Below are positions 1 through 64,000 of a stretch of 64,000 bases of DNA, one piece after another (positions within the stretch are counted from its first letter, which is position 1; each line of letters begins with the position of its first letter). Origin of the DNA: a virus; IMG/VR virus record IMGVR_UViG_3300045988_111426; one strand, given 5' to 3'. The translations under genes were made by a program, and so were the position numbers. Under the pieces are notes generated by a model. That model saw only the letters and a list, made by a program, of their open reading frames with translations, did not search any database and was not told the origin of the DNA.

Positions 1-157
1 CAGATGCTTCCTTCGAAATCGTACGAGCAATAGCTTCACGGAAAGAAGCCTGCTTGGCAGATGCCTTGGTAGCCTGCTTTGCAGAAGGATTCGATGCGCT
101 TTCGAATGCCTTTCTTGCACCAGCTGAATATCGCTTTAGTGATTTATTTCTAAGCAT
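1..157 (-). CDS. hypothetical protein, N-terminal part only (gene runs off left edge)
   Basis: ATG at 157..155, open to position 1. Own translation MLRNKSLKRYSAGARKAFESASNPSAKQATKASAKQ... Late-promoter-like motif at 188-203 upstream. Confidence 0.3.
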   Translation of the reverse strand, partial: MLRNKSLKRYSAGARKAFESASNPSAKQATKASAKQASFREAIARTISKEAS

Positions 158-192
158 AATTATTCTTGTTTTAATTCTTTTTTATGATTTCG

Positions 193-564
193 TTATTTAT
201 AAAACATACCTTCGTGTATGTTGATCGGATTGTCACCGAGAAGGTTCTTCTGTGTGAGTTTGTCTATGTAGTCATCAAGGTCTCGATATCTCCCAACGAC
301 GATATCTTCCCGACCACATTCACCTTCGATAATACCGAGCATTTCGGAATATGATAGAAGACAATAACGAATGCCGTTGAGTTCTATCATATAACCGTTA
401 GTTTCACCGAAGAAGACCTTATCTCCGACTTTCACATCTTTGTATTTCTCGTTACCACATACGACAACACCAACATTTCTCGGAGAATCGAAATCGAGGA
501 GCGCATCTTTACACAATTCTTCTACAAGAAAGTTGTTTCTTGTTAACTTGATTGATTTTTCCAT
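193..564 (-). CDS. GroES-fold co-chaperonin-like protein with C-terminal extension
   Basis: 'VVVCGNEKYKDVKVGDKVFFGETNGYMIELNGIRYCLLSYSEMLGIIE' parallels the GroES pattern 'VVAVG...VKVGDKVLFGKYAGTEV..DGEEYLIL.E.DILAVIE' (by eye). Confidence 0.4.
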   Translation of the reverse strand: MEKSIKLTRNNFLVEELCKDALLDFDSPRNVGVVVCGNEKYKDVKVGDKVFFGETNGYMIELNGIRYCLLSYSEMLGIIEGECGREDIVVGRYRDLDDYIDKLTQKNLLGDNPINIHEGMFYK

Positions 565-570
565 TCTTTT

Positions 571-2178
571 TTATTTGGAATACTCTATTGCAATGTTTAC
601 GGAGGACATTTCGTTTGGTGTCGTGAAAGTGTCCTTGTAAGAGATACCTTGAGAATCGGTAAAACCTCCACGAAGGGCTGCGATCTGTGATGGTCTCAAA
701 GAAATATTGCCCATTTCGTCCACATCGCCTTCATACTCTGGAACAAACACCACTTTGACGCTATCAACACCAACAATTCCGTCGATTTGGGAAACTATGT
801 CAGAATGGGTTATCTTTGTCAGCTTCTGTGAATCGAGAAGATAAGCAGAAAGTGCATGACGAATGTCGGATTGTACACGTTCAAAGTCCGTGGGCTTTCC
901 CTTCACTTCTCGGAAAAGTTCAACATAAAGATAAACCACAAATCTTCTGATCTCTGGATCGACAATGCTTATTGAAATGTCCAGAGATTTGTTACCATAC
1001 GACTTTATCGTGTTTATCAGTTTCTCCTTTTCATTTTCCTTTATAAAAAGGTGATCAGTTTCGAAATCGAAGTAGTCTTCGTTTCGAAGTATGAGTGATT
1101 TGAGCTTTGGAACAAGAACGACGGAATACTCATTGTGATGATTCACTTCTCTTTTGAAAACATCTATCAGAGAGAAGTAATTCATACGACGGAAGAAGTT
1201 CTCTATTGTTCGTTTATCGTGTATTACGAAGTTGCGAGAAATGTTTGGTGCGAGAATCTTTGTCATTTCTATTGGTTCTGAATCTGCACCAAATGATGGA
1301 TTGACCTCATTGACAGCAACAAAGATATCGGACATGTTTATCTCGTTTCCATAAGTGTCAAAGCAAGTGTCATTCAAGGAAAACAAGACAGTATCTTCAA
1401 AAACGTTCCCAATTGAACCACTCGTAGTGATGTAGTCCACTCTTATTTCTGCACCGAGCGGAGGTACTTCGTTATGTGATGCCTTCCCGAAGATGACATC
1501 AATCCCCGAAGTCATCCCAGTTTTCACCAAACATCCGCATTCTCCGTAAGGTATGTCGTAAAGTGAATCGTACTGAGGATATTCTTTTCCATTTACAGTA
1601 ACAATAACGAAGTCATTATCAAACATGTTCCACTGGGATGCATGAACTTCGAATGACTGAATGTCTTCACCTGTCCCTGTAAACGATTGATATTCGAGTT
1701 TTCCCTCTATTATGTTCAGAGAAACGTCTACTCTCTTTTGTATGTCGAAGATCTCGTAATCTTTACCAAGATCAAGCATGTAAATCAGACCATTCTGCAA
1801 GCATGTCAGCTTTGAATAGTTCGGTATAAAAACACGATTCCCAGTTATGAGATTCGTTTTTGCATCTGGCTTGACTTTCAGATTTATAACACCAGTTGCA
1901 GATTTCCCACGATAAGCGTTATAGCCTTGAAGTCTGGCCAAGCCATAAACGGATGATTGTCTGTTTGCAGTGTGGAAGTTTGTTTGATTTGCGGAATCCG
2001 TGATATAATAATAAATGTTCTGCATGTGGTTCTGCAAAACAATGAGAATCTGACCAAATGGGGATGAATACGAGAATGAACGAATATCAGTCTTGTACTT
2101 TTGGATTAGGAAGTTTATGGTGTCGTTGAGTGTGTCGTATGCCTTTATTCTCAATTTTGATAAGAAATCCGCAATCAT
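571..2178 (-). CDS. baseplate wedge protein (Baseplate_J / T4 gp6-like), tentative
   Basis: 535 aa. 'LARLQGYNAYRGKSATGVINLKV' resembles the Baseplate_J core (by eye). Late-promoter-like motif at 2190-2205 upstream. Confidence 0.35.
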   Translation of the reverse strand: MIADFLSKLRIKAYDTLNDTINFLIQKYKTDIRSFSYSSPFGQILIVLQNHMQNIYYYITDSANQTNFHTANRQSSVYGLARLQGYNAYRGKSATGVINLKVKPDAKTNLITGNRVFIPNYSKLTCLQNGLIYMLDLGKDYEIFDIQKRVDVSLNIIEGKLEYQSFTGTGEDIQSFEVHASQWNMFDNDFVIVTVNGKEYPQYDSLYDIPYGECGCLVKTGMTSGIDVIFGKASHNEVPPLGAEIRVDYITTSGSIGNVFEDTVLFSLNDTCFDTYGNEINMSDIFVAVNEVNPSFGADSEPIEMTKILAPNISRNFVIHDKRTIENFFRRMNYFSLIDVFKREVNHHNEYSVVLVPKLKSLILRNEDYFDFETDHLFIKENEKEKLINTIKSYGNKSLDISISIVDPEIRRFVVYLYVELFREVKGKPTDFERVQSDIRHALSAYLLDSQKLTKITHSDIVSQIDGIVGVDSVKVVFVPEYEGDVDEMGNISLRPSQIAALRGGFTDSQGISYKDTFTTPNEMSSVNIAIEYSK

Positions 2179-2226
2179 TCTTTTCCGAGTTTCTTTTATT
2201 TAACCGTCAAATAAAAGAAAAGTACG

Positions 2227-2934
2227 ATGGAGCTTGTATCAGAAACGATAATGAGGATGTCTCAATCTGTGCCTTATTCTACCATAGTCAGTAGATCAAA
2301 GAAGTGGTTTGATGATGTTTATGTGATGAAAGAGAAGAAACCTGCGGAAGAATCTCGAACACCTATTCCAAAGATCGGAAAGATTTACACGTGGTTCTAT
2401 GATCCATTAACTAAGGACGAAATGGACTTCTTCTCGTGGTGTCCACTAACTTTCATAATAGGTTACAAAGTGACCTCGGGAGGTCATCTTCTTCCATATG
2501 GAATAAACCTGTCGTTTATACCTCCGTCGATGCGTATAAAAATCCTCGACACGATAATAAGGCTTTGGAATACGCAAGTCATAAATCCTAACATAGAAAA
2601 GATAAAAGCGGGAGAAACACCGATATTGGACATTCCTCTTTATTATGATGTCGCAAAGAAAGTCCTGCAAAATAGTGGTTTTGAGTTTGCAATCAGATCA
2701 TACAGGCTTGAAAGATTCCAATCCTCACCAATGATTGTTTCGTATGAAGATTGGTACAAGATTTGCACATTTCCGATAAGATATATCGAGAAAATGCAGA
2801 TAAGAGCGATCTATTGGAGATATTGGAGAAGTCTTGATGGAAGTGGTATAGGAAAGCACAAAAATGTGGAAATTGTAAAAACAAAGATAAAAGAAGTACA
2901 AGACTATGTGAAGAAAAGAGAATCAAGGAAATGA
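2227..2934 (+). CDS. hypothetical protein (weak resemblance to T4 gp2-type DNA end protector)
   Basis: 235-aa plus-strand ORF, divergent from the baseplate gene. It ends at a convergent hairpin terminator (3008-3041). The 'IGKIYTWFYDPLTKDEMDFFSWCPL..YGINLSFIPPSMRIKIL' pattern is recalled from memory only. Confidence 0.45.
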   Translation: MELVSETIMRMSQSVPYSTIVSRSKKWFDDVYVMKEKKPAEESRTPIPKIGKIYTWFYDPLTKDEMDFFSWCPLTFIIGYKVTSGGHLLPYGINLSFIPPSMRIKILDTIIRLWNTQVINPNIEKIKAGETPILDIPLYYDVAKKVLQNSGFEFAIRSYRLERFQSSPMIVSYEDWYKICTFPIRYIEKMQIRAIYWRYWRSLDGSGIGKHKNVEIVKTKIKEVQDYVKKRESRK

Positions 2935-3007
2935 CGGAGAGGTATTTTCCTTGCGCTCTGATATTCACAGAGGTAGTTCGGTAAGGAGAAACATCCTCAA
3001 ACACAAG

Positions 3008-3041
3008 GAGAGGGCAAGGAAATAGTTTTCCTTGCCCTCTC
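3008..3041. terminator. perfect 15-bp hairpin at a convergent gene junction
   Basis: gagagggcaaggaaa-tagt-tttccttgccctctc, between the stop of 2227..2934 (+) and the stop of 3081..3494 (-). Arms belong to the TTTCCTTGC repeat family. Confidence 0.65.
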
Positions 3042-3080
3042 TGATTTCGTGTTATGAATCTTTCCTTCTACTATTACTGG

Positions 3081-3494
3081 TTAATAAGCGAGGAAGTAAT
3101 AACCGTTGTGTTCGAAGTAGTCGCCCATAAGAAGGTCACGTCTGAAACTATCGTAGTCGAAGTAACGATAAATCGTGTCTGGATTAGCTGCACCTTCAAT
3201 ACATGGGTCGATGTAGAGTTCGTTTACCATATCTTCAAATCCATCATCATCACACTGGTAGTTTTCTTCTGCCTTCTCGATGAGCGCATCAGCAAGTTCC
3301 TTCTGCAAGTCGATTTCTGAGTAGTAGTCATCATAGTCTTCTGAGATTTCGAATTCCCCTGCTTCCTTTTCGTCGTCGTATTCGAAGTCAATATCGACTT
3401 CAACATTACAATAGCCACTTTCAAAGTAGGCGATCACTGCGTCATAGTCGATGTGGCAGTTGTCCTTGATGTATTCTCTAATAGTCGTCGTCAT
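3081..3494 (-). CDS. ArdA-like acidic anti-restriction protein paralogue 1
   Basis: 137 aa, D/E-rich. C-terminus 'IYRYFDYDSFRRDLLMGDYFEHNGYYF' matches the ArdA C-terminal motif (Tn916 Orf18 '..YIDYQAYGRDLDLSGTFISTNHGIF', recalled). Confidence 0.55.
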   Translation of the reverse strand: MTTTIREYIKDNCHIDYDAVIAYFESGYCNVEVDIDFEYDDEKEAGEFEISEDYDDYYSEIDLQKELADALIEKAEENYQCDDDGFEDMVNELYIDPCIEGAANPDTIYRYFDYDSFRRDLLMGDYFEHNGYYFLAY

Positions 3495-3512
3495 AATCTT
3501 TTGTTTTTTAGA

Positions 3513-3526
3513 TTTCGTTATTTAAA
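3513..3526 (-). promoter_or_regulatory. late-promoter-like motif (minus strand TTTAAATAACGAAA)
   Basis: About 20 nt upstream of the ATG at 3494. It directly follows the 3528-3584 hairpin. Confidence 0.4.
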
Positions 3527-3527
3527 T

Positions 3528-3584
3528 GAACGAGGGGGGGGGTCACGTAATAAAAGATAACTACGTGACCCCCCCCCCTCGTTC
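3528..3584 (-). terminator. 22-bp stem hairpin containing G9/C10 homopolymer tracts
   Basis: gaacga-G9-tcacgta / tacgtga-C10-tcgttc with a 12-nt loop, in the only long spacer of the ArdA-like array. Confidence 0.55.
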
Positions 3585-3614
3585 GATTCTTTTACGTTTA
3601 TTAGTTTCTCTCGA

Positions 3615-3995
3615 CTAATGTCCGATGAACCAATAACCATTGTGTTCGAAGAAACCATCTACAAAAAGATGTTCTCTGAACTTATCATAATCGAAGAAGC
3701 GATAAATCCCCTTCGGATCAGCTCCATCACCGATGTATGAATCGATATAGTGATCGTTCACCATGTCTTCAAACGAAGCTTCATCACATTGATAAACGCT
3801 TTCTGCCTTATCAATGAGTTTATCTGCGAGTTCCTTCTGAATATCGATTTCCATGGCTTCGAATCCTCCTGCTTCCTTTTCGTCGTATTCGAAGTCGATA
3901 TCGATACCACTGACACTGGTATCATATTCGTAATAGGCGATTACTGCTTCGTAAGGAATATGGCAGTTGTCTTTGATATAGTCTCTGATAGTCAT
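3615..3995 (-). CDS. ArdA-like acidic protein paralogue 2
   Basis: 126 aa. 'MTIRDYIKDNCHIPYEAVIAYY..' and C-terminus 'IYRFFDYDKFREHLFVDGFFEHNGYWF'. Closely related to paralogue 1. Confidence 0.55.
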   Translation of the reverse strand: MTIRDYIKDNCHIPYEAVIAYYEYDTSVSGIDIDFEYDEKEAGGFEAMEIDIQKELADKLIDKAESVYQCDEASFEDMVNDHYIDSYIGDGADPKGIYRFFDYDKFREHLFVDGFFEHNGYWFIGH

Positions 3996-4007
3996 TTTTT
4001 CGTATTT

Positions 4008-4343
4008 TTAGAATGATGAGAACACGTAGTTGTCTTTTACTGTGTAGCCACGATCAATGAGCATCTGCTTATACGATTCATAATCGAAGAACTCTCGGAT
4101 GTAGCTGATGTCGCTCATGTTCTTCAACATTGGGATGATGAAAAATCTGTCGACAGTATCTTCGAGGTTTTCTTCAAGACAGAAGAACTCGATATCTGCA
4201 GTTTCGACGAAATATTCCACTTTCTTTTCAAACTGAGAATAATCGTCTTCAAGAGAGAATCCAAATCTGTCACCGAACAACTCGTAAAATTTGAGATACA
4301 TCTTCGATTCGAAGAGACCTTCTAAGTATTCTTTAATTGTCAT
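4008..4343 (-). CDS. ArdA-like acidic protein paralogue 3 (divergent)
   Basis: 111 aa. 'MTIKEYL..' leader and C-terminus 'IREFFDYESYKQMLIDRGYTVKDNYVF'. Confidence 0.4.
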   Translation of the reverse strand: MTIKEYLEGLFESKMYLKFYELFGDRFGFSLEDDYSQFEKKVEYFVETADIEFFCLEENLEDTVDRFFIIPMLKNMSDISYIREFFDYESYKQMLIDRGYTVKDNYVFSSF

Positions 4344-4361
4344 ATTTCTCTTTTCTTCTTA

Positions 4362-4754
4362 TTACCACTCTTCAGCTCTGAAGTGATAACCGTTATCTTC
4401 ATACCAATCACCCATTTCATCAAGCGTATGATAGAAATGTGTCCATGGGTCTTCTTCCCATTTCTCTCTCCATTCTTGGAGTTCTTCATCATCCTCAAGA
4501 TCATCACCATAGCACTCATCGAAGTATCTCAGAGCATCTTCCTTAGAGTTGATTGGATATTCAGCTATGGCACGGTCACGTGCCTGTTCTACGAGTTCTT
4601 CGGTCTCATCTTGAAAGTCTTCATATTCGTCGTTCTCTATATCGAGATCACGAAGATCTTCACCTACGTCGATATCTTCTGTTCCAGCACATGCGATGTA
4701 CGCAAAGACGAGATCTGCGTCGGGTAGCGTCTTGATATATTCTTCTACAGTCAT
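4362..4754 (-). CDS. ArdA-like acidic protein paralogue 4
   Basis: 130 aa. 'MTVEEYIKTLPDADLVFAYIAC' and C-terminus '..DEMGDWYEDNGYHF'. Very acidic. Confidence 0.45.
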   Translation of the reverse strand: MTVEEYIKTLPDADLVFAYIACAGTEDIDVGEDLRDLDIENDEYEDFQDETEELVEQARDRAIAEYPINSKEDALRYFDECYGDDLEDDEELQEWREKWEEDPWTHFYHTLDEMGDWYEDNGYHFRAEEW

Positions 4755-4769
4755 GTTTCTTTTTCTTTT

Positions 4770-5159
4770 TTACATGTTATAAGTGTCCATGAAGTAGTAA
4801 CCATCTTGTTCAAACCAAGGACATATTTCATCAATCGATTGGAAGAACTTAGTCCACGGATCTTTTTCCCATATTGCCTTATATTCTAAGTATTCTGGAT
4901 CGTTGCCACTACCATCACCAACGCAAGTCTTGAGATACTCGTAGATGTCTTCCTCAGTTCTTACTGGATATGGGTACATGCAATTATTGAATGATCCGTA
5001 TATGAGCTTATCGGCTTTATCTTTGACATCTTCGTATTCATCGTTGTCGATATCAATATCCACGGTTTCTTTTCCATACTTCCCATCTTTGACACATTCG
5101 ATATACGCAAAGATGAGACCTGCGTCTTCAAGTGTGTTGATGTATTCTCTTACAGTCAT
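4770..5159 (-). CDS. ArdA-like acidic protein paralogue 5
   Basis: 129 aa. 'MTVREYINTLEDAGLIFAYIEC' and C-terminus '..DEICPWFEQDGYYF'. Confidence 0.45.
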   Translation of the reverse strand: MTVREYINTLEDAGLIFAYIECVKDGKYGKETVDIDIDNDEYEDVKDKADKLIYGSFNNCMYPYPVRTEEDIYEYLKTCVGDGSGNDPEYLEYKAIWEKDPWTKFFQSIDEICPWFEQDGYYFMDTYNM

Positions 5160-5184
5160 TTTCTTATTATTTCTTTATGTTTTA

Positions 5185-5586
5185 TTACCAAGCACCAACC
5201 ACGAAATAATAACCGTTGTATTCAGCCCAGTTATCACTCATCGTATCGAGCAATTGATGGAGCATTCCGAGTGGGTCATCTTCGAATCTCTTTCTTCCTT
5301 CTTGGATATCTACGTCTGGATCATTTTCATGACCATGACAAGTTTCATCGTAGTATCTGAGAATATCTCCTTCGGATGTGATTGGGTAGTCGGTGAGTGC
5401 ACGATCACGAGCTTCTTCTACAAATGCATCGATGTAGTCTTTGACATCTTCGTACTGTTTGTGGAATATGAAAATGTCAAAATCTTCAAATTCCGCACCT
5501 GTGAGATATTCGAAGATGATGCAATTGATATACGCAAAGATGAGATCTTTGTCGGGTAACGATTCGACATATTCTTCTGCGGTCAT
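5185..5586 (-). CDS. ArdA-like acidic protein paralogue 6
   Basis: 133 aa. 'MTAEEYVESLPDKDLIFAYINC' and C-terminus '..MSDNWAEYNGYYF'. Confidence 0.45.
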   Translation of the reverse strand: MTAEEYVESLPDKDLIFAYINCIIFEYLTGAEFEDFDIFIFHKQYEDVKDYIDAFVEEARDRALTDYPITSEGDILRYYDETCHGHENDPDVDIQEGRKRFEDDPLGMLHQLLDTMSDNWAEYNGYYFVVGAW

Positions 5587-5628
5587 ATTTGTTTCTTATT
5601 AAGATTGTTTCTTTATTTGTTGCGGAAG

Positions 5629-6039
5629 CTATCCACGTTCGTAATCTTTTTCCATCATGTAGAAAAAGTAACCGTCGTGTTCGAACATGCCGTCTTCCAC
5701 AAGATCTTCGAAATAGGCGACCATCATTGCGTTTTCGTCACCACCATACATTTGAAGGACATCTTCGTAATCACCTCCTTCTCGGAGAAGTTCGATACAT
5801 CCGTCGTTTTTGACGAACTCTACCATTTCCTCCTCATTAGTGGCGTAACACATGAACGTCGTACGAGCATTCTTGATTATTTCATCGATATGTTTGGAGA
5901 CATCTTCGTATTCCAGTTTCAAGAACTTGTCGACATCTTTAGTTCCGACTTTGTCCTCGTATTGGTGTATCACACAGGCGACATATGCTCGGATGATGTC
6001 TCTGTCTTCGAGTTGATTGATGTATGATTTGATCGTCAT
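5629..6039 (-). CDS. ArdA-like acidic protein paralogue 7
   Basis: 136 aa. 'MTIKSYINQLEDRDIIRAYVAC' and C-terminus '..LVEDGMFEHDGYFF'. Confidence 0.4.
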   Translation of the reverse strand: MTIKSYINQLEDRDIIRAYVACVIHQYEDKVGTKDVDKFLKLEYEDVSKHIDEIIKNARTTFMCYATNEEEMVEFVKNDGCIELLREGGDYEDVLQMYGGDENAMMVAYFEDLVEDGMFEHDGYFFYMMEKDYERG

Positions 6040-6044
6040 TGTCG

Positions 6045-6269
6045 TTATTCTTCAGAGTTTACTTCTTCTGATTCCGATTCTGTTATGGTGTCTATACCAT
6101 CTCTTACGAACTTTTGTATTTTCCCAAAACTGATCGTGTCGTCGTCATCAATGTCAATGGAGAGATCTTTTTCAAACCATCCATTGTTCCGAACATATTT
6201 CAAGATATCAGAAACTGAGATTTTTCCTATAGACTTACAAATGTCTATTATACAATCCTTGATCGTCAT
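6045..6269 (-). CDS. short acidic protein sharing the array's N-terminal leader
   Basis: 74 aa. 'MTIKDCI..' leader and acidic tail 'ESESEEVNSEE'; lacks the C-terminal ArdA-type motif. Late-promoter-like motif at 6299-6312 upstream. Confidence 0.4.
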   Translation of the reverse strand: MTIKDCIIDICKSIGKISVSDILKYVRNNGWFEKDLSIDIDDDDTISFGKIQKFVRDGIDTITESESEEVNSEE

Positions 6270-6298
6270 AATCGTCTTTCAACACCGAGGTATAAAGG

Positions 6299-6312
6299 TT
6301 TCGTTATTTAAA
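6299..6312 (-). promoter_or_regulatory. late-promoter-like motif (TTTAAATAACGAAA)
   Basis: 30 nt upstream of the ATG at 6269, at the head of the acidic-protein array. Confidence 0.4.
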
Positions 6313-6325
6313 AGACGATATGTTT

Positions 6326-6541
6326 TCAGAACGACCACGTGTCGCTACCTTCAGCATTTTCACCTACGCCAATAACTATTGTGGGTTCTGGTTCTGATAT
6401 CTGGAAGTTGTAGTGGATGAGGTTGTCTTTTGATGATCTCGCATCTATGAAGTCCGATATCGAAATCACTAACAATCCGAATATTGCGGTTATTATTATC
6501 GAGATTACGGCTATTACTACGTTTTGCTTTAAATCGTCCAT
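6326..6541 (-). CDS. small single-pass membrane protein
   Basis: 71 aa with hydrophobic segment 'VVIAVISIIITAIFGLLVISI'. Confidence 0.45.
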   Translation of the reverse strand: MDDLKQNVVIAVISIIITAIFGLLVISISDFIDARSSKDNLIHYNFQISEPEPTIVIGVGENAEGSDTWSF

Positions 6542-6566
6542 TTTTCTTGTTAGTATCGTCGTGGTT

Positions 6567-6689
6567 TTACATGAAGAAACTCATGATGACCATAACACAC
6601 GATACAATGAAAACGATCATGGACATGATCAAGATGAGGAAAAGTGATGCACCGATCACTACTAACGTATTTAAGATCTTACGGATCAT
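6567..6689 (-). CDS. 40-aa hydrophobic micro-protein (below ORF-track cutoff)
   Basis: Own translation MIRKILNTLVVIGASLFLILIMSMIVFIVSCVMVIMSFFM*. ATG at 6689..6687. Confidence 0.35.
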   Translation of the reverse strand: MIRKILNTLVVIGASLFLILIMSMIVFIVSCVMVIMSFFM

Positions 6690-6732
6690 TTTGTGGGGTT
6701 GTTATTTGTTGTTCTTCTTGTTTCTTTCGTCG

Positions 6733-6794
6733 TTTTTATATGTTGTGGATGGTGGCCAGATTTTCTCATCACCACCCTCCACAACATATAAAAA
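6733..6794 (-). terminator. 23-bp stem hairpin (one mismatch)
   Basis: tttttatatgttgtggatggtgg / ccaccctccacaacatataaaaa, with A/T runs on both flanks. Confidence 0.55.
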
Positions 6795-6826
6795 ACGTTT
6801 CTATTTCTTCTAACCTTCTAATCTTC

Positions 6827-6943
6827 TCAGATGAGAATGATCGATTGAATAATCACCATCACGAGCATCAAGACAATAGTCGCAATTATGCCGTTGGTGA
6901 CTATTTTCGTCACGTCAACATTCTTCTTTCTTTTCTTGTTCAT
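6827..6943 (-). CDS. 38-aa single-TM micro-protein, ATGA-coupled to primase stop
   Basis: Own translation MNKKRKKNVDVTKIVTNGIIATIVLMLVMVIIQSIILI*. Its ATG (6943..6941) overlaps the TGA (6942..6940) of the upstream gene. Confidence 0.4.
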   Translation of the reverse strand: MNKKRKKNVDVTKIVTNGIIATIVLMLVMVIIQSIILI

Positions 6944-8118
6944 ATGTAAAGTGTATCAAATTCATCATTACCAAAGTACTTCTCCAAGACACCCATATTG
7001 AAGTTTGGGAATTTTCTGACTATGTCGTTCATATCTTTGCACGTGTAAGCAATATCTGGGAAATCTTCTGCAAACTTTGCCCACAAGAAGGTGTTGTAAC
7101 CACCATTTATCAGTTCCAATGACTTCTTTTTGCCTGCCATATCAAGGAGCGTATTATCGGTGATGTAGTATGCGCTCTTGTTATAGACAAAGTTTGAAAG
7201 TCCCCAACATGCGATCGAATTGTCCACGAAGTAGGCATCGAAAGTCCCTTCAAGAATGTTGTATCTTCGAGAGAAGTCAATATGCAACGAGTTCCATATC
7301 ATTGATATCTTGTCAAACTTCACGGAAAGCTCTTCGAAACCCTTCGGCTGAAGCTGGAAAATGTCAGTCCATATTTTAGACCATGACATCGTTGTAAACC
7401 TTCTCCGTGACTTCGGAGAGAGGTGCTTGATCTGCACACCTATCACATCACGCATATTCTTCGCAAGATTGAAAACATAAAGGTCTTCATACTTCTCGTT
7501 ATATGCAAACGTCCTCAATCTGTTTTCGTAAAGATCGGTTTTATCGGTGATCACTGCTCTTTTTCGGAGATATTCGATGAGCGCAGGTGATCTTCTGACT
7601 TCTCGGAGATGTTTTGCGCCCATTATCTCTTCTCTTGGAAATGCGTAATCGTTGACTTCTGGGACTTGCGTCGATATGTGACCATCTTTGTCGATAATGT
7701 CACGACCAGTGACTTTGATCGATTTGTCGGTTTTCGCAAGACCACTTTTCATGAAGTCCTCGAAAACTCGCTTGATGTGAGAAAGTTCTACATGCGTGAA
7801 ACTGTACTGAAGTCCGTACTCATGTATGAGATTGTACAAAGAGCCAAACGGCTTGTGACAATCGTTGTAGCATTTATAAGAGTAGTTTTGGAAGTATATG
7901 TGAAATCTCCTCTTGTATGAACTGCTACCATCTCCACAATGTGGACATCCACAATTAATATCACGGCTTGTCATACTTATCTTCGCTTTGTATGACGTAC
8001 CGAACTTGGATACGAGCACAGACTTGAACAAAGGGATGAACTTTCTTATGAACTCGTCATGAGAAAACGACTCTGTTTCCGTAGAAAAATCGAAGATTCC
8101 TTGCACATTTTCCATCAT
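6940..8118 (-). CDS. DNA primase (T4 gp61-like, CHC2-type zinc finger)
   Basis: 'CPHCGDGSSSYKRRFHIYFQNYSYKCYNDCHKPFGSLYNLI' matches the primase Zn-ribbon pattern. Adjacent to the SSB gene. Confidence 0.6.
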   Translation of the reverse strand: MMENVQGIFDFSTETESFSHDEFIRKFIPLFKSVLVSKFGTSYKAKISMTSRDINCGCPHCGDGSSSYKRRFHIYFQNYSYKCYNDCHKPFGSLYNLIHEYGLQYSFTHVELSHIKRVFEDFMKSGLAKTDKSIKVTGRDIIDKDGHISTQVPEVNDYAFPREEIMGAKHLREVRRSPALIEYLRKRAVITDKTDLYENRLRTFAYNEKYEDLYVFNLAKNMRDVIGVQIKHLSPKSRRRFTTMSWSKIWTDIFQLQPKGFEELSVKFDKISMIWNSLHIDFSRRYNILEGTFDAYFVDNSIACWGLSNFVYNKSAYYITDNTLLDMAGKKKSLELINGGYNTFLWAKFAEDFPDIAYTCKDMNDIVRKFPNFNMGVLEKYFGNDEFDTLYI

Positions 8119-8130
8119 TCATCTTATACA

Positions 8131-8168
8131 GAAGCCCCCTTGAACATTTTCACATCCAAGGGGGCTTC
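8131..8168 (-). terminator. 12-bp stem hairpin after the SSB gene
   Basis: gaagcccccttg / caagggggcttc with a 14-nt loop. Confidence 0.5.
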
Positions 8169-8196
8169 AAGCTTCAACTAAACATCAATCAATTAG

Positions 8197-9339
8197 CTAT
8201 TCAAAGTCGAGATCGTCATCGATATCTTCCATCATGTCAGAGATCGATGGTTGCTTATCAGTCGGCTTCTTTGCAGGTGCAGGCTTTTCAGCTTCTTCCT
8301 TGAGGGACTTGAACTTGGACATCGTAGAGGAAGCTGGTTCTTCTCGTCGTGGAGATTTCTTCACTGGTTCTTCGACTACCTGTTCTTCGACTTCGATATC
8401 TTCATCATCGTACTTCTCTGTGGACACGACAGATTCACGGACTGCATCGGGAATGAATGGCTTCCCATAACATGCTTGATAAGCCATACCGAACCACTTA
8501 TCGTCATCAATGACATCACGGACTGCTCGATTGAGACGTTCAACATCGTCTTCCGTCATCTTCTGGAACATCGTCTGTGAAAGATCGGGAGACTTTTCCT
8601 TGAGGAAGTTGAAGATCTCCTGCTTGTCCTCATTAGAATCGGTCATTTCTCGTCCATCAATCGTGATTGCGGAACGATCATCGACGAATCTCGACTGCAT
8701 GTAGGTGTTAAGCTCTTGACCTTGATCATTCTGACCCTTGGAAAGAACCATGATGAATTCCTTACCATTGAGAGGATCGAATGGGATGATTGGATTGATC
8801 CCAAGAGCTGGGTTACCGTTGATGAGTTGCATGATCTTTTCATAGATCACACCACCGTATCTGAAGATCTTTACCGATCCTTCGAGTTCGGGATGTTGTG
8901 TGTCCTTGATGACCTGCACCAAAGAGTAGTGGTAGGTGTTGCGCTTCAACTGCTTTGCATTCTTCTTGACGATTGCAGGAGCATCTGATCTGTAGATCTT
9001 GCTCTTATCGTAGCCGAACATCATGAACGCTACAGATGCGATATCCTTCGCCTTAGGCTCGTTCGATGGTGCATCGATGTAGCACTTCTGCCCAGGGTTA
9101 TCTGGATCGGGAACGTAGTAGACGTGCTTTACTACGATGTTCGTGCGCTCTCCGTTGGGGGCGACGTTGACATTTGGTAGGAATCTCAGCTTTGACTGAT
9201 AGATGTTGTCCTTTACATTCTCGTCGTCGATGCGAGGAGAGTAAAAGTCTGGGTTGGAGAATTGGGTGGTTTCCTTCTGCTTGAAGTCATCGGACTTCAT
9301 ATCGAAAATCCCACCAAAATCAAAAACTTCGTTGCTCAT
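8197..9339 (-). CDS. single-stranded DNA-binding protein (T4 gp32-like)
   Basis: 'KLRFLPN...' and 'VKIFRYGGVIYEKIMQLI' parallel gp32 'VIRFLPS' and 'KVFKYRFGKKIWDKI'. Acidic tail 'DIDDDLDFE'. Start moved to the ATG at 9339 (MSNEVFDF). Confidence 0.7.
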   Translation of the reverse strand: MSNEVFDFGGIFDMKSDDFKQKETTQFSNPDFYSPRIDDENVKDNIYQSKLRFLPNVNVAPNGERTNIVVKHVYYVPDPDNPGQKCYIDAPSNEPKAKDIASVAFMMFGYDKSKIYRSDAPAIVKKNAKQLKRNTYHYSLVQVIKDTQHPELEGSVKIFRYGGVIYEKIMQLINGNPALGINPIIPFDPLNGKEFIMVLSKGQNDQGQELNTYMQSRFVDDRSAITIDGREMTDSNEDKQEIFNFLKEKSPDLSQTMFQKMTEDDVERLNRAVRDVIDDDKWFGMAYQACYGKPFIPDAVRESVVSTEKYDDEDIEVEEQVVEEPVKKSPRREEPASSTMSKFKSLKEEAEKPAPAKKPTDKQPSISDMMEDIDDDLDFE

Positions 9340-9417
9340 AATAATGATTGACTGATGATGTTGTTTAAAAGTTCTGTTTTCGAGTTTCTTATGAATCTGA
9401 CACAAACCATAGTTTCT

Positions 9418-11007
9418 TTAGATTATCGATTCATCGATTTCCATGACGATGTTGTCAGAGATCATAAACATGATAGCGACTGATATCGAGTTCTCGATAC
9501 AGTTTTTTATGACACGTGCCGAGTCAATGATACCGTCAGAGATCGAGTTGTACGACTTCTGACGTTTCTTGGCATCGTAACCGTATTCGTCGTCTTCCTT
9601 TACAAAGTAGAGGATTGATGATTCTTCTTCCTCTGATATGCACGAGTTGTCCATGATCTTCTTGAACACTGATTCAAGACCTGTTTTCATAATGTGGAAC
9701 GTGTCCAGTGAAGGATCAAGCGCAGAGATTAGTCTTAGGTACGTGATACCACAACCTGCAACTATTCCGTCCTTGTATGCCGATCTGATAGCACAAATCG
9801 CATCTTCAAGTCTGTCCTTGTGTTCATAGACCTCAGATTCAGAATTCCCACCGACCTTAATGACGGCAACTGATGATCTCAAGGTGGCTATTCTCTTCTC
9901 GATCCATTCCTTGTCTTCCTCGTCAGAATCCATCAGAGACTTTAGGTTCGAGATATGCTCTTCGACTGCAGACGATACACTTTCCTTGTCATTTCTGATC
10001 GTCGTGGTGTTTTTATCCACAAAGACGCTTCGACCGCAAGAGAAGTACTCTTCTGTAAACGAAAGAGGGGTGACGGACTGGTCTCCCACCATAAGTGGCT
10101 TCATACCAAGCGAAATGGAGAGGTCAGTGAGATATTCTTCACGCTTCTGTCCATAGTACGGAGGATTGACAAGACAGATGTTCATCTTTCCACTCTGATT
10201 ATTGGCGATCAATGTGGAAAGTGCTTCACCTTCGATGTTTTCCGCAATGATCAGCAGATCACGGACACCTGTACCGTAGATTCTTGAAAGCGCATTGAGC
10301 ATCGTCTTACCATCTTGGATCTTGTGATTTGTGATGAAGATTGCACAATCGTCAGATTCGAACGACATCTTTGACTTATCATTTACGAAATAATGAGACT
10401 GCCAACCACCGTCAAATCGGAATCCAGATTCGATCGAATAGGTTATATCAGAAAGCTGTGATTGTTCAAGAACGATTATCCCATCTTTGCCGATCTTCCC
10501 ATAAATCTCCGAAAGAAGACCTGCAAGTTTCTCATCGTTGTTCGTGGAGATCTTTGCGATATCGAAGACCTGCTGAATATCGACGATCGGTGTGGCAATT
10601 TCTCGAAGCTTTTCAATGAGGACATCCTTCATCTTTTCCATTTCGTGACGAAGTCGGTGAACATCGATCTCGGGATTCTCATTTAGAAGTCCGTCGATGA
10701 GTTTCATCATCGTATACGCCATCACAACAGAAGACGTTGTTCCATCACCTGCATCAACTGCAGTTCGCATTGATGCTTGCTTTACGAGCTGACAACCTAT
10801 GTTGTGCCAATAATTCTGTAGCTTCATCTTTCTTGCTACAGTCACACCGTCTTTAGTGACCTGTGGCACATCGTACGTGTTGTGCTTGATGATGACATTC
10901 CGACCACCAGGTCCCAGAGTAGACCCAACAACGTCGTGGATCGTCTTTGCACCAACGAGGATCAGCTCTCTGGCTTCTGATCCACTTTTTACATCTACAG
11001 CGTTCAT
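9418..11007 (-). CDS. groL: GroEL-type chaperonin
   Basis: 'TLGPGGRNVII', 'VTKDGVTVA' and 'DGTTSSVV' are colinear with GroEL 'TLGPKGRNVV', 'ITKDGVSVA' and 'DGTTTATV'. 529 aa. Confidence 0.9.
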   Translation of the reverse strand: MNAVDVKSGSEARELILVGAKTIHDVVGSTLGPGGRNVIIKHNTYDVPQVTKDGVTVARKMKLQNYWHNIGCQLVKQASMRTAVDAGDGTTSSVVMAYTMMKLIDGLLNENPEIDVHRLRHEMEKMKDVLIEKLREIATPIVDIQQVFDIAKISTNNDEKLAGLLSEIYGKIGKDGIIVLEQSQLSDITYSIESGFRFDGGWQSHYFVNDKSKMSFESDDCAIFITNHKIQDGKTMLNALSRIYGTGVRDLLIIAENIEGEALSTLIANNQSGKMNICLVNPPYYGQKREEYLTDLSISLGMKPLMVGDQSVTPLSFTEEYFSCGRSVFVDKNTTTIRNDKESVSSAVEEHISNLKSLMDSDEEDKEWIEKRIATLRSSVAVIKVGGNSESEVYEHKDRLEDAICAIRSAYKDGIVAGCGITYLRLISALDPSLDTFHIMKTGLESVFKKIMDNSCISEEEESSILYFVKEDDEYGYDAKKRQKSYNSISDGIIDSARVIKNCIENSISVAIMFMISDNIVMEIDESII

Positions 11008-11016
11008 TCAGTCTGT

Positions 11017-11274
11017 TTATCTTACAATGATTAATATTTCGTGTTCCTCTACTACCTTGAACTTATCTCCCTCAATAAGCACCTCAATACCAGAGAATTT
11101 GTTGACGATCACTTTATCCCCAACTTTTACTTCTGTGACACCCATCCCAACATTGGAGACTACGCCTGCAGTCTGGTCTACATCGTTGTGTTGTACCAGC
11201 TCGAAGCCATCGATCTGCTTTTCGACCTCATTGAGCTTTATGAGGATCTTTTTTCCTAAAAGTTTTATTTCCAT
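11017..11274 (-). CDS. groS: GroES-type co-chaperonin
   Basis: 85 aa; 'KILIKL..AGVVSNVG..VKVGDKVIVNKFSGIEVLIEGDKFKVVEEHEILIIV'. Starts 10 nt after... the groL stop lies 10 nt downstream of it (gene order groS then groL in transcription). Confidence 0.8.
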   Translation of the reverse strand: MEIKLLGKKILIKLNEVEKQIDGFELVQHNDVDQTAGVVSNVGMGVTEVKVGDKVIVNKFSGIEVLIEGDKFKVVEEHEILIIVR

Positions 11275-11281
11275 TTCTTTC

Positions 11282-12778
11282 TTAATGTCCGAAGTTATCT
11301 TTTAATATCTGCTTTAAGTGATTAATATCTGCTTTGATTTCTGCCTCTTTGTGTTTTGCTTCTACTCGTTTGTTGAACATGTTCGAGATCATGGTTCGAA
11401 TTGCGGAATCTCTGTTTTTTGAGTAAACTGCACCACTTGATGAATAACACATCGATTCGTCAAGTTCGTGCTGTTCACCCATCTTGTCCACGTAGGTTTT
11501 TCCCTTATCATCGGTATGACCGAGGTAAACATCTTCACCAACGTTCAACATCTGCATAATTGAGGGGAACAGTGATTCGTAGTCATAGATGACAATCCCA
11601 TCATAAACACCAATACCTGGTTGTAAGACGAATCCTGCACTGTAAGTTTCACCTTCGGGAATCTGCTTGTCATAATCCTTTACAAACACTTTGTTGTAAT
11701 GCTTGTAATAGTAGTCACACAAGAGTGTTTCAATCCCTACACTGACGAACATAGACTGTGCAACTTCGACACGTAGAAGATTTGCAAGAACGCTCATTGA
11801 TTCGAATGTTCTACACTTCTTATCGATCAATGCCACGAGGAACGTATCGATGATACCATAAAGCACGTAACGTTCATAGTCCTTCTCATAGAGTTCCATC
11901 AGAGTTTCGGAATGATGGATCTTCTTGACACCAAGGATCTCCGATGCGATAAAGTCGAGTGACATTGATGACTTCTGCTTAATCGATCTATCAAAGAACT
12001 CAAAGATTTGCATGTAGTCGATGATTGGTCGATGAAGAGGAAGTTCGATTTCAATCTTAGATGAATGATCAAACTTGTCTTTCGCAATCGTCGAGTAAAG
12101 CATTCTCTTCGGGGAGAGAATTGTAGGATCAATGTTCGTCTTCTTACATCTGTTGACGAGATATCTTGTATCGAACTTCAAGACGTTCCATCCGAAAATA
12201 CACGGCATCCGTGTTGCGTGATTCTCGACGAAGTCTTTGTTCATTGTGAACTCATCGGGGTAGTAAATGTAACGGAACTTATACCTCTGATGAAGTGTTT
12301 TATCGGTGATTTGTGAAAGATAGTCGTTGATCTTCTGTTCGATAGAGTCGATTTGTGTCTGTGAAAGTGGCTTGATCCCCATGACAGTACCATTCCCGAA
12401 TTCGTCACAATACTGATGCGTGAAGATTCTCCCTACAGGATTTCCAGCATCTGGGAAGTCATCAAAAACTTCCGTTTCGATATCCCAGAAGAACTTACGA
12501 GGTTGATTGTTTGAGAAAATCTTCGCTTGTAAACGTTCTGGTAGAGACAATAAGAACTCGATCTTGCGATATTTGTCGAGATAGGACTTACGTTCCTTTT
12601 TCACAGGGAATCCGTCTTGGGACACGTAAGTCTTATCTCGGAACTTATCATCTTCGGTTGTCTTTGTCCATACGTACTTTTCACGATCATCTATTGTTAT
12701 GTCAGATATCGCAATGTTTCCGTTTTCGTCGAAATAAGACACCGACATCTTGTCTCTGATCTGTTTACAATTGATCAT
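11282..12778 (-). CDS. family-B DNA polymerase, N-terminal half (3'-5' exonuclease plus motif A)
   Basis: ExoI 'FWDIETEV', ExoII 'FGWNVLKFDTRYL', ExoIII 'YGIIDTFLV', motif A 'YDYESLFPSIM'. The ORF stops before motif B. Confidence 0.85.
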   Translation of the reverse strand: MINCKQIRDKMSVSYFDENGNIAISDITIDDREKYVWTKTTEDDKFRDKTYVSQDGFPVKKERKSYLDKYRKIEFLLSLPERLQAKIFSNNQPRKFFWDIETEVFDDFPDAGNPVGRIFTHQYCDEFGNGTVMGIKPLSQTQIDSIEQKINDYLSQITDKTLHQRYKFRYIYYPDEFTMNKDFVENHATRMPCIFGWNVLKFDTRYLVNRCKKTNIDPTILSPKRMLYSTIAKDKFDHSSKIEIELPLHRPIIDYMQIFEFFDRSIKQKSSMSLDFIASEILGVKKIHHSETLMELYEKDYERYVLYGIIDTFLVALIDKKCRTFESMSVLANLLRVEVAQSMFVSVGIETLLCDYYYKHYNKVFVKDYDKQIPEGETYSAGFVLQPGIGVYDGIVIYDYESLFPSIMQMLNVGEDVYLGHTDDKGKTYVDKMGEQHELDESMCYSSSGAVYSKNRDSAIRTMISNMFNKRVEAKHKEAEIKADINHLKQILKDNFGH

Positions 12779-12807
12779 TTTCTCCGTGTTGTTTTTTGTC
12801 CTCTTTC

Positions 12808-13458
12808 TTATCGTCTCCGTCTATACATTCGTTCTATGTTGTCTTGGTGGAACTTTGGAAGAGAATCAAAAAACGCTTCATGGTCTGTTATCTTAAAGTA
12901 TTCGCAATAGATGCAAAAATAGAGCTTATGATCGAAATCGAAATCTATCATTTTCCGATAGACGACATCATAAAGATCAGAACGGTCATTCTTAAAGAAC
13001 GAGTTCATCAGCTTTTCGTATGGCTTCAGATGACTCTTATCTTCACGAGAGAAAGTACAATAATCGTCAGATACAACAACATCACCATTATGAAGTACAA
13101 AGTTTATCATAAATGGTGATGTTTTATCGAGATGACAAACGTTGTCGCCACATCTCACATGATTCATATCGAACGATCGTACGTACGAGAATCGCTTATG
13201 CTTGTTGATGATCGACTGCAATGATGAATAGAACTTTTCACAGAAGTTCTGTCTTGTTCTATATTCATCGGGGTTATAAATGTCATCAAGGAATTGATCT
13301 TGATAATCTTGATCAGCAGAGAAAGAAGTACCACAAGAGTTCTCCTTGTACATGTTACCACCAGTCTTCGACTGCGGTATGAAGAGCACATCCTCCTCCT
13401 GCTGTTCATCTTCTATCTTCGCCTTCGATGAGACATTGTTAGTAGTTGTTTTGTCCAT
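12808..13458 (-). CDS. hypothetical Cys/His-rich protein
   Basis: Start trimmed to the ATG at 13458 (MDKTTTNN), because the longer ORF overlaps the TerL nuclease ORF. Contains 'HVRCGDNVCHLDK' and 'YFCIYCEYF'. Confidence 0.45.
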   Translation of the reverse strand: MDKTTTNNVSSKAKIEDEQQEEDVLFIPQSKTGGNMYKENSCGTSFSADQDYQDQFLDDIYNPDEYRTRQNFCEKFYSSLQSIINKHKRFSYVRSFDMNHVRCGDNVCHLDKTSPFMINFVLHNGDVVVSDDYCTFSREDKSHLKPYEKLMNSFFKNDRSDLYDVVYRKMIDFDFDHKLYFCIYCEYFKITDHEAFFDSLPKFHQDNIERMYRRRR

Positions 13459-13462
13459 ATGT

Positions 13463-14281
13463 TTAATCGTAATAGTCTGATATGTCGAGTTCGTCATTTC
13501 TTTCGGCTTGTTTCCCGAGCTTCTTGTCGACCAGTTTCCAAAACTCGCTTGTGCAATTTTCACTGACAATCTCCACGAGTTCTGACCATTCTTCGATATC
13601 TCGAATGTTTACAACGTTTACACACGTCATAACACAATCGTCATGCCCCGAGCTTGCACGATATGAAGACGATTTTTCTGATCGTGCAAATGTCATAGCT
13701 TCTTGAATAGTCATAAACTCAGTAAGAACAAGCTGATTGTTCTTGAGCTGATCAGAGAATATCTTACAAGAATGTTGCTTTCGGGGTTCTGTTTGATATA
13801 TCCCAACTCTGAAAGTTCGGGCATTATCATCTCGGGCATTATAGAGAAACTTGCAGAATATGACATCTTCGTCGAGTTCATTCTGTTCTCCATAAATGTT
13901 CATTAGTGTGTTTCGGAAGTAGTTCCCTTCAAAGTTGTTCTCGATAACGATCTTCAAATTATCCTGCACCATGTAACCGTTTATGAAATGATACAGCCAA
14001 TTTGCACATTCTGGTGTTTCTACCATGTTCGATCTAAACATGGCGACTTGTACCAACTTGAAGAATGATTCTTCGTCGTTGAAGATCTTCACACCTTCAA
14101 TTTCTAAAGGTGTCATCGGTAGGACTTGGAAGAAGTTGATAATCGTGTAGTCACCACCTTTTCCCTCTGCAATGTCTATCGATAGAACGAATGCGTTGCG
14201 TTCATCTTTAAACCATTGAAGTTCGAATGATGGGTGAATGAAAAAGTACTGGTCGTATTCAAGGAGAACATCTTCAACCAT
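13463..14281 (-). CDS. terL: terminase large subunit, C-terminal nuclease domain (separate ORF)
   Basis: 'VLSIDIAEGKGGDYTIINFFQV' parallels T4 gp17 '[21 protein letters not shown]'. 'SSGHDDCVMTCVN' parallels 'EGYHDDLVMSLV'. Confidence 0.75.
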   Translation of the reverse strand: MVEDVLLEYDQYFFIHPSFELQWFKDERNAFVLSIDIAEGKGGDYTIINFFQVLPMTPLEIEGVKIFNDEESFFKLVQVAMFRSNMVETPECANWLYHFINGYMVQDNLKIVIENNFEGNYFRNTLMNIYGEQNELDEDVIFCKFLYNARDDNARTFRVGIYQTEPRKQHSCKIFSDQLKNNQLVLTEFMTIQEAMTFARSEKSSSYRASSGHDDCVMTCVNVVNIRDIEEWSELVEIVSENCTSEFWKLVDKKLGKQAERNDELDISDYYD

Positions 14282-14338
14282 TCTTCTGCCGTCTATCTTT
14301 TAATTTTTATAAATTAAAAACCTCTACAATTTTCATCA

Positions 14339-15475
14339 CTATAAAGACCCATCTTGGGAGAACACACCATTTACGAACTTCTTCTGATATTTCCCGAGCT
14401 TCTTGAGGACAGCCGTTGAAAGTAGAAGTGTCGATCCGCTCATAAACGAGTTACCATACTCTTGGTTAAAGTCGGCTTCAGAACCAAGGTCGGCAATCTG
14501 ATCAAGTCTCCATTGTTCGTCTCTGCCTTCGACCTCCCACCAGTCTATTCTTATTGGGTTGAAGTTGTTCTTACCATCGAGTGCATCTTGATAAAGCTGA
14601 TAGAACTTGTTCATACCTCTTGCCGTGCTGGTGATGATCATCTTCGACTTCTTACTTGCAGAAAGTGTAGGATAAACTACACGGAAGAACTCGTTGATGA
14701 TGTTTGGTTCAATAAGTGCAAACTCGTCAGCATAAAGGAGGTCGGCAGTTTCACCTGCACCAGAGTTCTCCGTGGCAGTTTCACCGATCAGTTTACAACC
14801 GTTGTCCCATTTCTTCTTGGATACGTTATCGACTTCAATCCCGAGCTTCATATAGAACGGAAGATGCATGAAGATCGAGTTTATCTTGTCAACAAGCTCA
14901 TCAACCTTGTCTGCGTTAGCACTAGTACAAAGAACAGTCTTGTCGTAGTTAGTCAAGATATACCATGCAATGAAAATGCCCGACATTACAGAGTTGTGAG
15001 AAAGTATGCCGTCAGAGAAATATGATAAAGTCTCATCCACGACAGACAGGTCGAACACGATCTGCTGATGAGACTTCTTGAGTGAAGAGACTTTCCGTGC
15101 ACCATCCATTGTCATTAAGATATCACCTAAAGAGAGATCTCGGACTTTCGTAGGTTGATAGCTTTCAAGTGAACTCTTGGAAGAATAGATGAGGTGATTA
15201 ACAGATCCACTGACTGAGTATTCACCTGCACCAACCTCCACGATGTCATGTACGGCTTTCAAATGAACAGAAGAAAGTGGCTTCCAACCGTTTATAGTGA
15301 GTGTTTCGTGGTTATCAAGTACAACTGAATCGATTATTCCGTCATCGTTTATTGGAAATCTCCAAAGTTTGTATCGTATTATTGTGAGGAAGATTATCAG
15401 TTTGTCGAGGATGTATTGCATGAAGTCTTTGAAAAATACAGATGAATGAGGATGCACTTGTTCGTACACCCTCAT
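14339..15475 (-). CDS. terL: Hint/intein domain fused to the terminase ATPase domain, which lacks Walker A
   Basis: Intein blocks 'SGSVNHLIY' (B) and 'VFDLSVVDETLSYFSDGILSHN|S' (F/G). The following 'SVMSGIFIAWYIL...LLYADEFALIEP...MIITSTARGMNKFY' is colinear with gp17 'TTVVAIFLAHFV...MIYIDECAFIPN...IIITTTPNGLNHFY'. No 'RQxGK' P-loop precedes it. Confidence 0.8.
   Translation of the reverse strand: MRVYEQVHPHSSVFFKDFMQYILDKLIIFLTIIRYKLWRFPINDDGIIDSVVLDNHETLTINGWKPLSSVHLKAVHDIVEVGAGEYSVSGSVNHLIYSSKSSLESYQPTKVRDLSLGDILMTMDGARKVSSLKKSHQQIVFDLSVVDETLSYFSDGILSHNSVMSGIFIAWYILTNYDKTVLCTSANADKVDELVDKINSIFMHLPFYMKLGIEVDNVSKKKWDNGCKLIGETATENSGAGETADLLYADEFALIEPNIINEFFRVVYPTLSASKKSKMIITSTARGMNKFYQLYQDALDGKNNFNPIRIDWWEVEGRDEQWRLDQIADLGSEADFNQEYGNSFMSGSTLLLSTAVLKKLGKYQKKFVNGVFSQDGSL
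14993..15328 (-). mobile_element. mini-intein / Hint module (aa ~50-161) at the TerL P-loop site
   Basis: C-terminal 'SHN' followed by a +1 Ser. No endonuclease domain. The N-terminal boundary is uncertain (possible block A 'SVVLDNHETLTINGWKPL'). Confidence 0.6.
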
Positions 15476-15499
15476 TCATCTTATAAATTGTTACCTATC

Positions 15500-16327
15500 T
15501 TATTTTTTGTTGATATCGAACTTTTCAGCGATAACAACGCACGTGGTTCTTAGCGTTTTATTCTCGACGATTAGGAACTTTGTATCTCTGCCCATTGCTT
15601 TCACGAACGCACAATCATAGACGTTTGTCGAGGAAAGATGCTTGAAGAGAATAGCAGGGAAGACAAAATCACCTGTGAATGAACCGTCTGTTGGAATATC
15701 AATGTTCCAACGATCTTCATATGACATAATCGTTGTCTGACCATCTTCAAACTTCACTCTAAACTTCGAGATCTCCTTGACCTTTGCCGATGCCTGTGAT
15801 TCAGAAGCGTACTTCATCAGTTTCTTCACGTCCGTCACGTCATTCTGAGAAAGACCAAAGAATGACAAGCGTTCTGTGCTTTGGAGCAGATTTTCCCAGA
15901 TGTCCTTCTGAAGATACGGAACAAGAGAAATGTCCGCCATTGGCATTCTTGAAGATTTTCTCTTGGATTTCACTTCAAGTTTCACCACAACAAGCGATTC
16001 TCCCTTTTCGTCACACGAAAGATTAATCGAGACCTGCTCATCATCCGTGTAGATTTTCAGAAGTTCGACAAACTTCTTGATTTCGATGAACGGAATCTTG
16101 ATGTGGCTATATTCCGACTTTGAGACAATCTCTTGGCACATGACATCGAAGTCTGATTCTACGACTTTCACGAAGTCACGTGTGATTGTATGACCACGAG
16201 AGACGATCTCATGCTTCCCATCTTCTGTTTTGTAGATATCAATCACCTGCTTCGACTTTATGTCGATGTCGTTGAAGAAGCTGATAAATGCTTCTATGTT
16301 GATGTTCCGAATTGTTACAATGATCAT
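15500..16327 (-). CDS. hypothetical protein (possible sliding-clamp-like)
   Basis: 275 aa within a replication/packaging context. Assignment rests only on size and a two-lobed pattern by eye. Confidence 0.25.
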   Translation of the reverse strand: MIIVTIRNINIEAFISFFNDIDIKSKQVIDIYKTEDGKHEIVSRGHTITRDFVKVVESDFDVMCQEIVSKSEYSHIKIPFIEIKKFVELLKIYTDDEQVSINLSCDEKGESLVVVKLEVKSKRKSSRMPMADISLVPYLQKDIWENLLQSTERLSFFGLSQNDVTDVKKLMKYASESQASAKVKEISKFRVKFEDGQTTIMSYEDRWNIDIPTDGSFTGDFVFPAILFKHLSSTNVYDCAFVKAMGRDTKFLIVENKTLRTTCVVIAEKFDINKK

Positions 16328-16329
16328 GG

Positions 16330-16785
16330 CTACTTTCCTATGTGTTGAGATTGATGATGATGGCTGATGTGGCTGATGTTGATATCGATCGATACGTCTT
16401 GCTTTATCTTCATCAAGAATTGTTCTATTCTCTTTTTTTCTTCTGCCTTATTACGTGTACCGAAGTTGTAATTCTTACCACGACCTTCGGGATATCTTTC
16501 ACGGATCTTGATGAGATTTGCTTCCATGACATCATCAATCGTGACACCAAGGAAATGACAAATGTTCATGAAGTAGAACAGAACATCACCGAGTTCGTCT
16601 ACGAGATCAACCTTCGAGATCTCCTTAGAATGGAACACTGCCTTCTTGACTATATCAGCAAATTCACCAGATTCTGACATAAGTGCCATTGTCATGTGAA
16701 TGAAGTCGAGAACCTTGTTGTTTGTAGGATTCTCGTTGAAGCAAGAAACGACAAATTGCTCGTATTCTTTTACTTTTTCATCCAT
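16330..16785 (-). CDS. mazG: MazG-like nucleoside triphosphate pyrophosphohydrolase
   Basis: 'MALMSESGEFADIVKK...LVDELGDVLFYFMNICHFLGVTIDDVMEANLIKIRERY' fits the all-alpha NTP-PPase pattern. The track start at 16800 is TTG; an ATG lies at 16785. His-rich tail. Confidence 0.75.
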   Translation of the reverse strand: MDEKVKEYEQFVVSCFNENPTNNKVLDFIHMTMALMSESGEFADIVKKAVFHSKEISKVDLVDELGDVLFYFMNICHFLGVTIDDVMEANLIKIRERYPEGRGKNYNFGTRNKAEEKKRIEQFLMKIKQDVSIDINISHISHHHQSQHIGK

Positions 16786-16832
16786 TTTTATTGTTATCAA
16801 TATGACTGATTTGTGGTATTCTTATATATGAC

Positions 16833-16865
16833 GAGGTCGCCATATCTTCTCGACATAGCGACCTC
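16833..16865 (-). terminator. 8-bp GC-rich hairpin
   Basis: gaggtcgc / gcgacctc, between 16907..17434 and mazG. Confidence 0.4.
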
Positions 16866-16906
16866 AAACTAATCAATCAAATCAATCAACAAAACCGACG
16901 AGATTT

Positions 16907-17434
16907 TTACTTCTTCGTCGATTTGCGTGCGGTAGTCTTCTTTTCCTTTGGTTCTTCTACCTTTTCTTCAGCCTTTTCTTCTACTTCCTTTGTGTCTTCG
17001 GTCTTTTCTTCCTTAGAATCGTCTTCAGCCTTTTCCGTAGTTTCTTCTGCGGTTTCCGTAGTTTCTTCTACCTTTTCCGTTTCGGTTTCGGTCTGTTCTT
17101 CTTCAATGTCTTCACCTTCCACCTTTATGGCGTGGAGCTGATGACCACCGAGGATACGGTTATACTTCAGTTCGAACGAATAACCATCAATAACTACAGA
17201 CGGACACAGAGCCATGAAGAGATTCGTCTGTGATTCCGTGACGAAGAGATGATTAAGAGATGAGAATGTCTTACCATCAAGCCACTTAGGGCTTTCAAGT
17301 TCACTCGTTATAAACTCTGCAACACCATCGGTGTTGAATTCACCATTGACAGGTGTAAACCAAAAGCCGTTAGATTCGATGCTTCTATCATCGATCTTTG
17401 ACTTCGTGATCTTGATATTACTAAGTTCAAACAT
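16907..17434 (-). CDS. hypothetical protein with E/T/K-rich low-complexity tail
   Basis: 175 aa with tail 'EEEQTETETEKVEETTETAEETTEKAEDDSKEEK...'. Late-promoter-like motif at 17460-17474 upstream. Confidence 0.5.
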   Translation of the reverse strand: MFELSNIKITKSKIDDRSIESNGFWFTPVNGEFNTDGVAEFITSELESPKWLDGKTFSSLNHLFVTESQTNLFMALCPSVVIDGYSFELKYNRILGGHQLHAIKVEGEDIEEEQTETETEKVEETTETAEETTEKAEDDSKEEKTEDTKEVEEKAEEKVEEPKEKKTTARKSTKK

Positions 17435-17459
17435 GTTTCGTTTCTTTTTTGATCAAAAA

Positions 17460-17474
17460 TTCTCATTATTTAAA
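17460..17474 (-). promoter_or_regulatory. late-promoter-like motif variant (TTTAAATAATGAGAA)
   Basis: 26 nt upstream of the ATG at 17434. Confidence 0.35.
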
Positions 17475-17512
17475 AGTATAAGAAGAAAAACCAATCAGAA
17501 AGATCAATCGAT

Positions 17513-17983
17513 ATGGAAGAGAATAATAGCAAAGCGTGGGATATTTACAGCACGTTAGAAGTTGATGAAAACGGAATACCAATCACGACACCTTCTGAGA
17601 GTGTTAGAGAGGTTATCAATGAAGAACCTCGTCAGACGATAATGCTTCATAGAAACGAGATCGAAGAAGAAGATAACAGTCAGAAGATCGTATATGAAAG
17701 TGGTGACGAATCTCACGCCATCAAGCTCCCTCCAAGGAAACTGAACCTTCCGAATGAGGTCATAGGAATAGTCAAGAATGGTGTAAAGTCCACCATTTCT
17801 TTCAACATTATGGTTGAAATCGACATGATACCCGAGAGCATCATCGACTTTTTATCAGAGTCTTACAACATACCGAAAGAAGATGTCGTGAAAGACATCG
17901 TTGAACTTTCTTTTGATGAAGATGATGCAAAAAAGATCCTCTCCGAAGGAATAATAAAGGAACTCTGGAAAGAAGAAAAATAA
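17513..17983 (+). CDS. hypothetical acidic protein (plus strand)
   Basis: 156-aa ORF filling the gap between two minus-strand genes. No minus-strand alternative exists. Confidence 0.45.
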   Translation: MEENNSKAWDIYSTLEVDENGIPITTPSESVREVINEEPRQTIMLHRNEIEEEDNSQKIVYESGDESHAIKLPPRKLNLPNEVIGIVKNGVKSTISFNIMVEIDMIPESIIDFLSESYNIPKEDVVKDIVELSFDEDDAKKILSEGIIKELWKEEK

Positions 17984-17986
17984 CGG

Positions 17987-18622
17987 CTACGATTTGATAG
18001 CCATTGAACGGATAGTTTTTCTTATCATCTCCGTTCTTGATTGTGTCGAAGAGAGGTCACCAGAACATCTCTTCGACACAACGTTTGTACCAAACACGAT
18101 CTCACCATCCTTTTCTTCTGTCTGTGGCTGTGTAGTCATGTTCGTTGTTCTGATTGGTGTTGTGGATTCCGAAACCATCTGAGGATTGGACTGTCGTATA
18201 AGTTCCATTATCCTCTTCTTATCCTTCTCTGCAACACTTCGATTGAGTTCTCGTTGAGATTCGTTCTCTTTAGGAGAAGATGAAGCCGACTTCTTTATAG
18301 CTTCGACTGCTGTTTGTCTGTTCGGTGTTATGAACGTGAAAGTCCCATCCATTGAATAAGGATTCGAGACGTGGTTGTAATGCATCAAGATATCGGCATC
18401 GTCTTCTGATCCCATAAGAATTCTCGAGACAAGATGAGGTCTACCGCTCAAATCTTCAGAAATCGTCGATATCTGTAAAGTGTAGTCCATAGGAACAGTC
18501 TTTGAAAACGATTCAGAACAAAGATCGATGATTTCTTCATCATCAATCCTTATCGTCTGCTTTGCTTCCAATGACTGGTAAGATATCGGCTTTAGTGAAG
18601 GTATTACGAGCTGGTAGTCCAT
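17987..18622 (-). CDS. hypothetical protein (LysM / tail-protein-X-like motif by eye)
   Basis: Start trimmed to the ATG at 18622, because the 18-bp hairpin 18633-18683 lies inside the longer ORF. 'HLVSRILMGSEDDADILMHYNHVSNPYSMDGTFTFITP'. Confidence 0.4.
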   Translation of the reverse strand: MDYQLVIPSLKPISYQSLEAKQTIRIDDEEIIDLCSESFSKTVPMDYTLQISTISEDLSGRPHLVSRILMGSEDDADILMHYNHVSNPYSMDGTFTFITPNRQTAVEAIKKSASSSPKENESQRELNRSVAEKDKKRIMELIRQSNPQMVSESTTPIRTTNMTTQPQTEEKDGEIVFGTNVVSKRCSGDLSSTQSRTEMIRKTIRSMAIKS

Positions 18623-18632
18623 ATACAAAAAT

Positions 18633-18683
18633 CGGTGAAGTCCTTTTGTTATGTAACTACCTACCAACAAAAGGACTTCACCG
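18633..18683 (-). terminator. perfect 18-bp hairpin after purB
   Basis: cggtgaagtccttttgtt / aacaaaaggacttcaccg with a 15-nt loop. Confidence 0.65.
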
Positions 18684-18701
18684 ACGAGTTTTCGTTTTTC
18701 T

Positions 18702-19973
18702 CTAAAGCTCTATGAACTTCTTGATTTCATCATACTCAATACCGAGAGTTTTTAGAGCTTTCTTGAAGTCGTAGAGTGTCATCGAACTTCCTCTAAACAC
18801 ACGCTTCGATTCTTCATATGCGTCTTCATCTCCCTTCAACTTCAAGTAGAGCTGTACGATTTCAGAGAACACTTGATAATTCTCCTCGAGATCATCTTTT
18901 ATCTTCTCCTCGTTCACCTCGAGCGACTTCAAGCCATTTGCAAACGAAGAGAATCCAAGATAAAGATAAGACAGAGTTTCGGGGATCATTCTTATGACCA
19001 CTGAATCGGAGAGATCACGATGCATTCTTGATTTCGATAACTTATTAATGTAAAACTCGAAGTCTTTCTGACATCTACAGAAGCATCCTTCCGCATTTTC
19101 AAACTTGATGGGGTTGACCTTGTGGGGCATAGCGGAAGATCCACAATAACCTTCGTCTACCTTCAGTTTGAAATAACCATCCGAGCACATTTGCCAAATC
19201 TGTTGAATGTCGCTAATGATTCTTGAAATGGCCAGATTCCAATCAGAGAATCTTTCACAGAACGATTCCCATCTGTCGGTTTGTGTCGCTTCTTCTCCAC
19301 TAATGGTGAACCTGCCGAACTTCTTGACAAACGAATCCATAAGTTCTGCAACTCTCCGAGGATCAATATCGAAAAGTCTCGATATTGCGAAGTTGTTACC
19401 GACAGCACCAGAGAACTTGACAACTGAATAGCCATTTGTACGTTGTCTAAACTTCAAGACATCATACCGCCATTTATAAACGTCATCTTTCAAAAGATGA
19501 GGAACTGCAGATTGTCCATGAGTCTTTGATAGAGACCAAATGCCCCTTGTCTCTCTATGAAGATTTGTGAGGATTCCTTCGACATAGTTTACCGAACGAT
19601 CAATGACTTCCATTGCTTCTTGCATGAGGATAGACATTGACAAGGAAACTATGTCTTGTGAAGTCAGTCCGAAGTGAACATAAACCGAACCCGACGTTTT
19701 TCTTTGTAAGACATTAATAACTGCCTTGACATCGTGCTTGGTTACACTTTCCTCTTCAAGAATCTCGTTGTAGACAGAACTGTCGAACTTGCAGTTTTTT
19801 CTGATGATGTCTTCGTTTACTTCTATGTTTGCTATCTCTTTTAAGAAGTAAAGAAGATATTCGACTTCGACATTCCACATCGTCTTATAGTACCTTTCGG
19901 AATTAAAGACCTTTGACATGTTCTGTATGACATCCGAATACCTGTGATCGAGAGGAGATACGTTCCGTTGCAT
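18702..19973 (-). CDS. purB: adenylosuccinate lyase
   Basis: 'SPLDHRYS', 'HFGLTSQDI' and the fumarate-lyase signature 'GSSAMPHKVNPIKFENAEG'. Start set to the ATG at 19973 (MQRNVSPLD). Confidence 0.85.
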   Translation of the reverse strand: MQRNVSPLDHRYSDVIQNMSKVFNSERYYKTMWNVEVEYLLYFLKEIANIEVNEDIIRKNCKFDSSVYNEILEEESVTKHDVKAVINVLQRKTSGSVYVHFGLTSQDIVSLSMSILMQEAMEVIDRSVNYVEGILTNLHRETRGIWSLSKTHGQSAVPHLLKDDVYKWRYDVLKFRQRTNGYSVVKFSGAVGNNFAISRLFDIDPRRVAELMDSFVKKFGRFTISGEEATQTDRWESFCERFSDWNLAISRIISDIQQIWQMCSDGYFKLKVDEGYCGSSAMPHKVNPIKFENAEGCFCRCQKDFEFYINKLSKSRMHRDLSDSVVIRMIPETLSYLYLGFSSFANGLKSLEVNEEKIKDDLEENYQVFSEIVQLYLKLKGDEDAYEESKRVFRGSSMTLYDFKKALKTLGIEYDEIKKFIEL

Positions 19974-20052
19974 TTTGATTGATTGATTGGGGTGAAAATA
20001 TTCGTCGATATTCCAGAGCACAAGGAAAGTACCTTCCTTAAGCTCGGAGAGC

Positions 20053-20451
20053 CTATTTTATGAGGAATGTGGTGATCGCCACTGCAGAAGAAAGAAGTCC
20101 AACATATTTCCAAAATGCTGACTTTTGTCTTTCCTTCTTCAGAGATTTTTCATAAATCTCCACCATCTTCTTATGGTTTGATATGATAGTGTCATTTTTC
20201 ATCATCATCTCGTCATATTTGCGGAGCTGTTCAAGCTGGTTTTCGATGATGAGTGTCTTGTTGTCCACGACTTCTCTCAAAGACTGCATAATCGAATCCT
20301 TCATTGCGGAGATCTCAAGAAGTTGCTTATGTTGATCAAACATGTGGTTGATTATGACAGCATCTTTCTTCGAGATTTCTATGTTCTGCGCACGTGATCC
20401 AAATGTACAACAGAGAAGCATCACTATCGAGAAGCTAATTATTCTTTTCAT
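20053..20451 (-). CDS. secreted or lipoprotein-like coiled-coil protein with C-terminal TM
   Basis: Signal-like 'MKRIISFSIVMLLCCTFGSRAQ', a coiled-coil middle, and a 'VGLLSSAVAITTFLI' anchor. Confidence 0.45.
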   Translation of the reverse strand: MKRIISFSIVMLLCCTFGSRAQNIEISKKDAVIINHMFDQHKQLLEISAMKDSIMQSLREVVDNKTLIIENQLEQLRKYDEMMMKNDTIISNHKKMVEIYEKSLKKERQKSAFWKYVGLLSSAVAITTFLIK

Positions 20452-20836
20452 ATTCTTGGATGTTTTGTCTTAGTTCTTGTTCGACTTCGAACACGTCTTT
20501 GGAGAAATTCAGCTTCTTTGCTCGCATTGCGCTCTCTGCTTTCCTTAGTGAAAATGTCTTCGTGTCGACGACATTTTCAAGTGAATCGATCTTTTTTGAA
20601 GATATCTCGTTTTGTAGGGAAAGTGAATCGATCTGCGCCTTCAACTTTCGAACATCGTGTTCATAGACAGAGTTCGTGTATTTCAACGAATCGATTATCT
20701 CGTGAGGTTTGTTTTCACTTCCTATGTTTGCAATACGCATAATTGCGACAATGAAGTAGATCGTGGTGATTACAAAGAAAACTATCGTAGAAATCCGTAA
20801 TATCTTCTTAATGTTTGTGCAGTTATCTTTTGTCAT
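20435..20836 (-). CDS. N-terminal-TM coiled-coil membrane protein (i-spanin-like topology)
   Basis: TM segment 'ISTIVFFVITTIYFIVAIM', then coiled coil. Overlaps the next gene by 17 nt. Confidence 0.45.
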   Translation of the reverse strand: MTKDNCTNIKKILRISTIVFFVITTIYFIVAIMRIANIGSENKPHEIIDSLKYTNSVYEHDVRKLKAQIDSLSLQNEISSKKIDSLENVVDTKTFSLRKAESAMRAKKLNFSKDVFEVEQELRQNIQEYEKNN

Positions 20837-20880
20837 AATGAAGATTTTCGAAATGGTATGGGCTTGTGTTTTTTATTAAT

Positions 20881-20889
20881 CTTATAACA
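20881..20889 (-). promoter_or_regulatory. extended -10-like element (minus strand TGTTATAAG)
   Basis: Immediately downstream of hairpin 20892-20933 and about 45 nt upstream of the ATG at 20836. Confidence 0.3.
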
Positions 20890-20891
20890 AG

Positions 20892-20933
20892 AATGAGGGT
20901 CATTGTGTGCTTATCGTCACAATGACCCTCATT
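20892..20933 (-). terminator. perfect 16-bp hairpin after the PurA-family gene
   Basis: aatgagggtcattgtg / cacaatgaccctcatt with a 10-nt loop. Confidence 0.6.
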
Positions 20934-20958
20934 TATCGAATTGTTCTTGAAGAAGAGG

Positions 20959-22380
20959 TTATTCTTCTACAGCGACAAAGTCGTCGGATTCACGACCAGT
21001 CCCCAGTACAGAAAGCACAACCTTCTTATCATCACCCACAAGCTTGTTGATGGTGTCGATTTCTCCGAACATATTCTTGGAGAGCCAATCTTCTACCTTT
21101 GTTGTGATCTTTTCACGTTCTCCGTCCATTTCGCCATCTACCCAGTTGACGAAGTTGATGACAATATGAGTTTTACCATTTGGAGAGAGATTGTAGAGAA
21201 TGCCGTCGTGCAGAAGGCTCTTATCGAACTCGAAGACTCTTCGGGGGAGCTTGGTAAGTGACGTGCATTTTACATCATCTGGAATCGTCTTCCCATAGTT
21301 CTTTTCGACATCTTCCCACGTGATTTCTCGCTGGTGACTTTCTTCGTTCCAGATTGGAGAATAACCAGTACCGCTGAATGATTCGATGACTTCGTATTCA
21401 AGATATGGGAACTCACGCATTTCGTAGAAGTTGATGAATTCCTTACGTGTGACGATAGAAACGTGATCATCTCCTTCGATGAAGTCGAACAGATGCTTAT
21501 GAGCGTAGTACTTGAGCGTCGATTCCGAGTTCTTGTGAAGTCGGACAACTGGCTTCCCACCAATAAGGCGATACTTCTTGTTGTTGATCTTGATCGGATA
21601 AGTTCTACCATTCAAGATAACGTCACCTGCGAAGAATGGAGGAAGATTCATATCATCCAAAGCTGCACTGATCGTCACGTTTCGACTTGTTGAGTTCTGC
21701 TTGTTATAGCCGAGACCATACGAAAGTGGGAAACCTTGACCAATTTGCAGAAGGACTGATCCTCCATTGATCATAAACGTCATAAGACGCTTTTCGACAT
21801 CACAGATGAACTGCTTGAGTTCTGGGACTTGGTAAGCATAAGTCACCGTCTTGTTTCGAACGACCTTCTTTGCACGAACTGCACCAGATCCAGAGCAAGT
21901 AGATCCGCCTGCGATTGTGCCGTCATGATCAGACGACGAGTAGTTACCATCGATATCGCAAAGACCCTTTTCATAGTCTTCATCGATCTTGGTGATGATC
22001 CCTGCCTTGGGGTGGATGAAGAGCTTATCGAGAGGAAGACCGCTCATCTTGATTTCCTCGAAGAGACGTTCAACGGAGAACGACGCACCGTGACCGATAG
22101 CAACGAACTCGAGCTTTTCGTGGAGGTAGGCAGATGAAGGGAGAACTTCAAACATCATCTTCTTGCCGTCATCGTAGACCCAATGCGATGCATTTGCAGA
22201 GTTCGTAGTACAGACTGCAAGACGCTTATCACCAGTGCCGAACGAGGTGTTCTTCACGATCAGAGATTCACATTTGCCCTTGCCAGATGAACCTGCAGAA
22301 TAACCATCCAACAAGAACGTGATCTTTCCCTTTTCGAACATGTGATCAAACATGCCTACTTGATGCTTCTTGGCTTTCAT
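20959..22380 (-). CDS. divergent adenylosuccinate-synthetase-family enzyme (PurA/PurZ-like)
   Basis: Colinear with PurA by eye. P-loop 'GSSGKGK' (PurA GDEGKGK), 'NSANASH' (GGHNAGH), 'GGSTCSGSGA' (GTTGRGIGP), 'LLQIGQGFPLSYG' (MFEGAQGTLLDIDHG). Carries a large insertion before the C-terminal third. Confidence 0.65.
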   Translation of the reverse strand: MKAKKHQVGMFDHMFEKGKITFLLDGYSAGSSGKGKCESLIVKNTSFGTGDKRLAVCTTNSANASHWVYDDGKKMMFEVLPSSAYLHEKLEFVAIGHGASFSVERLFEEIKMSGLPLDKLFIHPKAGIITKIDEDYEKGLCDIDGNYSSSDHDGTIAGGSTCSGSGAVRAKKVVRNKTVTYAYQVPELKQFICDVEKRLMTFMINGGSVLLQIGQGFPLSYGLGYNKQNSTSRNVTISAALDDMNLPPFFAGDVILNGRTYPIKINNKKYRLIGGKPVVRLHKNSESTLKYYAHKHLFDFIEGDDHVSIVTRKEFINFYEMREFPYLEYEVIESFSGTGYSPIWNEESHQREITWEDVEKNYGKTIPDDVKCTSLTKLPRRVFEFDKSLLHDGILYNLSPNGKTHIVINFVNWVDGEMDGEREKITTKVEDWLSKNMFGEIDTINKLVGDDKKVVLSVLGTGRESDDFVAVEE

Positions 22381-22504
22381 TTGTTCTTTATTAAGTTTGA
22401 TTTGACTAATTCGTTCTTTCCATTTTTATATCGAAGATACTCATCAGTGTTCGTCAGTATCGATTCCGTCGACATTTCCGATATTTTCAGTATTTTTATA
22501 CGAA

Positions 22505-22538
22505 ATGGGCTGGCCTATGTTTCCAAAGACCAGCCCAT
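22505..22538 (-). terminator. 9-bp hairpin after the HU gene
   Basis: atgggctgg / ccagcccat. Confidence 0.4.
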
Positions 22539-22576
22539 CCGTTCATTGCGAATTCGTTTATCTCCTTTTCTTTCTA

Positions 22577-22840
22577 CTAAAGTTCTACAGACTTTGACAT
22601 CTTGAACTTACCGACCTTCTTTGCAGGTACTGTCATCTTTTCCTTAGTACCAGGCTTGAAGGCTTCACGCTCTGGGCGAACTCTGGATGAGTACGTACCG
22701 AAGCCAACGAAGGTCACTGGCTCATCCTTCTTAAGACTTTCGATGATAGTCTTGTGATAAGCACCGATGATGGCTTCTACCTGCGTCTTAGTTGCACCAG
22801 TCTGCTCTGCGAGAGCTGTGATGAATTCTTTCTTAGTCAT
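22577..22840 (-). CDS. hup: HU/IHF-family DNA-binding protein
   Basis: 'MTKKEFITALAEQTGATKTQVEAIIGAYHKTIIESLKKDEPVTFVGFGTY...PGTKEKMTVPAKKVGKFK' fits the HU pattern. Confidence 0.85.
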   Translation of the reverse strand: MTKKEFITALAEQTGATKTQVEAIIGAYHKTIIESLKKDEPVTFVGFGTYSSRVRPEREAFKPGTKEKMTVPAKKVGKFKMSKSVEL

Positions 22841-22861
22841 ATTTGGATTGAAATTAAAAAG

Positions 22862-23149
22862 TTACATTTGCTTGTCTTGACACGTTTCCATGAGCTTCAG
22901 AACAAGGTCAAATCGTTCTTGACCTCTCACGAAGATCATGTGGCTCGTACCCTGTGAAGTAGAGAACATACAAGATACGACATTTGGATTCAGTGAATTG
23001 TAGTTTGCCACTACGTTGTATGCACGACCTGTGACATTATTGGACACCACACCACTGTTGTAACCGAGGAGATTGCCATTGACTGTGACATTTCCCAGTT
23101 CTTGTTTTACCAACACCTTAAGGATTGATAAAAGGTTGAGTTTATTCAT
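22862..23149 (-). CDS. hypothetical protein
   Basis: 95-aa ORF whose start overlaps the stop of the upstream gene by 8 nt. Confidence 0.45.
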   Translation of the reverse strand: MNKLNLLSILKVLVKQELGNVTVNGNLLGYNSGVVSNNVTGRAYNVVANYNSLNPNVVSCMFSTSQGTSHMIFVRGQERFDLVLKLMETCQDKQM

Positions 23150-24227
23150 AAGATAAAACTTGTAAATCGATCTTTTTTCTTGTTATATTTCTGAAAGATA
23201 CGTTGTTTCCTTGAGGTCTTATGAAACCGAAGCTGTGATAAACGTCGTGTTCTCGGAGAGCACCACACGTGATCGAACAGTTGAACGATTCATCATACTT
23301 CTTGTAGATCTTTTCTACAGAGACCTCTTGAAGAAGACCTTCGGTTTCTGAGTTGTTTTCGACAACGATAGAAATCCCACGGAACTCTGCTACAGAGAAC
23401 TTTGATTGGAACATGTCGTGCTCTAATCGAACATCTTCTTCACTTCCAAGAGCAGTGTACTTTCTCAGAATAGCTCCGTTGTCGCATAGCTTCTCCCACG
23501 TTTCCCGACTGTAAAGGAATCTAACCGATTCAACACCATCAATCGGGTAGTCCATGTTTGGTGAGAGCATAAAAACTCGTGACTTCTTGGAGATGTTGCA
23601 CTCAGTGTCGATTTTCCCACCTCCACTGAACTTACCACCAACTTCTATCATATTCACCTTCAGATCGTACTCATTCGACATTTCGTCATATTCGTAGTGA
23701 ATGTCGAACTTTAGCTGTGTGTGAAGATACTCGAAAGTGATATCCTCGGCATCACCGACATATTTTCCAGACTTTGAGAGATACCTCTGAAAGCTCACGA
23801 GCTGTGATTGCGCATTTCTACCGCCTTCCCCCTCATTCACACTTTCTGAAGACGGAGGAAACACAACACCCACATTCAGACGAACAATCGAAGATTCATC
23901 TTTGGGGTCGATAACTTCCACATTCACATCGAAGTGTAAAGTCTGCTTGCTTCGAATCTGTGCATCGTTCATATGTGCAACAGATCCACCGAAACATGTG
24001 AAGATCACGTTCTTGAATGAAGGGATTGTCACTTGTTCATATGGATCAATCGTGATTATCGTCGATGACGATCTTTCACACTTTACAGAGAACTCGGACA
24101 TATCAAGGAAAGTTCTTCCGAAACTGTCCATAAACGAGTTATTCGAGAAAACGATAGACCGTTCTCTTGTTTTTATCTTTGGGTTAAGGATGTAGGAAGG
24201 ATCGTTCCCACTTAAAACATTAGCCAT
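23142..24227 (-). CDS. hypothetical protein
   Basis: 361-aa ORF with no recognisable motifs. Overlap-coupled on both sides. Confidence 0.55.
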   Translation of the reverse strand: MANVLSGNDPSYILNPKIKTRERSIVFSNNSFMDSFGRTFLDMSEFSVKCERSSSTIITIDPYEQVTIPSFKNVIFTCFGGSVAHMNDAQIRSKQTLHFDVNVEVIDPKDESSIVRLNVGVVFPPSSESVNEGEGGRNAQSQLVSFQRYLSKSGKYVGDAEDITFEYLHTQLKFDIHYEYDEMSNEYDLKVNMIEVGGKFSGGGKIDTECNISKKSRVFMLSPNMDYPIDGVESVRFLYSRETWEKLCDNGAILRKYTALGSEEDVRLEHDMFQSKFSVAEFRGISIVVENNSETEGLLQEVSVEKIYKKYDESFNCSITCGALREHDVYHSFGFIRPQGNNVSFRNITRKKIDLQVLSYE

Positions 24228-24697
24228 ACAAATTCTGCTATTTCTTTATTATAAATTGCGACGATTATAGAGAAAATGAAGACAAGGATTCTCCAAAGAT
24301 CAAGACCATAAATGATCGGCTTGAACTTTACGAGATAAATCGTTCTTTCTTTATCATTTTCTTCACTTACAAACTGTTCACGTGAAGAACTTACAAGACC
24401 ATAAAGATTCTGAACTTGTAATGATTCTTCGATCAGTTGTAAATGGCTTATGATGTAGCTCATATGATCTGCCTTTCTCACTTCATCTGGTATAACCACA
24501 AAAACATAAAGCACGTTGAACATTGTCTTTCTGACATTCTTCACGTCTTGTCCGTCGATTTTCATCCTGTACCTTAGTTGAATCGTTTCATTTTCGACGA
24601 TGTTTGTGAAACAATCTGAAGTGTACTTGTAGAGTTTGATCGTCTTATAGAACAAGAGGATGAAAGAGACGATTATGATGAGAAACGTGATAATCAT
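24212..24697 (-). CDS. membrane protein (N- and C-terminal TM segments)
   Basis: 'MIITFLIIIVSFILLFY' and 'LWRILVFIFSIIVAIY'. Confidence 0.5.
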   Translation of the reverse strand: MIITFLIIIVSFILLFYKTIKLYKYTSDCFTNIVENETIQLRYRMKIDGQDVKNVRKTMFNVLYVFVVIPDEVRKADHMSYIISHLQLIEESLQVQNLYGLVSSSREQFVSEENDKERTIYLVKFKPIIYGLDLWRILVFIFSIIVAIYNKEIAEFVWLMF

Positions 24698-24728
24698 TCT
24701 TACAGGTTTTTTATTATCTTATAAAAAT

Positions 24729-24760
24729 CGACCTCCGTGGTTTTTATCCCACGGAGGTCG
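24729..24760 (-). terminator. rho-independent terminator after nrdJ
   Basis: cgacctccgtgg / ccacggaggtcg, followed on the minus strand by ATTTTTAT. Confidence 0.7.
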
Positions 24761-24787
24761 ACGACACAATCAATAATCAATGCAAAA

Positions 24788-26830
24788 CTAAACAGACTTC
24801 ACTTCACAAGCCCCACCTGCGCAAGCGTATTCGAATTGAGTAGTCTTGATGTCTTCGATATAAACCTTGGAAAGATCGAGATTTGTCGGGAATTTCTCGA
24901 GCATCTGTTCATATTCTTCCTTGGTGATATCTTGGAATGGTGCTTGCTTGTAAGTACCTCCGTCGAAAGGTAGAATCGTAAGACCAGAGTAGGAATTTCG
25001 ATTGTCCCACATCCATTCGATGACCTTATCGATTTCACCATCTTTGACATAGACAGTCGACGAGACGTTGTGCTTGTTTGCTCCAGAGATGTGACCTGGT
25101 GCTATCCAGTTTTCGTTGAATCTCTTGATTCTCTCGAGGAGGTCGAAGGTGGATTCCGTTCTGAAGATGCAATCGTGGTTGGCACGCATTGGAACAGAGA
25201 ACACGGCTTTGTCCTTATCAGAATATTCATCATCGAGGAAATCTGGAGCGTTGATCTTCAGATAAGTGTAAACTGGATCAGACTTCAGAATTCGGATATT
25301 GCGAACGTAGTATTCAGCATGAGCAGAGTGAATCCCACTTCCGAACACACCAGCAACGATCGTTGATGTTCCTTCGGGCTTGATCGTGGTGACTCTTTGT
25401 GCTTCATTTACACCGATCAGTTTTGCTACTCTCTTGTTTTCTTCCACCGCACACAATGCAGCTTCGGTCTCATTGAGAGAAAGAATAGTTCCCGATGCAA
25501 TACCTGTCAAAGATACCCCCAGAAGTGCTTCCTTTTCGGTCTGTTCCTTCCACTTTGGGCGGAGGTAGTGAAAGTTCGTGTAACCTGCTTGGAGAGTTCC
25601 AATGAATGATGCCACTCGTGCACGACGATTGAACTCTTCCTGCGTACGAATATCGTAGGCAACGATCGTTGAAAGATTACAGAACTGACAGTCGTTGAGC
25701 GCAATCTCGCCACATGGGTTCGAGATCATGTCATAGTCATTCGTCCAGAAAAGACCTGGTTCTCCAGACTTGTTCGAATCTGCGATTCTCATCAACTTCT
25801 CGAGTTCTTCACGTGTGGTATCATCACGATGAAGTACTGCAGAGTTGTTACTCATTGCTCTCTGAGGATGCACGTAGTACCAACTTGCAGAGAGATTCTT
25901 GCAGATGTTGTCAAAGTCCCAAGAATTGTCAAAGTCACCGAACTTCTTGCGAACAGTGATAACTCGTGATTCATCACCATAGAAGTCGTCGATGTTCTTC
26001 GGTTCTACCTTGATGTACCAGTTCTTATCATCCTCAGATTCAACAACAGCACTTCGAAGTGGAACATTTGACTTTGCAGTCATAATTGCTTCATCATCCT
26101 TATCGAAGAACATGATCATTGCAGCCATTCTCACCCCACCACTTACTACGGCATCGCCGATGAAGCAAGAAATATCAAGACATTCAAGAGGTGTGAGCTT
26201 TCGACCAACTGCTGTCTTGAAGACCTTGTCGATCTGTTCGATTGACTTCTTGAGTCTTTCATGACCTGGTGCATAGCAGTTCAACTTCTTGATGATTGAT
26301 CCCTTTGGGCGGATGTCACGATAGTCGAACTCTGGGTAAGGATTCCCACGAAGATAAGAGTAACAGAGCATACGAACGGCATCTGCCCAACCTTCGATAG
26401 AATCTGAGATGAGGAAACGCTTCTTCTTGGTTGGTTTCTTGACTTCTGGGAGATTGTCGATGTGTCGCTTTTGGATAGAAACACCGATTCCTGTCCCACT
26501 CAAGAGAATGTGCATGATCTCTGAGAAGCACTTTGTATCATTAAGAAGAAGTGCAGAACAGTTGTATATTCGTGTTGGATTATACGAGATTGGGAGACCA
26601 CCGAACTGGATCGATCTCATTGATGGGAACACCTTCTTTGAGTACACCATCTTCATGTTCTCACGGATCTCTCCCTCAAGATGAGGATAGTCATTGATGA
26701 ACATCTTCTCCAGTTCTGCCACACATTCTTCCCAAGTCTGCTTTCTATGTTCCTCTGGGACAATGTTCGCATACTTCGAATGCACGACGAGATCACTCAA
26801 GAACTCGTTAGCGATTTCTGATTTTGACAT
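24788..26830 (-). CDS. nrdJ: class II (cobalamin-dependent) ribonucleotide reductase
   Basis: Active-site 'NPCGEIALNDCQFCNLST' and C-terminal redox tail 'YACAGGACEVKSV'. 680 aa. Confidence 0.75.
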   Translation of the reverse strand: MSKSEIANEFLSDLVVHSKYANIVPEEHRKQTWEECVAELEKMFINDYPHLEGEIRENMKMVYSKKVFPSMRSIQFGGLPISYNPTRIYNCSALLLNDTKCFSEIMHILLSGTGIGVSIQKRHIDNLPEVKKPTKKKRFLISDSIEGWADAVRMLCYSYLRGNPYPEFDYRDIRPKGSIIKKLNCYAPGHERLKKSIEQIDKVFKTAVGRKLTPLECLDISCFIGDAVVSGGVRMAAMIMFFDKDDEAIMTAKSNVPLRSAVVESEDDKNWYIKVEPKNIDDFYGDESRVITVRKKFGDFDNSWDFDNICKNLSASWYYVHPQRAMSNNSAVLHRDDTTREELEKLMRIADSNKSGEPGLFWTNDYDMISNPCGEIALNDCQFCNLSTIVAYDIRTQEEFNRRARVASFIGTLQAGYTNFHYLRPKWKEQTEKEALLGVSLTGIASGTILSLNETEAALCAVEENKRVAKLIGVNEAQRVTTIKPEGTSTIVAGVFGSGIHSAHAEYYVRNIRILKSDPVYTYLKINAPDFLDDEYSDKDKAVFSVPMRANHDCIFRTESTFDLLERIKRFNENWIAPGHISGANKHNVSSTVYVKDGEIDKVIEWMWDNRNSYSGLTILPFDGGTYKQAPFQDITKEEYEQMLEKFPTNLDLSKVYIEDIKTTQFEYACAGGACEVKSV

Positions 26831-26850
26831 ACGGTTTAGTTTTGTATTAA

Positions 26851-27579
26851 TTATTGATGATGATGAGATTCTTCAAGCTTTGGGATTAATGACCAATAGT
26901 TGAACTTCTTATGTTTTGTGGATTTGTGCTTCTTGAAGATGAAGAAAGTCGATGTGAACTTTCGAGCGTGCAACTGCTTGGTCATAAATGGTGAGATCAT
27001 TCTCGACTTTGCACCAAGAACGAAGGTGTCTTCGGTGACAAACCCTGCTCTCTCGGCACACATGAACGAGAAAAACTCAGTATTGTGGTTGATACCGCCA
27101 TAAATCGTGTTCTGTGTCTTGAAGAGAAGCGTACCACCGACCTTCAGCACACGATAAGCTTCATTGATCCAGAACCAGTACGTTTCATACATGTCGTCTG
27201 GAGTGTGAAAACCTTGGAATCTGTTGAACATCTTCGATCCAGTTTCATCAGTCACCGACGTGTCTGGCTTTGTTGGTCTGACGATAAACGGCAGATCGAT
27301 CATCATTGATTCGATCGAGAGATCATCAATGGGAAGTGGCTTTAAGGGTTCTATATTCTGGACATCTTCCGAAAGTGGAAAAACATCAAACTTTAGTCGA
27401 GGTTGTTCAATGACAATCTCACGAGTTTCTCCATCTGTTTCCTTCACTTTGAACTTTCCATAGAAAGCACCTTTGGAATAAGTGATGTCGCAATCGATAG
27501 GCTTTCCGTCGAGATACAACTTCTGGATGTTGTCCAGTATCTCGTGTTGGTTATAACCGAGGTTTTTGATAATGTCCAT
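26851..27579 (-). CDS. putative SAM-dependent DNA methyltransferase
   Basis: 'MMIDLPF' (DPPY-like motif IV) and 'AYRVLKVGGTLLFK'. No clear FxGxG motif seen. His-rich tail. Confidence 0.45.
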   Translation of the reverse strand: MDIIKNLGYNQHEILDNIQKLYLDGKPIDCDITYSKGAFYGKFKVKETDGETREIVIEQPRLKFDVFPLSEDVQNIEPLKPLPIDDLSIESMMIDLPFIVRPTKPDTSVTDETGSKMFNRFQGFHTPDDMYETYWFWINEAYRVLKVGGTLLFKTQNTIYGGINHNTEFFSFMCAERAGFVTEDTFVLGAKSRMISPFMTKQLHARKFTSTFFIFKKHKSTKHKKFNYWSLIPKLEESHHHQ

Positions 27580-27713
27580 TTTTGAATTGATTGTTGTCTG
27601 TCGAATGTTAACTATTGATTATTGGTTGTTGGTTTGTCTTACGATCGACCTGCCATATTTCCTATCATACGGAAATGGAGAGTGGTTCATAGGCATTTAT
27701 GATTTTCAGAGAC

Positions 27714-27787
27714 GTATTTCCCTTGATCTCGAAACCATCTTCGAAGGCTTTCATACCTCCAGTGGATTCAGAAATCAAGGGAAATAC
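27714..27787 (-). repeat. 14-bp inverted repeat, variant of the TTTCCTTG family
   Basis: gtatttcccttgat / atcaagggaaatac with a 46-nt loop, in the 27580-27814 spacer. Confidence 0.45.
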
Positions 27788-27814
27788 CAAGGAGAGCCAA
27801 GGAGAGTATCTTCC

Positions 27815-28027
27815 TTAGTACACGAGTTTCTTATCCTTCATTGATCTTACGATTCTGACTGGGATAAAGCACTCTACTTTATCATTTCTGAAGACACCAC
27901 AGAGTTCACCACTTGAACTCTGTGTTTTCCCGACATACGTGAAAACACAACCATTGTACGAGATTTGGTCATTCGGTGATAACAAGCCATCACTCGTCAC
28001 GATATAACCGCTGTACTTCTTGTCCAT
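27815..28027 (-). CDS. hypothetical small protein
   Basis: 70-aa ORF in the nucleotide-metabolism operon. Confidence 0.4.
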   Translation of the reverse strand: MDKKYSGYIVTSDGLLSPNDQISYNGCVFTYVGKTQSSSGELCGVFRNDKVECFIPVRIVRSMKDKKLVY

Positions 28028-28040
28028 ATTTGTTCGGTTT

Positions 28041-28910
28041 TTATGGAGCGTACATCAGAGGATGACGAGAATAGAAGTTGACATCTGCTATAATATCACC
28101 ACGTTTCAGAGAAAGGGACTTCTTTCCGATTAGTGTCATATAAACGATGAAATCATCATCAACAATGTCCCACCCTGCAATCATCAGTCCATTGTTCATA
28201 AACATAGACGGAACGACATCTACACTTACAAGCGTTCCCAAAGGTAACTCATAAACACGAAGATCAGTCCTTACAGCGATTCTATCATTCGCCACTATCT
28301 TCACTGTATCATCTCCAAGAATCGCAGGTGGATTTTTACCGACGTATTCAAGAACATCAACGAATCTGGCCACCAAGAGTTCTTCACTTTTGCGGTTCAT
28401 GACCACCACATCTCCCAAACGATCATAGACTTCGTGAACAATCGGTTGATAGTTCTTCTCATAGAAACCGATCTGATTTCGATGAACGAGTGTGAAAGCC
28501 GTCAAGAGATCATAAGGGAAGACTGTGTCGTATTCGTGACAGTCATCTGGGACTTTCGTGAGGTGGATTTGCGACACGTATCTTCTGAAGAGATTCCACA
28601 TTTCTGCACCACCAATCACGAACACATCCTTCTGACGATTTTCGGAAGATTCACAGAAAGCTTTGAGCATTTCCATCGATTTGAAAACGTGAACACCTTC
28701 GATAGAAATGTCGTCTCGTGATAGGACAATGTTTAGTCTTCCTTCAAGTGGCTTTCCGATCTCTTCATATGTCTTCCTGCCCATGATGACAATGTTTCCC
28801 ATCGTCATTTCACGGAACAGATTCATATCTTCTCGGATTCTGAACAGAAGTTTGCCGTCGTTTCCAACAGCGAAGTTCTTATCAACACTGGCTATGAACT
28901 TTACTTTCAT
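28041..28910 (-). CDS. dihydrofolate reductase fused to a dUTPase-like beta-barrel domain
   Basis: The N-terminal half carries 'GNDGKLLFRIREDMNLFREMTMGNIVIMGRKTYEEIGKPLEGRLNIVLSR' and 'VFVIGGAEMW' (DHFR). The C-terminal half carries 'AVRTDLRVYELPLGT..VVPSMFMNNGLMIAGWDIVDDDFIVYMTLIGKKSLSLKRGDIIADVNF' (dUTPase motifs 1-4 pattern, no motif 5). Confidence 0.7.
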   Translation of the reverse strand: MKVKFIASVDKNFAVGNDGKLLFRIREDMNLFREMTMGNIVIMGRKTYEEIGKPLEGRLNIVLSRDDISIEGVHVFKSMEMLKAFCESSENRQKDVFVIGGAEMWNLFRRYVSQIHLTKVPDDCHEYDTVFPYDLLTAFTLVHRNQIGFYEKNYQPIVHEVYDRLGDVVVMNRKSEELLVARFVDVLEYVGKNPPAILGDDTVKIVANDRIAVRTDLRVYELPLGTLVSVDVVPSMFMNNGLMIAGWDIVDDDFIVYMTLIGKKSLSLKRGDIIADVNFYSRHPLMYAP

Positions 28911-28926
28911 GATGATTTATTCTTCA

Positions 28927-29982
28927 TTAAAAGCCATCACAGCAACATTCCGACATGTCACCACCATCGTTGCCAATACAACGTTCGTCTTTTAGTGATC
29001 GACGACGATCTTCTTTGCTTTCGTAGTTGTCCCAACCATCGACTTTTTCACATGGGAATTCCTTATGTGCCACTTTCAAGAACTCGTGTTCACCTCTAAT
29101 AGCCAACACAGCAATCGTCTGATCTTTGTGTATAGTGACAGGTTTCGATCCCATGTTTACAAGACCAACACAGACAACACCATCAGTAATACTCGATGAT
29201 TCCACCGAGATTCCGTTATAGACAAAGTAGTGTAAGATTGTCTTGATATCGACATAAACGTTCTTGGGGATTCTGTAAATCTCGATATCGGTCTTCATGA
29301 AAACTCTGTCACCTTTGTGTAAAACTATGGAATCCCGATGATCAGACTTTCTTCTTACAGTTTCACCAAAGCCGTTGACGTGAACTCTTGGTTCTCGTGC
29401 ACAAACACCATAACAACCAAAACCATCGACACTTGCTGTACACATGAAGACGTTGTCTTTGAACTCGTAATCGGTGACTTTCACGAAGTCATTGAGATGG
29501 TGTTCCCAGACAACGTTCGAAGACCGACGAATATCGAGGATCATCTTCTGAGGGATGTCGGAGAGTTCGTATCTATCGTGAGATTCTGATCCACTCACTT
29601 CCACCATCTTGATTCTGTCGACATGACCTACAAAGCTTCTTGCGATGTGGATGTTGTCGACCATTACGTAAACATCACGATATATGTCAAACTTCGTACC
29701 GAGCATGTCGATGAAATCTCGTATAGATTCTGCACGAACAAACCCTTCACGATTGAAGTTCTTGTTCTGGGTGATGACAACATTTATGCGGTTTGGAAGC
29801 GGTGATATGAGAGTGGAACATGTGTCCTCATCAAAGACTATGATGTTTCCAGTGGTGATCTTTCCGATATAGTCTCGAAGATCCGTGTTGGAGGGTGAAG
29901 ATAGCAGTTTCTGGGCGTTGATTGTCCTCGCTTTGTCGTTGACAAATAGGATCATTTCGATTTCGGTCTTGTTCTTCTTCAT
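28927..29982 (-). CDS. degenerate DHFR-like::dUTPase-like fusion paralogue with Cys-rich tail
   Basis: 'GNIIVFDEDT..PNRINVVITQ' (decayed DHFR pattern), then 'GDRVFMKTDIEIYRIP...SSSITDGVVCVGLVNMGSKPVTIHKDQTIAVLAI'. Tail 'MSECCCDGF'. Confidence 0.5.
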   Translation of the reverse strand: MKKNKTEIEMILFVNDKARTINAQKLLSSPSNTDLRDYIGKITTGNIIVFDEDTCSTLISPLPNRINVVITQNKNFNREGFVRAESIRDFIDMLGTKFDIYRDVYVMVDNIHIARSFVGHVDRIKMVEVSGSESHDRYELSDIPQKMILDIRRSSNVVWEHHLNDFVKVTDYEFKDNVFMCTASVDGFGCYGVCAREPRVHVNGFGETVRRKSDHRDSIVLHKGDRVFMKTDIEIYRIPKNVYVDIKTILHYFVYNGISVESSSITDGVVCVGLVNMGSKPVTIHKDQTIAVLAIRGEHEFLKVAHKEFPCEKVDGWDNYESKEDRRRSLKDERCIGNDGGDMSECCCDGF

Positions 29983-30010
29983 CTTTGTTTGTGGTTGATT
30001 ATGATTGCGA

Positions 30011-30976
30011 TTATGAGTGTTTGATCAGTTTAGTTCCCCATTTGCTGGTTTCCATATTCTCTGAGAAGTCGTTATTACAACCTATGAGTTTGTAGTCTCC
30101 GATTATGTGAACATTACCAACCACTTTCTTATAGTCCAAAACTACACGATGTGGTGAATTGTTGACAAAAGAAAGGATAATGTCACCATCGGAGATTTTG
30201 CACGACTGCATAACAAAACCGAGAGCACGGAAACGAGTATTTTCCACAACACGGATATCAGTTTCGGACGGTATTCTGTACATCTTGAAATCTGTGACGA
30301 TCGAAAACGTGTCACCTCCTTCGATGATTGTCGACAGTCCATTCGAAAGTATTCTGTTTACAGGTTCACCTTCGGAATTCACATGTGAAAGAACGTCCCA
30401 ACAGTAAAGTTCACAACCTTTGTCTTTGGAGACATAACTGTTGCAAATGACAACATTGTCTGCGAATTCACGTTCTTGATGGATTATTCCGTTGGGGAAT
30501 TCTGAGTAGTTTGTCATCTTACACACTTTGTGGACATCTTCCAAGAGTGGTCTCGTCATTTCCTCGTTCCATTTCTCATCAGTGACGAGGAAGTGGATTT
30601 TGGAAACGTATTGAACAAGCGATGACCATGCGTCATATCCACCAATCACGAAGACCTTTTCATTTCTCCCACGAAGGAAATCACAAAGATGTTTGTATGA
30701 ACAGATGAACTTTGTATCTTCGGTGTCTTCATGTTCATAATCAAAGAGAACGATTGACGGAACTCTAAAGTTTGATCTTTCCATCATTTCGTAGTACTCT
30801 CCGTCCATCACGATTATTGCGCCTTCACGAGTGTCATTTATCAACTTTCTCAGTGATTCTCTATACTTCTCATCTGTGAACGGATTCGTATAATCGTTGA
30901 CACTCAAGGACTTATCGACATATGCGACGAATTCCACCTTCAGTTTTTTCCATATTGCTCCGAATTTTTTCTGCAA
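30011..30976 (-). CDS. degenerate DHFR-like::dUTPase-like fusion paralogue
   Basis: 'KVEFVAYVDKSLSV', 'VFVIGGYDAWSSL', then 'GDTFSIVTDFKMYRIP...CKISDGDIILSFVNNSPHRVVLDYKKVVGNVHI'. The track start at 30976 is TTG. Confidence 0.5.
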   Translation of the reverse strand: MQKKFGAIWKKLKVEFVAYVDKSLSVNDYTNPFTDEKYRESLRKLINDTREGAIIVMDGEYYEMMERSNFRVPSIVLFDYEHEDTEDTKFICSYKHLCDFLRGRNEKVFVIGGYDAWSSLVQYVSKIHFLVTDEKWNEEMTRPLLEDVHKVCKMTNYSEFPNGIIHQEREFADNVVICNSYVSKDKGCELYCWDVLSHVNSEGEPVNRILSNGLSTIIEGGDTFSIVTDFKMYRIPSETDIRVVENTRFRALGFVMQSCKISDGDIILSFVNNSPHRVVLDYKKVVGNVHIIGDYKLIGCNNDFSENMETSKWGTKLIKHS

Positions 30977-31011
30977 TGTTCTGAGTTTTTCTGCATAGCT
31001 TGCTTGAGTTT

Positions 31012-31797
31012 TTAAACACTCACATCCGCCTTGATCGTAGGATGATGAACGTAGTTCTTGATTACGATTTGATCGATGAGATTTGCGGAGATATTGTCAA
31101 TGTCGATATCTCCCACGATTTCTATCTCTGGGAGTTCGTATGGTTTTCGGGATAGTTGGAGCTTTACTTGATCCAAGTGATTCTTGTAGATGTGAAGATC
31201 TCCAAACGAATGGATAAATCGATGAGGTTTCTTGTCACAGATCTTTGCAACAATGTAAAGCAGAAGTGAGTATTGAGCAAGATTGAATGGAACACCCAAG
31301 AAGAGATCGGCAGATCTTTGATAAAGCTTTAATGAAAGCCTGTCACCTTCGACATAGAACTGGAAGAAACAATGACAAGGAGGAAGTGCCATTTCCGAGA
31401 GTTCTTGAGGATTCCAAGCCGAGACGATTATTCTTCGTGAATCTGGATTGTTCCGAATTTGGTCGATTGCTTCTCGAATCTGATCAACCCCTCCGAAATC
31501 TCTCCATTGCTTTCCATAGATCTTTCCAAGGTCTCCGTTTTCATCTGCCCATTCATCCCAGATCGTCACACCATTGTCTCGGAGGAACTTCACGTTTGTA
31601 TCACCACGGAGCATCCAAGCAAGTTCGAATATGACACTTCTCATATGGATTCTCTTCGTGGTGAGGATTGGGAATTTTTCACTTACGTCATATTCCACTT
31701 GATGACCAAACACAGAGATTGTTCCAGTTCCAGTTCTGTCCGTTCTTTCTGTCCCGTTTTCGAGAACGTACTTGAGCAAATCGAGATAAGTCTGCAT
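31012..31797 (-). CDS. thyA: thymidylate synthase
   Basis: 'DRTGTGT', '[14 protein letters not shown]', '[19 protein letters not shown]' (Asn retained), and canonical C-terminus '[11 protein letters not shown]'. Confidence 0.9.
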
Positions 31798-31843
31798 TGT
31801 CTTTGATTGTTATTGATGTTGATGATGATTGTTCGTATACGTT

Positions 31844-31879
31844 AAGACCTCACCTTTCTTATATCAAAGGTGAGGTCTT
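31844..31879 (-). terminator. perfect 14-bp hairpin
   Basis: aagacctcaccttt / aaaggtgaggtctt with an 8-nt loop. Confidence 0.6.
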
Positions 31880-31907
31880 GGGCACAAACTAAAATAAAGA
31901 ATAGCAA

Positions 31908-33311
31908 CTATCTACTTCTCTTTTTCTTATAGTCTTCGATGAGCTTTGTCACGTAGGATTCAGCGTCGAATTCTCCCGAAAGCATTGATAGAATCTGAGG
32001 TGAATAACCACTGACGAAGACGTTTCCATCTTTGCTAACAGTTGGTAGTGTGACATTGTCCACTGAGAGATTCCACCAGATCATCTTCACACCCTTCTGA
32101 TTGAGAGTATCAAGATGCGTCGCATTTCTATCATAGGAATCGTCGAACTGCATATCACTAAGAACAAGGACATATTCGGGCAGATCTTCCGTTATGTTGT
32201 TCAGATTTCGAAGAACTGCTTCGAAATTCGTGCAAGTACAGTCACCGAACGATTCGAGGATCGCCATATCACGAACATAGGAGAAATCCTCATCTTTTGT
32301 CAATTTCATGATCCGAGAATCGTCCGAGAAGACGATGAAGTGATTACGGAGATAATCAGAATGGTGTGAAACATAGTGACCAATTGAACGTGCCTTACCA
32401 ATTGAATCGAATCTGTCGAACATTGATCCAGAGCCGTCAATGATTGGGATGATCTTCCCAAAGTTCATAGATCCCAGAGCCTTGAAAGCTTCTGTATAGA
32501 ACGTGTCATGTTCCATCCCCTTCTCACTGGGATTTATCTTTCCGTCATATGCCGTGTAACGATAATCAAAGCCATTGAATGCAGTGTTTCGATATGACCT
32601 TAGTAAGTCGTATGGCGTGGAAACGGACTGATTCATCTTGGTTTTCCCAGATTTTAGTTCCTCGAGATACTTCTTGAAGTTTTCATCCTTGAAGAATTCC
32701 TTCTTATGTCGAAGCATAGAAAGTGAAGGAACATGTGAGTAATCATCTGGGAATTCTCCACGTGATCTCACAGATTCGACAGTCATAGGGGATGCGCACC
32801 ATCCACGATAGATTGTCTTCGAAATCTTCTGTCTTCGAAGTTCGTTTCTGATGATCTTGAACTTCTTGGATCTCTCACGAGGAAGCCACTTTTTCAGAAG
32901 TTCGTAATTACCACGGATAGAATCGTTGTCCATGGCTTCCTTGATGTACCCCACGACCTCCTTGGGGGTGTGAGTGTACAAGATATCATCAGCACGACCA
33001 ACCTCGATCACATCATCGATCGAAATGTTCTGAATTTTCAAGAGAACACGACCGATTTCTCTTTCACCAATCCCCATACGAGGATCTCTGATATACATTG
33101 AGAAGAAGCGGTTGAACTCACTCTTTTCAAGGAACTCGGGATAATCGACAATGATCAGTTTCTCTACTTCTGCAAGTCCCTTGTACTTTGCGATTTCACG
33201 GATCTTTTGAAGTCTGAACAAGAAATCGACATAAGGATTTCCGATGTATCTCTTATAGGCTCTGTCACCATTCGTCGTTCTCGTCTCGTTGAATGCATCG
33301 AAGATGTTCAT
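31908..33311 (-). CDS. DUF2828-like protein with vWA (MIDAS) domain
   Basis: 'TTNGDRAY..GNPYVDFLF' (as in DUF2828 'TENG...SGNPCLDFFF', recalled), MIDAS 'IIDGSGSM', and 'VLVLSDMQFDD'. Start trimmed to the ATG at 33311. Confidence 0.55.
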   Translation of the reverse strand: MNIFDAFNETRTTNGDRAYKRYIGNPYVDFLFRLQKIREIAKYKGLAEVEKLIIVDYPEFLEKSEFNRFFSMYIRDPRMGIGEREIGRVLLKIQNISIDDVIEVGRADDILYTHTPKEVVGYIKEAMDNDSIRGNYELLKKWLPRERSKKFKIIRNELRRQKISKTIYRGWCASPMTVESVRSRGEFPDDYSHVPSLSMLRHKKEFFKDENFKKYLEELKSGKTKMNQSVSTPYDLLRSYRNTAFNGFDYRYTAYDGKINPSEKGMEHDTFYTEAFKALGSMNFGKIIPIIDGSGSMFDRFDSIGKARSIGHYVSHHSDYLRNHFIVFSDDSRIMKLTKDEDFSYVRDMAILESFGDCTCTNFEAVLRNLNNITEDLPEYVLVLSDMQFDDSYDRNATHLDTLNQKGVKMIWWNLSVDNVTLPTVSKDGNVFVSGYSPQILSMLSGEFDAESYVTKLIEDYKKKRSR

Positions 33312-33385
33312 AATCGTTTGATTGAGATTGATCTTTATTTGTTGTTTGTGATTGTTTGTGATTGATTGCTTAGCGATTAATGTTT

Positions 33386-33416
33386 CGGTCATCTTATCTT
33401 TACGACAAGATGACCG
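33386..33416 (-). terminator. 10-bp hairpin inside the discarded N-terminal ORF extension
   Basis: cggtcatctt / aagatgaccg. Confidence 0.4.
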
Positions 33417-33442
33417 TTTCTTCTTTTGTTTTCCCTTCTTCT

Positions 33443-33775
33443 TTAAGCTATGATCTGATCTTCCAAGGTGTCAATGAGTTGTAGCATTTCCCTGTAATGA
33501 TCGATGTTTTTAAGGTTCATTGGATCTTCTTCTACAATTTCCAAAAGATCTCCGAATCTGTCATCAATCGCAATGTCGACGTTTTCACCGTCTTCCATGT
33601 CGTTGTAGATGTAAGTTGGCAGTTCCTTTAGTCTGTTATAGATTTCGATTATCAGTTCGAATTCCTCATCGGTCTTCTTCTTTGAGAAGTAAGACATTGG
33701 AATCTTGTTTTGGATCTTGAACATTCTCTTGACGTAATCTTTCACAGAGAAGTAGTCATCCAGCAGTGTAGTCAT
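33443..33775 (-). CDS. hypothetical acidic protein
   Basis: 110-aa ORF. Confidence 0.5.
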   Translation of the reverse strand: MTTLLDDYFSVKDYVKRMFKIQNKIPMSYFSKKKTDEEFELIIEIYNRLKELPTYIYNDMEDGENVDIAIDDRFGDLLEIVEEDPMNLKNIDHYREMLQLIDTLEDQIIA

Positions 33776-33789
33776 ATTTTCACCGAGTT

Positions 33790-34413
33790 CTAAATTAAAA
33801 AATCCTTGCTTGAAAGAATAGTTGAAGTCGACACCTCAACCTCCTCTTTTATATTCCCATCGACAAGCATGTTTTTGATGCAAGCATAGTCAAGTTCAAT
33901 GACAATGTTTCTACCTTCGGAGACCATTTCCACATTCTTCCCATAGTGATAATGGAGCTTGGATGATGAACAACTGTCTGTTTCGTCCTTGTATTCCACC
34001 AAGAGGTAATGTTTTGAAGGAATGGCTTTGAGAATGACTGATTCTTGGAATTTCCAATAAGAATCGTCTATGATGTCCGTCTTCTTAATCATTTCAAGAG
34101 AAATGATCTCATCGATTATCATTTTTTCAAACACTTCCTCCGAAATGTCTACTCTGTCGAGGATCTTCTGTGATCTGAAGATGTCACGATTTTTATCATC
34201 GTAGACCACTCTTCCAAGTGTCCTTGAGAAGACGAAGTTCCCATCAAGATAATCTTCTAAAAGCAGACAGAACTTGCCGTCCAGAGAGTACCTTTTCTCG
34301 TTGAACTTTTTACCATCAAAGACAACAACGTAGTACTGACCATCTTTCAAAACAGCATAGGTTCTTATGGTCTTGTTATCGTGTCTAAGTTTTATAAGTA
34401 CTAGTTTGGGCAT
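33790..34413 (-). CDS. hypothetical protein, paralogue A
   Basis: 207 aa. 'ISEEVFEKMIIDEIISLEMIKKTDIIDDSYWKFQESVIL' aligns with the neighbouring gene. Confidence 0.55.
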   Translation of the reverse strand: MPKLVLIKLRHDNKTIRTYAVLKDGQYYVVVFDGKKFNEKRYSLDGKFCLLLEDYLDGNFVFSRTLGRVVYDDKNRDIFRSQKILDRVDISEEVFEKMIIDEIISLEMIKKTDIIDDSYWKFQESVILKAIPSKHYLLVEYKDETDSCSSSKLHYHYGKNVEMVSEGRNIVIELDYACIKNMLVDGNIKEEVEVSTSTILSSKDFLI

Positions 34414-34424
34414 GGTCGATTCGG

Positions 34425-35039
34425 TTACTTAAAGTTGAGGTATTCGTTATTGTAAATGCTGGAAACTGTCATCTTTGTACTTTCGACAAGAAGACCATTC
34501 ACGAGGATCTTCAAATCTTTGCCATGTCTGTCGATAACGATGATGTCGTCGGAATACTTGAAAATCTGTGGTGTTCTACAGTTTTCAAAGTTTACGAAAC
34601 CTTCGGAAATCCGCTTTCCATTTTCATCAAAACTGGTAACTGATAGATTCTCACCAATCCCCGAAGTGACAAGTATCTCATCTTCAAACTTCCAAAGGTC
34701 AGAATAAGGAATTGTCTCAGTGACGTAAATCTCCAGAAGTGTGAAGAGCGAGCCATCGATCAGCTCGTCAAATGTTTCTTCCGAAAAGCTCAATCTGTAA
34801 AGAAATCTATCAGATGTCTTTGTTCCGTCTCTCCTCTCTATGAGAAGTTTGATCATTGGAACGACAACTGCGCTTCCTCCGATATATTCGATAGTCCCAG
34901 CACATGAAAGGAACTTCTTCTTGTCGATCTGGGGCTGATAGTCGTTGAATCTGTCCATGTCGATACGGACTGTGAAGAATCTCTCTCCGATCTTCGCCAC
35001 GTATGACTTCAAACTTTGAAGGTAGACGATTTTTACCAT
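34425..35039 (-). CDS. hypothetical protein, paralogue B
   Basis: 204 aa. 'FSEETFDELIDGSLFTLLEIYVTETIPYSDLWKFEDEILV'. Confidence 0.55.
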   Translation of the reverse strand: MVKIVYLQSLKSYVAKIGERFFTVRIDMDRFNDYQPQIDKKKFLSCAGTIEYIGGSAVVVPMIKLLIERRDGTKTSDRFLYRLSFSEETFDELIDGSLFTLLEIYVTETIPYSDLWKFEDEILVTSGIGENLSVTSFDENGKRISEGFVNFENCRTPQIFKYSDDIIVIDRHGKDLKILVNGLLVESTKMTVSSIYNNEYLNFK

Positions 35040-35845
35040 AATGTTTCTTCTTTCTGAGATTTGTGGAAGAACCTTTCATACAGGTTCGGATTCTCCCAGT
35101 CTCTTATAACAGATGACATGCAGAGATTTTTGATGTTGTGATAAATTGATAGGTTCTCTTTGTCAAGTGTATCGTTGTCGATTATCGATTGCATCCACTC
35201 TTCACGAAAAACCCATGGAAATCTTTTCCCATTCTGATAGTAGATTTGGTCTTGACCAAGCGAGGAACATGAAATGTACTCAATTCCCGAGAAATCGGTC
35301 TTGTGGTGAAATCCGAGAAGTGGTTCAATTTCTAACCACAATCTTGTGTTGGGAGAAATCTTCAAAGATGCTCGCAGAAGATCCACTCTATGACGAAAGC
35401 CATCATTTTCCACAGATGTTCCAATTATGACGTTATCTGGGAGCGGTTTCTGATAATAGTCTCTGAGGAACTTGTAATAACGCCCAGCATTCTTCGATAA
35501 TAGAAAGAAAACGTGTTGTGGGAAATCTCCGAAAGTGTCAAACACACAAGCAATGTCCTTGTCTTCGATCGACGGACTTAAAAAGTCACCCATTATCGAA
35601 CCGATGTAGATTTCAGAGACTTCTGATGGACTTATGAAATCTCGGAGGTGCTTTGTGTTTATCTTTGGTTGTAGGAAAAACTGATCCGCATAACCTCTGG
35701 CAGGGAACATCTTATAACGAACATAGCAATATGGACAAGACGACTTTTCCGTGGGGACGATGATCGAATCGTCAAATGGGTCTCCACAAGTCCCTTCCTT
35801 CTTCCCAAAGACATCACATCCGTAGACAAAGTTCAAAGTTCTCAT
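35033..35845 (-). CDS. DUF5131 (phage Gp37/Gp68) family protein
   Basis: 'CPYCY', 'IYIGSIMGDFLSPSIEDKDIACVF..FPQHVFFLLSKNAGRY' and 'NVIIGTSVEN...RLWLEIEPLLG' follow the family pattern 'GC.NCYA / IFV.SMSDLFH / H.FQ.LTKRP / NVWLGVSVEN / EPLLG'. Confidence 0.6.
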   Translation of the reverse strand: MRTLNFVYGCDVFGKKEGTCGDPFDDSIIVPTEKSSCPYCYVRYKMFPARGYADQFFLQPKINTKHLRDFISPSEVSEIYIGSIMGDFLSPSIEDKDIACVFDTFGDFPQHVFFLLSKNAGRYYKFLRDYYQKPLPDNVIIGTSVENDGFRHRVDLLRASLKISPNTRLWLEIEPLLGFHHKTDFSGIEYISCSSLGQDQIYYQNGKRFPWVFREEWMQSIIDNDTLDKENLSIYHNIKNLCMSSVIRDWENPNLYERFFHKSQKEETLW

Positions 35846-35851
35846 TCCTCT

Positions 35852-37054
35852 TTACCAAAGTGGATCGAAAGCGATCAATGAAACAGGCAATGCTTGTACA
35901 CCAATCGAAGTGATTATCTTGTTAAGTGGTGAAAGATAAAGCATTTCGAACTGCTTGGAATAATCGATTGGATAAAGGAACTCATAACAAGGGTCTCCGT
36001 TGACAAATGCGAAGACATCACTTCGGGGATCTGTTGAATAGTAGTATTGAATCTTCATCCCCGATCTGATCTGTTGATATTTGTGTTTATACTTCGACTT
36101 TGTAAGTTCGGCATTATAAACACTCGAAGCTCTGATCTGAATTGTTACCCCCTTGACGTATTCGAAGACACCATCTTTTGCAGTTATCACATATTTCTCA
36201 TAACCATTAACTCTCTGAGAGATTGCAACATCTTCCACGTTTGCACTTTCAAATTTTGATTTTTGCATTTTGACGTGGTCGATGAAATCTCGAAGATTCA
36301 GTTCTCGGTGTTGCAAGATATAGTGAACTGTCTCACGGAGAAGTTCTCGGACAAACTTTGGTGTCGATGACTTGTTAATATCGAGACCTTTGACTTCTAC
36401 GTTTTCAAGTGGCTTGAAATAAACGCCTTCTTCCCAAGAGATATTCTTGATGTACTTCTTCTTCGATGTCCACAAGACGTTGTGGCAGATCATCTCAAAA
36501 GCAAGCTTCATTGAACGTTGTCCATCAATCTTCTGCTGGAATCCGTTGAACTTGCGGATATAACCAACGAGCATATCTTTGACACAATCATTCAGATCGT
36601 TTTCACCAATATCAAAGACGAATTCTTCAAGAGTTCCCTTGTAATCGGTCTTGTCCATGATGTCCTTGTAACGGATAAACACGGAATCTGTGTCGGCATA
36701 GTTCACCGCATTGAAATCGATCGGATCACACTTTGTAATCCCCATCTTTGCATGCAGTTCCCGATGATTTGGGAATCTCTGTTGGAAATACCTATTGAAG
36801 AAGAGAATGGTGTAACGGATCACATGAGAAGATTGCTCAGACACGGATCTTGCAATTTCTCTATCGTAGAGGATAAATGAATGATAACCAAGAACACCAT
36901 AGATTGAGTTGAGAGCAACTTTCGAGACTTTGTTAATTGTTGACTGATAACTTGCTTCTCTCTCAAGTCTGGATATTTCCATCAGAATCTCCTCTTCTGT
37001 GACATTCTGTCCTTTCTTCAAGGATGAGTGGTTAAGTTCTATCTCAAGGATCAT
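35852..37054 (-). CDS. family-B DNA polymerase, C-terminal half (motifs B and C, KKKY, thumb)
   Basis: Motif B 'KVALNSIYGVLG', motif C 'YADTDSVFI', and 'TSKKKYIKN'. Begins with its own ATG. Confidence 0.85.
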   Translation of the reverse strand: MILEIELNHSSLKKGQNVTEEEILMEISRLEREASYQSTINKVSKVALNSIYGVLGYHSFILYDREIARSVSEQSSHVIRYTILFFNRYFQQRFPNHRELHAKMGITKCDPIDFNAVNYADTDSVFIRYKDIMDKTDYKGTLEEFVFDIGENDLNDCVKDMLVGYIRKFNGFQQKIDGQRSMKLAFEMICHNVLWTSKKKYIKNISWEEGVYFKPLENVEVKGLDINKSSTPKFVRELLRETVHYILQHRELNLRDFIDHVKMQKSKFESANVEDVAISQRVNGYEKYVITAKDGVFEYVKGVTIQIRASSVYNAELTKSKYKHKYQQIRSGMKIQYYYSTDPRSDVFAFVNGDPCYEFLYPIDYSKQFEMLYLSPLNKIITSIGVQALPVSLIAFDPLW

Positions 37055-37217
37055 TGGGGATCTTGTTGTAGAGTTGTTGGCTGACTATTGATTGATCAGT
37101 AGATGTTGATCAGTTGATGATTGTTGATGTCGGATGTCTATTCACATTTCCTATAATCAAGAGAGGTCATGGGTTATGTTCGGGAGGATTTTGGAGGTGA
37201 TCTCTTTTTAAAGTTTC

Positions 37218-37444
37218 GTACGTATACGCAGGAATTCCAACAGTTTTATATGCGTGTCACCTAACACGCTAGCGGTACCATTGGTAGAAACTGGAGATTT
37301 TTAATCAGAGAAATAAAGATATTTCTGCGCTCAATGTATGGTTTGTAGAAACCTATGCACTAGCGTGCATAGTTTGTTCTCCAAACCAGTTGTTAATGCT
37401 TCGCATTAACGTTAAAAGTAATTAAAAATAATCGCACGCATATA
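37218..37444. other. structured non-coding segment (candidate ncRNA or origin hairpins)
   Basis: Long-range 10-bp complementarity between 37247-37256 and 37435-37444 encloses local hairpins at 37340-37353, 37353-37372 (8 bp, loop tagc), 37392-37410 (8 bp) and 37309-37326. Confidence 0.3.
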
Positions 37445-37645
37445 CGAGTATACACCCACGAATACACACCCACGAGTTACACGAATAAGCATGCGGTTTG
37501 TGACAACTGAGCCGATAATCAGCCAAGAATCCTCCAAAGTCATAGGTAGTCTTCAAAGAATCAGTCATAGTCTTTCAATGATCCTTTAATCTTTGGTCTT
37601 AGTCTTTGATGATTTCCAACAGTCGTCATAATCTTTCAATGATCA

Positions 37646-37681
37646 GTCTTTGTCTTTGTCTTTGTCTTTGTCTTTGTCTTT
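37646..37681. repeat. (GTCTTT)6 hexanucleotide tandem repeat
   Basis: Six perfect consecutive GTCTTT units. Confidence 0.9.
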
Positions 37682-38271
37682 CCATAACCCTTCATAGTCT
37701 TTGACAATAGTCCACAGTCTTCCAATGATCATCATTATCCTTCAAAGATACTCTTCTGATTAAAGAGAGGTACTTTCCTTGCACTCTGATACACTTTCCG
37801 CTATTTCTACCCCACTGAATATCTTCGAGGACAAGGAAGATACCAAGAAGACAATCGAAGATAATCAGTCATAGTCTTCCAATAGTCCTTTGATGATTGC
37901 CTTTGTCTTTCAATGATTGTCCATAATCAGTCATAGTCTTCCAATGATCCTTTGACAATCATTCATTATTGTCATTGTCTATTCATAGTCTTTCAAGAGT
38001 ACTCTTCTGATTACAGAAAGGCACTTTCCTTGCATTCTGACCCATTTGACGCTATTTTCACCCCACTTGATCAGTTTGAATCAAAGAAAGACATAAAGAA
38101 GACAATCGTCGATAATCAATAGTCTTTCGATAATCAGCCTTTGTCTTTAATTGTCTTTCATAGTCTTTGATGATGATCATTGTCTCCCGACGAGAGTCCA
38201 TAATCCCCAAGAATATGTCTTCTGATTACAGGAAGGTACTTTCCTTGCACTCTGACCCATTTTCCGCTATT

Positions 38272-38300
38272 TTCATATTCTTGAATCACTTCGAGGACAA
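38272..38300 (-). promoter_or_regulatory. sigma70-like promoter inside an inverted-repeat cassette (TTGTCC-N17-TATGAA)
   Basis: The -35 lies in the right arm. Same geometry as 44123-44151 and 52757-52785. Confidence 0.35.
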
Positions 38301-38481
38301 GGAAAGTACCTTCCTTTAAAGCATATCAATTGGATAACACGTCTTCGGATAATGATGAATAGTGAACGATTGTTTCTCATCTATCCATTTTTGTTGATCT
38401 TCCGATAAAAACAACCATTTCTCACCCATTATAAGACGTATGAAGTAGATTTGTTGATGTCATAAGAATACAAAGAAGACA

Positions 38482-39039
38482 ATGAAGTCATTAGAACAGT
38501 TTCGCAATATGGTCTTGAATCACGATATCTTCATATTGATCGAAGGTAGACAAGCATTGATCAAAAATGTCGATCTTGATTTATACTCTCGACGTGGTGA
38601 TTTAGTGGTTTCGTATCAAGACATAATAATCAACGACGAAGGTATAAAGACAGAGAACCACGAGGAAACTGTTCTATTCATTCGTGATGGTCTCTTTTGT
38701 GAAGACTACTACATCGTGGAATCCGATCCAGTGTTCTATAAGCAGTTTTCTATAAAGACACGCAACAAGATGAAGATTCTCGATATGCGAGATATTGCCG
38801 TTGTTCACGATCTCTCTTCAAAATCTCCAGAGGAAATAATGAACGTTTATAAGATGATTCGTGAAGAGATTCTTCTTTACACGTTCTTCAATCCTTCTAT
38901 CTTCCATAAAAATCCTTACCCATCTTTAGAATATAAGATGCCAAATGAAAAGATTATCGAAAAGTCAGATGAATCATTGAGAAATCTGGATGGTCTGATC
39001 GATTCTGCAAGATCAATTCATTGGTTCTTAAGTTTCTAA
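38482..39039 (+). CDS. hypothetical protein
   Basis: 185-aa first gene of the plus-strand island. Confidence 0.55.
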   Translation: MKSLEQFRNMVLNHDIFILIEGRQALIKNVDLDLYSRRGDLVVSYQDIIINDEGIKTENHEETVLFIRDGLFCEDYYIVESDPVFYKQFSIKTRNKMKILDMRDIAVVHDLSSKSPEEIMNVYKMIREEILLYTFFNPSIFHKNPYPSLEYKMPNEKIIEKSDESLRNLDGLIDSARSIHWFLSF

Positions 39040-39055
39040 CAGAGAGGAAAAAGTC

Positions 39056-39586
39056 ATGAAGAAGATAGCTTTCGTTGGTAAATCTGCAGTTGGTAAGAAT
39101 CACTTCTTAAACATCTTTACCGCTCTTGGATACAAACCAGCAATAGGTCATACTACAAGAGCACCAAGAGAGGGGGAACAAGAAGGTAAAGATTATCACT
39201 TTGTCTCTAAGGAAGAGTTTGCGGAGATGATCTTGAAGGACGAGTTCATCCAGTTCATGCAGTTCCAAGGAGAATATTACGGAACTACTTTCACAGAATT
39301 CAGAAATTGTGACTTCTTCATCACTTCACCAACTGGTCTTGAGTACATTCCCGACAATCTTCGCTCAAATATAACAATAGCTGAACTCATCTGTGAAAAG
39401 ACAGTCACAATCCTCAGAAGACAGATTCGTGATGCATCCCAAGATACCACTTCGAGAGATGAGAATGACGACAAGCTCTTTGAAAACTTTGATCAGAAAA
39501 TGAAAGATCTCGGTTATAATCACGTGAAGATCGACACTGCAACAGCAATCGAAAAGTTCTACGCTCACAGCTTTGATGTATGCTAA
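39056..39586 (+). CDS. gmk: guanylate-kinase-like nucleoside monophosphate kinase
   Basis: P-loop 'GKSAVGKN', 'GHTTRAPREGEQEGKDYHFVSKEEF' and 'GEYYGT', matching Gmk 'SHTTR.PR.GE..G..Y.FV' and 'YYGT'. Confidence 0.75.
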   Translation: MKKIAFVGKSAVGKNHFLNIFTALGYKPAIGHTTRAPREGEQEGKDYHFVSKEEFAEMILKDEFIQFMQFQGEYYGTTFTEFRNCDFFITSPTGLEYIPDNLRSNITIAELICEKTVTILRRQIRDASQDTTSRDENDDKLFENFDQKMKDLGYNHVKIDTATAIEKFYAHSFDVC

Positions 39587-40284
39587 TACTTGATAACAGT
39601 AAAGACTACTACGACTACATCCAAGGCGTTTATGGCGTGGATAGAAAGATTGTGTTTGATAGGCATGCTTTCAACTTACAGCACGAAGATGTTCGTTTTT
39701 CTTGTCACGACAATCTTGCTTACTTTCTTGTAGAAGTTGCAACAACGTGGTATATGCTCAGAGTTGATGTTGATCCCGAGAGAGATTCTTTAAGGGGGGA
39801 GCACCCTTTCCAAAGATTGAGTTTTTATCACAAAGACATACGTTCTCTTTCTCTCATCTGTACAAAGGAAATCGATGAAAAGGAGAAACTTTCCGATAGT
39901 GTTTCGTTCTTACTCAACATTGACAACGCCCATACCGTTTTCTCGATGTTCATGTCTTATATGATCACCCACGGTAGAAAATACGGCTTTGGGGATGAGC
40001 GTATAGACTACGACGACATGTTCAGATCTCTGTTCGAAATGTCAGCGTCTGAGATAGTACCGAAGGTGGCCAGATTTGGATTTGAAAGCTACTTCCACTG
40101 TAAAAATCCACTCTTGAAGTGCATCAACTTCGGTGGGATTGTTCCTCCAGAGGAGATGTTCATCAAGATCCAAAACTTCCTCTCGGCACAAATCAAAGAT
40201 GGTGTCGAAGTGAAGATGACAGATGAACAGAAGATTGTCGGGTATGGATTCGACAAGAAGACATCTTTCAGGAAGAGAAAATAA
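39580..40284 (+). CDS. hypothetical protein
   Basis: 234-aa ORF overlapping the gmk-like stop by 7 nt. Basic tail 'GFDKKTSFRKRK'. Confidence 0.55.
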   Translation: MLILDNSKDYYDYIQGVYGVDRKIVFDRHAFNLQHEDVRFSCHDNLAYFLVEVATTWYMLRVDVDPERDSLRGEHPFQRLSFYHKDIRSLSLICTKEIDEKEKLSDSVSFLLNIDNAHTVFSMFMSYMITHGRKYGFGDERIDYDDMFRSLFEMSASEIVPKVARFGFESYFHCKNPLLKCINFGGIVPPEEMFIKIQNFLSAQIKDGVEVKMTDEQKIVGYGFDKKTSFRKRK

Positions 40285-40373
40285 GGATTCTATTCATACT
40301 TTCCATAGACAGCGAGAGGACTGTGGTCAATTTCGAGATCACAGCCCTCTCCAATTTTTCAAGAGTGAAAGTT

Positions 40374-43300
40374 TTAGTCTTCTTGATACTTCATCTTTAT
40401 CGTTATGTCAAATGAGAAGATGTCATCGATGAACTTTTGTATGAGGTCAAAGCCGATAACTTTCTCATAGACCACGTTCTTGACACCATCTTCACCATTT
40501 ACACGCCCTTCACCTTGAGATCCATCACCATAATAGTCCGTCATTCTACATTCGAAGATGATCGGTATTCTGATTTCTGAATTGTTGATGATTAACCCTT
40601 TGTTGTAGATGTTCGTGTTGGTGCTTATCGCTTTCGGATTCTGAGGTGAAAGATAAACATAAGCACCACAGGTGTCTTTCCCGACGAGATATCTGTCATC
40701 GTGGTGGAAACCAATCTTGGAAGATTCACCGATTATCGATTTCACCGAGTTCGACTTGAAAGATGCACTCTGAACACTCTTCGCAATGATGTCTTTGATC
40801 GTGGATTTGTGTTCACTTTCCACACCACTTATGTTCTTGAAGAGTGGGTGATCTTTATGGAAGCAGAAATCTGTGAGATAGCCGTTTCCATCCACGAGTT
40901 TTCCATCAACAATCTTTGCGATGAACTGAGTCTCTGGTTTCCCTGTGGTTGCGTAATCTCCAAAGTTCAGCTCTTTTCTTTCTTCATTAAGCTTCTTTTC
41001 TGATGCATTCATCCCAGTCGTCGATTTCTTCCATTTTTCTACGATGCTGTCTTGAAGTGCAAGATCACGTGATCTCTGATAAACGAACTGTCCCTTCATC
41101 TGTGGAGATCCAAATGGAAGTCGATGTTCACCTTCACCATCGGTTTTAAAGCCGATGCAAGGGAAGTCATAGCGACGATAGCCGTAAGTCTTCTCATCGT
41201 GAACGTATCCACTCATGTCCTCGGTGACTGGTGTGTTAAAACCTGGGACATAAGACAAGAGTTCGGCATCTATCGACTTTGGATTTCTTATGCTCAAGTA
41301 GTATGTCTTCTGAATAATCGATCCCTTTGAGTTCGATTCAGTTTCATTCTTGTAATAACCAGCGAAGATCTTCACATGGTCATTGTTCTCAATGTTCATG
41401 ATCTTTTCCTCATTGCTATCAAGAATGGATATTTGAAGAGGAGAGTTCTTGATCCCATATCTTGATTCGATAGAGTCAATCGTTCTCTTCATCTCATCAA
41501 GAACCTGCATCACAGATTTCTGTTTGTTTTCACCATCAGTGAAGTAGTCCGTCGATATGTTACGTGAAGAATGGTGGAACATCTTCTCTCCCGATGTGTG
41601 GGAATCTGAAAGGTGATCATAAACACCAATTGATGTGAGTTCCTTCTCTATCATCGTGAGCATGTTGTCATCACCAATCCCTTCGAAAATCTTGGAAGAT
41701 GTGTCGACGAGATGCTGTGGGAATTCAACAATGACAGGTGATGACCATTCCGACATGTTGATAACTGTAGGATAGCCAGCTTCAGAGATCGAACGTACTC
41801 GGATTTCTACGTACTCATTTTTGGATATTGGAATGTCTACTTGATTTGGATTAATGCTATCAGCATCGAGTTCGTTCTCAGATTTCCATTCATACGCCCC
41901 AGTTGCAAGATTGTAGATTTTCTCTCTCTGATTCATTGGGAGCGTATTCCAATTCGAGTAGTACGCTTTGAGTTTCTCACCACTTGGGAGAATGTAGTCG
42001 ATCGTTTCTACGTTTGATTCTGTATTATCAGTTCGAAGATATCGATACTGACATTCAAACTTGATAATGTCGTAAGACACACCGTTATAAACCGTAGGTT
42101 CTGGTATAGCAAAAAACCCTCTGATTCTGTACTTTGGCTTGAATTCCTCAGAATCCCGAGTATACGTAAGGATGTCATTAACCAGAGAATAGAAAGTACT
42201 TACGAGGTTCTTTCTTTGCTTGTAATTCTCATCTATCGACTTCTGAAGTTTCTCACGTAGATTTTTATCGACAGTAGAACCCATCTCGTCTTTGAGTTTC
42301 ACTATCGATTTGTCGATGATTTCGATTTGGCTCTTTACGTTTTCCTTCTCGGCATATTTCTCTCTTACCTTCGTCTCGAACTGGTTTATTCTATGTGAAT
42401 TGATCAGCTTCACTTGCAGGTTTTTGGCTTCAAGGGAGGGGGTGTTCGGCTTCACATAAACATCCTTCTTCGCCGAAGAACCTCGGAGATTGTTGATTTT
42501 CTCTTCGACTTGAACGTCGGGTTTCACATAGACATTACAAGATCCCCATTCATCTGAAGCTATCCACTTCTGATTTATCGGTTTGATGAAGAGAATGAAT
42601 GGTTCTGATGAATGAAGCTCTACTGGGACAATTGTTCCAAACTCGTCTTCAATATCGATCTTGATCGTATCACCAATGGATACTTGTTCAAGACCATAAA
42701 CCGTGTTAAATCGGACATAACCAGTGGACTTGTCAATTTCCGAAACTGACCAAAGAGTGTTCTTACCAACAGTAAACTTTGATCCAACGGAAACTGATCT
42801 CGTAATTGTCACATCACCATCGATCGATTCTGTATACGAGAGATTCTGTCCAGATCCATTATCAAGAAGATAACCATCCTCGGAAATGTCCGATATCTTG
42901 AAATCTCGGGTGATGTTTCGTGATCTTGGTTTGACACAAACGATCGATTCTTGTTCTTTATATTTCTTCGCCGTAGAATGAAGATGTTTGAGGATATTCT
43001 CGTATTTCGTACCTGCAGAGAAATCATAACCATCGACGAAAAGCTTCTTTATCTGTACATGGGTGAAATCGTACTTATACTCTTCGACCTGCTTCGAAAT
43101 GTCAATATCAATAAACGTTGATTTTTCACCTTTGAGGTTTTCACGTGTGTATAATGACTTCGAAATGATGTCGTCCGTGATCGTTATCTCATTTGGTGTA
43201 AATCTCTTGATGTTTATAAGTTGTCTTCGAACGCCATCTTGTGTAACAACGTACGCCTGCATCTCACCATCTGCCACTATGTTCCTTATGTTCTTGTCGA

Positions 43301-43493
43301 TTCTTTCAAGTCTTCGGATGATGTGGGACAGAGAAGGTACGTCGAACGATTCTTTGCCGTTCTCAAGGATGTATTCTATTCTAACAGTATCAGATTCATC
43401 GATCATCATCTTTTGGAGGGCGTTGATTATCTCCAAAGACGTGATGTCATGTCTCGCTACATTCTCTAAAAACTTGTCTATACTGTTTGACAT
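40374..43493 (-). CDS. large virion structural protein (baseplate or fibre candidate)
   Basis: 1039 aa with a late-promoter-like motif at 43515-43529 upstream. No motif-level assignment. Confidence 0.4.
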   Translation of the reverse strand: MSNSIDKFLENVARHDITSLEIINALQKMMIDESDTVRIEYILENGKESFDVPSLSHIIRRLERIDKNIRNIVADGEMQAYVVTQDGVRRQLINIKRFTPNEITITDDIISKSLYTRENLKGEKSTFIDIDISKQVEEYKYDFTHVQIKKLFVDGYDFSAGTKYENILKHLHSTAKKYKEQESIVCVKPRSRNITRDFKISDISEDGYLLDNGSGQNLSYTESIDGDVTITRSVSVGSKFTVGKNTLWSVSEIDKSTGYVRFNTVYGLEQVSIGDTIKIDIEDEFGTIVPVELHSSEPFILFIKPINQKWIASDEWGSCNVYVKPDVQVEEKINNLRGSSAKKDVYVKPNTPSLEAKNLQVKLINSHRINQFETKVREKYAEKENVKSQIEIIDKSIVKLKDEMGSTVDKNLREKLQKSIDENYKQRKNLVSTFYSLVNDILTYTRDSEEFKPKYRIRGFFAIPEPTVYNGVSYDIIKFECQYRYLRTDNTESNVETIDYILPSGEKLKAYYSNWNTLPMNQREKIYNLATGAYEWKSENELDADSINPNQVDIPISKNEYVEIRVRSISEAGYPTVINMSEWSSPVIVEFPQHLVDTSSKIFEGIGDDNMLTMIEKELTSIGVYDHLSDSHTSGEKMFHHSSRNISTDYFTDGENKQKSVMQVLDEMKRTIDSIESRYGIKNSPLQISILDSNEEKIMNIENNDHVKIFAGYYKNETESNSKGSIIQKTYYLSIRNPKSIDAELLSYVPGFNTPVTEDMSGYVHDEKTYGYRRYDFPCIGFKTDGEGEHRLPFGSPQMKGQFVYQRSRDLALQDSIVEKWKKSTTGMNASEKKLNEERKELNFGDYATTGKPETQFIAKIVDGKLVDGNGYLTDFCFHKDHPLFKNISGVESEHKSTIKDIIAKSVQSASFKSNSVKSIIGESSKIGFHHDDRYLVGKDTCGAYVYLSPQNPKAISTNTNIYNKGLIINNSEIRIPIIFECRMTDYYGDGSQGEGRVNGEDGVKNVVYEKVIGFDLIQKFIDDIFSFDITIKMKYQED

Positions 43494-43514
43494 AATGTCG
43501 AAGTCTTTTTTTAA

Positions 43515-43529
43515 TTTGTGTTATTTACC
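43515..43529 (-). promoter_or_regulatory. late-promoter-like motif variant (GGTAAATAACACAAA)
   Basis: About 22 nt upstream of the ATG at 43493. Confidence 0.3.
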
Positions 43530-43568
43530 TTTCCGAAAAAGTATATAAACTAATCAAAATCCGCTTTT

Positions 43569-43985
43569 ATGATACATTATAACAGTAAGTTAATACGATT
43601 TCTCCTGCCCAAGGGTTATAGTGCTATGATGTTGTTTGGTCATGTGTTTATCAGATCAACGAAGAATGATGCCGATAGCGTCATCGTGAACCACGAACTA
43701 ATACACGTAGAACAATGGAAAGAACTAACGTTTGCAGTATTCGCAATTCTTAATGTTCCTTTCATAGGTAGCATCAATATCAAGTACACGATCCTCACGA
43801 TGCTTCTTGCGTTCTGTGCGTTCTATGTGTGGTATTTCTTGGAATATCTCATCAGACTTGCGATAAAGAAGAACCACGACGAAGCTTACATGAACATATC
43901 CTTTGAAAAGGAAGCTTATCTGAATGAGGGGAAACCGAGATACTTAGAAAACCGAGACTACTTCTCATTTATCAAGTATCTCTAA
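43569..43985 (+). CDS. membrane protein with HExxH metallopeptidase-like motif
   Basis: 'VNHELIHVEQW', followed by hydrophobic segments 'LTFAVFAILNVPFIG' and 'ILTMLLAFCAFYVWYFL'. Confidence 0.4.
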   Translation: MIHYNSKLIRFLLPKGYSAMMLFGHVFIRSTKNDADSVIVNHELIHVEQWKELTFAVFAILNVPFIGSINIKYTILTMLLAFCAFYVWYFLEYLIRLAIKKNHDEAYMNISFEKEAYLNEGKPRYLENRDYFSFIKYL

Positions 43986-44004
43986 GGGAGAAAAAGAAAA
44001 TTGT

Positions 44005-44115
44005 AAAAAGAAGAAAAGGTGGCTATCGGAGATGATCTCTCTGATAGCCACCTTCTTTATAAACATACTCTTCTGATTAAAGAGAGGTACTTTCCTTGCA
44101 CTCTGACAGATTCTC
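44005..44115 (-). ncRNA. candidate ~105-nt small RNA (promoter 44123-44151 to terminator 44017-44054)
   Basis: A sigma70-like promoter followed about 100 nt later, on the minus strand, by stem AAGGTGGCTATC/GATAGCCACCTT plus TTCTTCTTTTT. No ORF of 60 aa or more. Confidence 0.25.
44017..44054. terminator. bidirectional hairpin terminator
   Basis: aaggtggctatc / gatagccacctt. A T-run follows on the minus strand and a weaker one on the plus strand, after 43569..43985. Confidence 0.65.
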
Positions 44116-44122
44116 TCGTGTT

Positions 44123-44151
44123 TTCATATTCTTGAATAGTTTCGAATGCAA
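44123..44151 (-). promoter_or_regulatory. sigma70-like promoter in an inverted-repeat cassette (TTGCAT-N17-TATGAA)
   Basis: Read on the minus strand. Confidence 0.35.
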
Positions 44152-44221
44152 GGGAAGTGTGTTCGAAAGCTTAAATCAAAGAGAGGTACTTTCCTTGCGC
44201 TCGAAGATGTTCCATCGTGTT

Positions 44222-44249
44222 TTCATAATCTTGAAAGAAAAGAGCGCAA
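44222..44249 (-). promoter_or_regulatory. sigma70-like promoter in an inverted-repeat cassette (TTGCGC-N16-TATGAA)
   Basis: Read on the minus strand; tandem to the previous cassette. Confidence 0.3.
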
Positions 44250-44262
44250 GGGAAATACACTC

Positions 44263-44310
44263 GAGAGCCTTGTATGAGTAGTTTTTGTTACTAGTCCACA
44301 CAAGGCTCTC
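44263..44310 (-). terminator. 11-bp hairpin after 44342..45937
   Basis: gagagccttgt / acaaggctctc with a 26-nt loop. Confidence 0.45.
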
Positions 44311-44341
44311 TCTTTATATTGATGTTAAAAATCGTGGGTCT

Positions 44342-45937
44342 TTATATTCCGAGTTTTGCTTTTGTTCTTTCGATCACAGCGTTGAATCTCTTCACGTCTT
44401 GGGATGCGACATTTACAAGATAAGGCAAGGTGTCAGACTTGTTTTCATAATCCCCATCATCGACCACGTTCTTGATATACTTCTTGTAGTCCGATGTTGA
44501 TCGATAACCGTCGATCTTGTAGGCAATGTTCACCAGAGAGTTGTAGAATGAATCGACAAGCTTTCTATCATCTTTGATAACGTTTATTATGGAGAAAGCA
44601 TCACTAATGTTTGCGACATCTTCGGCTTCATTTACCTTGAAGATTTTCTTGAGGACATCTCTTGATCCGTTTGTGATATCATATCTCTTACGTTCTCCAC
44701 AACTTTCCACGATGAGGGTCTTTGTTTTATGATTTCGGAAACCAGTGACCACAGGTCGGATCTTCATTCCTTCGTGTTCAAACACTCTCCCTTCATTGAC
44801 CTGTATCTCGTTGCGATCATCATCAAGGAAGACCTGATCGATTTCTCCTATGTTCTCCTCGATTTCGTTAATGATGTTATCTACGATTTCCTTAGACTTG
44901 TCATCATCGCTCTTCTTCTGGATGTACTCACGCTTCCCAAGCAGAATGTAGTAGATTTCCATGATTCTCTCGTTCTCACGGATATCTTCTGGGAGACTTT
45001 CGATTTTTTCAATCTGTTCATTCAGAACTGAGATTTCCTTCTGAAGATCCGCATCGACATCTTCTACAATGTCTTCGACATCATCATCTTCTCCGTCTTC
45101 GTCCTTATTCATCTGTCTACCTGCTGGTTTATCATCTTCACCACTTGCTCTGCCTTCAAGTGCTTCCATGACGGAAACTGGGGATTGAAGAAGAGGTGTG
45201 ATATCAACACCATAGTACTCAAAGATCGTGTCGATAACATCTTGAGTTACTCTAAAAGTGTTCTCTGTTCCTGCGACATAGTCAATAACAATTGCATAGT
45301 CACCCGAATCAGAGTTCATAATACAAATCCACGTGTCACTTTCATCGGTGGCAGTCATTATAACATAACCGATGTAATCTCTGAATGAGAGATCTTCATA
45401 GACCTTCGCATCAACAGTTGGTGGGATTGAATCAACAGAGTAAATCGGTTCTACTAAAGTCACTCTATCGAGAGTGTTGAGAACATCAGTAGCAATTTTG
45501 TCTCCATAGTACTCTTTGAGAAGTCTCAGAAGTCGTAAAGACGTTCCATCACCATATAGTACGTCATTTCTGAAATCTTCTGTAAGGATTCCGTTCTCGT
45601 CGATTATTGTCAGATATTCGATAGAAGGCACGCTATACGATCTGAACAATTCAAGGACATGTTGGAAGTCGTATTCTGTTTCAAGATTGTCACCGAGTTC
45701 AATCACTCTATCACAGAGTTCTCTCGCTTTATCGACGTTTTTCTCATCTTCGGATTCCAGTTTTTTGTCGACAATATCTACAACATGTTCGAGGTCTTCA
45801 TAGTTGTATGCAATCTGTTCAATGGTGTCACCACTTTCGAAGAGGAAATATTCATCATCTTCAAAGATTCTCACTGGTTTAGATTTGTGTTCGAGGATTC
45901 GCTTTCCTTGTTTGTATGATTTGTTCCAATTGTTCAT
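44342..45937 (-). CDS. hypothetical acidic protein
   Basis: 531 aa with a D/E-rich centre ('GEDDKPAGRQMNKDEDGEDDDVEDIVEDVDAD'). Motif 45952-45965 lies upstream. Confidence 0.55.
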   Translation of the reverse strand: MNNWNKSYKQGKRILEHKSKPVRIFEDDEYFLFESGDTIEQIAYNYEDLEHVVDIVDKKLESEDEKNVDKARELCDRVIELGDNLETEYDFQHVLELFRSYSVPSIEYLTIIDENGILTEDFRNDVLYGDGTSLRLLRLLKEYYGDKIATDVLNTLDRVTLVEPIYSVDSIPPTVDAKVYEDLSFRDYIGYVIMTATDESDTWICIMNSDSGDYAIVIDYVAGTENTFRVTQDVIDTIFEYYGVDITPLLQSPVSVMEALEGRASGEDDKPAGRQMNKDEDGEDDDVEDIVEDVDADLQKEISVLNEQIEKIESLPEDIRENERIMEIYYILLGKREYIQKKSDDDKSKEIVDNIINEIEENIGEIDQVFLDDDRNEIQVNEGRVFEHEGMKIRPVVTGFRNHKTKTLIVESCGERKRYDITNGSRDVLKKIFKVNEAEDVANISDAFSIINVIKDDRKLVDSFYNSLVNIAYKIDGYRSTSDYKKYIKNVVDDGDYENKSDTLPYLVNVASQDVKRFNAVIERTKAKLGI

Positions 45938-45951
45938 ATCGATCAGAAACG

Positions 45952-45965
45952 TTTGCTTATTTAGA
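45952..45965 (-). promoter_or_regulatory. late-promoter-like motif variant (TCTAAATAAGCAAA)
   Basis: About 15 nt upstream of the ATG at 45937. Overlaps the stop of the upstream gene. Confidence 0.3.
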
Positions 45966-46806
45966 TTTCTTCACCTGCCCAGAAATCTTCTGTTTGTTCG
46001 TGTGTCTTTATCTCGGAAGATGAGGGGACAATATTAATTGGATATTTCCGAGTTCCATTTCCACCGATCACCACCTTCGTGTTGATGAAAGTTACCTTTG
46101 CTTGGTTCTTCTTCATCATTATCGTGGTCTCATCAATGATAGGTCTGACAGTGTCGAGCTTCAAGGCAAGCTTCATCATTGGTAGTTTATCATTCGCATT
46201 AGACTTGAAAGACAAATTCTTCTCCATCTGTGCGTTCTCGGGGAAAGTCACTGTACAAGGCAGTCCTTGGAAACCTTTGTATCTGAAATAGAACATGTTC
46301 GCTTTCCAGAGCTTTTCAATAAAAGCGTCATAGATCTTCATTCGTTCTATTTCAGAAGATGCTTTGATTTCAATGCTGACGTTGAATTGTTCGGGGACAA
46401 AGTTTGTACGTGCCGAGAATGTTTCCGTAGAAACACCCATTTCGTTTTCGACATCCATCACAAACTCTGCACGTTCATAACCGCCCGACATCTGGTTTGG
46501 TTGAAGTCCAGCACTTTCAAAAGTGAAGACACCGTATGGAACTTTACGATACTGTCCTTCTACTATCTTTTTGTAGTCATCTTCTGTCAAGTCGTCTTGT
46601 AACCATTCATATTGATGAGGATCAAGGAACATATCGGAAAGATACTGCTGATCGACAGAACCATAGAAGATCTTGACGGTTTTGAGGATTTCTTCACCAT
46701 CTTTCACCTCGACGATCTTTATCACATCATACAAGAACTTTGATAAGGCAACGATGATGTTTCGCATGAAAACATCATCGTTGTTCTTCTTCACTATAAA
46801 GTCCAT
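45961..46806 (-). CDS. virion-module protein of unknown role (tail tube/completion candidate by position only)
   Basis: 281-aa ORF directly after the portal gene. Confidence 0.3.
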   Translation of the reverse strand: MDFIVKKNNDDVFMRNIIVALSKFLYDVIKIVEVKDGEEILKTVKIFYGSVDQQYLSDMFLDPHQYEWLQDDLTEDDYKKIVEGQYRKVPYGVFTFESAGLQPNQMSGGYERAEFVMDVENEMGVSTETFSARTNFVPEQFNVSIEIKASSEIERMKIYDAFIEKLWKANMFYFRYKGFQGLPCTVTFPENAQMEKNLSFKSNANDKLPMMKLALKLDTVRPIIDETTIMMKKNQAKVTFINTKVVIGGNGTRKYPINIVPSSSEIKTHEQTEDFWAGEEI

Positions 46807-46812
46807 TAGTTT

Positions 46813-48483
46813 TTAACCTTCTTGTTTTTCTTTGTTTTTCTCTGCTTCCTTGATTCTTTCGTTCTCTTCCCATTCTTCCTCGGTGAAGACCTTGAACTTC
46901 GTCACGTAAAGGAACTTCTGTGAGAACAGCATTCCACCATCTTCGCCCTTTATGTTTTCATAGTTTTTGACGAGTTCATATCTTGCACGCATGATCTCTG
47001 CCTGTCGAGATTCTTCAAAGAGGAAGTTCGTGTTGAAAGTGAAACCGATGCTCGACTTCAATGATTGGAAAGCTACGAGATCCTTACAATCAAGAAGAGA
47101 CTGTATGTAAATCGGCTTCTTGAGGACTTCTGCGAACGATGCTCTTATTCTGTTTATGAAGTTTGCATAGGACATGTCCTCATAAGTGACACTATCCGCC
47201 TTGAAGATTATCGCTCTCGAGTTCGATTGATCTCTGTCGTATCTGTTCAGTGGAATACGAGAATCTTTTCGAAGTGCTCGGTTGAAATAGTCCACGACCT
47301 TCATCGATGAAAGATCTGGCCCACTGCTCTGCAGAACATCAACTTGAGGAGATTGACCGTTTCGATTTGGGAAGACAATGTTACGTGAGTAGTTAATTCT
47401 TGGTTCTCCGTTAATAGTGACTTCCCCAGTCATAGCATTTACAAACAGATCTTCTTGGTAGTTGTTTGTTACCTTTCGAAGTGCTTCCTTTGCCTTATCT
47501 CTCGTCTTGTTGGCGATCGGTATTACCATCTTGAGCTTGTATTGCGAGTTCATGATAAACCATCCAACAGTAGAATCTTCAAGTTTTCTCTTGAGGTTGA
47601 AGTTTCTTATAAGTCTTTCAACATAGGAAACGTTTCCAGACGTTGATTCATCATAATAAGAGATTCTGATGACTTGGTTGTCAGAAAGGTAGCTTCCGTT
47701 TTCTGCATAGAACCAATAAACCTTTCCAGATTCGTTATCTATTATCTTCTCCAGTTTTGCAGGGTCTAACTCAACAAAACCGATGATTTTCATTGGTACA
47801 ACATCTTCACCATCTTCACCGTTCTGCATAGACATTGAAGACGATAGGTTGTAGATTTCTTCATACTTTCTTAAAGCTCTTTCCTCTCTCTTTCTCTCTG
47901 CAACGAGTGTTGATCTTTTTACATCGTTCTTCATATGAGATATCGATTCATTCACTGATCGAATTTTCCCCTTTATGGATTCGATCTTTGATATGATCTC
48001 TGATTTCTTCTCATATTCATACACGATTTCATAGGCAATAGCACCATCGACGAGATAAGATCTGAACTTCTTCCAAAGGTTGTTAGATTGGTCGAACTTG
48101 AGCATGCTGTAAATCTCGTCGAAGTTCTTCTTGATAACAGAAACGTGATAGGCGAGTAGCTTCTCTTCTCTTATGTTTATCGAACAAGCCATCCCGAACT
48201 CATCGGGGATTATTGAATCGTCACATACGCTATCAAGAATGTACTCTATTTCGTTATATGATGCGAACTTACGATAAACATCTCTCTTACTTTCGTAGGA
48301 CATATCCTCGTAAGGATCATGACTTTCTCTTTGTTTGTCGTCATAGATGTCATCGTCATCACCATCTTTTGCGATTGACTTCGTTCTCGCTATTATAGAA
48401 TAATCAATTCCGATATCTGATATCGATTTCGCATACTTTGAAATGAGACCAGCAACGAATCCATTGCTTTTTCTTCTTTGCAT
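46813..48483 (-). CDS. portal protein (T4 gp20-like)
   Basis: 'SYVERLIRNFNLKRKLEDSTVGWFIMNS..VIPIANKTRDKAKEALRKVTNNYQEDLFVNAMTGEV' parallels gp20 '[59 protein letters not shown]'. Confidence 0.8.
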   Translation of the reverse strand: MQRRKSNGFVAGLISKYAKSISDIGIDYSIIARTKSIAKDGDDDDIYDDKQRESHDPYEDMSYESKRDVYRKFASYNEIEYILDSVCDDSIIPDEFGMACSINIREEKLLAYHVSVIKKNFDEIYSMLKFDQSNNLWKKFRSYLVDGAIAYEIVYEYEKKSEIISKIESIKGKIRSVNESISHMKNDVKRSTLVAERKREERALRKYEEIYNLSSSMSMQNGEDGEDVVPMKIIGFVELDPAKLEKIIDNESGKVYWFYAENGSYLSDNQVIRISYYDESTSGNVSYVERLIRNFNLKRKLEDSTVGWFIMNSQYKLKMVIPIANKTRDKAKEALRKVTNNYQEDLFVNAMTGEVTINGEPRINYSRNIVFPNRNGQSPQVDVLQSSGPDLSSMKVVDYFNRALRKDSRIPLNRYDRDQSNSRAIIFKADSVTYEDMSYANFINRIRASFAEVLKKPIYIQSLLDCKDLVAFQSLKSSIGFTFNTNFLFEESRQAEIMRARYELVKNYENIKGEDGGMLFSQKFLYVTKFKVFTEEEWEENERIKEAEKNKEKQEG

Positions 48484-48492
48484 AAGAGAATA

Positions 48493-48506
48493 TTTCGTTA
48501 TTTAAA
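48493..48506 (-). promoter_or_regulatory. late-promoter-like motif (TTTAAATAACGAAA)
   Basis: 10 nt upstream of the portal ATG at 48483. Confidence 0.4.
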
Positions 48507-48536
48507 AAACCTATCTGACCGTCGTTAGGGAAAATC

Positions 48537-48570
48537 GTGATGGCTACCGTCTCCCGACGACAGCCATCAC
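48537..48570 (-). terminator. stem-loop 1 of 3 with conserved loop (minus strand GTCGGGAGA)
   Basis: gtgatggct / agccatcac; loop contains tctcccgac. Confidence 0.5.
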
Positions 48571-48667
48571 ATCCATTTTAAGCTAATTCCTTCTTGTTAC
48601 TAAAATCAGATCAACGATCTTATATTCTTGTGAATGTGACTGTTTTCTCAATGTTTCAAAAAACTCA

Positions 48668-48701
48668 GTCGGGGCTATCATCTCCCGACGATAACCCCGA
48701 C
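48668..48701 (-). terminator. stem-loop 2 of 3 with conserved loop
   Basis: gtcggggctatc / gataaccccgac. The single C/A mismatch on the plus strand becomes a G-U pair in minus-strand RNA. Loop atctcccgac. Confidence 0.5.
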
Positions 48702-48777
48702 ATAACAACTTAACAACAGCTATGTTTACATTTTCCGAAGTTCTTATAAATCACGGAAATAGAGTGGTTTATGAAGA

Positions 48778-48813
48778 GATTGGGCTGTCGAGATTTCTCC
48801 CAACAGCCCAATC
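48778..48813 (-). terminator. stem-loop 3 of 3 with conserved loop
   Basis: gattgggctgt / acagcccaatc; loop contains tctcccaac. Confidence 0.5.
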
Positions 48814-48856
48814 CACAAAGTTTAATAACAACTATGGTCTTCAGTTCCCAAAGTTC

Positions 48857-51800
48857 TTATATTATGGTAAAGCCTGTTTGATTCACCGATCTTCCTTTAA
48901 GGGTGATTCTGTTGATGAACTTCTTGGAAACACCAGTGATAGTGACTTCAACGTCAATAAGAACACCATCGTTGTCGACCAGCCACCCAGGGTTGTTGGT
49001 TCTATCAATGGTTATCTTAAAGCTTTCGATTGCACGATAAGCATCACGAAGAGAACCATAGTAACCATTGAGGATAGTTCTAATCGTTGCTCTCATCGTG
49101 TCATCGTTATAATCATAAACATAAGGATCGATGAGTCGTTTCGTTTCCTCAGTTATGGTTATAAGAAGGTCACGAGCGTGAATGTTGTTGAGTGCAGACG
49201 TAAATCTCTGATAACCAGTTTCGTTACCGTAGATTATCGGAGAGCCGTTCTTGATGATGATTGGGTTGATACCAAACTCGATAAGAGAACGGAAATCGTC
49301 AGATCCAAGACGGAAGTCAACACCCGAAACACCTTCACCAGTTATTGCACCACGGATGATACCTGCAGAAGGCTTGTATTCGTCCGTTGTCCCAAACTTG
49401 CGCATGAAGCAAGATGCAACATAGCTTGCAGGTGGGATAGACGACGTAGAACCATCACTCTCCGTAACTGAAACGTTTGGGAAGAAGAATGCTGAGTGTG
49501 ATGCACCCTGTTCCTCTTCGGGGAGAGAGAACAGCCATTCAGGAGATTCTGCCTTGTTCCCACCTTCGACGATATATCTGACTTCTACCGAAGGAGAAGG
49601 GTTAGTCGAAGTTGGTGATGCCGTGAATCTTGGGTTCTTGTGCTTCTTGAACTCATCGACACGAGGAATGTTGATGATCGCCATGCAGATATCACGCTTC
49701 TTGGCAATTTCTGAAATGTAGCTCTTGCACTTTGGTTCAATACCACCATTGAAAGTATCAACGATATATCGGAACGAGATCGCTTCTGGATCAGAAAGTG
49801 CCTTGCCAATGTTGGTTTCAGAGATCACTGAATAAATCTCACGAATGGACTTGTTTGATCCATCTGGGATAGACTTCGGATTGATCTGGAACCCATCAAG
49901 AGAGAACACCTTGTAGAACTTCGTGAGTTCGTGAACAGAAACCTCTCTGTAGAAGCGACCCTCACCGATTGCACCATCAAGTTCAACAATGAAGAACTTC
50001 TTGCCATTAACGAGTTCCTGCTTGATCGATACCACGTTCTGCACGCTTTCAGAAGTCTTGATCTTGTCCCCGATTTCGATAGGGTTCTTTTCGAACACCT
50101 TCTGCTCGACGACAAACGTCTTCTGGGACTTGATAGACGATAGATCAAGCGAGATCTTCTGAATGTTCTCCATATTGAACGTTGCATCCTTGTAGAATGT
50201 CTTGATCAGTTCAACATCTTGATAGGAGAGCTTGTTTGACTTGTCGGTGACTACATCAAGGACATTCTCGATCTTGTTACCATAGTCGAACTCACCAATC
50301 GTTATCTTCGGTGCAGAATTGAGGAAGAGTGATTCTTCGCTTCCAACAGCGGTGACATAGAACTCATAACAACCAACGCTAACACTATCCGAAATCTCAC
50401 GTGACTTCTGATCGTAATTGATAGCCACCACGTCATCGTTTATGCTTGAACCTTCTGCCCATACACGAGCAGTACCGTTCTCGATAGAACCAATATGAAT
50501 GTCTTCAAGGAACAGCCATTTGTTCTTATCGGTGTCATCTTCAACGTAAATGTTGCCGTCACCATAGACCGAAATCGTTGCACGAAGGTCAGTATCCTTC
50601 ACGTCAGACTGTTCTCTCGTGAGAGTAGCAACATTCGTGTTACCTGTGGCGTTCTTGATAACATCACCAGTCGTCTTGTCATAGGTGTCGAACACGTCGT
50701 GGCGTGCCGTCGTCAGAACTGCGGTGTTTATTTCTGCGAGATTCTTGGTGGTGGGGATGATTTCAACTTTACCACCATCTGCCTTCACTGCATTGAAACC
50801 GATCTTCTTGGCATATGCCACGACATCATCTGCGTTCTTTGCAGGAGATCCATCGATGAAGACCGCATTCTCGTTCTCTACAACCTTGAAAGTTGCCTTC
50901 CCGAGAGGGAACGAGACGATTTCATCGAACACAAGACGAACATCACCTGCTTCAGTGATTTCGAGCTTTGATTCAACTGCGGTGTCGTTAGTGTACTTGT
51001 GGAGAATACCGTCAACACGCTTACGATCTTCAGAATGTGATGAATCGTGCTCTGGTGCGGTGTACTTCCGCTTCACCTTCACATGTGGACGAGTACCCAT
51101 CTTGACAATCTTGAGAAGTTTTGCGTACATTTCGTCTTCCTTGTCGGTGAAGAGGAAAGTCTTATCATCGATCTTTTCAAACTTGGACAGTGAAATCTCG
51201 TCGATGACCATCTCTTCCGAGAACACACGTGGCTCGATTACTGTTCTCTGACCAAACGACTTCGACACGTGAGAAAGCATCTCCAGAGAATCGGCAGGAT
51301 TCTGGATAATTGAAGAACAAACAACATCAATCTGTCGTTCGTGCATGTTGTACTGCTTGTCTTCGATCTGCTCTCTGTCAATTGCACAAACAACACCGTG
51401 AGAAATCGTCGACGAGTTGATCATCTGCTCAATGTAGAGATTTTCACCATTCTTCGTTCTGAAGTCTGGGATCAGTGACCCAACGGTTCTGAACTTGATG
51501 GCGATATCTTGACGACGCAGGAAATCTTCAAGCTTGTCTGCCTGCAGAAGACCTCCTTCAAACAGTCCCTTGAATCTAACATCAAAATCAGAAATCTGAG
51601 AATAATCACCAACAATGGCGATAACTTCGATGATGTAGTCGTTGACTGATGTCTCGGGGTCAAGGTACGCTGGAACATTACCATCATACCATTCCTTGAG
51701 CTTCATATCATAACCTCGAAGTTCTGCCTTCTTGATAATGAATGAGAGTTTTTGCTGTGAAAGGTTTACAAGATTAAAAATTGACTTATCACGTCTATTT

Positions 51801-52282
51801 GCGAGAACATTCTCTGCAGAAGGAATAAACCAGTCATCCTTCTTGAAGAATGAAGAATACAACTTCGTCGTCTTGCCGATGTTCTTGATCTGTGGTTCAG
51901 TGGATAGCGAGAGGAAATCGACCTTGTCTGCATCTTCTGCAGGAGTACCATCTTCCTTCAGCGTATCATTGAACTTCACGAGATTAAGCGCAATGACTGG
52001 TGTATTCTTGAGAAGTACTTCTATTGATTTGTGGAAGAATGATCCTTTCCTTTCAAGCGACTTATCACGTGCGCCATACAGATTTCTCAAAGTCTCCACA
52101 TCACCTGCTTCGATAAGGAATGGTCTATTGAACCATCCAACTTTTGAAAAACCTGGTACAAGGACAGAGATTCTACCAGGTGCGTTGTATGACGTTACCG
52201 ATTCATCAGAAATCATGGTAAAGACACCAGCACCTTTGAACTTTGTCTTCAAATCAGAAAGACTAACAGTTGCTCTTGCCAT
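48857..52282 (-). CDS. contractile tail sheath protein with large insertion domains
   Basis: N-terminus 'GAGVFTMISDESV..GRISVLVPGFSKVGWFNRPFLI'. C-terminal 'LIEFGINPIIIKNGSPIIYGNETGY..SALNNIHARDLLITITEETKRLIDPYVYDYNDDTMRATI' fits the sheath C-domain pattern. 1141 aa. Confidence 0.7.
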   Translation of the reverse strand: MARATVSLSDLKTKFKGAGVFTMISDESVTSYNAPGRISVLVPGFSKVGWFNRPFLIEAGDVETLRNLYGARDKSLERKGSFFHKSIEVLLKNTPVIALNLVKFNDTLKEDGTPAEDADKVDFLSLSTEPQIKNIGKTTKLYSSFFKKDDWFIPSAENVLANRRDKSIFNLVNLSQQKLSFIIKKAELRGYDMKLKEWYDGNVPAYLDPETSVNDYIIEVIAIVGDYSQISDFDVRFKGLFEGGLLQADKLEDFLRRQDIAIKFRTVGSLIPDFRTKNGENLYIEQMINSSTISHGVVCAIDREQIEDKQYNMHERQIDVVCSSIIQNPADSLEMLSHVSKSFGQRTVIEPRVFSEEMVIDEISLSKFEKIDDKTFLFTDKEDEMYAKLLKIVKMGTRPHVKVKRKYTAPEHDSSHSEDRKRVDGILHKYTNDTAVESKLEITEAGDVRLVFDEIVSFPLGKATFKVVENENAVFIDGSPAKNADDVVAYAKKIGFNAVKADGGKVEIIPTTKNLAEINTAVLTTARHDVFDTYDKTTGDVIKNATGNTNVATLTREQSDVKDTDLRATISVYGDGNIYVEDDTDKNKWLFLEDIHIGSIENGTARVWAEGSSINDDVVAINYDQKSREISDSVSVGCYEFYVTAVGSEESLFLNSAPKITIGEFDYGNKIENVLDVVTDKSNKLSYQDVELIKTFYKDATFNMENIQKISLDLSSIKSQKTFVVEQKVFEKNPIEIGDKIKTSESVQNVVSIKQELVNGKKFFIVELDGAIGEGRFYREVSVHELTKFYKVFSLDGFQINPKSIPDGSNKSIREIYSVISETNIGKALSDPEAISFRYIVDTFNGGIEPKCKSYISEIAKKRDICMAIINIPRVDEFKKHKNPRFTASPTSTNPSPSVEVRYIVEGGNKAESPEWLFSLPEEEQGASHSAFFFPNVSVTESDGSTSSIPPASYVASCFMRKFGTTDEYKPSAGIIRGAITGEGVSGVDFRLGSDDFRSLIEFGINPIIIKNGSPIIYGNETGYQRFTSALNNIHARDLLITITEETKRLIDPYVYDYNDDTMRATIRTILNGYYGSLRDAYRAIESFKITIDRTNNPGWLVDNDGVLIDVEVTITGVSKKFINRITLKGRSVNQTGFTII

Positions 52283-52298
52283 ATGTTTTTAATTATCG

Positions 52299-52325
52299 TT
52301 TCTATTTATATTTCGTTATTTAACC
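52299..52325 (-). promoter_or_regulatory. two tandem late-promoter-like motifs (TATAAATAGAAA and GGTTAAATAACGAAA)
   Basis: 17-43 nt upstream of the sheath ATG at 52282. Confidence 0.45.
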
Positions 52326-52346
52326 ACTTTGTAGGCGGAAAAACGG

Positions 52347-52386
52347 AAGAGCCGATGATCTTTCTATCAATCAAGATCATCGGCTC
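52347..52386 (-). terminator. perfect 15-bp hairpin upstream of the sheath promoter
   Basis: agagccgatgatctt / aagatcatcggctct with a 10-nt loop. Confidence 0.6.
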
Positions 52387-52411
52387 TCACCTGCTTTGTG
52401 TTTCCAATTTT

Positions 52412-52672
52412 TCAATCGTTTACAACATTGTCATTGTTTATTTCCATGTTCCTCACAACAGTGTCCATCGCCACTGTCGAATCTGTATTCTGAACGTATA
52501 TCGTATCAACCAGAGTTATCGTGTCTTGTCCGCTTCTACTATCGTAAAAAGTTATGGATTTGGAAGATAAGAATGACATCACTGAAACTATCATAAACGT
52601 TATAAAGCAACTACACATGACGAACATTGTTGCATTGATAACTATCTGTCTAAACCAACGATTCCCTATCAT
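52412..52672 (-). CDS. small membrane protein
   Basis: 86 aa with hydrophobic 'VINATMFVMCSCFITFMIVSVMSFL'. Confidence 0.45.
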   Translation of the reverse strand: MIGNRWFRQIVINATMFVMCSCFITFMIVSVMSFLSSKSITFYDSRSGQDTITLVDTIYVQNTDSTVAMDTVVRNMEINNDNVVND

Positions 52673-52720
52673 TATTATTCTCGTGTTTTTGATTTATGTA
52701 CTTTTCGAGTTTTTCCGTGG

Positions 52721-52794
52721 TACTTTCCTTGCACTCGAAGACATCTTCTGTTGTTTTCATACCTTTGAGCATCTTCGACTGCAAGGAAAGTACT
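52721..52794 (-). terminator. 22-bp stem (one mismatch) inverted-repeat cassette after the tape-measure gene
   Basis: gtactttccttgcactcgaaga / tcttcgactgcaaggaaagtac. Contains promoter-like TTGCAG-N17-TATGAA (52757-52785) on the minus strand. Confidence 0.55.
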
Positions 52795-52816
52795 CTTCTT
52801 GTATCAAGAGGGCACT

Positions 52817-55800
52817 TTAGCCAATCTTGCCATTCACTCTCACCTTAGCATTACCATCCATAAACAGATCCTTAAGGTCAGAAAGTATCGATGCGACTGC
52901 GTTCTGTTGGACAGCACCATCCGAGTTTCTATAACCAAGAGCATCAAGGATCATACCCATCGACTGGATGATCTTATCAATCTGTCGAGTTCGGAGCTGT
53001 TCTGGAGTTTCCCCTGCTTTTCTATCGACCTTCATTGTTTCCTTGTTCGATTTCTCGATCTTGAAACCAGTGGATGATTGGTAACTTGCGAAAGATCCTC
53101 CCGAAGGCTTTGAAAGTGAAGGGAATGAGTATGCGGATCTCGATCTGTTCTGTTCGAACGAGTTCGCCTTGTCAATCACAGATTCTATCGACTTCCAATC
53201 TGCAGAGACATCCTTCATATCTTTACCGAACTTCGTGAGTATCTTCGTGAACTCAGAGAATGGCTTGATGAACTTCGAGAATGTGTCAACTTTGTGGGGC
53301 GTGAGGAACGAGAATCCTTCGTTGATCATCTGTAGTGTCTTCTTGAGTGTAGCACCCATTCTGAGTGACGAGATATCGGCATCTTTAATCGATGAGTAGT
53401 TTTTAATCGTGTTTACAAGCATATTCAACGGTTCATTGAACATCTTCACTGCATCAACACCCTTTTGAAGATCACTATCTGCTATCCCAAAGATTCCAGT
53501 TCCCTTATCGGCATCTTCTGCAAGAGACATGAACACTTGAGGTATCGTGGTAAGTATCCCTTCGATATTCTTCTGTATTGCCGTCCTCTCTTCATCCGAG
53601 ATCTTCGTTGTCTTCCACTTCACGACACCATCATAAAGAGGGATGAGTGCTTCGCCTATCCCCTTGACGTAGTCGATCCCTCTCTGGACTGTGGTCTTAA
53701 GGATCATCCCCATGAAACCAGTAGGAATCACATCCTTGTCCTGCTCACCGAATTGTGAGACAAGAGCAGGAAGAACACCCATGATTGTTTGGAGATTTGA
53801 AGTTATTCTTTCAACATCTGCCGACGTGAGTTTTGCGTCTCTCCATTTTCGGACACCATCTGCGAGACTGTTTATTGCATTGCCGAGGTCGCCTGTATAT
53901 TCAAGTCCTCGTTCAACTGATGACTTTTGGAACAATCCAAGGAAACCTGCGTTTATAACCTCATCCTTGTCAATCGCACCGAAGTCCGCAATCTTTCGGG
54001 GGAGAACACCAAGGATTGTTCTTATGTTCGTGTCGATCTGTTCCACATCAGAAGAAGAGAGCTTCATCTCTGCCCATTTCTTCACACCATCTGCAAGATC
54101 TCCAAGAGAATCCCCGAGTTTGGCGGTAAATCTTAGACCATTACGAACTTCACGAAGTGAGAAAGTCTGGCCATTGAGATATTCGAACTTTCTCTTCTCT
54201 TCTACATCTTTCTCTGACTTTCTGAGAATCCCCCAAAGATTCCACATGTCGTCGTCATCATCAAAAAATCTCCCCATTGGAGCGATCGATGCAGGGATGA
54301 TCCCAAGAATCGACTTGATATTATCCGCAATCTTCTGCCCATCCCCCTCGTCGATCTTCATCTCTGTCCACTTTCGGACACCATCTGCAAGATCGATCAT
54401 TGCCGAAGACATTCTACTTGCAGAGGTGATCGAACCTTGGATCTTGAACCAGTTCGTGTCGATGTCGTACATCTTCTTGATTGCATCGGGAGAAGTTGCA
54501 ATGATCACCGAGTGCATGATGTTCTTGAACATCTCCCCAATGTTGCGAGAAATGTCGATGAGCTTCGAAGTGTCTCCAAGCGAGGAGAACTTGACCATTG
54601 ATGTGGAGAATGTGTCGACGATACTTGCAACATCTCTCAAAGATCCAAGTCGGAAAGTGTCAAGGAAAGAAAGTTCAGAAAGTGCGTCGGAAGCTCCCTT
54701 CGCAAGAATCGTCATCGACTTTGAGAAGTTGGAGACATCATCGACTTGAACTTTGGATTTGCTTATACCTTCGAAGACCTTCGTAAATGGAAGAAGTGAT
54801 GCACCAACTGCACCAAGAGCGACAGATCCAAGAAGAATAAGAGGTGAAGCAATTCCGAACATGCTCATAGGAACAACAAGTTCCTTGATAAACTCTGGGA
54901 GGTGCTTTATCAGTGCATCACCGCTCTTTTCCATTGCTTCTCCGACCATCTTCAACGGAAGGGCAAAGGTGAGCAATGAAAGTCCAACGAGTGCCATAGC
55001 ACCTGCACCAAGAGCGATATAACCGAAGAACATACCTGCAACACCCCAAATTGTGGCAAGACCAGACGCAAGTCCCATGAAGATCAGTGCACCCTTCCAA
55101 CTCTTCATTGCAACCATAGATGAGAAAGCAATCGATGCACTGACAAGATAAACTGACAAGGACATCAGTGACATTGCAAGAGCACCTTTCGATATTGTCA
55201 CCCAAGATTTACCGATGAAGTGATAAACGACGGCAAGTGCCGAAAGTGATAAGGCAAGAATACCAACATTTACAAAGTCAATCCCTACCTGTGACACACC
55301 ATAAAGAGAAAGTGCACCAAGGACAAGGGAAGCGGACATGAAAGCGATTGCCTTTGCGCCAGAGACTATTCGTCTCGAGTTTCGAGAATTACCAAAGTAC
55401 ATGAACAATCTCGACATTCCGTACATTGTAGCACTGGTGATTGCCAGACCCCATACGAGCTGTCGAACATCGATCTGTCGCATTATGAGCGTCGTAAGTG
55501 CCATTGAACCTGCAAATGCGAGAACGGAAAGTCCCATCTTTGCAATCCCGACTGCACCTCGATTTAGTCCTTCTGCATTGTTCGCTATGAATTGTAGCTC
55601 TTTCCTCAAGAACTTGACGACAAACTTAAAGATCGTCATACCTGGTACAGCAAGAACAAGAAGCGGTGATGCAATGAAGATTCTCCACGCAAACTTACGG
55701 ATCCCAGTACCAATGCTCGAGAGCATGTCCCCAGTTGCCTTCATTTTCGAAGCATCACCATTCTTCATCACCTCCGAGAAGCTCTTGACAAATTCTCCAA

Positions 55801-56653
55801 GCGAGTTCATTATTCTTTGGATTCTTCTCTGTGAAGGCATCTTCGACTTTGACAGAGAATCCATGAAAGGTTTGAGGTGAACAGAGAAGACGGACATCGA
55901 TTCAGCAATCGCTTTTGTGTTTTCAATAGAAACATCCTTAAGGTCTTGCATGTTGAAGATCGATATCGCTTTCTTGATTGCTCTTATCTTTCTATCGGTA
56001 ATATTTCTCGAATCTATCTCCGCAACGCCACGAGTATAATCGACAACAAACATTGATGCTTTCGAGAAAGTGTCCAAAGACTGCTTGTCGAGTTTTTCAA
56101 CGGCATCTTTGATACCCTTCATCAGAACACTTATCGACTTATTGAATGTCGCTATATTCTTGACGTATCTCTTGTTTACACTTGTGTTGATAGAAGATAC
56201 GAAAAGGTTGATTGATTGGCTTATCTGATCAAGCGTTCTCATATCTGCACCAAGCTGTGCACCACCAACTGGGGGTGTTGCCGATATCTCTGCTTTCTGC
56301 TTTGCGATCAGTTGTATTCCCTTGTCTATGGAGAACATCGTATCCATGAACAAATGACCATTCAGTCCGAACACTTTGTCCATGAGAATAGCTTGTTGTT
56401 CAATATAGAACGAAATGGTCGCCATATCGGACATTGACGTAGGAGAAGTGATGGAAGCCATCTGAGGTACAGATTCCGAAAGCTTCTTCTCTTCTTCGAG
56501 TTTTTCCTTGTAAAGTTTTGCGACCTCTTCAAGATTCGTTGATATGCTTTGGACACCATCGAAGATACCGTTAATTTTCGAAGATGAGTTTCTCTGCAAA
56601 TCTAACGATTCACCGAAGATGTCGTAGAGTATGTTAAATTGTTCAATGTCCAT
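52817..56653 (-). CDS. tail tape-measure protein
   Basis: About 1278 aa. Central block of many hydrophobic segments and four internal 'LADGV(R/K)KW..K(L/I)..(S/D)..(I)..N(I)..I(L/M)G(V/I)(L/I)P' repeats. The track start at 56659 is TTG; an ATG lies at 56653. Confidence 0.65.
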   Translation of the reverse strand: MDIEQFNILYDIFGESLDLQRNSSSKINGIFDGVQSISTNLEEVAKLYKEKLEEEKKLSESVPQMASITSPTSMSDMATISFYIEQQAILMDKVFGLNGHLFMDTMFSIDKGIQLIAKQKAEISATPPVGGAQLGADMRTLDQISQSINLFVSSINTSVNKRYVKNIATFNKSISVLMKGIKDAVEKLDKQSLDTFSKASMFVVDYTRGVAEIDSRNITDRKIRAIKKAISIFNMQDLKDVSIENTKAIAESMSVFSVHLKPFMDSLSKSKMPSQRRIQRIMNSLGEFVKSFSEVMKNGDASKMKATGDMLSSIGTGIRKFAWRIFIASPLLVLAVPGMTIFKFVVKFLRKELQFIANNAEGLNRGAVGIAKMGLSVLAFAGSMALTTLIMRQIDVRQLVWGLAITSATMYGMSRLFMYFGNSRNSRRIVSGAKAIAFMSASLVLGALSLYGVSQVGIDFVNVGILALSLSALAVVYHFIGKSWVTISKGALAMSLMSLSVYLVSASIAFSSMVAMKSWKGALIFMGLASGLATIWGVAGMFFGYIALGAGAMALVGLSLLTFALPLKMVGEAMEKSGDALIKHLPEFIKELVVPMSMFGIASPLILLGSVALGAVGASLLPFTKVFEGISKSKVQVDDVSNFSKSMTILAKGASDALSELSFLDTFRLGSLRDVASIVDTFSTSMVKFSSLGDTSKLIDISRNIGEMFKNIMHSVIIATSPDAIKKMYDIDTNWFKIQGSITSASRMSSAMIDLADGVRKWTEMKIDEGDGQKIADNIKSILGIIPASIAPMGRFFDDDDDMWNLWGILRKSEKDVEEKRKFEYLNGQTFSLREVRNGLRFTAKLGDSLGDLADGVKKWAEMKLSSSDVEQIDTNIRTILGVLPRKIADFGAIDKDEVINAGFLGLFQKSSVERGLEYTGDLGNAINSLADGVRKWRDAKLTSADVERITSNLQTIMGVLPALVSQFGEQDKDVIPTGFMGMILKTTVQRGIDYVKGIGEALIPLYDGVVKWKTTKISDEERTAIQKNIEGILTTIPQVFMSLAEDADKGTGIFGIADSDLQKGVDAVKMFNEPLNMLVNTIKNYSSIKDADISSLRMGATLKKTLQMINEGFSFLTPHKVDTFSKFIKPFSEFTKILTKFGKDMKDVSADWKSIESVIDKANSFEQNRSRSAYSFPSLSKPSGGSFASYQSSTGFKIEKSNKETMKVDRKAGETPEQLRTRQIDKIIQSMGMILDALGYRNSDGAVQQNAVASILSDLKDLFMDGNAKVRVNGKIG

Positions 56654-56659
56654 ATACAA

Positions 56660-56718
56660 AATAGCCCCCTTGCGAGTCGGTAGAGATTCGACTTATTTAC
56701 CGATTCGAGGGGGCTATT
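56660..56718 (-). terminator. 11-bp outer stem with nested inner stem
   Basis: aatagccccct / agggggctatt enclosing agtcg..cgact. Confidence 0.45.
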
Positions 56719-56728
56719 CGAGGGATTT

Positions 56729-57136
56729 TTACATGTTCCTCTCGTACACTTTCAACTCATCATTTAGAGCATCGGGGAACATTTTGAATAGCATATCGAA
56801 GTCACGTCTGTCAAGTTCGTTATGCTTCATATAAAAATTGATAACTTCCGCATCGACTGTGATCTTCTTCTCTTTTTCTTTCTCGAGTTTCTTAGTCTTT
56901 GTGAAGAGGAATTGTGGCTTTGATTTGTACCTCCTTTTCATCACTTCTCTCCAAAAGTCTACCACACGAGCATAGTTGATCTGCTCAAGGTTCATTCTGG
57001 AAGTTTCATCAATGTACATGATCGACATGAATCTCTGAATCATAAAGTAGTGCGACCTTTTATCAGATTCAGAAATCTTCTCCCATTTTCCATCATCCCA
57101 CATCGAATCGATGAGATCAAACAGCTTTATTGCCAT
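56729..57136 (-). CDS. hypothetical protein (weak gp62-like clamp-loader pattern)
   Basis: 135 aa. 'DKRSHYFMIQRFMSIMY' and position next to RNase H. By eye only. Confidence 0.3.
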   Translation of the reverse strand: MAIKLFDLIDSMWDDGKWEKISESDKRSHYFMIQRFMSIMYIDETSRMNLEQINYARVVDFWREVMKRRYKSKPQFLFTKTKKLEKEKEKKITVDAEVINFYMKHNELDRRDFDMLFKMFPDALNDELKVYERNM

Positions 57137-58179
57137 ATGTCTTGAGAATCTATAAACTGATCAAACGTTCTATTGTTCTGTGTCTTCGTTAGCTCTCCTA
57201 TAACGTACAACTCGAGTGCATCATAGTAAGCGTCGTTATAACTCTTATATGAGAGTTCGACATATCTGCGATTGATGCCGATATTCTCGGAGATCTTCTC
57301 GGAATCAGCATAATCTGGGGACTTCTGCACCTCGTCGATTATGTGCTTTGGGAGATCTGCATCTTCGAAAACATCTTCAACGGTCATCTCACCATTTACC
57401 ACCTTCTCTTCATAATACTTCTCGAAGACTTTCGATGCACGGAGGTCAGTGAACGATACTTCAGATTTTCCCTTGAGATATTTGTAAACGGAAGGGATGT
57501 TGTCGGATTTATCCCCAGACAAGACCTTTACGAACAGTGCCTTCTCGGGGATGATCTTCTCGGATCTCTGTTCAATGATCGTTCTGTTACTATCTTCGAT
57601 CACGTTTTCAGAAATCCCTAAGAAGTCATCAAGCGTGGAGATTTCCTTCTTCTTTGTCCTCTGATCAATGTAGTGCATCATCTTCGACGAATCCATGTTG
57701 AACATTGCAATGAAGCTCGTTCCATTGAACTTCACGAGTTGTTTCATATCGGAATCCGCTGTACAGATGATCACTGATTCATCAGACTTGTAGATCAGAT
57801 TCGATGAAACATAGATGAGATCATCACCTTCTGCATGAGGATAGGAGAGAACACAATAGCCGTTATCTACGAGGAATCGTTTGAACTCTGAGATGAACTT
57901 GGAGAATCCTTGACGATCGAATCTTGGTGTTGATGTCTTTCGATTTGCCTTGTAATCATCGCCACGATCAAGCTCGTATCGCCACGACTTCTCCGTAGAA
58001 TCAAAGCAGAATACAAAGTTTGTCACCCTGCTGTACTTCTTGATGACGAAGTTTATCGATTGTAAGACAGCTTGACGGAGATCATCTCTGTCCTCTTGTG
58101 TAGACAAGAAAATCTCTGATGGGGATATTGCGAACGCTGTCCTATTCGCAATATAGTTCATATCAAAAACTATCTGCAT
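57127..58179 (-). CDS. rnh: RNase H / 5'-3' flap endonuclease (T4 rnh-like)
   Basis: 'YKANRK', 'EGDDLI', 'ICTADSDMKQLV' and 'LSGDKSDNIPSV'. Confidence 0.75.
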   Translation of the reverse strand: MQIVFDMNYIANRTAFAISPSEIFLSTQEDRDDLRQAVLQSINFVIKKYSRVTNFVFCFDSTEKSWRYELDRGDDYKANRKTSTPRFDRQGFSKFISEFKRFLVDNGYCVLSYPHAEGDDLIYVSSNLIYKSDESVIICTADSDMKQLVKFNGTSFIAMFNMDSSKMMHYIDQRTKKKEISTLDDFLGISENVIEDSNRTIIEQRSEKIIPEKALFVKVLSGDKSDNIPSVYKYLKGKSEVSFTDLRASKVFEKYYEEKVVNGEMTVEDVFEDADLPKHIIDEVQKSPDYADSEKISENIGINRRYVELSYKSYNDAYYDALELYVIGELTKTQNNRTFDQFIDSQDIWQ

Positions 58180-59375
58180 TATTCCGCTATTTTGTAGTTA
58201 TAAACTGGCTTTAAGACACCTTCCACATCAACAGTTTCTGCGAGCCATGGAAGAATATCTTCAAGTTTCTTATAAGCAGAAGGTGATTCATCTATCACAT
58301 CTTCGGAAAGTGACCATGTCTGTACGCCTTCCATAGATTCCCGAAGTTCCTCAAGCGTGAGCTTTTTCTTTGCTTCTGTCCTTGACATCACACGACCTGC
58401 TCCATGAGGTGCAGAATAGTTCCAATCTGGATTTCCAATCCCACGACCGATGATTATTCCGTCACGCATGTTGATAGGGATCACAACACGTTGATCTTTA
58501 TAAGCAGAACATGCACCCTTTCGAATAATTCCGTGGTTATCGATGTAGTTATGAACACAATGCTCGATTTGAGAACTCTCTATCTTTATACCGAGATGTT
58601 CACCTATGGACATTGCGATATACATGCGACTGAGGATAGCGAATTCGACAGCAACACCAATGTCGTGGAGATAGTCGTAAAGCAATGATTCATCGAGAAT
58701 ATCGGTTGACTGCCCGATTGCTCGCATTTCCTTTACACGTTCCTCGATCTTTGTATGAAGACCGTTCTTTTTCATTTCCACAATCATCTCCTTAATCTTT
58801 TCTGACTTCGCCTTCTTGATCATTTCGACGTTCTTGGACACATAGTACTTGTAGACATGGTTGCCAAGACGACGAGATCCACTATGAATGACGAGATAAA
58901 GATCACCTACCTCTGATTTGCCGATCTCTATGAAGTGATTACCACCTCCAAGAGTGCCCAGAGTATTGGTTATCTTCTGAAACTCGTCTTGATCCACACC
59001 GCATCGCAACGAAGATATCGTCATATTGCTCATCTTCATGAAATCGTATAGAAATCCACCAAATGGTGTGTTAGACTGTGTACCCTTCTTTGCGACTAAA
59101 TCAACAAAGTCGTTCAGATCCTTGTAGTTGATATCGATCTTCCCAAGCTTTACCAAGGTCATCCCACAGCCTATGTCATTTCCCACAAGATGAGGGTTGA
59201 CCTTTCCTTGGGATGTTGTAGATGTGAAGCCAATAACACATCCTTTCCCTGCATGGACATCTGGCATAATCCTCACACTTTCTGCGGAATATGGCTCTGT
59301 GGAAACTATTGAATCGATCTGCACCTTAGTCTTCGAATCTATAACAGATGCGAAAATCTTAATGTTTGCTTCCAT
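58179..59375 (-). CDS. rtcB: RtcB-family RNA 3'-phosphate ligase
   Basis: 'MPDVHAGKGCVIGFT', 'GGGNHFIEIG', 'HSGSRRLG' and 'SAPHGAGRVMSR'. Confidence 0.9.
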   Translation of the reverse strand: MEANIKIFASVIDSKTKVQIDSIVSTEPYSAESVRIMPDVHAGKGCVIGFTSTTSQGKVNPHLVGNDIGCGMTLVKLGKIDINYKDLNDFVDLVAKKGTQSNTPFGGFLYDFMKMSNMTISSLRCGVDQDEFQKITNTLGTLGGGNHFIEIGKSEVGDLYLVIHSGSRRLGNHVYKYYVSKNVEMIKKAKSEKIKEMIVEMKKNGLHTKIEERVKEMRAIGQSTDILDESLLYDYLHDIGVAVEFAILSRMYIAMSIGEHLGIKIESSQIEHCVHNYIDNHGIIRKGACSAYKDQRVVIPINMRDGIIIGRGIGNPDWNYSAPHGAGRVMSRTEAKKKLTLEELRESMEGVQTWSLSEDVIDESPSAYKKLEDILPWLAETVDVEGVLKPVYNYKIAE

Positions 59376-59400
59376 ATGTCGAATTCTTGTTAATGATTGA

Positions 59401-59439
59401 GGGGGTTATCCGTCTTTCTTATTCGTTCAGATAACCCCC
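59401..59439 (-). terminator. 10-bp G/C-rich hairpin
   Basis: gggggttatc / gataaccccc with a 19-nt loop. Confidence 0.5.
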
Positions 59440-59467
59440 AAATGATGATTTATGTTATGAATGACTA

Positions 59468-61258
59468 CTACTTGCGGTCTTCACATTCGTGGGAGTTACC
59501 TTCTGATGATTCGATATGATAAGTTCTCGATCTCAGTAGATCGCCATCGTTGTTATATTCAGAAGTCTTGCGTTCCATGTTTTCATAGTCGTATTCTGAG
59601 AGTTCTACAACGTTACCATTCTTATCGTGCTTCTTTGACTTGATAACACGACCTTCTTCGTCGTACATTTCCCAGATGCCGATAGGATTGTTCTTCTTGT
59701 CAGTGTTGCCACGTACCTTGAGCTTTCCGCTCATGTAGCGTTCTGTGTGAACGTTATCGATGAAGAATTCCACTGCCACACCATTCACGATATGACCGTA
59801 TTGTTCGAGCTTGCCTTGTTCGTTATAGACCTCGAAGATCTTCTCGGTGTCGCTGAGATAGTTCACCATCTCATCCTTCTTGCCATTTTCGTGGTAAGTG
59901 ATCCATTCTCCCGATTTCTTTCCGTTCGTGTAAGATCCGCTCTTGTAGACCTTACCATTTTCATAGTATTCGGTGTATTCACCACAGAGAGAACCATCGA
60001 CGTAGTTCGAGACACGCTTTACCTTGCCACTTTCGAAGTATTCGATTCTCTTCACCATCTGGTAGTTTTCGAAGAATGATTCCGACTTGATTGTGTCGAG
60101 TTCACCATTTTCGTAGTATCTCGTGACGACCCCCGAGGGAATCTGACGTTCAAGGATTGCTTCTGATTCGAGTTCACGCTTGATGATCTCCTTTACTCTG
60201 TTTCGCATTCTGAAGACACGAGACTTGACTGCACCGCTGGTTTCGAATCCGTATTTGTCACGGATCTGCTCGTGGGTGAGATCATTGAAGATAAAGTCGA
60301 TAAGGACTTCAGAGTTGGGACACTTTTCGAAGAGTTCACGGCAACGTTGAATCATTCGCTTGTTCTTTGCATCTTCTGGATCTTCATCGGGGTTGAAGAT
60401 GTCTTCTGCGCTGACGATTTCGATTTCTTCGTCGTCTTCCTTGACGGTGTTGCGCTTGTGGGCGATGTCGATCATTTCCTCGTTGTCGGTATCAGAGTTT
60501 GACGTGAGCTTTGACATAGGAATAACGATGTTGGTCTGCATTCTGTTGAATCTCATAAGTGAGAGATTCTTGGCAGAGACTGCAATATAACCACTGATGG
60601 GCTTGTCATCGGAGAACCATTCGTTGTCTTCTGACTTCGAAAAGTCACGGCTTTCGAGTTCATAGATCTCTTGATAGGTCAGACCGTCGTATGATTCCAT
60701 CTTGCGAGCATATGCTTCAGCATCTTTGGATTCGAGTTCTCGGATTCTTGCTTCAAGAACTTCGATTTCTGCCTTGAATTCCTCGATTTCTGCGAGTTCC
60801 TTCGAGAATGACTTCGTTGCCTTGAAGTCCGACATTGTCACCTTCTGCTCACGGTTTTCAATCAGTCTTTCGATCTCACGGATCTTCTTTTGGATATCTG
60901 CGACCTCCTTGTTTCGTACGTACTTCCGACGAGTTCTGAACATCTCGAACATGTCGATGACGACGTTGTGAGATTCATCCTCATCGTGGAGGATCAGCAA
61001 GGATTGCTCCATTGCCTGTGGATAGAAGATTGAGAAGAACTCAGAGAAGATGCAGTTGTCCTTGTCCCCAGTCATGAACAGTCTTCCCACAGATTGTTCA
61101 CGTACCCACTTCTGCATGGTGAACTTCTTGCGGTATGCAGGGGAGAGGGCGTTGTAGAGCTTGCGTTCCATGTCCTCTACGATGTGACGACGAACTTTGA
61201 TAATGAAAGCTCTGTTGATTTCCTTGCGAAGTCCTTCGGGTGTGATGTAAGTTGCCAT
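59468..61258 (-). CDS. sigma-factor region-4-like HTH protein fused to C-terminal MORN/YwqK-type repeats
   Basis: 'CPNSEVLIDFIFNDLTHEQIRDKYGFETSGAVKSRVFRMRNRVKEIIK' fits the sigma70 r4.1/4.2 pattern. It is followed by repeats of the 'YYENGE..', 'YFESGKVK..', 'YYENGKVYKSGSYTNGKKSGEW', 'YHENGKK' type. Confidence 0.55.
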   Translation of the reverse strand: MATYITPEGLRKEINRAFIIKVRRHIVEDMERKLYNALSPAYRKKFTMQKWVREQSVGRLFMTGDKDNCIFSEFFSIFYPQAMEQSLLILHDEDESHNVVIDMFEMFRTRRKYVRNKEVADIQKKIREIERLIENREQKVTMSDFKATKSFSKELAEIEEFKAEIEVLEARIRELESKDAEAYARKMESYDGLTYQEIYELESRDFSKSEDNEWFSDDKPISGYIAVSAKNLSLMRFNRMQTNIVIPMSKLTSNSDTDNEEMIDIAHKRNTVKEDDEEIEIVSAEDIFNPDEDPEDAKNKRMIQRCRELFEKCPNSEVLIDFIFNDLTHEQIRDKYGFETSGAVKSRVFRMRNRVKEIIKRELESEAILERQIPSGVVTRYYENGELDTIKSESFFENYQMVKRIEYFESGKVKRVSNYVDGSLCGEYTEYYENGKVYKSGSYTNGKKSGEWITYHENGKKDEMVNYLSDTEKIFEVYNEQGKLEQYGHIVNGVAVEFFIDNVHTERYMSGKLKVRGNTDKKNNPIGIWEMYDEEGRVIKSKKHDKNGNVVELSEYDYENMERKTSEYNNDGDLLRSRTYHIESSEGNSHECEDRK

Positions 61259-61305
61259 GATTCGTTGATCTTTTGATTAGGGGTTAATTATGCGTTGTCT
61301 ATTGA

Positions 61306-61626
61306 TTACTTGTTGTTGTTGTTGTTCTTGCCGTTTGCAGGATCTGTTGCTTCCACTACGATGTAGCACGTGGCGAGGAAGCCGATGATGAAGATCACTA
61401 CGCCAGATGCTCCACCGACGAAGTTGCCTACGAGACCCTTCACGATTTTGCCGAGTGGGAAGAATGATTCGAGGATGAGCATGGAGATGAACGTGATTGA
61501 CATCCACTTTCTGATGGTCTTCTTTGTCTTGAAGAATTCGTTCGTTGTGGAAGCTACCTTCTTGACTGACTTGATGATGATTTCCATTGCGATGTTGATG
61601 AAATCATTGAACTTGCGATTAGTCAT
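61306..61626 (-). CDS. two-TM membrane protein
   Basis: Start trimmed to the ATG at 61626, because the longer ORF runs through the promoter/repeat block. 'WMSITFISMLILESFF' and 'GVVIFIIGFLATCYIVV'. Poly-N tail. Confidence 0.5.
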   Translation of the reverse strand: MTNRKFNDFINIAMEIIIKSVKKVASTTNEFFKTKKTIRKWMSITFISMLILESFFPLGKIVKGLVGNFVGGASGVVIFIIGFLATCYIVVEATDPANGKNNNNNK

Positions 61627-61683
61627 GATCTTTGGATCTGATTGATTTGTTGAACTGATTTTTAGCTGTTGTGTGAAAATCTT

Positions 61684-61733
61684 CACATAATAACTATAAC
61701 AAAGATCGTGCCAGAGTTTCAAAGACATGACAG
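61684..61733 (-). promoter_or_regulatory. conserved promoter block copy A (extended -10 TGTTATAGT at 61693-61701)
   Basis: About 45 nt are nearly identical to 62541-62585. Confidence 0.45.
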
Positions 61734-61743
61734 ATTTGTCAGT

Positions 61744-61900
61744 TGTCATATATTCTGTCATGTCTTCTTTAACACTTTGTAACATCTTGTATTACCTCGT
61801 GTCATATACCATAACATTTTTTAACATCTCATGGCACAAATGTCATATGGCACATGTCATATTCTGTCATGTCATAGTTGTCATGTGTTATGTTTGTCAT
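61744..61900. repeat. array of nine TGTCAT motifs
   Basis: TGTCAT at 61744, 61756, 61800, 61841, 61855, 61865, 61870, 61879 and 61895. Confidence 0.8.
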
Positions 61901-61914
61901 ATCTCGTGTTATAT

Positions 61915-61966
61915 GAAAACAAAAGCCCACCTCGGCATATGAGCGTCGAGGTGGGCTTTTGTTTTC
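61915..61966. terminator. perfect 20-bp bidirectional rho-independent terminator
   Basis: gaaaacaaaagcccacctcg / cgaggtgggcttttgttttc. Confidence 0.8.
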
Positions 61967-61981
61967 ATCTTCCTTCAGTTG

Positions 61982-62473
61982 TTATTCGAGATCGACAGCT
62001 TCGATTATCAACATCTCGTTGAGTTCACTTCTGCTTAGTGCGATTCCCTTGAGGTTGTTACTTGCTTCAAGGTAGATGCTGACTTCTTCATTTTCTGGCC
62101 AATATGACACGGAATAGTCAACAAAAGAGCCGTCAGCATAGGTCTCATTGATGACAGCAGAGTATTCTCTGACGTTGTTGAAGGATGGAGTGGTTTTCAC
62201 GAGTTCCACAAGCATCCCCTGCACAAGGTCGACGAGGTATTTGTGTGCTTCCTGCCAGTTGCTTACACCCTCAACATAGTGACCTTCGATATTCTCGAGG
62301 TACTCGTTTAAGGATTTCGGATTCTCGATTTCAAGGCGAGCTTCTGCCATATCGTAGTCACCGTAGAAGGTGTCCGATACTGCCTTGTCGTAGTCGTACT
62401 TGATGTTGTGATTAGCTGGTGTAACGCCTTCTTGTGAATTGAAGTAGTACGTGTTGTGACCTGTCATTTCCAT
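61982..62473 (-). CDS. hypothetical protein
   Basis: 163-aa ORF bracketed by promoter block B and the terminator at 61915-61966. Confidence 0.55.
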   Translation of the reverse strand: MEMTGHNTYYFNSQEGVTPANHNIKYDYDKAVSDTFYGDYDMAEARLEIENPKSLNEYLENIEGHYVEGVSNWQEAHKYLVDLVQGMLVELVKTTPSFNNVREYSAVINETYADGSFVDYSVSYWPENEEVSIYLEASNNLKGIALSRSELNEMLIIEAVDLE

Positions 62474-62540
62474 GAGTTCTGTTCTTTTGCTTTTACCTTT
62501 CGGTGGTGGATGATGATAACTGATTGATCAGAAGATCTTT

Positions 62541-62585
62541 CACGATAATTATAACAAAGATTATGCCAAGTTATCTTTGTCATGA
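62541..62585 (-). promoter_or_regulatory. conserved promoter block copy B (extended -10 TGTTATAAT at 62548-62556)
   Basis: Minus strand TTGGCATAATCTTTGTTATAATTATCGTG. Confidence 0.5.
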
Positions 62586-62641
62586 CAAGGTTGTTATATG
62601 CGCTGTCATACGTGTCATACTCATTCTGTCATCTTTGTCAT
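62578..62641. repeat. array of five TGTCAT motifs (the first is part of the palindrome TGTCATGACA)
   Basis: TGTCAT at 62578, 62604, 62613, 62627 and 62636. Confidence 0.8.
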
Positions 62642-62703
62642 ATACTGATTTACAGGAAGGTACTTTCCTTGGCTTCTCTTCCTTTTTCTAATATGAAAAC
62701 AGC

Positions 62704-62738
62704 GAGAGGTATCTCCGAGTTCAACGAAGATACCTCTC
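62704..62738 (-). terminator. 11-bp hairpin after 62773..63555
   Basis: gagaggtatct / agatacctctc with a 13-nt loop. Confidence 0.5.
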
Positions 62739-62772
62739 TGTGCTTTCGAAGGTATTTTTATATTTTTGATGT

Positions 62773-63555
62773 TTATGCGTTGTTTCTAAACGTTACGCCA
62801 CTATGTCTGTAAACCACAAGACCTTGATAGTTCTTTTCATCAACATAGACGAGTTCGACGAATTGTGGTTCATCAGATCTTTGTCCTTTGAATACAATCG
62901 ACACGTCCGTTGATTTCCCATTCATAAGTCGTATTGGTCTCAAGGGGTCAGATGAAGCTATCTGGCAAATATCCGATTCACCACATTGGAAAAGGTGCAT
63001 CGTGAAGTGCATACCCTTTTTCAGAGTTGCTGGGTTGATCAGAAGCTTCTTTTCCCCCGAAGATATCATCGAATTGTAATTCAGAAGAAGTACGGACTTT
63101 TTATTGTGAATGTCAGTACCACTATTCTGTGTGACATTCAGTACCTCGTATTGAGTGACCAGTGTTTGTTCAATATCAAAAGATGCCGAGGAGAATGATC
63201 TCGTCTTGAATGAATCACAAAACAGTCTATCAATATAAGATTCACCATCTGCAACGCTTGTAGTTCCCTTCCCTGCAACGAGCTTTGCAAATCTTGCATT
63301 ACCAAGATTGTCAATGCTGGCGATCTGTGAATTGCTCTTATCCAGTATAGAAAGTACGTCATCAATATCGGCATTGAGAACTACCTTCTTCAGTGACATT
63401 GTGCTATTCCCTGTGAGGTTAATTATACCTCGAGCAGTGTCGATGATAGAGTCATATGAGTTAAACTTTGATTCTATAATCGACAGGAAGTTGTTTATGA
63501 ACTGTGGAAGTTCTGATACGAATTCGCTTTTACTTAGTTTCTTAAAGCTATCCAT
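62773..63555 (-). CDS. hypothetical protein
   Basis: 260-aa ORF. Confidence 0.55.
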   Translation of the reverse strand: MDSFKKLSKSEFVSELPQFINNFLSIIESKFNSYDSIIDTARGIINLTGNSTMSLKKVVLNADIDDVLSILDKSNSQIASIDNLGNARFAKLVAGKGTTSVADGESYIDRLFCDSFKTRSFSSASFDIEQTLVTQYEVLNVTQNSGTDIHNKKSVLLLNYNSMISSGEKKLLINPATLKKGMHFTMHLFQCGESDICQIASSDPLRPIRLMNGKSTDVSIVFKGQRSDEPQFVELVYVDEKNYQGLVVYRHSGVTFRNNA

Positions 63556-63563
63556 CTTTTGAT

Positions 63564-63932
63564 TTATTCGTTTTTGTTGTTTATTTCTTTGTATGTGAAT
63601 CTACGACCAGCGAAAGCCCTTACTGCGATGTAGTAAATGTAAGAGAGAATGAAAAACCACATCTGAGAACCAACGCTTCTATCTCTGAAATAAGAGGTTG
63701 ATCTTCGCACCATTGATTGGAAAAGTTCGATATCGGCTTTCAATCTGTCTTCTCGAGTTCCTCCTATTTCGTAAAGCATATCGTGGACTTCACACTCTCC
63801 ACGGAAAAACTCGTGGTGTGGTGGCTTTAGGAACTTGAATATTCCTCCCATAGCACCACAACCATTCGTCTTTGTCTTGTCTATGTCTACCTCGTTAATC
63901 TTCTCCATCTCCATCTTCCCATTCTTCGTCAT
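63564..63932 (-). CDS. hypothetical protein with 'C..HD..Y' motif (DUF1353 / PLA2-like pattern, weak)
   Basis: 'ECEVHDMLYEIGGTREDRLKADIELF'. The track start at 63956 is TTG; the first ATG is at 63932. Confidence 0.3.
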   Translation of the reverse strand: MTKNGKMEMEKINEVDIDKTKTNGCGAMGGIFKFLKPPHHEFFRGECEVHDMLYEIGGTREDRLKADIELFQSMVRRSTSYFRDRSVGSQMWFFILSYIYYIAVRAFAGRRFTYKEINNKNE

Positions 63933-64000
63933 CAAGAGTGTATTTCGAAAGATCAATGTTCGCTTTCTTCTGCCAACACTTGTTCAAACAGGTTTTTATG

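What the first reader, a model, noticed from the sequence alone, without database searches (positions are those of the whole stretch)
37055..38481. 1.4-kb non-coding strand-switch region: iteron field, (GTCTTT)6 tract and three repeat modules (candidate origin or master regulatory region)
- **Location:** this is the longest ORF-free stretch in the window. It separates minus-strand genes (PolB C-half) from the plus-strand island (38482-40284).
- **Iterons:** it holds at least 12 copies of an ~18-bp unit, CATAGTCTT(T/C)CAATGATC (minus strand GATCATTG(A/G)AAGACTATG).
- **Tandem repeat:** it has a perfect (GTCTTT)6 tract at 37646-37681.
- **Modules:** there are three successive modules, starting near 37512, 37860 and 38110. 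Each is built of GATAATCA, an iteron cluster, TCTTCTGATTA..GG(T/C)ACTTTCCTTGCA(C/T)TCTGA and a partner arm.
- **Shared core:** the core TATGAC also occurs in the TGTCAT arrays at 61744-62641.
- **Hypotheses:** (a) a replication origin with initiator-binding iterons next to the polymerase gene, (b) a multi-site operator for an early/late switch, or (c) if transcribed from the 38272-38300 promoter, a long leader or protein-sponge RNA with repeated AAGAC/GGAAGAC sites.
Basis: partly seen in the sequence, partly recalled or inferred. Interest (0 to 1): 0.7.

Follow-up and report, generated by a model that had tools for sequence, protein, structure and literature searches.

The report
Paired non-coding repeat hubs in phage
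This 1.4-kb gene-free stretch of an uncultured T4-like phage is one of two related DNA hubs per genome, each built from a hairpin-rich core, short repeats spaced one DNA turn apart and palindromic modules. It most likely acts on DNA, as a replication origin or enhancer, but its function is untested.

Summary
37055-38481 is ORF-free, (GTCTTT)6 sits at 37646-37681, and three about 120-nt modules are present.

The anatomy differs from the description in four ways:
- **Repeat unit:** it is a one-orientation motif, WTWGTCTT, of about 10.4 bp. There are 16 copies here and 11-19 in relatives. It is phased with the DNA helix. The hexamer tract is a non-conserved slippage product.
- **Modules:** they belong to a dispersed family of imperfect palindromes, with at least 9 copies in the window.
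- **Core:** Its stems are kept by compensatory, strictly Watson-Crick changes.
- **Second hub:** every ~150-kb relative with both sites on one contig has a second, inverted hub 67-82 kb away. There, repeats and modules point away from the core on both sides.

No Rfam family matches, there are no DnaA boxes and there is no GC-skew switch.

Best reading (about 0.4): a cis-acting DNA hub, either a lytic origin or an origin/enhancer. It resembles T4 oriE iterons and baculovirus homologous regions, next to a PolB-C promoter.

Rivals are a pure transcription-control region, a non-coding RNA locus, or selfish repeats. Function is untested.

The parts
37055..37138 (-). Variable 5' leader of the PolB C-half gene, with TTGATCAGTnGATG repeated twice
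   Evidence: (repeat D9) and 19: poorly conserved and full of indels among relatives; similar in style to the leader of the methylase gene (AATCAATAGT, CAACAA).
37139..37172 (-). Conserved 34-nt box GATGTCTATTCACATTTCCTATAATCAAGAGAGG. On the minus strand it reads TTATAGGAAATGTG. Candidate promoter for PolB-C.
   Evidence: Nearly invariant in all type-A loci. The minus-strand motif recurs 75-91 nt upstream of the ATGs of the methylase-like gene (27654) and the PurZ-like gene (22471). A TTCCTATAACCAAGAGG version is kept in the relative with 77% PolB identity.
37201..37217 (.). AT-rich box TTTTTAAAGTTTC that bounds the core
   Evidence: The only match in the 64-kb window. There is 1 copy here, 2 in the L007 clade, and 4 upstream plus 1 downstream of the core in the second hub.
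37218..37511 (.). Conserved core. Hairpins lie at 37252-37269, 37309-37326, 37339-37388 (three-tier) and 37392-37410. Rare perfect palindromes are CGTATACG at 37221, GGAATTCC at 37231, GGTACC at 37274, GTATAC at 37448 and GCATGC at 37489.
   Evidence: This is the most conserved part of the region. Of 23 pairs, 98.4% are paired, 5 changed on both sides and none on one side. The 37309-37326 hairpin is replaced by unrelated hairpins in hub B and in L043. Fold z-scores are -2.7 (+) and -4.2 (-). The palindromes are rare in the window. There is no Rfam match.
37512..37744 (+). Repeat field A: about 10.4-bp WTWGTCTT units, including the non-conserved (GTCTTT)6 at 37646-37681
   Evidence: The + strand is 62% pyrimidine. 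Among relatives the field is hypervariable, with indels of whole units.
37745..37863 (+). Module M1, an imperfect palindrome: left arm GGTACTTTCCTTG, centre TATTTCTACCCCA, degenerate right arm, then AAGAAGACAAT
   Evidence: nhmmer E = 1.6e-29. Kept in all relatives.
37864..37994 (+). Repeat field B
   Evidence: In L011 this field carries (GTCTTT)7.
37995..38114 (+). Module M2: the right arm has decayed to an A-rich leader-like stretch that ends in AAGAAGACAATC
   Evidence: nhmmer E = 1.1e-24. Repeat D6.
38115..38213 (+). Repeat field C
38214..38328 (+). Module M3, the most complete palindrome: 27-nt arms at 38226-38252 and 38293-38319, 89% complementary, with centre TATTTTCATATTCTTGA
   Evidence: inverted repeat I1; E = 2.1e-29.
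38329..38426 (+). Degenerate fourth repeat field
   Evidence: clear TTGTCTT units in the L007 and L012 clade, eroded in the window.
38427..38455 (+). Conserved proximal box CATTATAAGACGTATGAAGTAGATTTG. TAGATTTG (38446-38453) fits the Bacteroidetes -7 consensus TAnnTTTG. Candidate promoter of gene 38482.
   Evidence: Invariant in all relatives. It is the only + strand TAnnTTTG in the region. No -33 TTTG lies at the right distance.
38468..38483 (+). ATACAAAGAAGACAATG: a copy of the repeat core in the opposite orientation (AAGACAAT) that overlaps the start codon. The same string ends M1 and M2.
   Evidence: (repeat D6).
38482..39039 (+). First island gene, 185 aa, with no known family. It is found only in genomes that carry the hub.
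   Evidence: The AlphaFold model is too poor to use, with pLDDT 52.

Best explanation
The region is one of two paralogous cis-acting DNA hubs in a ~150-kb T4-like phage, whose distant relatives infect Bacteroidota.

**Layout of each hub**
- A conserved core of about 300 bp made of short hairpin-forming inverted repeats and rare perfect palindromes, bounded by AT-rich TTTTTTAAAGTTT boxes.
- Arrays of a ~10.4-bp motif (WTWGTCTT) that point away from the core and lie on one face of the helix.
- Palindromic modules of about 100 bp interspersed in the arrays.

**Proposed mechanism (inferred, not shown)**
- A phage DNA-binding protein coats the phased repeats. Candidates are the hub-linked 185-aa protein or the phage HU-like protein.
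- The inverted GGTACTTTCCTTG arms of the modules are also bound.
- Together with transcription leaving the hub, this helps to open or extrude the core, so that replication starts there.
- The hub would therefore be a lytic origin that doubles as an enhancer or operator for the flanking PolB-C and island promoters.

In the window only the right half of the symmetric layout is present. The left side is the PolB-C promoter and leader.
For: **Shown**
- **Two hubs:** each of the four contigs of 149-152 kb that carry both matches has two hubs, inverted relative to each other and 66.5-69 kb / 82.5 kb apart.
- **Hub B layout:** it has the same parts. Modules and repeats are in minus orientation to the left of the core and plus orientation to the right. 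Purine/pyrimidine asymmetry flips accordingly.
- **Helical phasing:** repeat spacing peaks at 10-11, 20-21, 30-32, 41, 50-53 and 60-62 bp. The best period is 10.5, 10.1 and 10.2 bp in three loci, with 0-13 of 500 controls as strong.
- **Repeat number:** it is kept at 11-19 although positions, indels and the hexamer tract are not conserved.
- **Core stems:** they are kept by changes on both sides with no one-sided changes. One hairpin is replaced by unrelated hairpins. Only 3-4% of pairs are G-U on either strand. That is a strand-symmetric constraint.
- **More distant relative:** a relative with 77% PolB-C identity and 46% gp38482 identity keeps a hairpin-dense homologue of the core with different stems, z = -6.5.
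- **Replisome:** it is T4-like, with split gp43, a gp32-like protein, an RNase H-like protein and an HU-like protein.
- **Outward transcription:** a + strand-only terminator closes hub B before a convergent gene. This implies that transcription leaves the hub.
- **Gene linkage:** gene 38482 occurs only next to hubs. Its start carries a copy of the repeat in the opposite orientation.

**From the literature**
- Baculovirus homologous regions are dispersed tandem units with imperfect palindromes that act as origins and enhancers (PMC4535591).
Against: - There is no GC-skew inflection at 37-38 kb. Cumulative skew falls monotonically across the window.
- Genes on both sides of each hub run the same way, so neither hub is a global divergence point.
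- There are no DnaA boxes, GATC is not enriched, and AT content is only moderate at 50-74%.
- No initiator, partition or sigma-like protein was recognised among the window genes scanned against Pfam or PHROGs.
- Phages with 55% PolB-C identity have no non-coding region at this position.
- Modules also occur singly outside the hubs, at 20 kb, 27.7 kb, 44 kb (two copies), 52.7 kb and 62.7 kb. They cannot be origin-specific.
- L043 shows no significant phasing.
- The phasing could simply reflect tandem duplication of a 10-11-nt unit.
Confidence: 0.4

Rival explanations
1. The hub is a pure transcription-control region. The modules are composite promoter/terminator cassettes. The phased repeats are operator or enhancer sites, or curved DNA, that set the timing of PolB-C and of the three-gene island. 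Replication does not start here.
For: - The region lies between divergent genes.
- A promoter-like box shared with two other nucleotide-metabolism genes sits 89 nt upstream of PolB-C.
- A conserved TAnnTTTG box sits 28 nt upstream of gene 38482.
- In the modules, the distance from the left arm (CCTTG) to TATTTTCA is fixed at 20 nt. This equals the Bacteroidetes -33/-7 spacing (the consensus is from my own knowledge).
- A half-module fills the 79-nt gap directly upstream of the ATG at 19973.
- M1 and M2 end in the same leader string as the real start codon.
- Terminators specific to the + strand follow + oriented modules in hub B.
- R1 parC-type arrays of 11-bp repeats flanking a promoter are a known precedent (own knowledge).
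Against: - Hub B has about 1.4 kb of repeats and three modules facing only a terminator and the 3' end of a convergent gene, so there is nothing to regulate.
- The two modules at 44 kb lie between convergent genes. Those at 27.7 kb and 52.7 kb point antisense to their neighbours.
- There is no sigma-70 consensus and no full Bacteroidetes consensus.
- This reading gives the conserved hairpin core no role.
Confidence: 0.28
2. The hub is a non-coding RNA locus. The core is a structured RNA present in two paralogous copies. Alternatively, outward transcripts carrying GUCUU repeats act as a protein sponge or a long leader.
For: - The hairpins covary.
- The core folds better than shuffles on both strands.
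- A + strand terminator bounds hub B with no ORF in between.
- Outward transcripts from either side of hub B would carry the same WUWGUCUU repeats.
- An RNA-repair gene set lies nearby: RtcB, and a protein that PHROGs labels 'RNA-binding protein'.
Against: - There is no Rfam hit, even at E up to 10.
- All helix variation is Watson-Crick to Watson-Crick with no G-U intermediates. G-U is 3-4% on both strands, which is unlike typical structured RNAs.
- The more stable strand differs between relatives: minus in the window, plus in L046.
- A 10.4-bp periodicity has no meaning for RNA.
- The perfect 6-10-bp palindromes suggest duplex DNA sites.
Confidence: 0.14
3. The hub is largely selfish or neutral repeat DNA. 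REPIN- or MITE-like palindromes and slippage-prone short repeats accumulated at a rearrangement scar where the guanylate-kinase island was inverted. The two hubs matter mainly as inverted repeats that recombine.
For: - Modules are dispersed in extragenic DNA as inverted doublets, mostly just downstream of gene ends.
- Gene conversion among copies is evident.
- The repeat fields are hypervariable and hold microsatellites, (GTCTTT)n and (GAAGATT)n.
- In a more distant relative the guanylate kinase lies downstream of PolB-C on the same strand, with no hub.
- Contig L013 joins the hub-B core to gene 38482, as recombination between inverted hubs would.
- Assemblies often break inside the hubs.
Against: - The core is more conserved than the surrounding intergenic DNA, and its stems are kept by compensatory changes.
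- Repeat number, orientation and phasing persist despite turnover.
- The module 13-mer and centre are nearly invariant over 83 distinct copies.
- The hub persists in a relative with only 46% identity in the adjacent protein.
- No transposase was seen in the window.
Confidence: 0.13
4. The hub is a centromere-like or packaging-recognition site, that is, arrays bound by a ParR/TubR-like protein or by the small terminase.
For: Arrays of about 10-11-bp direct repeats on one helix face, split into clusters, resemble parC/tubC centromeres and pac-site boxes (own knowledge).
Against: - No ParM, ParA or TubZ-like protein, and no small terminase, was found near either hub.
- The terminase is T4-type headful, which needs no unique pac site.
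- Contigs start at arbitrary positions rather than consistently at a hub.
Confidence: 0.05

Closest known systems
T4 replication origins, especially oriE (PMC3016281)
   Same: - A T4-like replisome.
- Several candidate origins per genome rather than one.
- A cluster of short, regularly spaced direct repeats of unknown binding partner.
- Dependence of T4 origins on nearby promoters and transcripts, which matches the evidence for transcription leaving the hub.
   Different: - T4 oriE repeats are 12 nt and few. Here there are 16-26 units of about 10.4 bp per flank.
- The palindromic modules and the hairpin-rich conserved core have no T4 counterpart.
- There is no sequence similarity.
- Origin activity has not been tested here.
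Baculovirus homologous regions (hrs) (PMC4535591)
   Same: - Repeated units of about 60-100 bp, each with an imperfect palindrome.
- The units occur singly or in tandem at several intergenic loci of a large dsDNA virus genome.
- hrs act as both origins and enhancers, which is the dual role proposed here.
   Different: - The virus realm and host are different, and there is no homology.
- Here the palindrome arms are 60 nt apart around an asymmetric conserved centre.
- Here the modules are embedded in phased 10-bp repeat arrays around a unique core.
- No IE-1-like binding protein is known.
Iteron-type origins of plasmids and lambdoid phages
   Same: - Direct repeats in one orientation at helical phase, next to an AT-rich element.
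- An adjacent gene whose start region carries a copy of the repeat in the opposite orientation, as in Rep autoregulation.
   Different: - The unit is about 10 bp, not 17-22 bp.
- There are dozens of copies spread over about 0.9-1.4 kb.
- There are no DnaA boxes.
- The adjacent 185-aa protein has no recognisable Rep, O or winged-helix family.
PeSL promoter/terminator cassettes of T4-like phages (PMC4122927)
   Same: They are a dispersed, conserved intergenic motif that combines a stem-loop with a promoter-like spacing, and they are sites of recombination and gene shuffling.
   Different: - A PeSL is a stem-loop followed by a sigma-70 -35/-10, a Shine-Dalgarno and a start codon directly upstream of a gene.
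- Here the two arms flank the centre and no sigma-70 consensus is present.
- Many copies are not followed by a gene.
ParR/parC-type centromere-operators (plasmid R1; own knowledge)
   Same: Clusters of about 11-bp direct repeats on one DNA face that flank a promoter-bearing centre.
   Different: No partition NTPase or ribbon-helix-helix gene was found, the phage looks lytic, and the arrays are much longer.

Membership tests
Iteron-type replication origin | Three or more direct repeats in one orientation, spaced in phase with the DNA helix | tested here: met
   There are 16 WTWGTCTT copies, all on the + strand. The period is 10.1-10.5 bp in 3 of 4 loci. The unit is shorter than classical 17-22-bp iterons.
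Iteron-type replication origin | An adjacent AT-rich DNA unwinding element | tested here: inconclusive
   TTTTTAAAGTTT boxes bound the core, and the stretch at 37405-37455 is 74% A+T. The rest of the hub is only 50-70% A+T.
Iteron-type replication origin | A cognate initiator gene (Rep, O or DnaA-like), or host DnaA boxes | tested here: not met
   There are no DnaA boxes. The adjacent genes have no Rep-like family. The gp38482 model is unusable, with pLDDT 52.
Iteron-type replication origin | Replication initiates at the site | not testable with these tools
   This needs marker-frequency, 2D-gel or nascent-strand mapping. GC skew shows no switch, but skew is a weak guide in T4-like phages.
T4-type multiple origins | More than one origin locus per genome, each tied to a promoter and its transcript | tested here: inconclusive
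   There are two hubs per genome. A + strand terminator implies outward transcription. No promoter is proven.
Baculovirus-type homologous regions | Repeated units with an imperfect palindrome at several dispersed intergenic loci | tested here: met
   There are 9 or more modules in the window at 6 loci, as singlets, a doublet and a triplet, plus 5 in hub B.
Baculovirus-type homologous regions | Bound by a viral transactivator, with enhancer and origin activity | not testable with these tools
   This needs binding and reporter or replication assays.
PeSL cassettes of T4-like phages | A stem-loop directly upstream of a sigma-70-like -35/-10, a Shine-Dalgarno and the start codon of a gene | tested here: not met
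   There is no sigma-70 match in the module centres. The arms flank the centre, and 5 or more copies face no gene.
Known structured RNA family (Rfam 15) | A match to a covariance model | tested here: not met
   There were no hits at gathering thresholds over the whole window. Only chance-level miRNA and snoRNA hits appeared at E up to 10.
Structured non-coding RNA (generic) | Covarying helices with the usual share of G-U pairs and a defined strand | tested here: inconclusive
   Covariation is present. However, no change is one-sided, G-U is 3-4% on both strands, and the preferred strand differs between relatives.
CRISPR-repeat mimic (solitary repeat units / RNA anti-CRISPR) | The repeat is identical to a CRISPR repeat array in host genomes | tested here: not met
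   The degenerate 22-nt module-arm pattern has one hit in 185,579 species genomes, and that hit lies inside a coding sequence.
REPIN/MITE-like mobile palindromes | Inverted repeat doublets dispersed in extragenic DNA, plus a cognate transposase (RAYT or other) | tested here: inconclusive
   The dispersion criterion is met. No transposase was seen among about 45 window genes scanned, but the rest of the genome was not examined.
Small protein gene inside each module | An open frame under purifying selection (third-codon-position excess of change) | tested here: not met
   A 16-codon frame starts with ATG or GTG in 68 of 81 copies. Entropy is equal at codon positions 1, 2 and 3, at 0.98, 1.00 and 0.92. 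Another frame is equally free of stops.

The most novel reading that the evidence does not exclude
This phage lineage carries a 'homologous-region' system so far known only from large eukaryotic DNA viruses.
- A family of about 100-bp palindromic modules is bound by a phage protein and dispersed over the genome.
- The modules are concentrated in two inverted hubs.
- The hubs act as paired origins/enhancers.
- Because the hubs are inverted repeats, they may also flip the ~67-kb segment between them into genome isomers. Contig L013 would be one recombinant junction.
Probability: 0.15. Interest if true: 0.75.

Novelty: new variant of a known kind. Interest (0 to 1): 0.55.

Why it matters
Replication origins and long-range regulatory DNA are essentially unmapped in uncultured large phages, including those related to phages of Bacteroidota. 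This locus gives a concrete, conserved and testable candidate.

- **Architecture:** there are two paralogous hubs with a defined layout of core, phased repeats and palindromic modules.
- **Candidate protein:** one lineage-specific gene is always adjacent to hub A.
- **If the hubs are origins/enhancers:** they would extend the T4 picture of several origins, and they would show a phage counterpart of baculovirus hrs.
- **If the core is an RNA:** it would be a new structured RNA class.
- **Practical point:** these hubs break short-read assemblies and can create chimeric contigs. This matters when curating viral metagenome catalogues.

Tried and rejected
- **DNA similarity of the region to 50,697 phage records:** no match.
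- **Rfam:** nothing at gathering thresholds and only chance-level hits at E up to 10.
- **tRNA and tmRNA search:** none.
- **Sigma-70 promoter scan:** no more hits than in shuffles.
- **Canonical Bacteroidetes TTTG-N19-21-TAnnTTTG scan:** 3 hits in 64 kb, none upstream of genes in this region.
- **Idea that the region is an insertion splitting PolB:** rejected. The N-half is 24 kb away at 11282-12778.
- **Idea that the modules encode a 16-aa peptide:** rejected. The frame is often open, but there is no codon periodicity and another frame is equally open.
- **Idea that the module arms mimic a host CRISPR or REP repeat:** rejected. There was a single chance hit in 185,579 genomes.
- **Long-range pairing CGTATACGC/GCGTATACG, first read as an RNA helix with G-U support for the + strand:** withdrawn. 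CGTATACG is itself a palindrome, and its partner lies on the other side of the core in hub B.
- **Strand assignment by folding energy:** contradictory between relatives.
- **Structure prediction of gp38482:** pLDDT 52, so no fold search was run.
- **Ro60 test of the nearby 'RNA-binding protein' by PDB sequence search:** no hit.
- **GATC and DnaA-box enrichment:** none.
- **Helical phasing of the TGTCAT arrays:** none.
Full report
**Context**

- The window is part of a ~150-kb myovirus-type phage. It encodes a tail sheath, portal, baseplate wedge, GroEL, ribonucleotide reductase and thymidylate synthase.
- It also encodes a gp32-like protein, an RNase H-like protein, RtcB and an HU-like protein.
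- The nearest cultured relatives are very distant, at 23-33% protein identity. They are phages of Flavobacterium, Chryseobacterium and Tenacibaculum, Sphingomonas phage PAU and the Prevotella Lak phages.
- Genes lack Shine-Dalgarno sequences and have A-rich leaders.
- PolB is split. The N-half is at 11282-12778 and the C-half at 35852-37054, both on the minus strand.
- Almost all genes in the window are on the minus strand. The 'strand switch' concerns only three + genes at 38482-40284: one of unknown function, a guanylate kinase and another of unknown function.

**Check of the observation**

- The 1427-nt gap, the (GTCTTT)6 tract and the three repeat modules are present as described.
- GTCTT occurs 22 times against 4.1 expected, always on the + strand.
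- The 18-mer 'iteron' is over-defined. Seven copies match with 3 or fewer mismatches.
- Six IMG/VR contigs with 98-100% PolB-C identity carry the region. The intergenic DNA is only 75-85% identical and full of indels.
- Across those relatives the WTWGTCTT motif is kept at 11-19 copies. CAATGATC has 0-4 copies.
- The hexamer tract is absent in four relatives and displaced in the fifth. It is a slippage product of the core motif, not a conserved feature.

1. *The core.*
   - The best-conserved part is 37139-37511.
   - Its left end is a 34-nt box. Its minus-strand motif, TTATAGGAAATGTG, recurs 75-91 nt upstream of the ATGs of the methylase-like and PurZ-like genes. I read it as the PolB-C promoter.
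   - The rest is a chain of short perfect hairpins plus rare 6-10-bp palindromes. It holds the only GGTACC in 64 kb, 2 of 6 GTATAC and 1 of 2 GGAATTCC.
   - It begins with an AT-rich box, TTTTTAAAGTTTC, that is unique in the window.

2. *A second hub.*
   - A pattern taken from the core matches twice on each of the four contigs of 149-152 kb that carry both sites.
   - The second copy (hub B) is inverted relative to hub A. It lies 66.5-69 kb away one way round and about 82.5 kb the other.
   - Hub B is about 2.5 kb of non-coding DNA. From left to right it holds:
     - a (GAAGATT)n tract;
     - two modules in minus orientation with AAGACWAT repeats;
     - four AT-rich boxes;
     - the core;
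     - one more AT-rich box;
     - then 18-26 GTCTT repeats and three + modules.
   - An ordinary + strand terminator closes it, just before the 3' end of a convergent gene.
   - Repeat polarity and purine/pyrimidine bias flip across the core.
   - Relative to the local gene direction, both cores have the same orientation.

3. *The modules are a dispersed family.*
   - The arm AGGTACTTTCCTTG has 14 matches with 2 or fewer mismatches, against 0.35 expected.
   - An HMM finds 9 good copies in the window: 20055, 27695, the three in this region, 44062, 44171, 52696 and 62757. It finds 83 distinct copies in all held loci.
   - Each copy has inverted GGTACTTTCCTTG arms around an asymmetric, conserved centre, yGCTATTTTCATAwTCTTGA.
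   - The 13-mer and the centre are nearly invariant. The sequence between them drifts and is exchanged among copies.

**Core structure**

- Hub A, hub B and an intermediate type (L043) differ by compensatory changes.
- On 14 distinct sequences and 23 pairs, 98.4% of cells pair. Five pairs changed on both sides and none on one side. Slid controls pair at only 31-42%.
- The hairpin at 37309-37326 (AGAAATA/TATTTCT) is replaced by AACATG/CATGTT in hub B and by ATGAA/TTCAT in L043.
- A relative with 77% PolB-C and 46% gp38482 identity keeps a homologous, hairpin-dense core with different stems, z = -6.5.
- The stems are therefore under selection.
- They are Watson-Crick only. G-U is 3-4% of predicted pairs on either strand.
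- The more stable strand differs between relatives.
- No Rfam family matches.
- This strand-symmetric pattern fits hairpins or cruciforms in DNA, or use of both strands, better than a classical RNA. It does not exclude an RNA.

**Repeat arrays**

- Distances between GTCTT sites cluster at 10-11, 20-21, 30-32, 41, 50-53 and 60-62 bp.
- The best period is 10.5 bp in the window, 10.1 bp in L012 and 10.2 bp in hub B. Between 0 and 13 of 500 controls are as strong. L043 shows no significant period.
- One-turn phasing, a single orientation and the polarity flip across the core are properties of duplex DNA. They point to protein arrays on one helix face or to curvature, not to RNA.
- A copy of the repeat core in the opposite orientation, AAGACAAT, overlaps the start codon of gene 38482. 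The same string ends M1 and M2.

**What the modules are remains open**

*For a promoter reading:*
- The spacing from CCTTG to TATTTTCA is fixed at 20 nt.
- A half-module lies directly upstream of the ATG at 19973.
- M1 and M2 have leader-like tails.
- A + terminator lies downstream of the + modules in hub B.

*Against a promoter reading:*
- The copies at 44 kb lie between convergent genes. Those at 27.7 kb and 52.7 kb point antisense.
- No sigma-70 or full Bacteroidetes consensus is present.

*Other points:*
- Nearly all copies lie just downstream of a gene end. This also fits an RNA processing or stabilising hairpin. They lack a U-tract, however, and in many copies pairing is limited to the 13-18-nt arms.
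- They do not encode a peptide under selection.
- They do not copy any bacterial repeat.

**Interpretation**

- I rank a DNA-level hub first, at about 0.4. It would be a lytic origin that doubles as an enhancer or operator.
- The model runs as follows:
  - Proteins sit on the phased repeats and module arms.
  - Transcription leaves the hub.
  - The AT-box-bounded, hairpin-rich core opens.
- T4 provides the nearest precedent. It has several origins, promoter dependence, and oriE with evenly spaced 12-nt repeats of unknown role (PMC3016281).
- Baculovirus hrs provide the nearest architectural analogue. They are dispersed tandem units with imperfect palindromes that serve as origins and enhancers (PMC4535591).
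- All functional steps are inferred.
- Against the model:
  - There is no skew switch.
  - There are no DnaA boxes.
  - There is no recognisable initiator.
  - The flanking genes are co-oriented.
  - The region is absent at this position in relatives with 55% PolB-C identity.
- The rivals are:
  - a pure transcription-control region (0.28);
  - an ncRNA locus (0.14);
  - selfish or neutral repeats at a rearrangement scar (0.13);
  - a centromere or packaging site (0.05).

**Verdict**

- The finding is real and more structured than described, but its function is unproven.
- It is not a member of any tested family. It is not a classical iteron origin, because the initiator and DnaA features are not met. 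It is not a PeSL, an Rfam RNA or a CRISPR-repeat mimic.
- It works most like an origin/enhancer hub.
- I rate it a new variant of a known kind, with interest 0.55.

Noticed in passing
window 11282-12778 (-) and 35852-37054 (-): The family B DNA polymerase is split into N- and C-terminal halves encoded 24 kb apart on the same strand. The C-half lies upstream of the N-half in the direction of transcription, so the two must be made as separate polypeptides.
   Followed up: partly
window 20959-22380, 16330-16800, 28041-30976, 31012-31797: A gene set suggests modified DNA bases, possibly a 2-aminoadenine (Z) genome. It comprises a PurZ-like adenylosuccinate-synthetase homologue (phrog_1211), a MazG-type pyrophosphohydrolase, three tandem DHFR-like paralogues and a thymidylate synthase.
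   Followed up: no
window 22577-22840 (-): The phage encodes an HU/IHF-family DNA-binding protein (PF00216, E = 2e-25). It is a candidate binder of the repeat arrays, by analogy with SPO1 TF1.
   Followed up: no
window 188, 3513, 6299, 17461, 48493, 52311 (all minus strand): The motif TTTAAATAACGAAA recurs 20-40 nt upstream of structural genes (portal, sheath and others), always in the gene orientation. It is probably the late promoter. There are 6 matches against 1.06 expected.
   Followed up: partly
window 61744-61900 and 62578-62641: Arrays of TGTCAT(AT) lie upstream of two small minus-strand genes. One array abuts module 62636-62757. They are not helically phased, so they are a different kind of array from the GTCTT fields.
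   Followed up: partly
all modules, e.g. window 38282-38232 (-): On the strand opposite to the standard orientation, most modules carry a 16-codon frame, MK(I/T)xxxxxE(C/F/R)KEST(F/S)L*. It starts with ATG or GTG in 68 of 81 copies. There is no codon-position signal, so it is probably a by-product of the nucleotide motif. Translation as a leader cannot be excluded.
   Followed up: yes
L013 1-1800 (IMGVR_UViG_3300006245_000049): This contig joins the left side, core and first about 450 nt of the right side of hub B to module M3 and gene 38482 of hub A. That junction is what recombination between the two inverted hubs would produce, as a genome inversion isomer. A short-read assembly chimera would look the same.
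   Followed up: partly
L039 2050-2125 and 2140-2195: The left edge of hub B carries an almost perfect palindrome with about 35-nt arms that include C9/G9 runs. It is followed by a (GAAGATT)n microsatellite, which is also the end of contig L013.
   Followed up: no
window 31908-33392 (-) and 58179-59375 (-): A DUF2828/DUF7788 protein that PHROGs labels 'RNA-binding protein' and an RtcB RNA ligase suggest an RNA-repair module. A PDB sequence search with the former found nothing.
   Followed up: partly
contig ends: L002/L010, L015/L016, L046/L047, L031, L026: Several metagenome contigs end inside hub A or hub B, often exactly at the GGTACTTTCC arm. The hubs are systematic assembly breakpoints.
   Followed up: partly
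window 43986-44341: The gap between convergent genes holds two tandem modules bracketed by two ordinary hairpins. By eye, the first looks like a bidirectional terminator and the second like a + strand terminator. The consensus scan did not call either one.
   Followed up: partly
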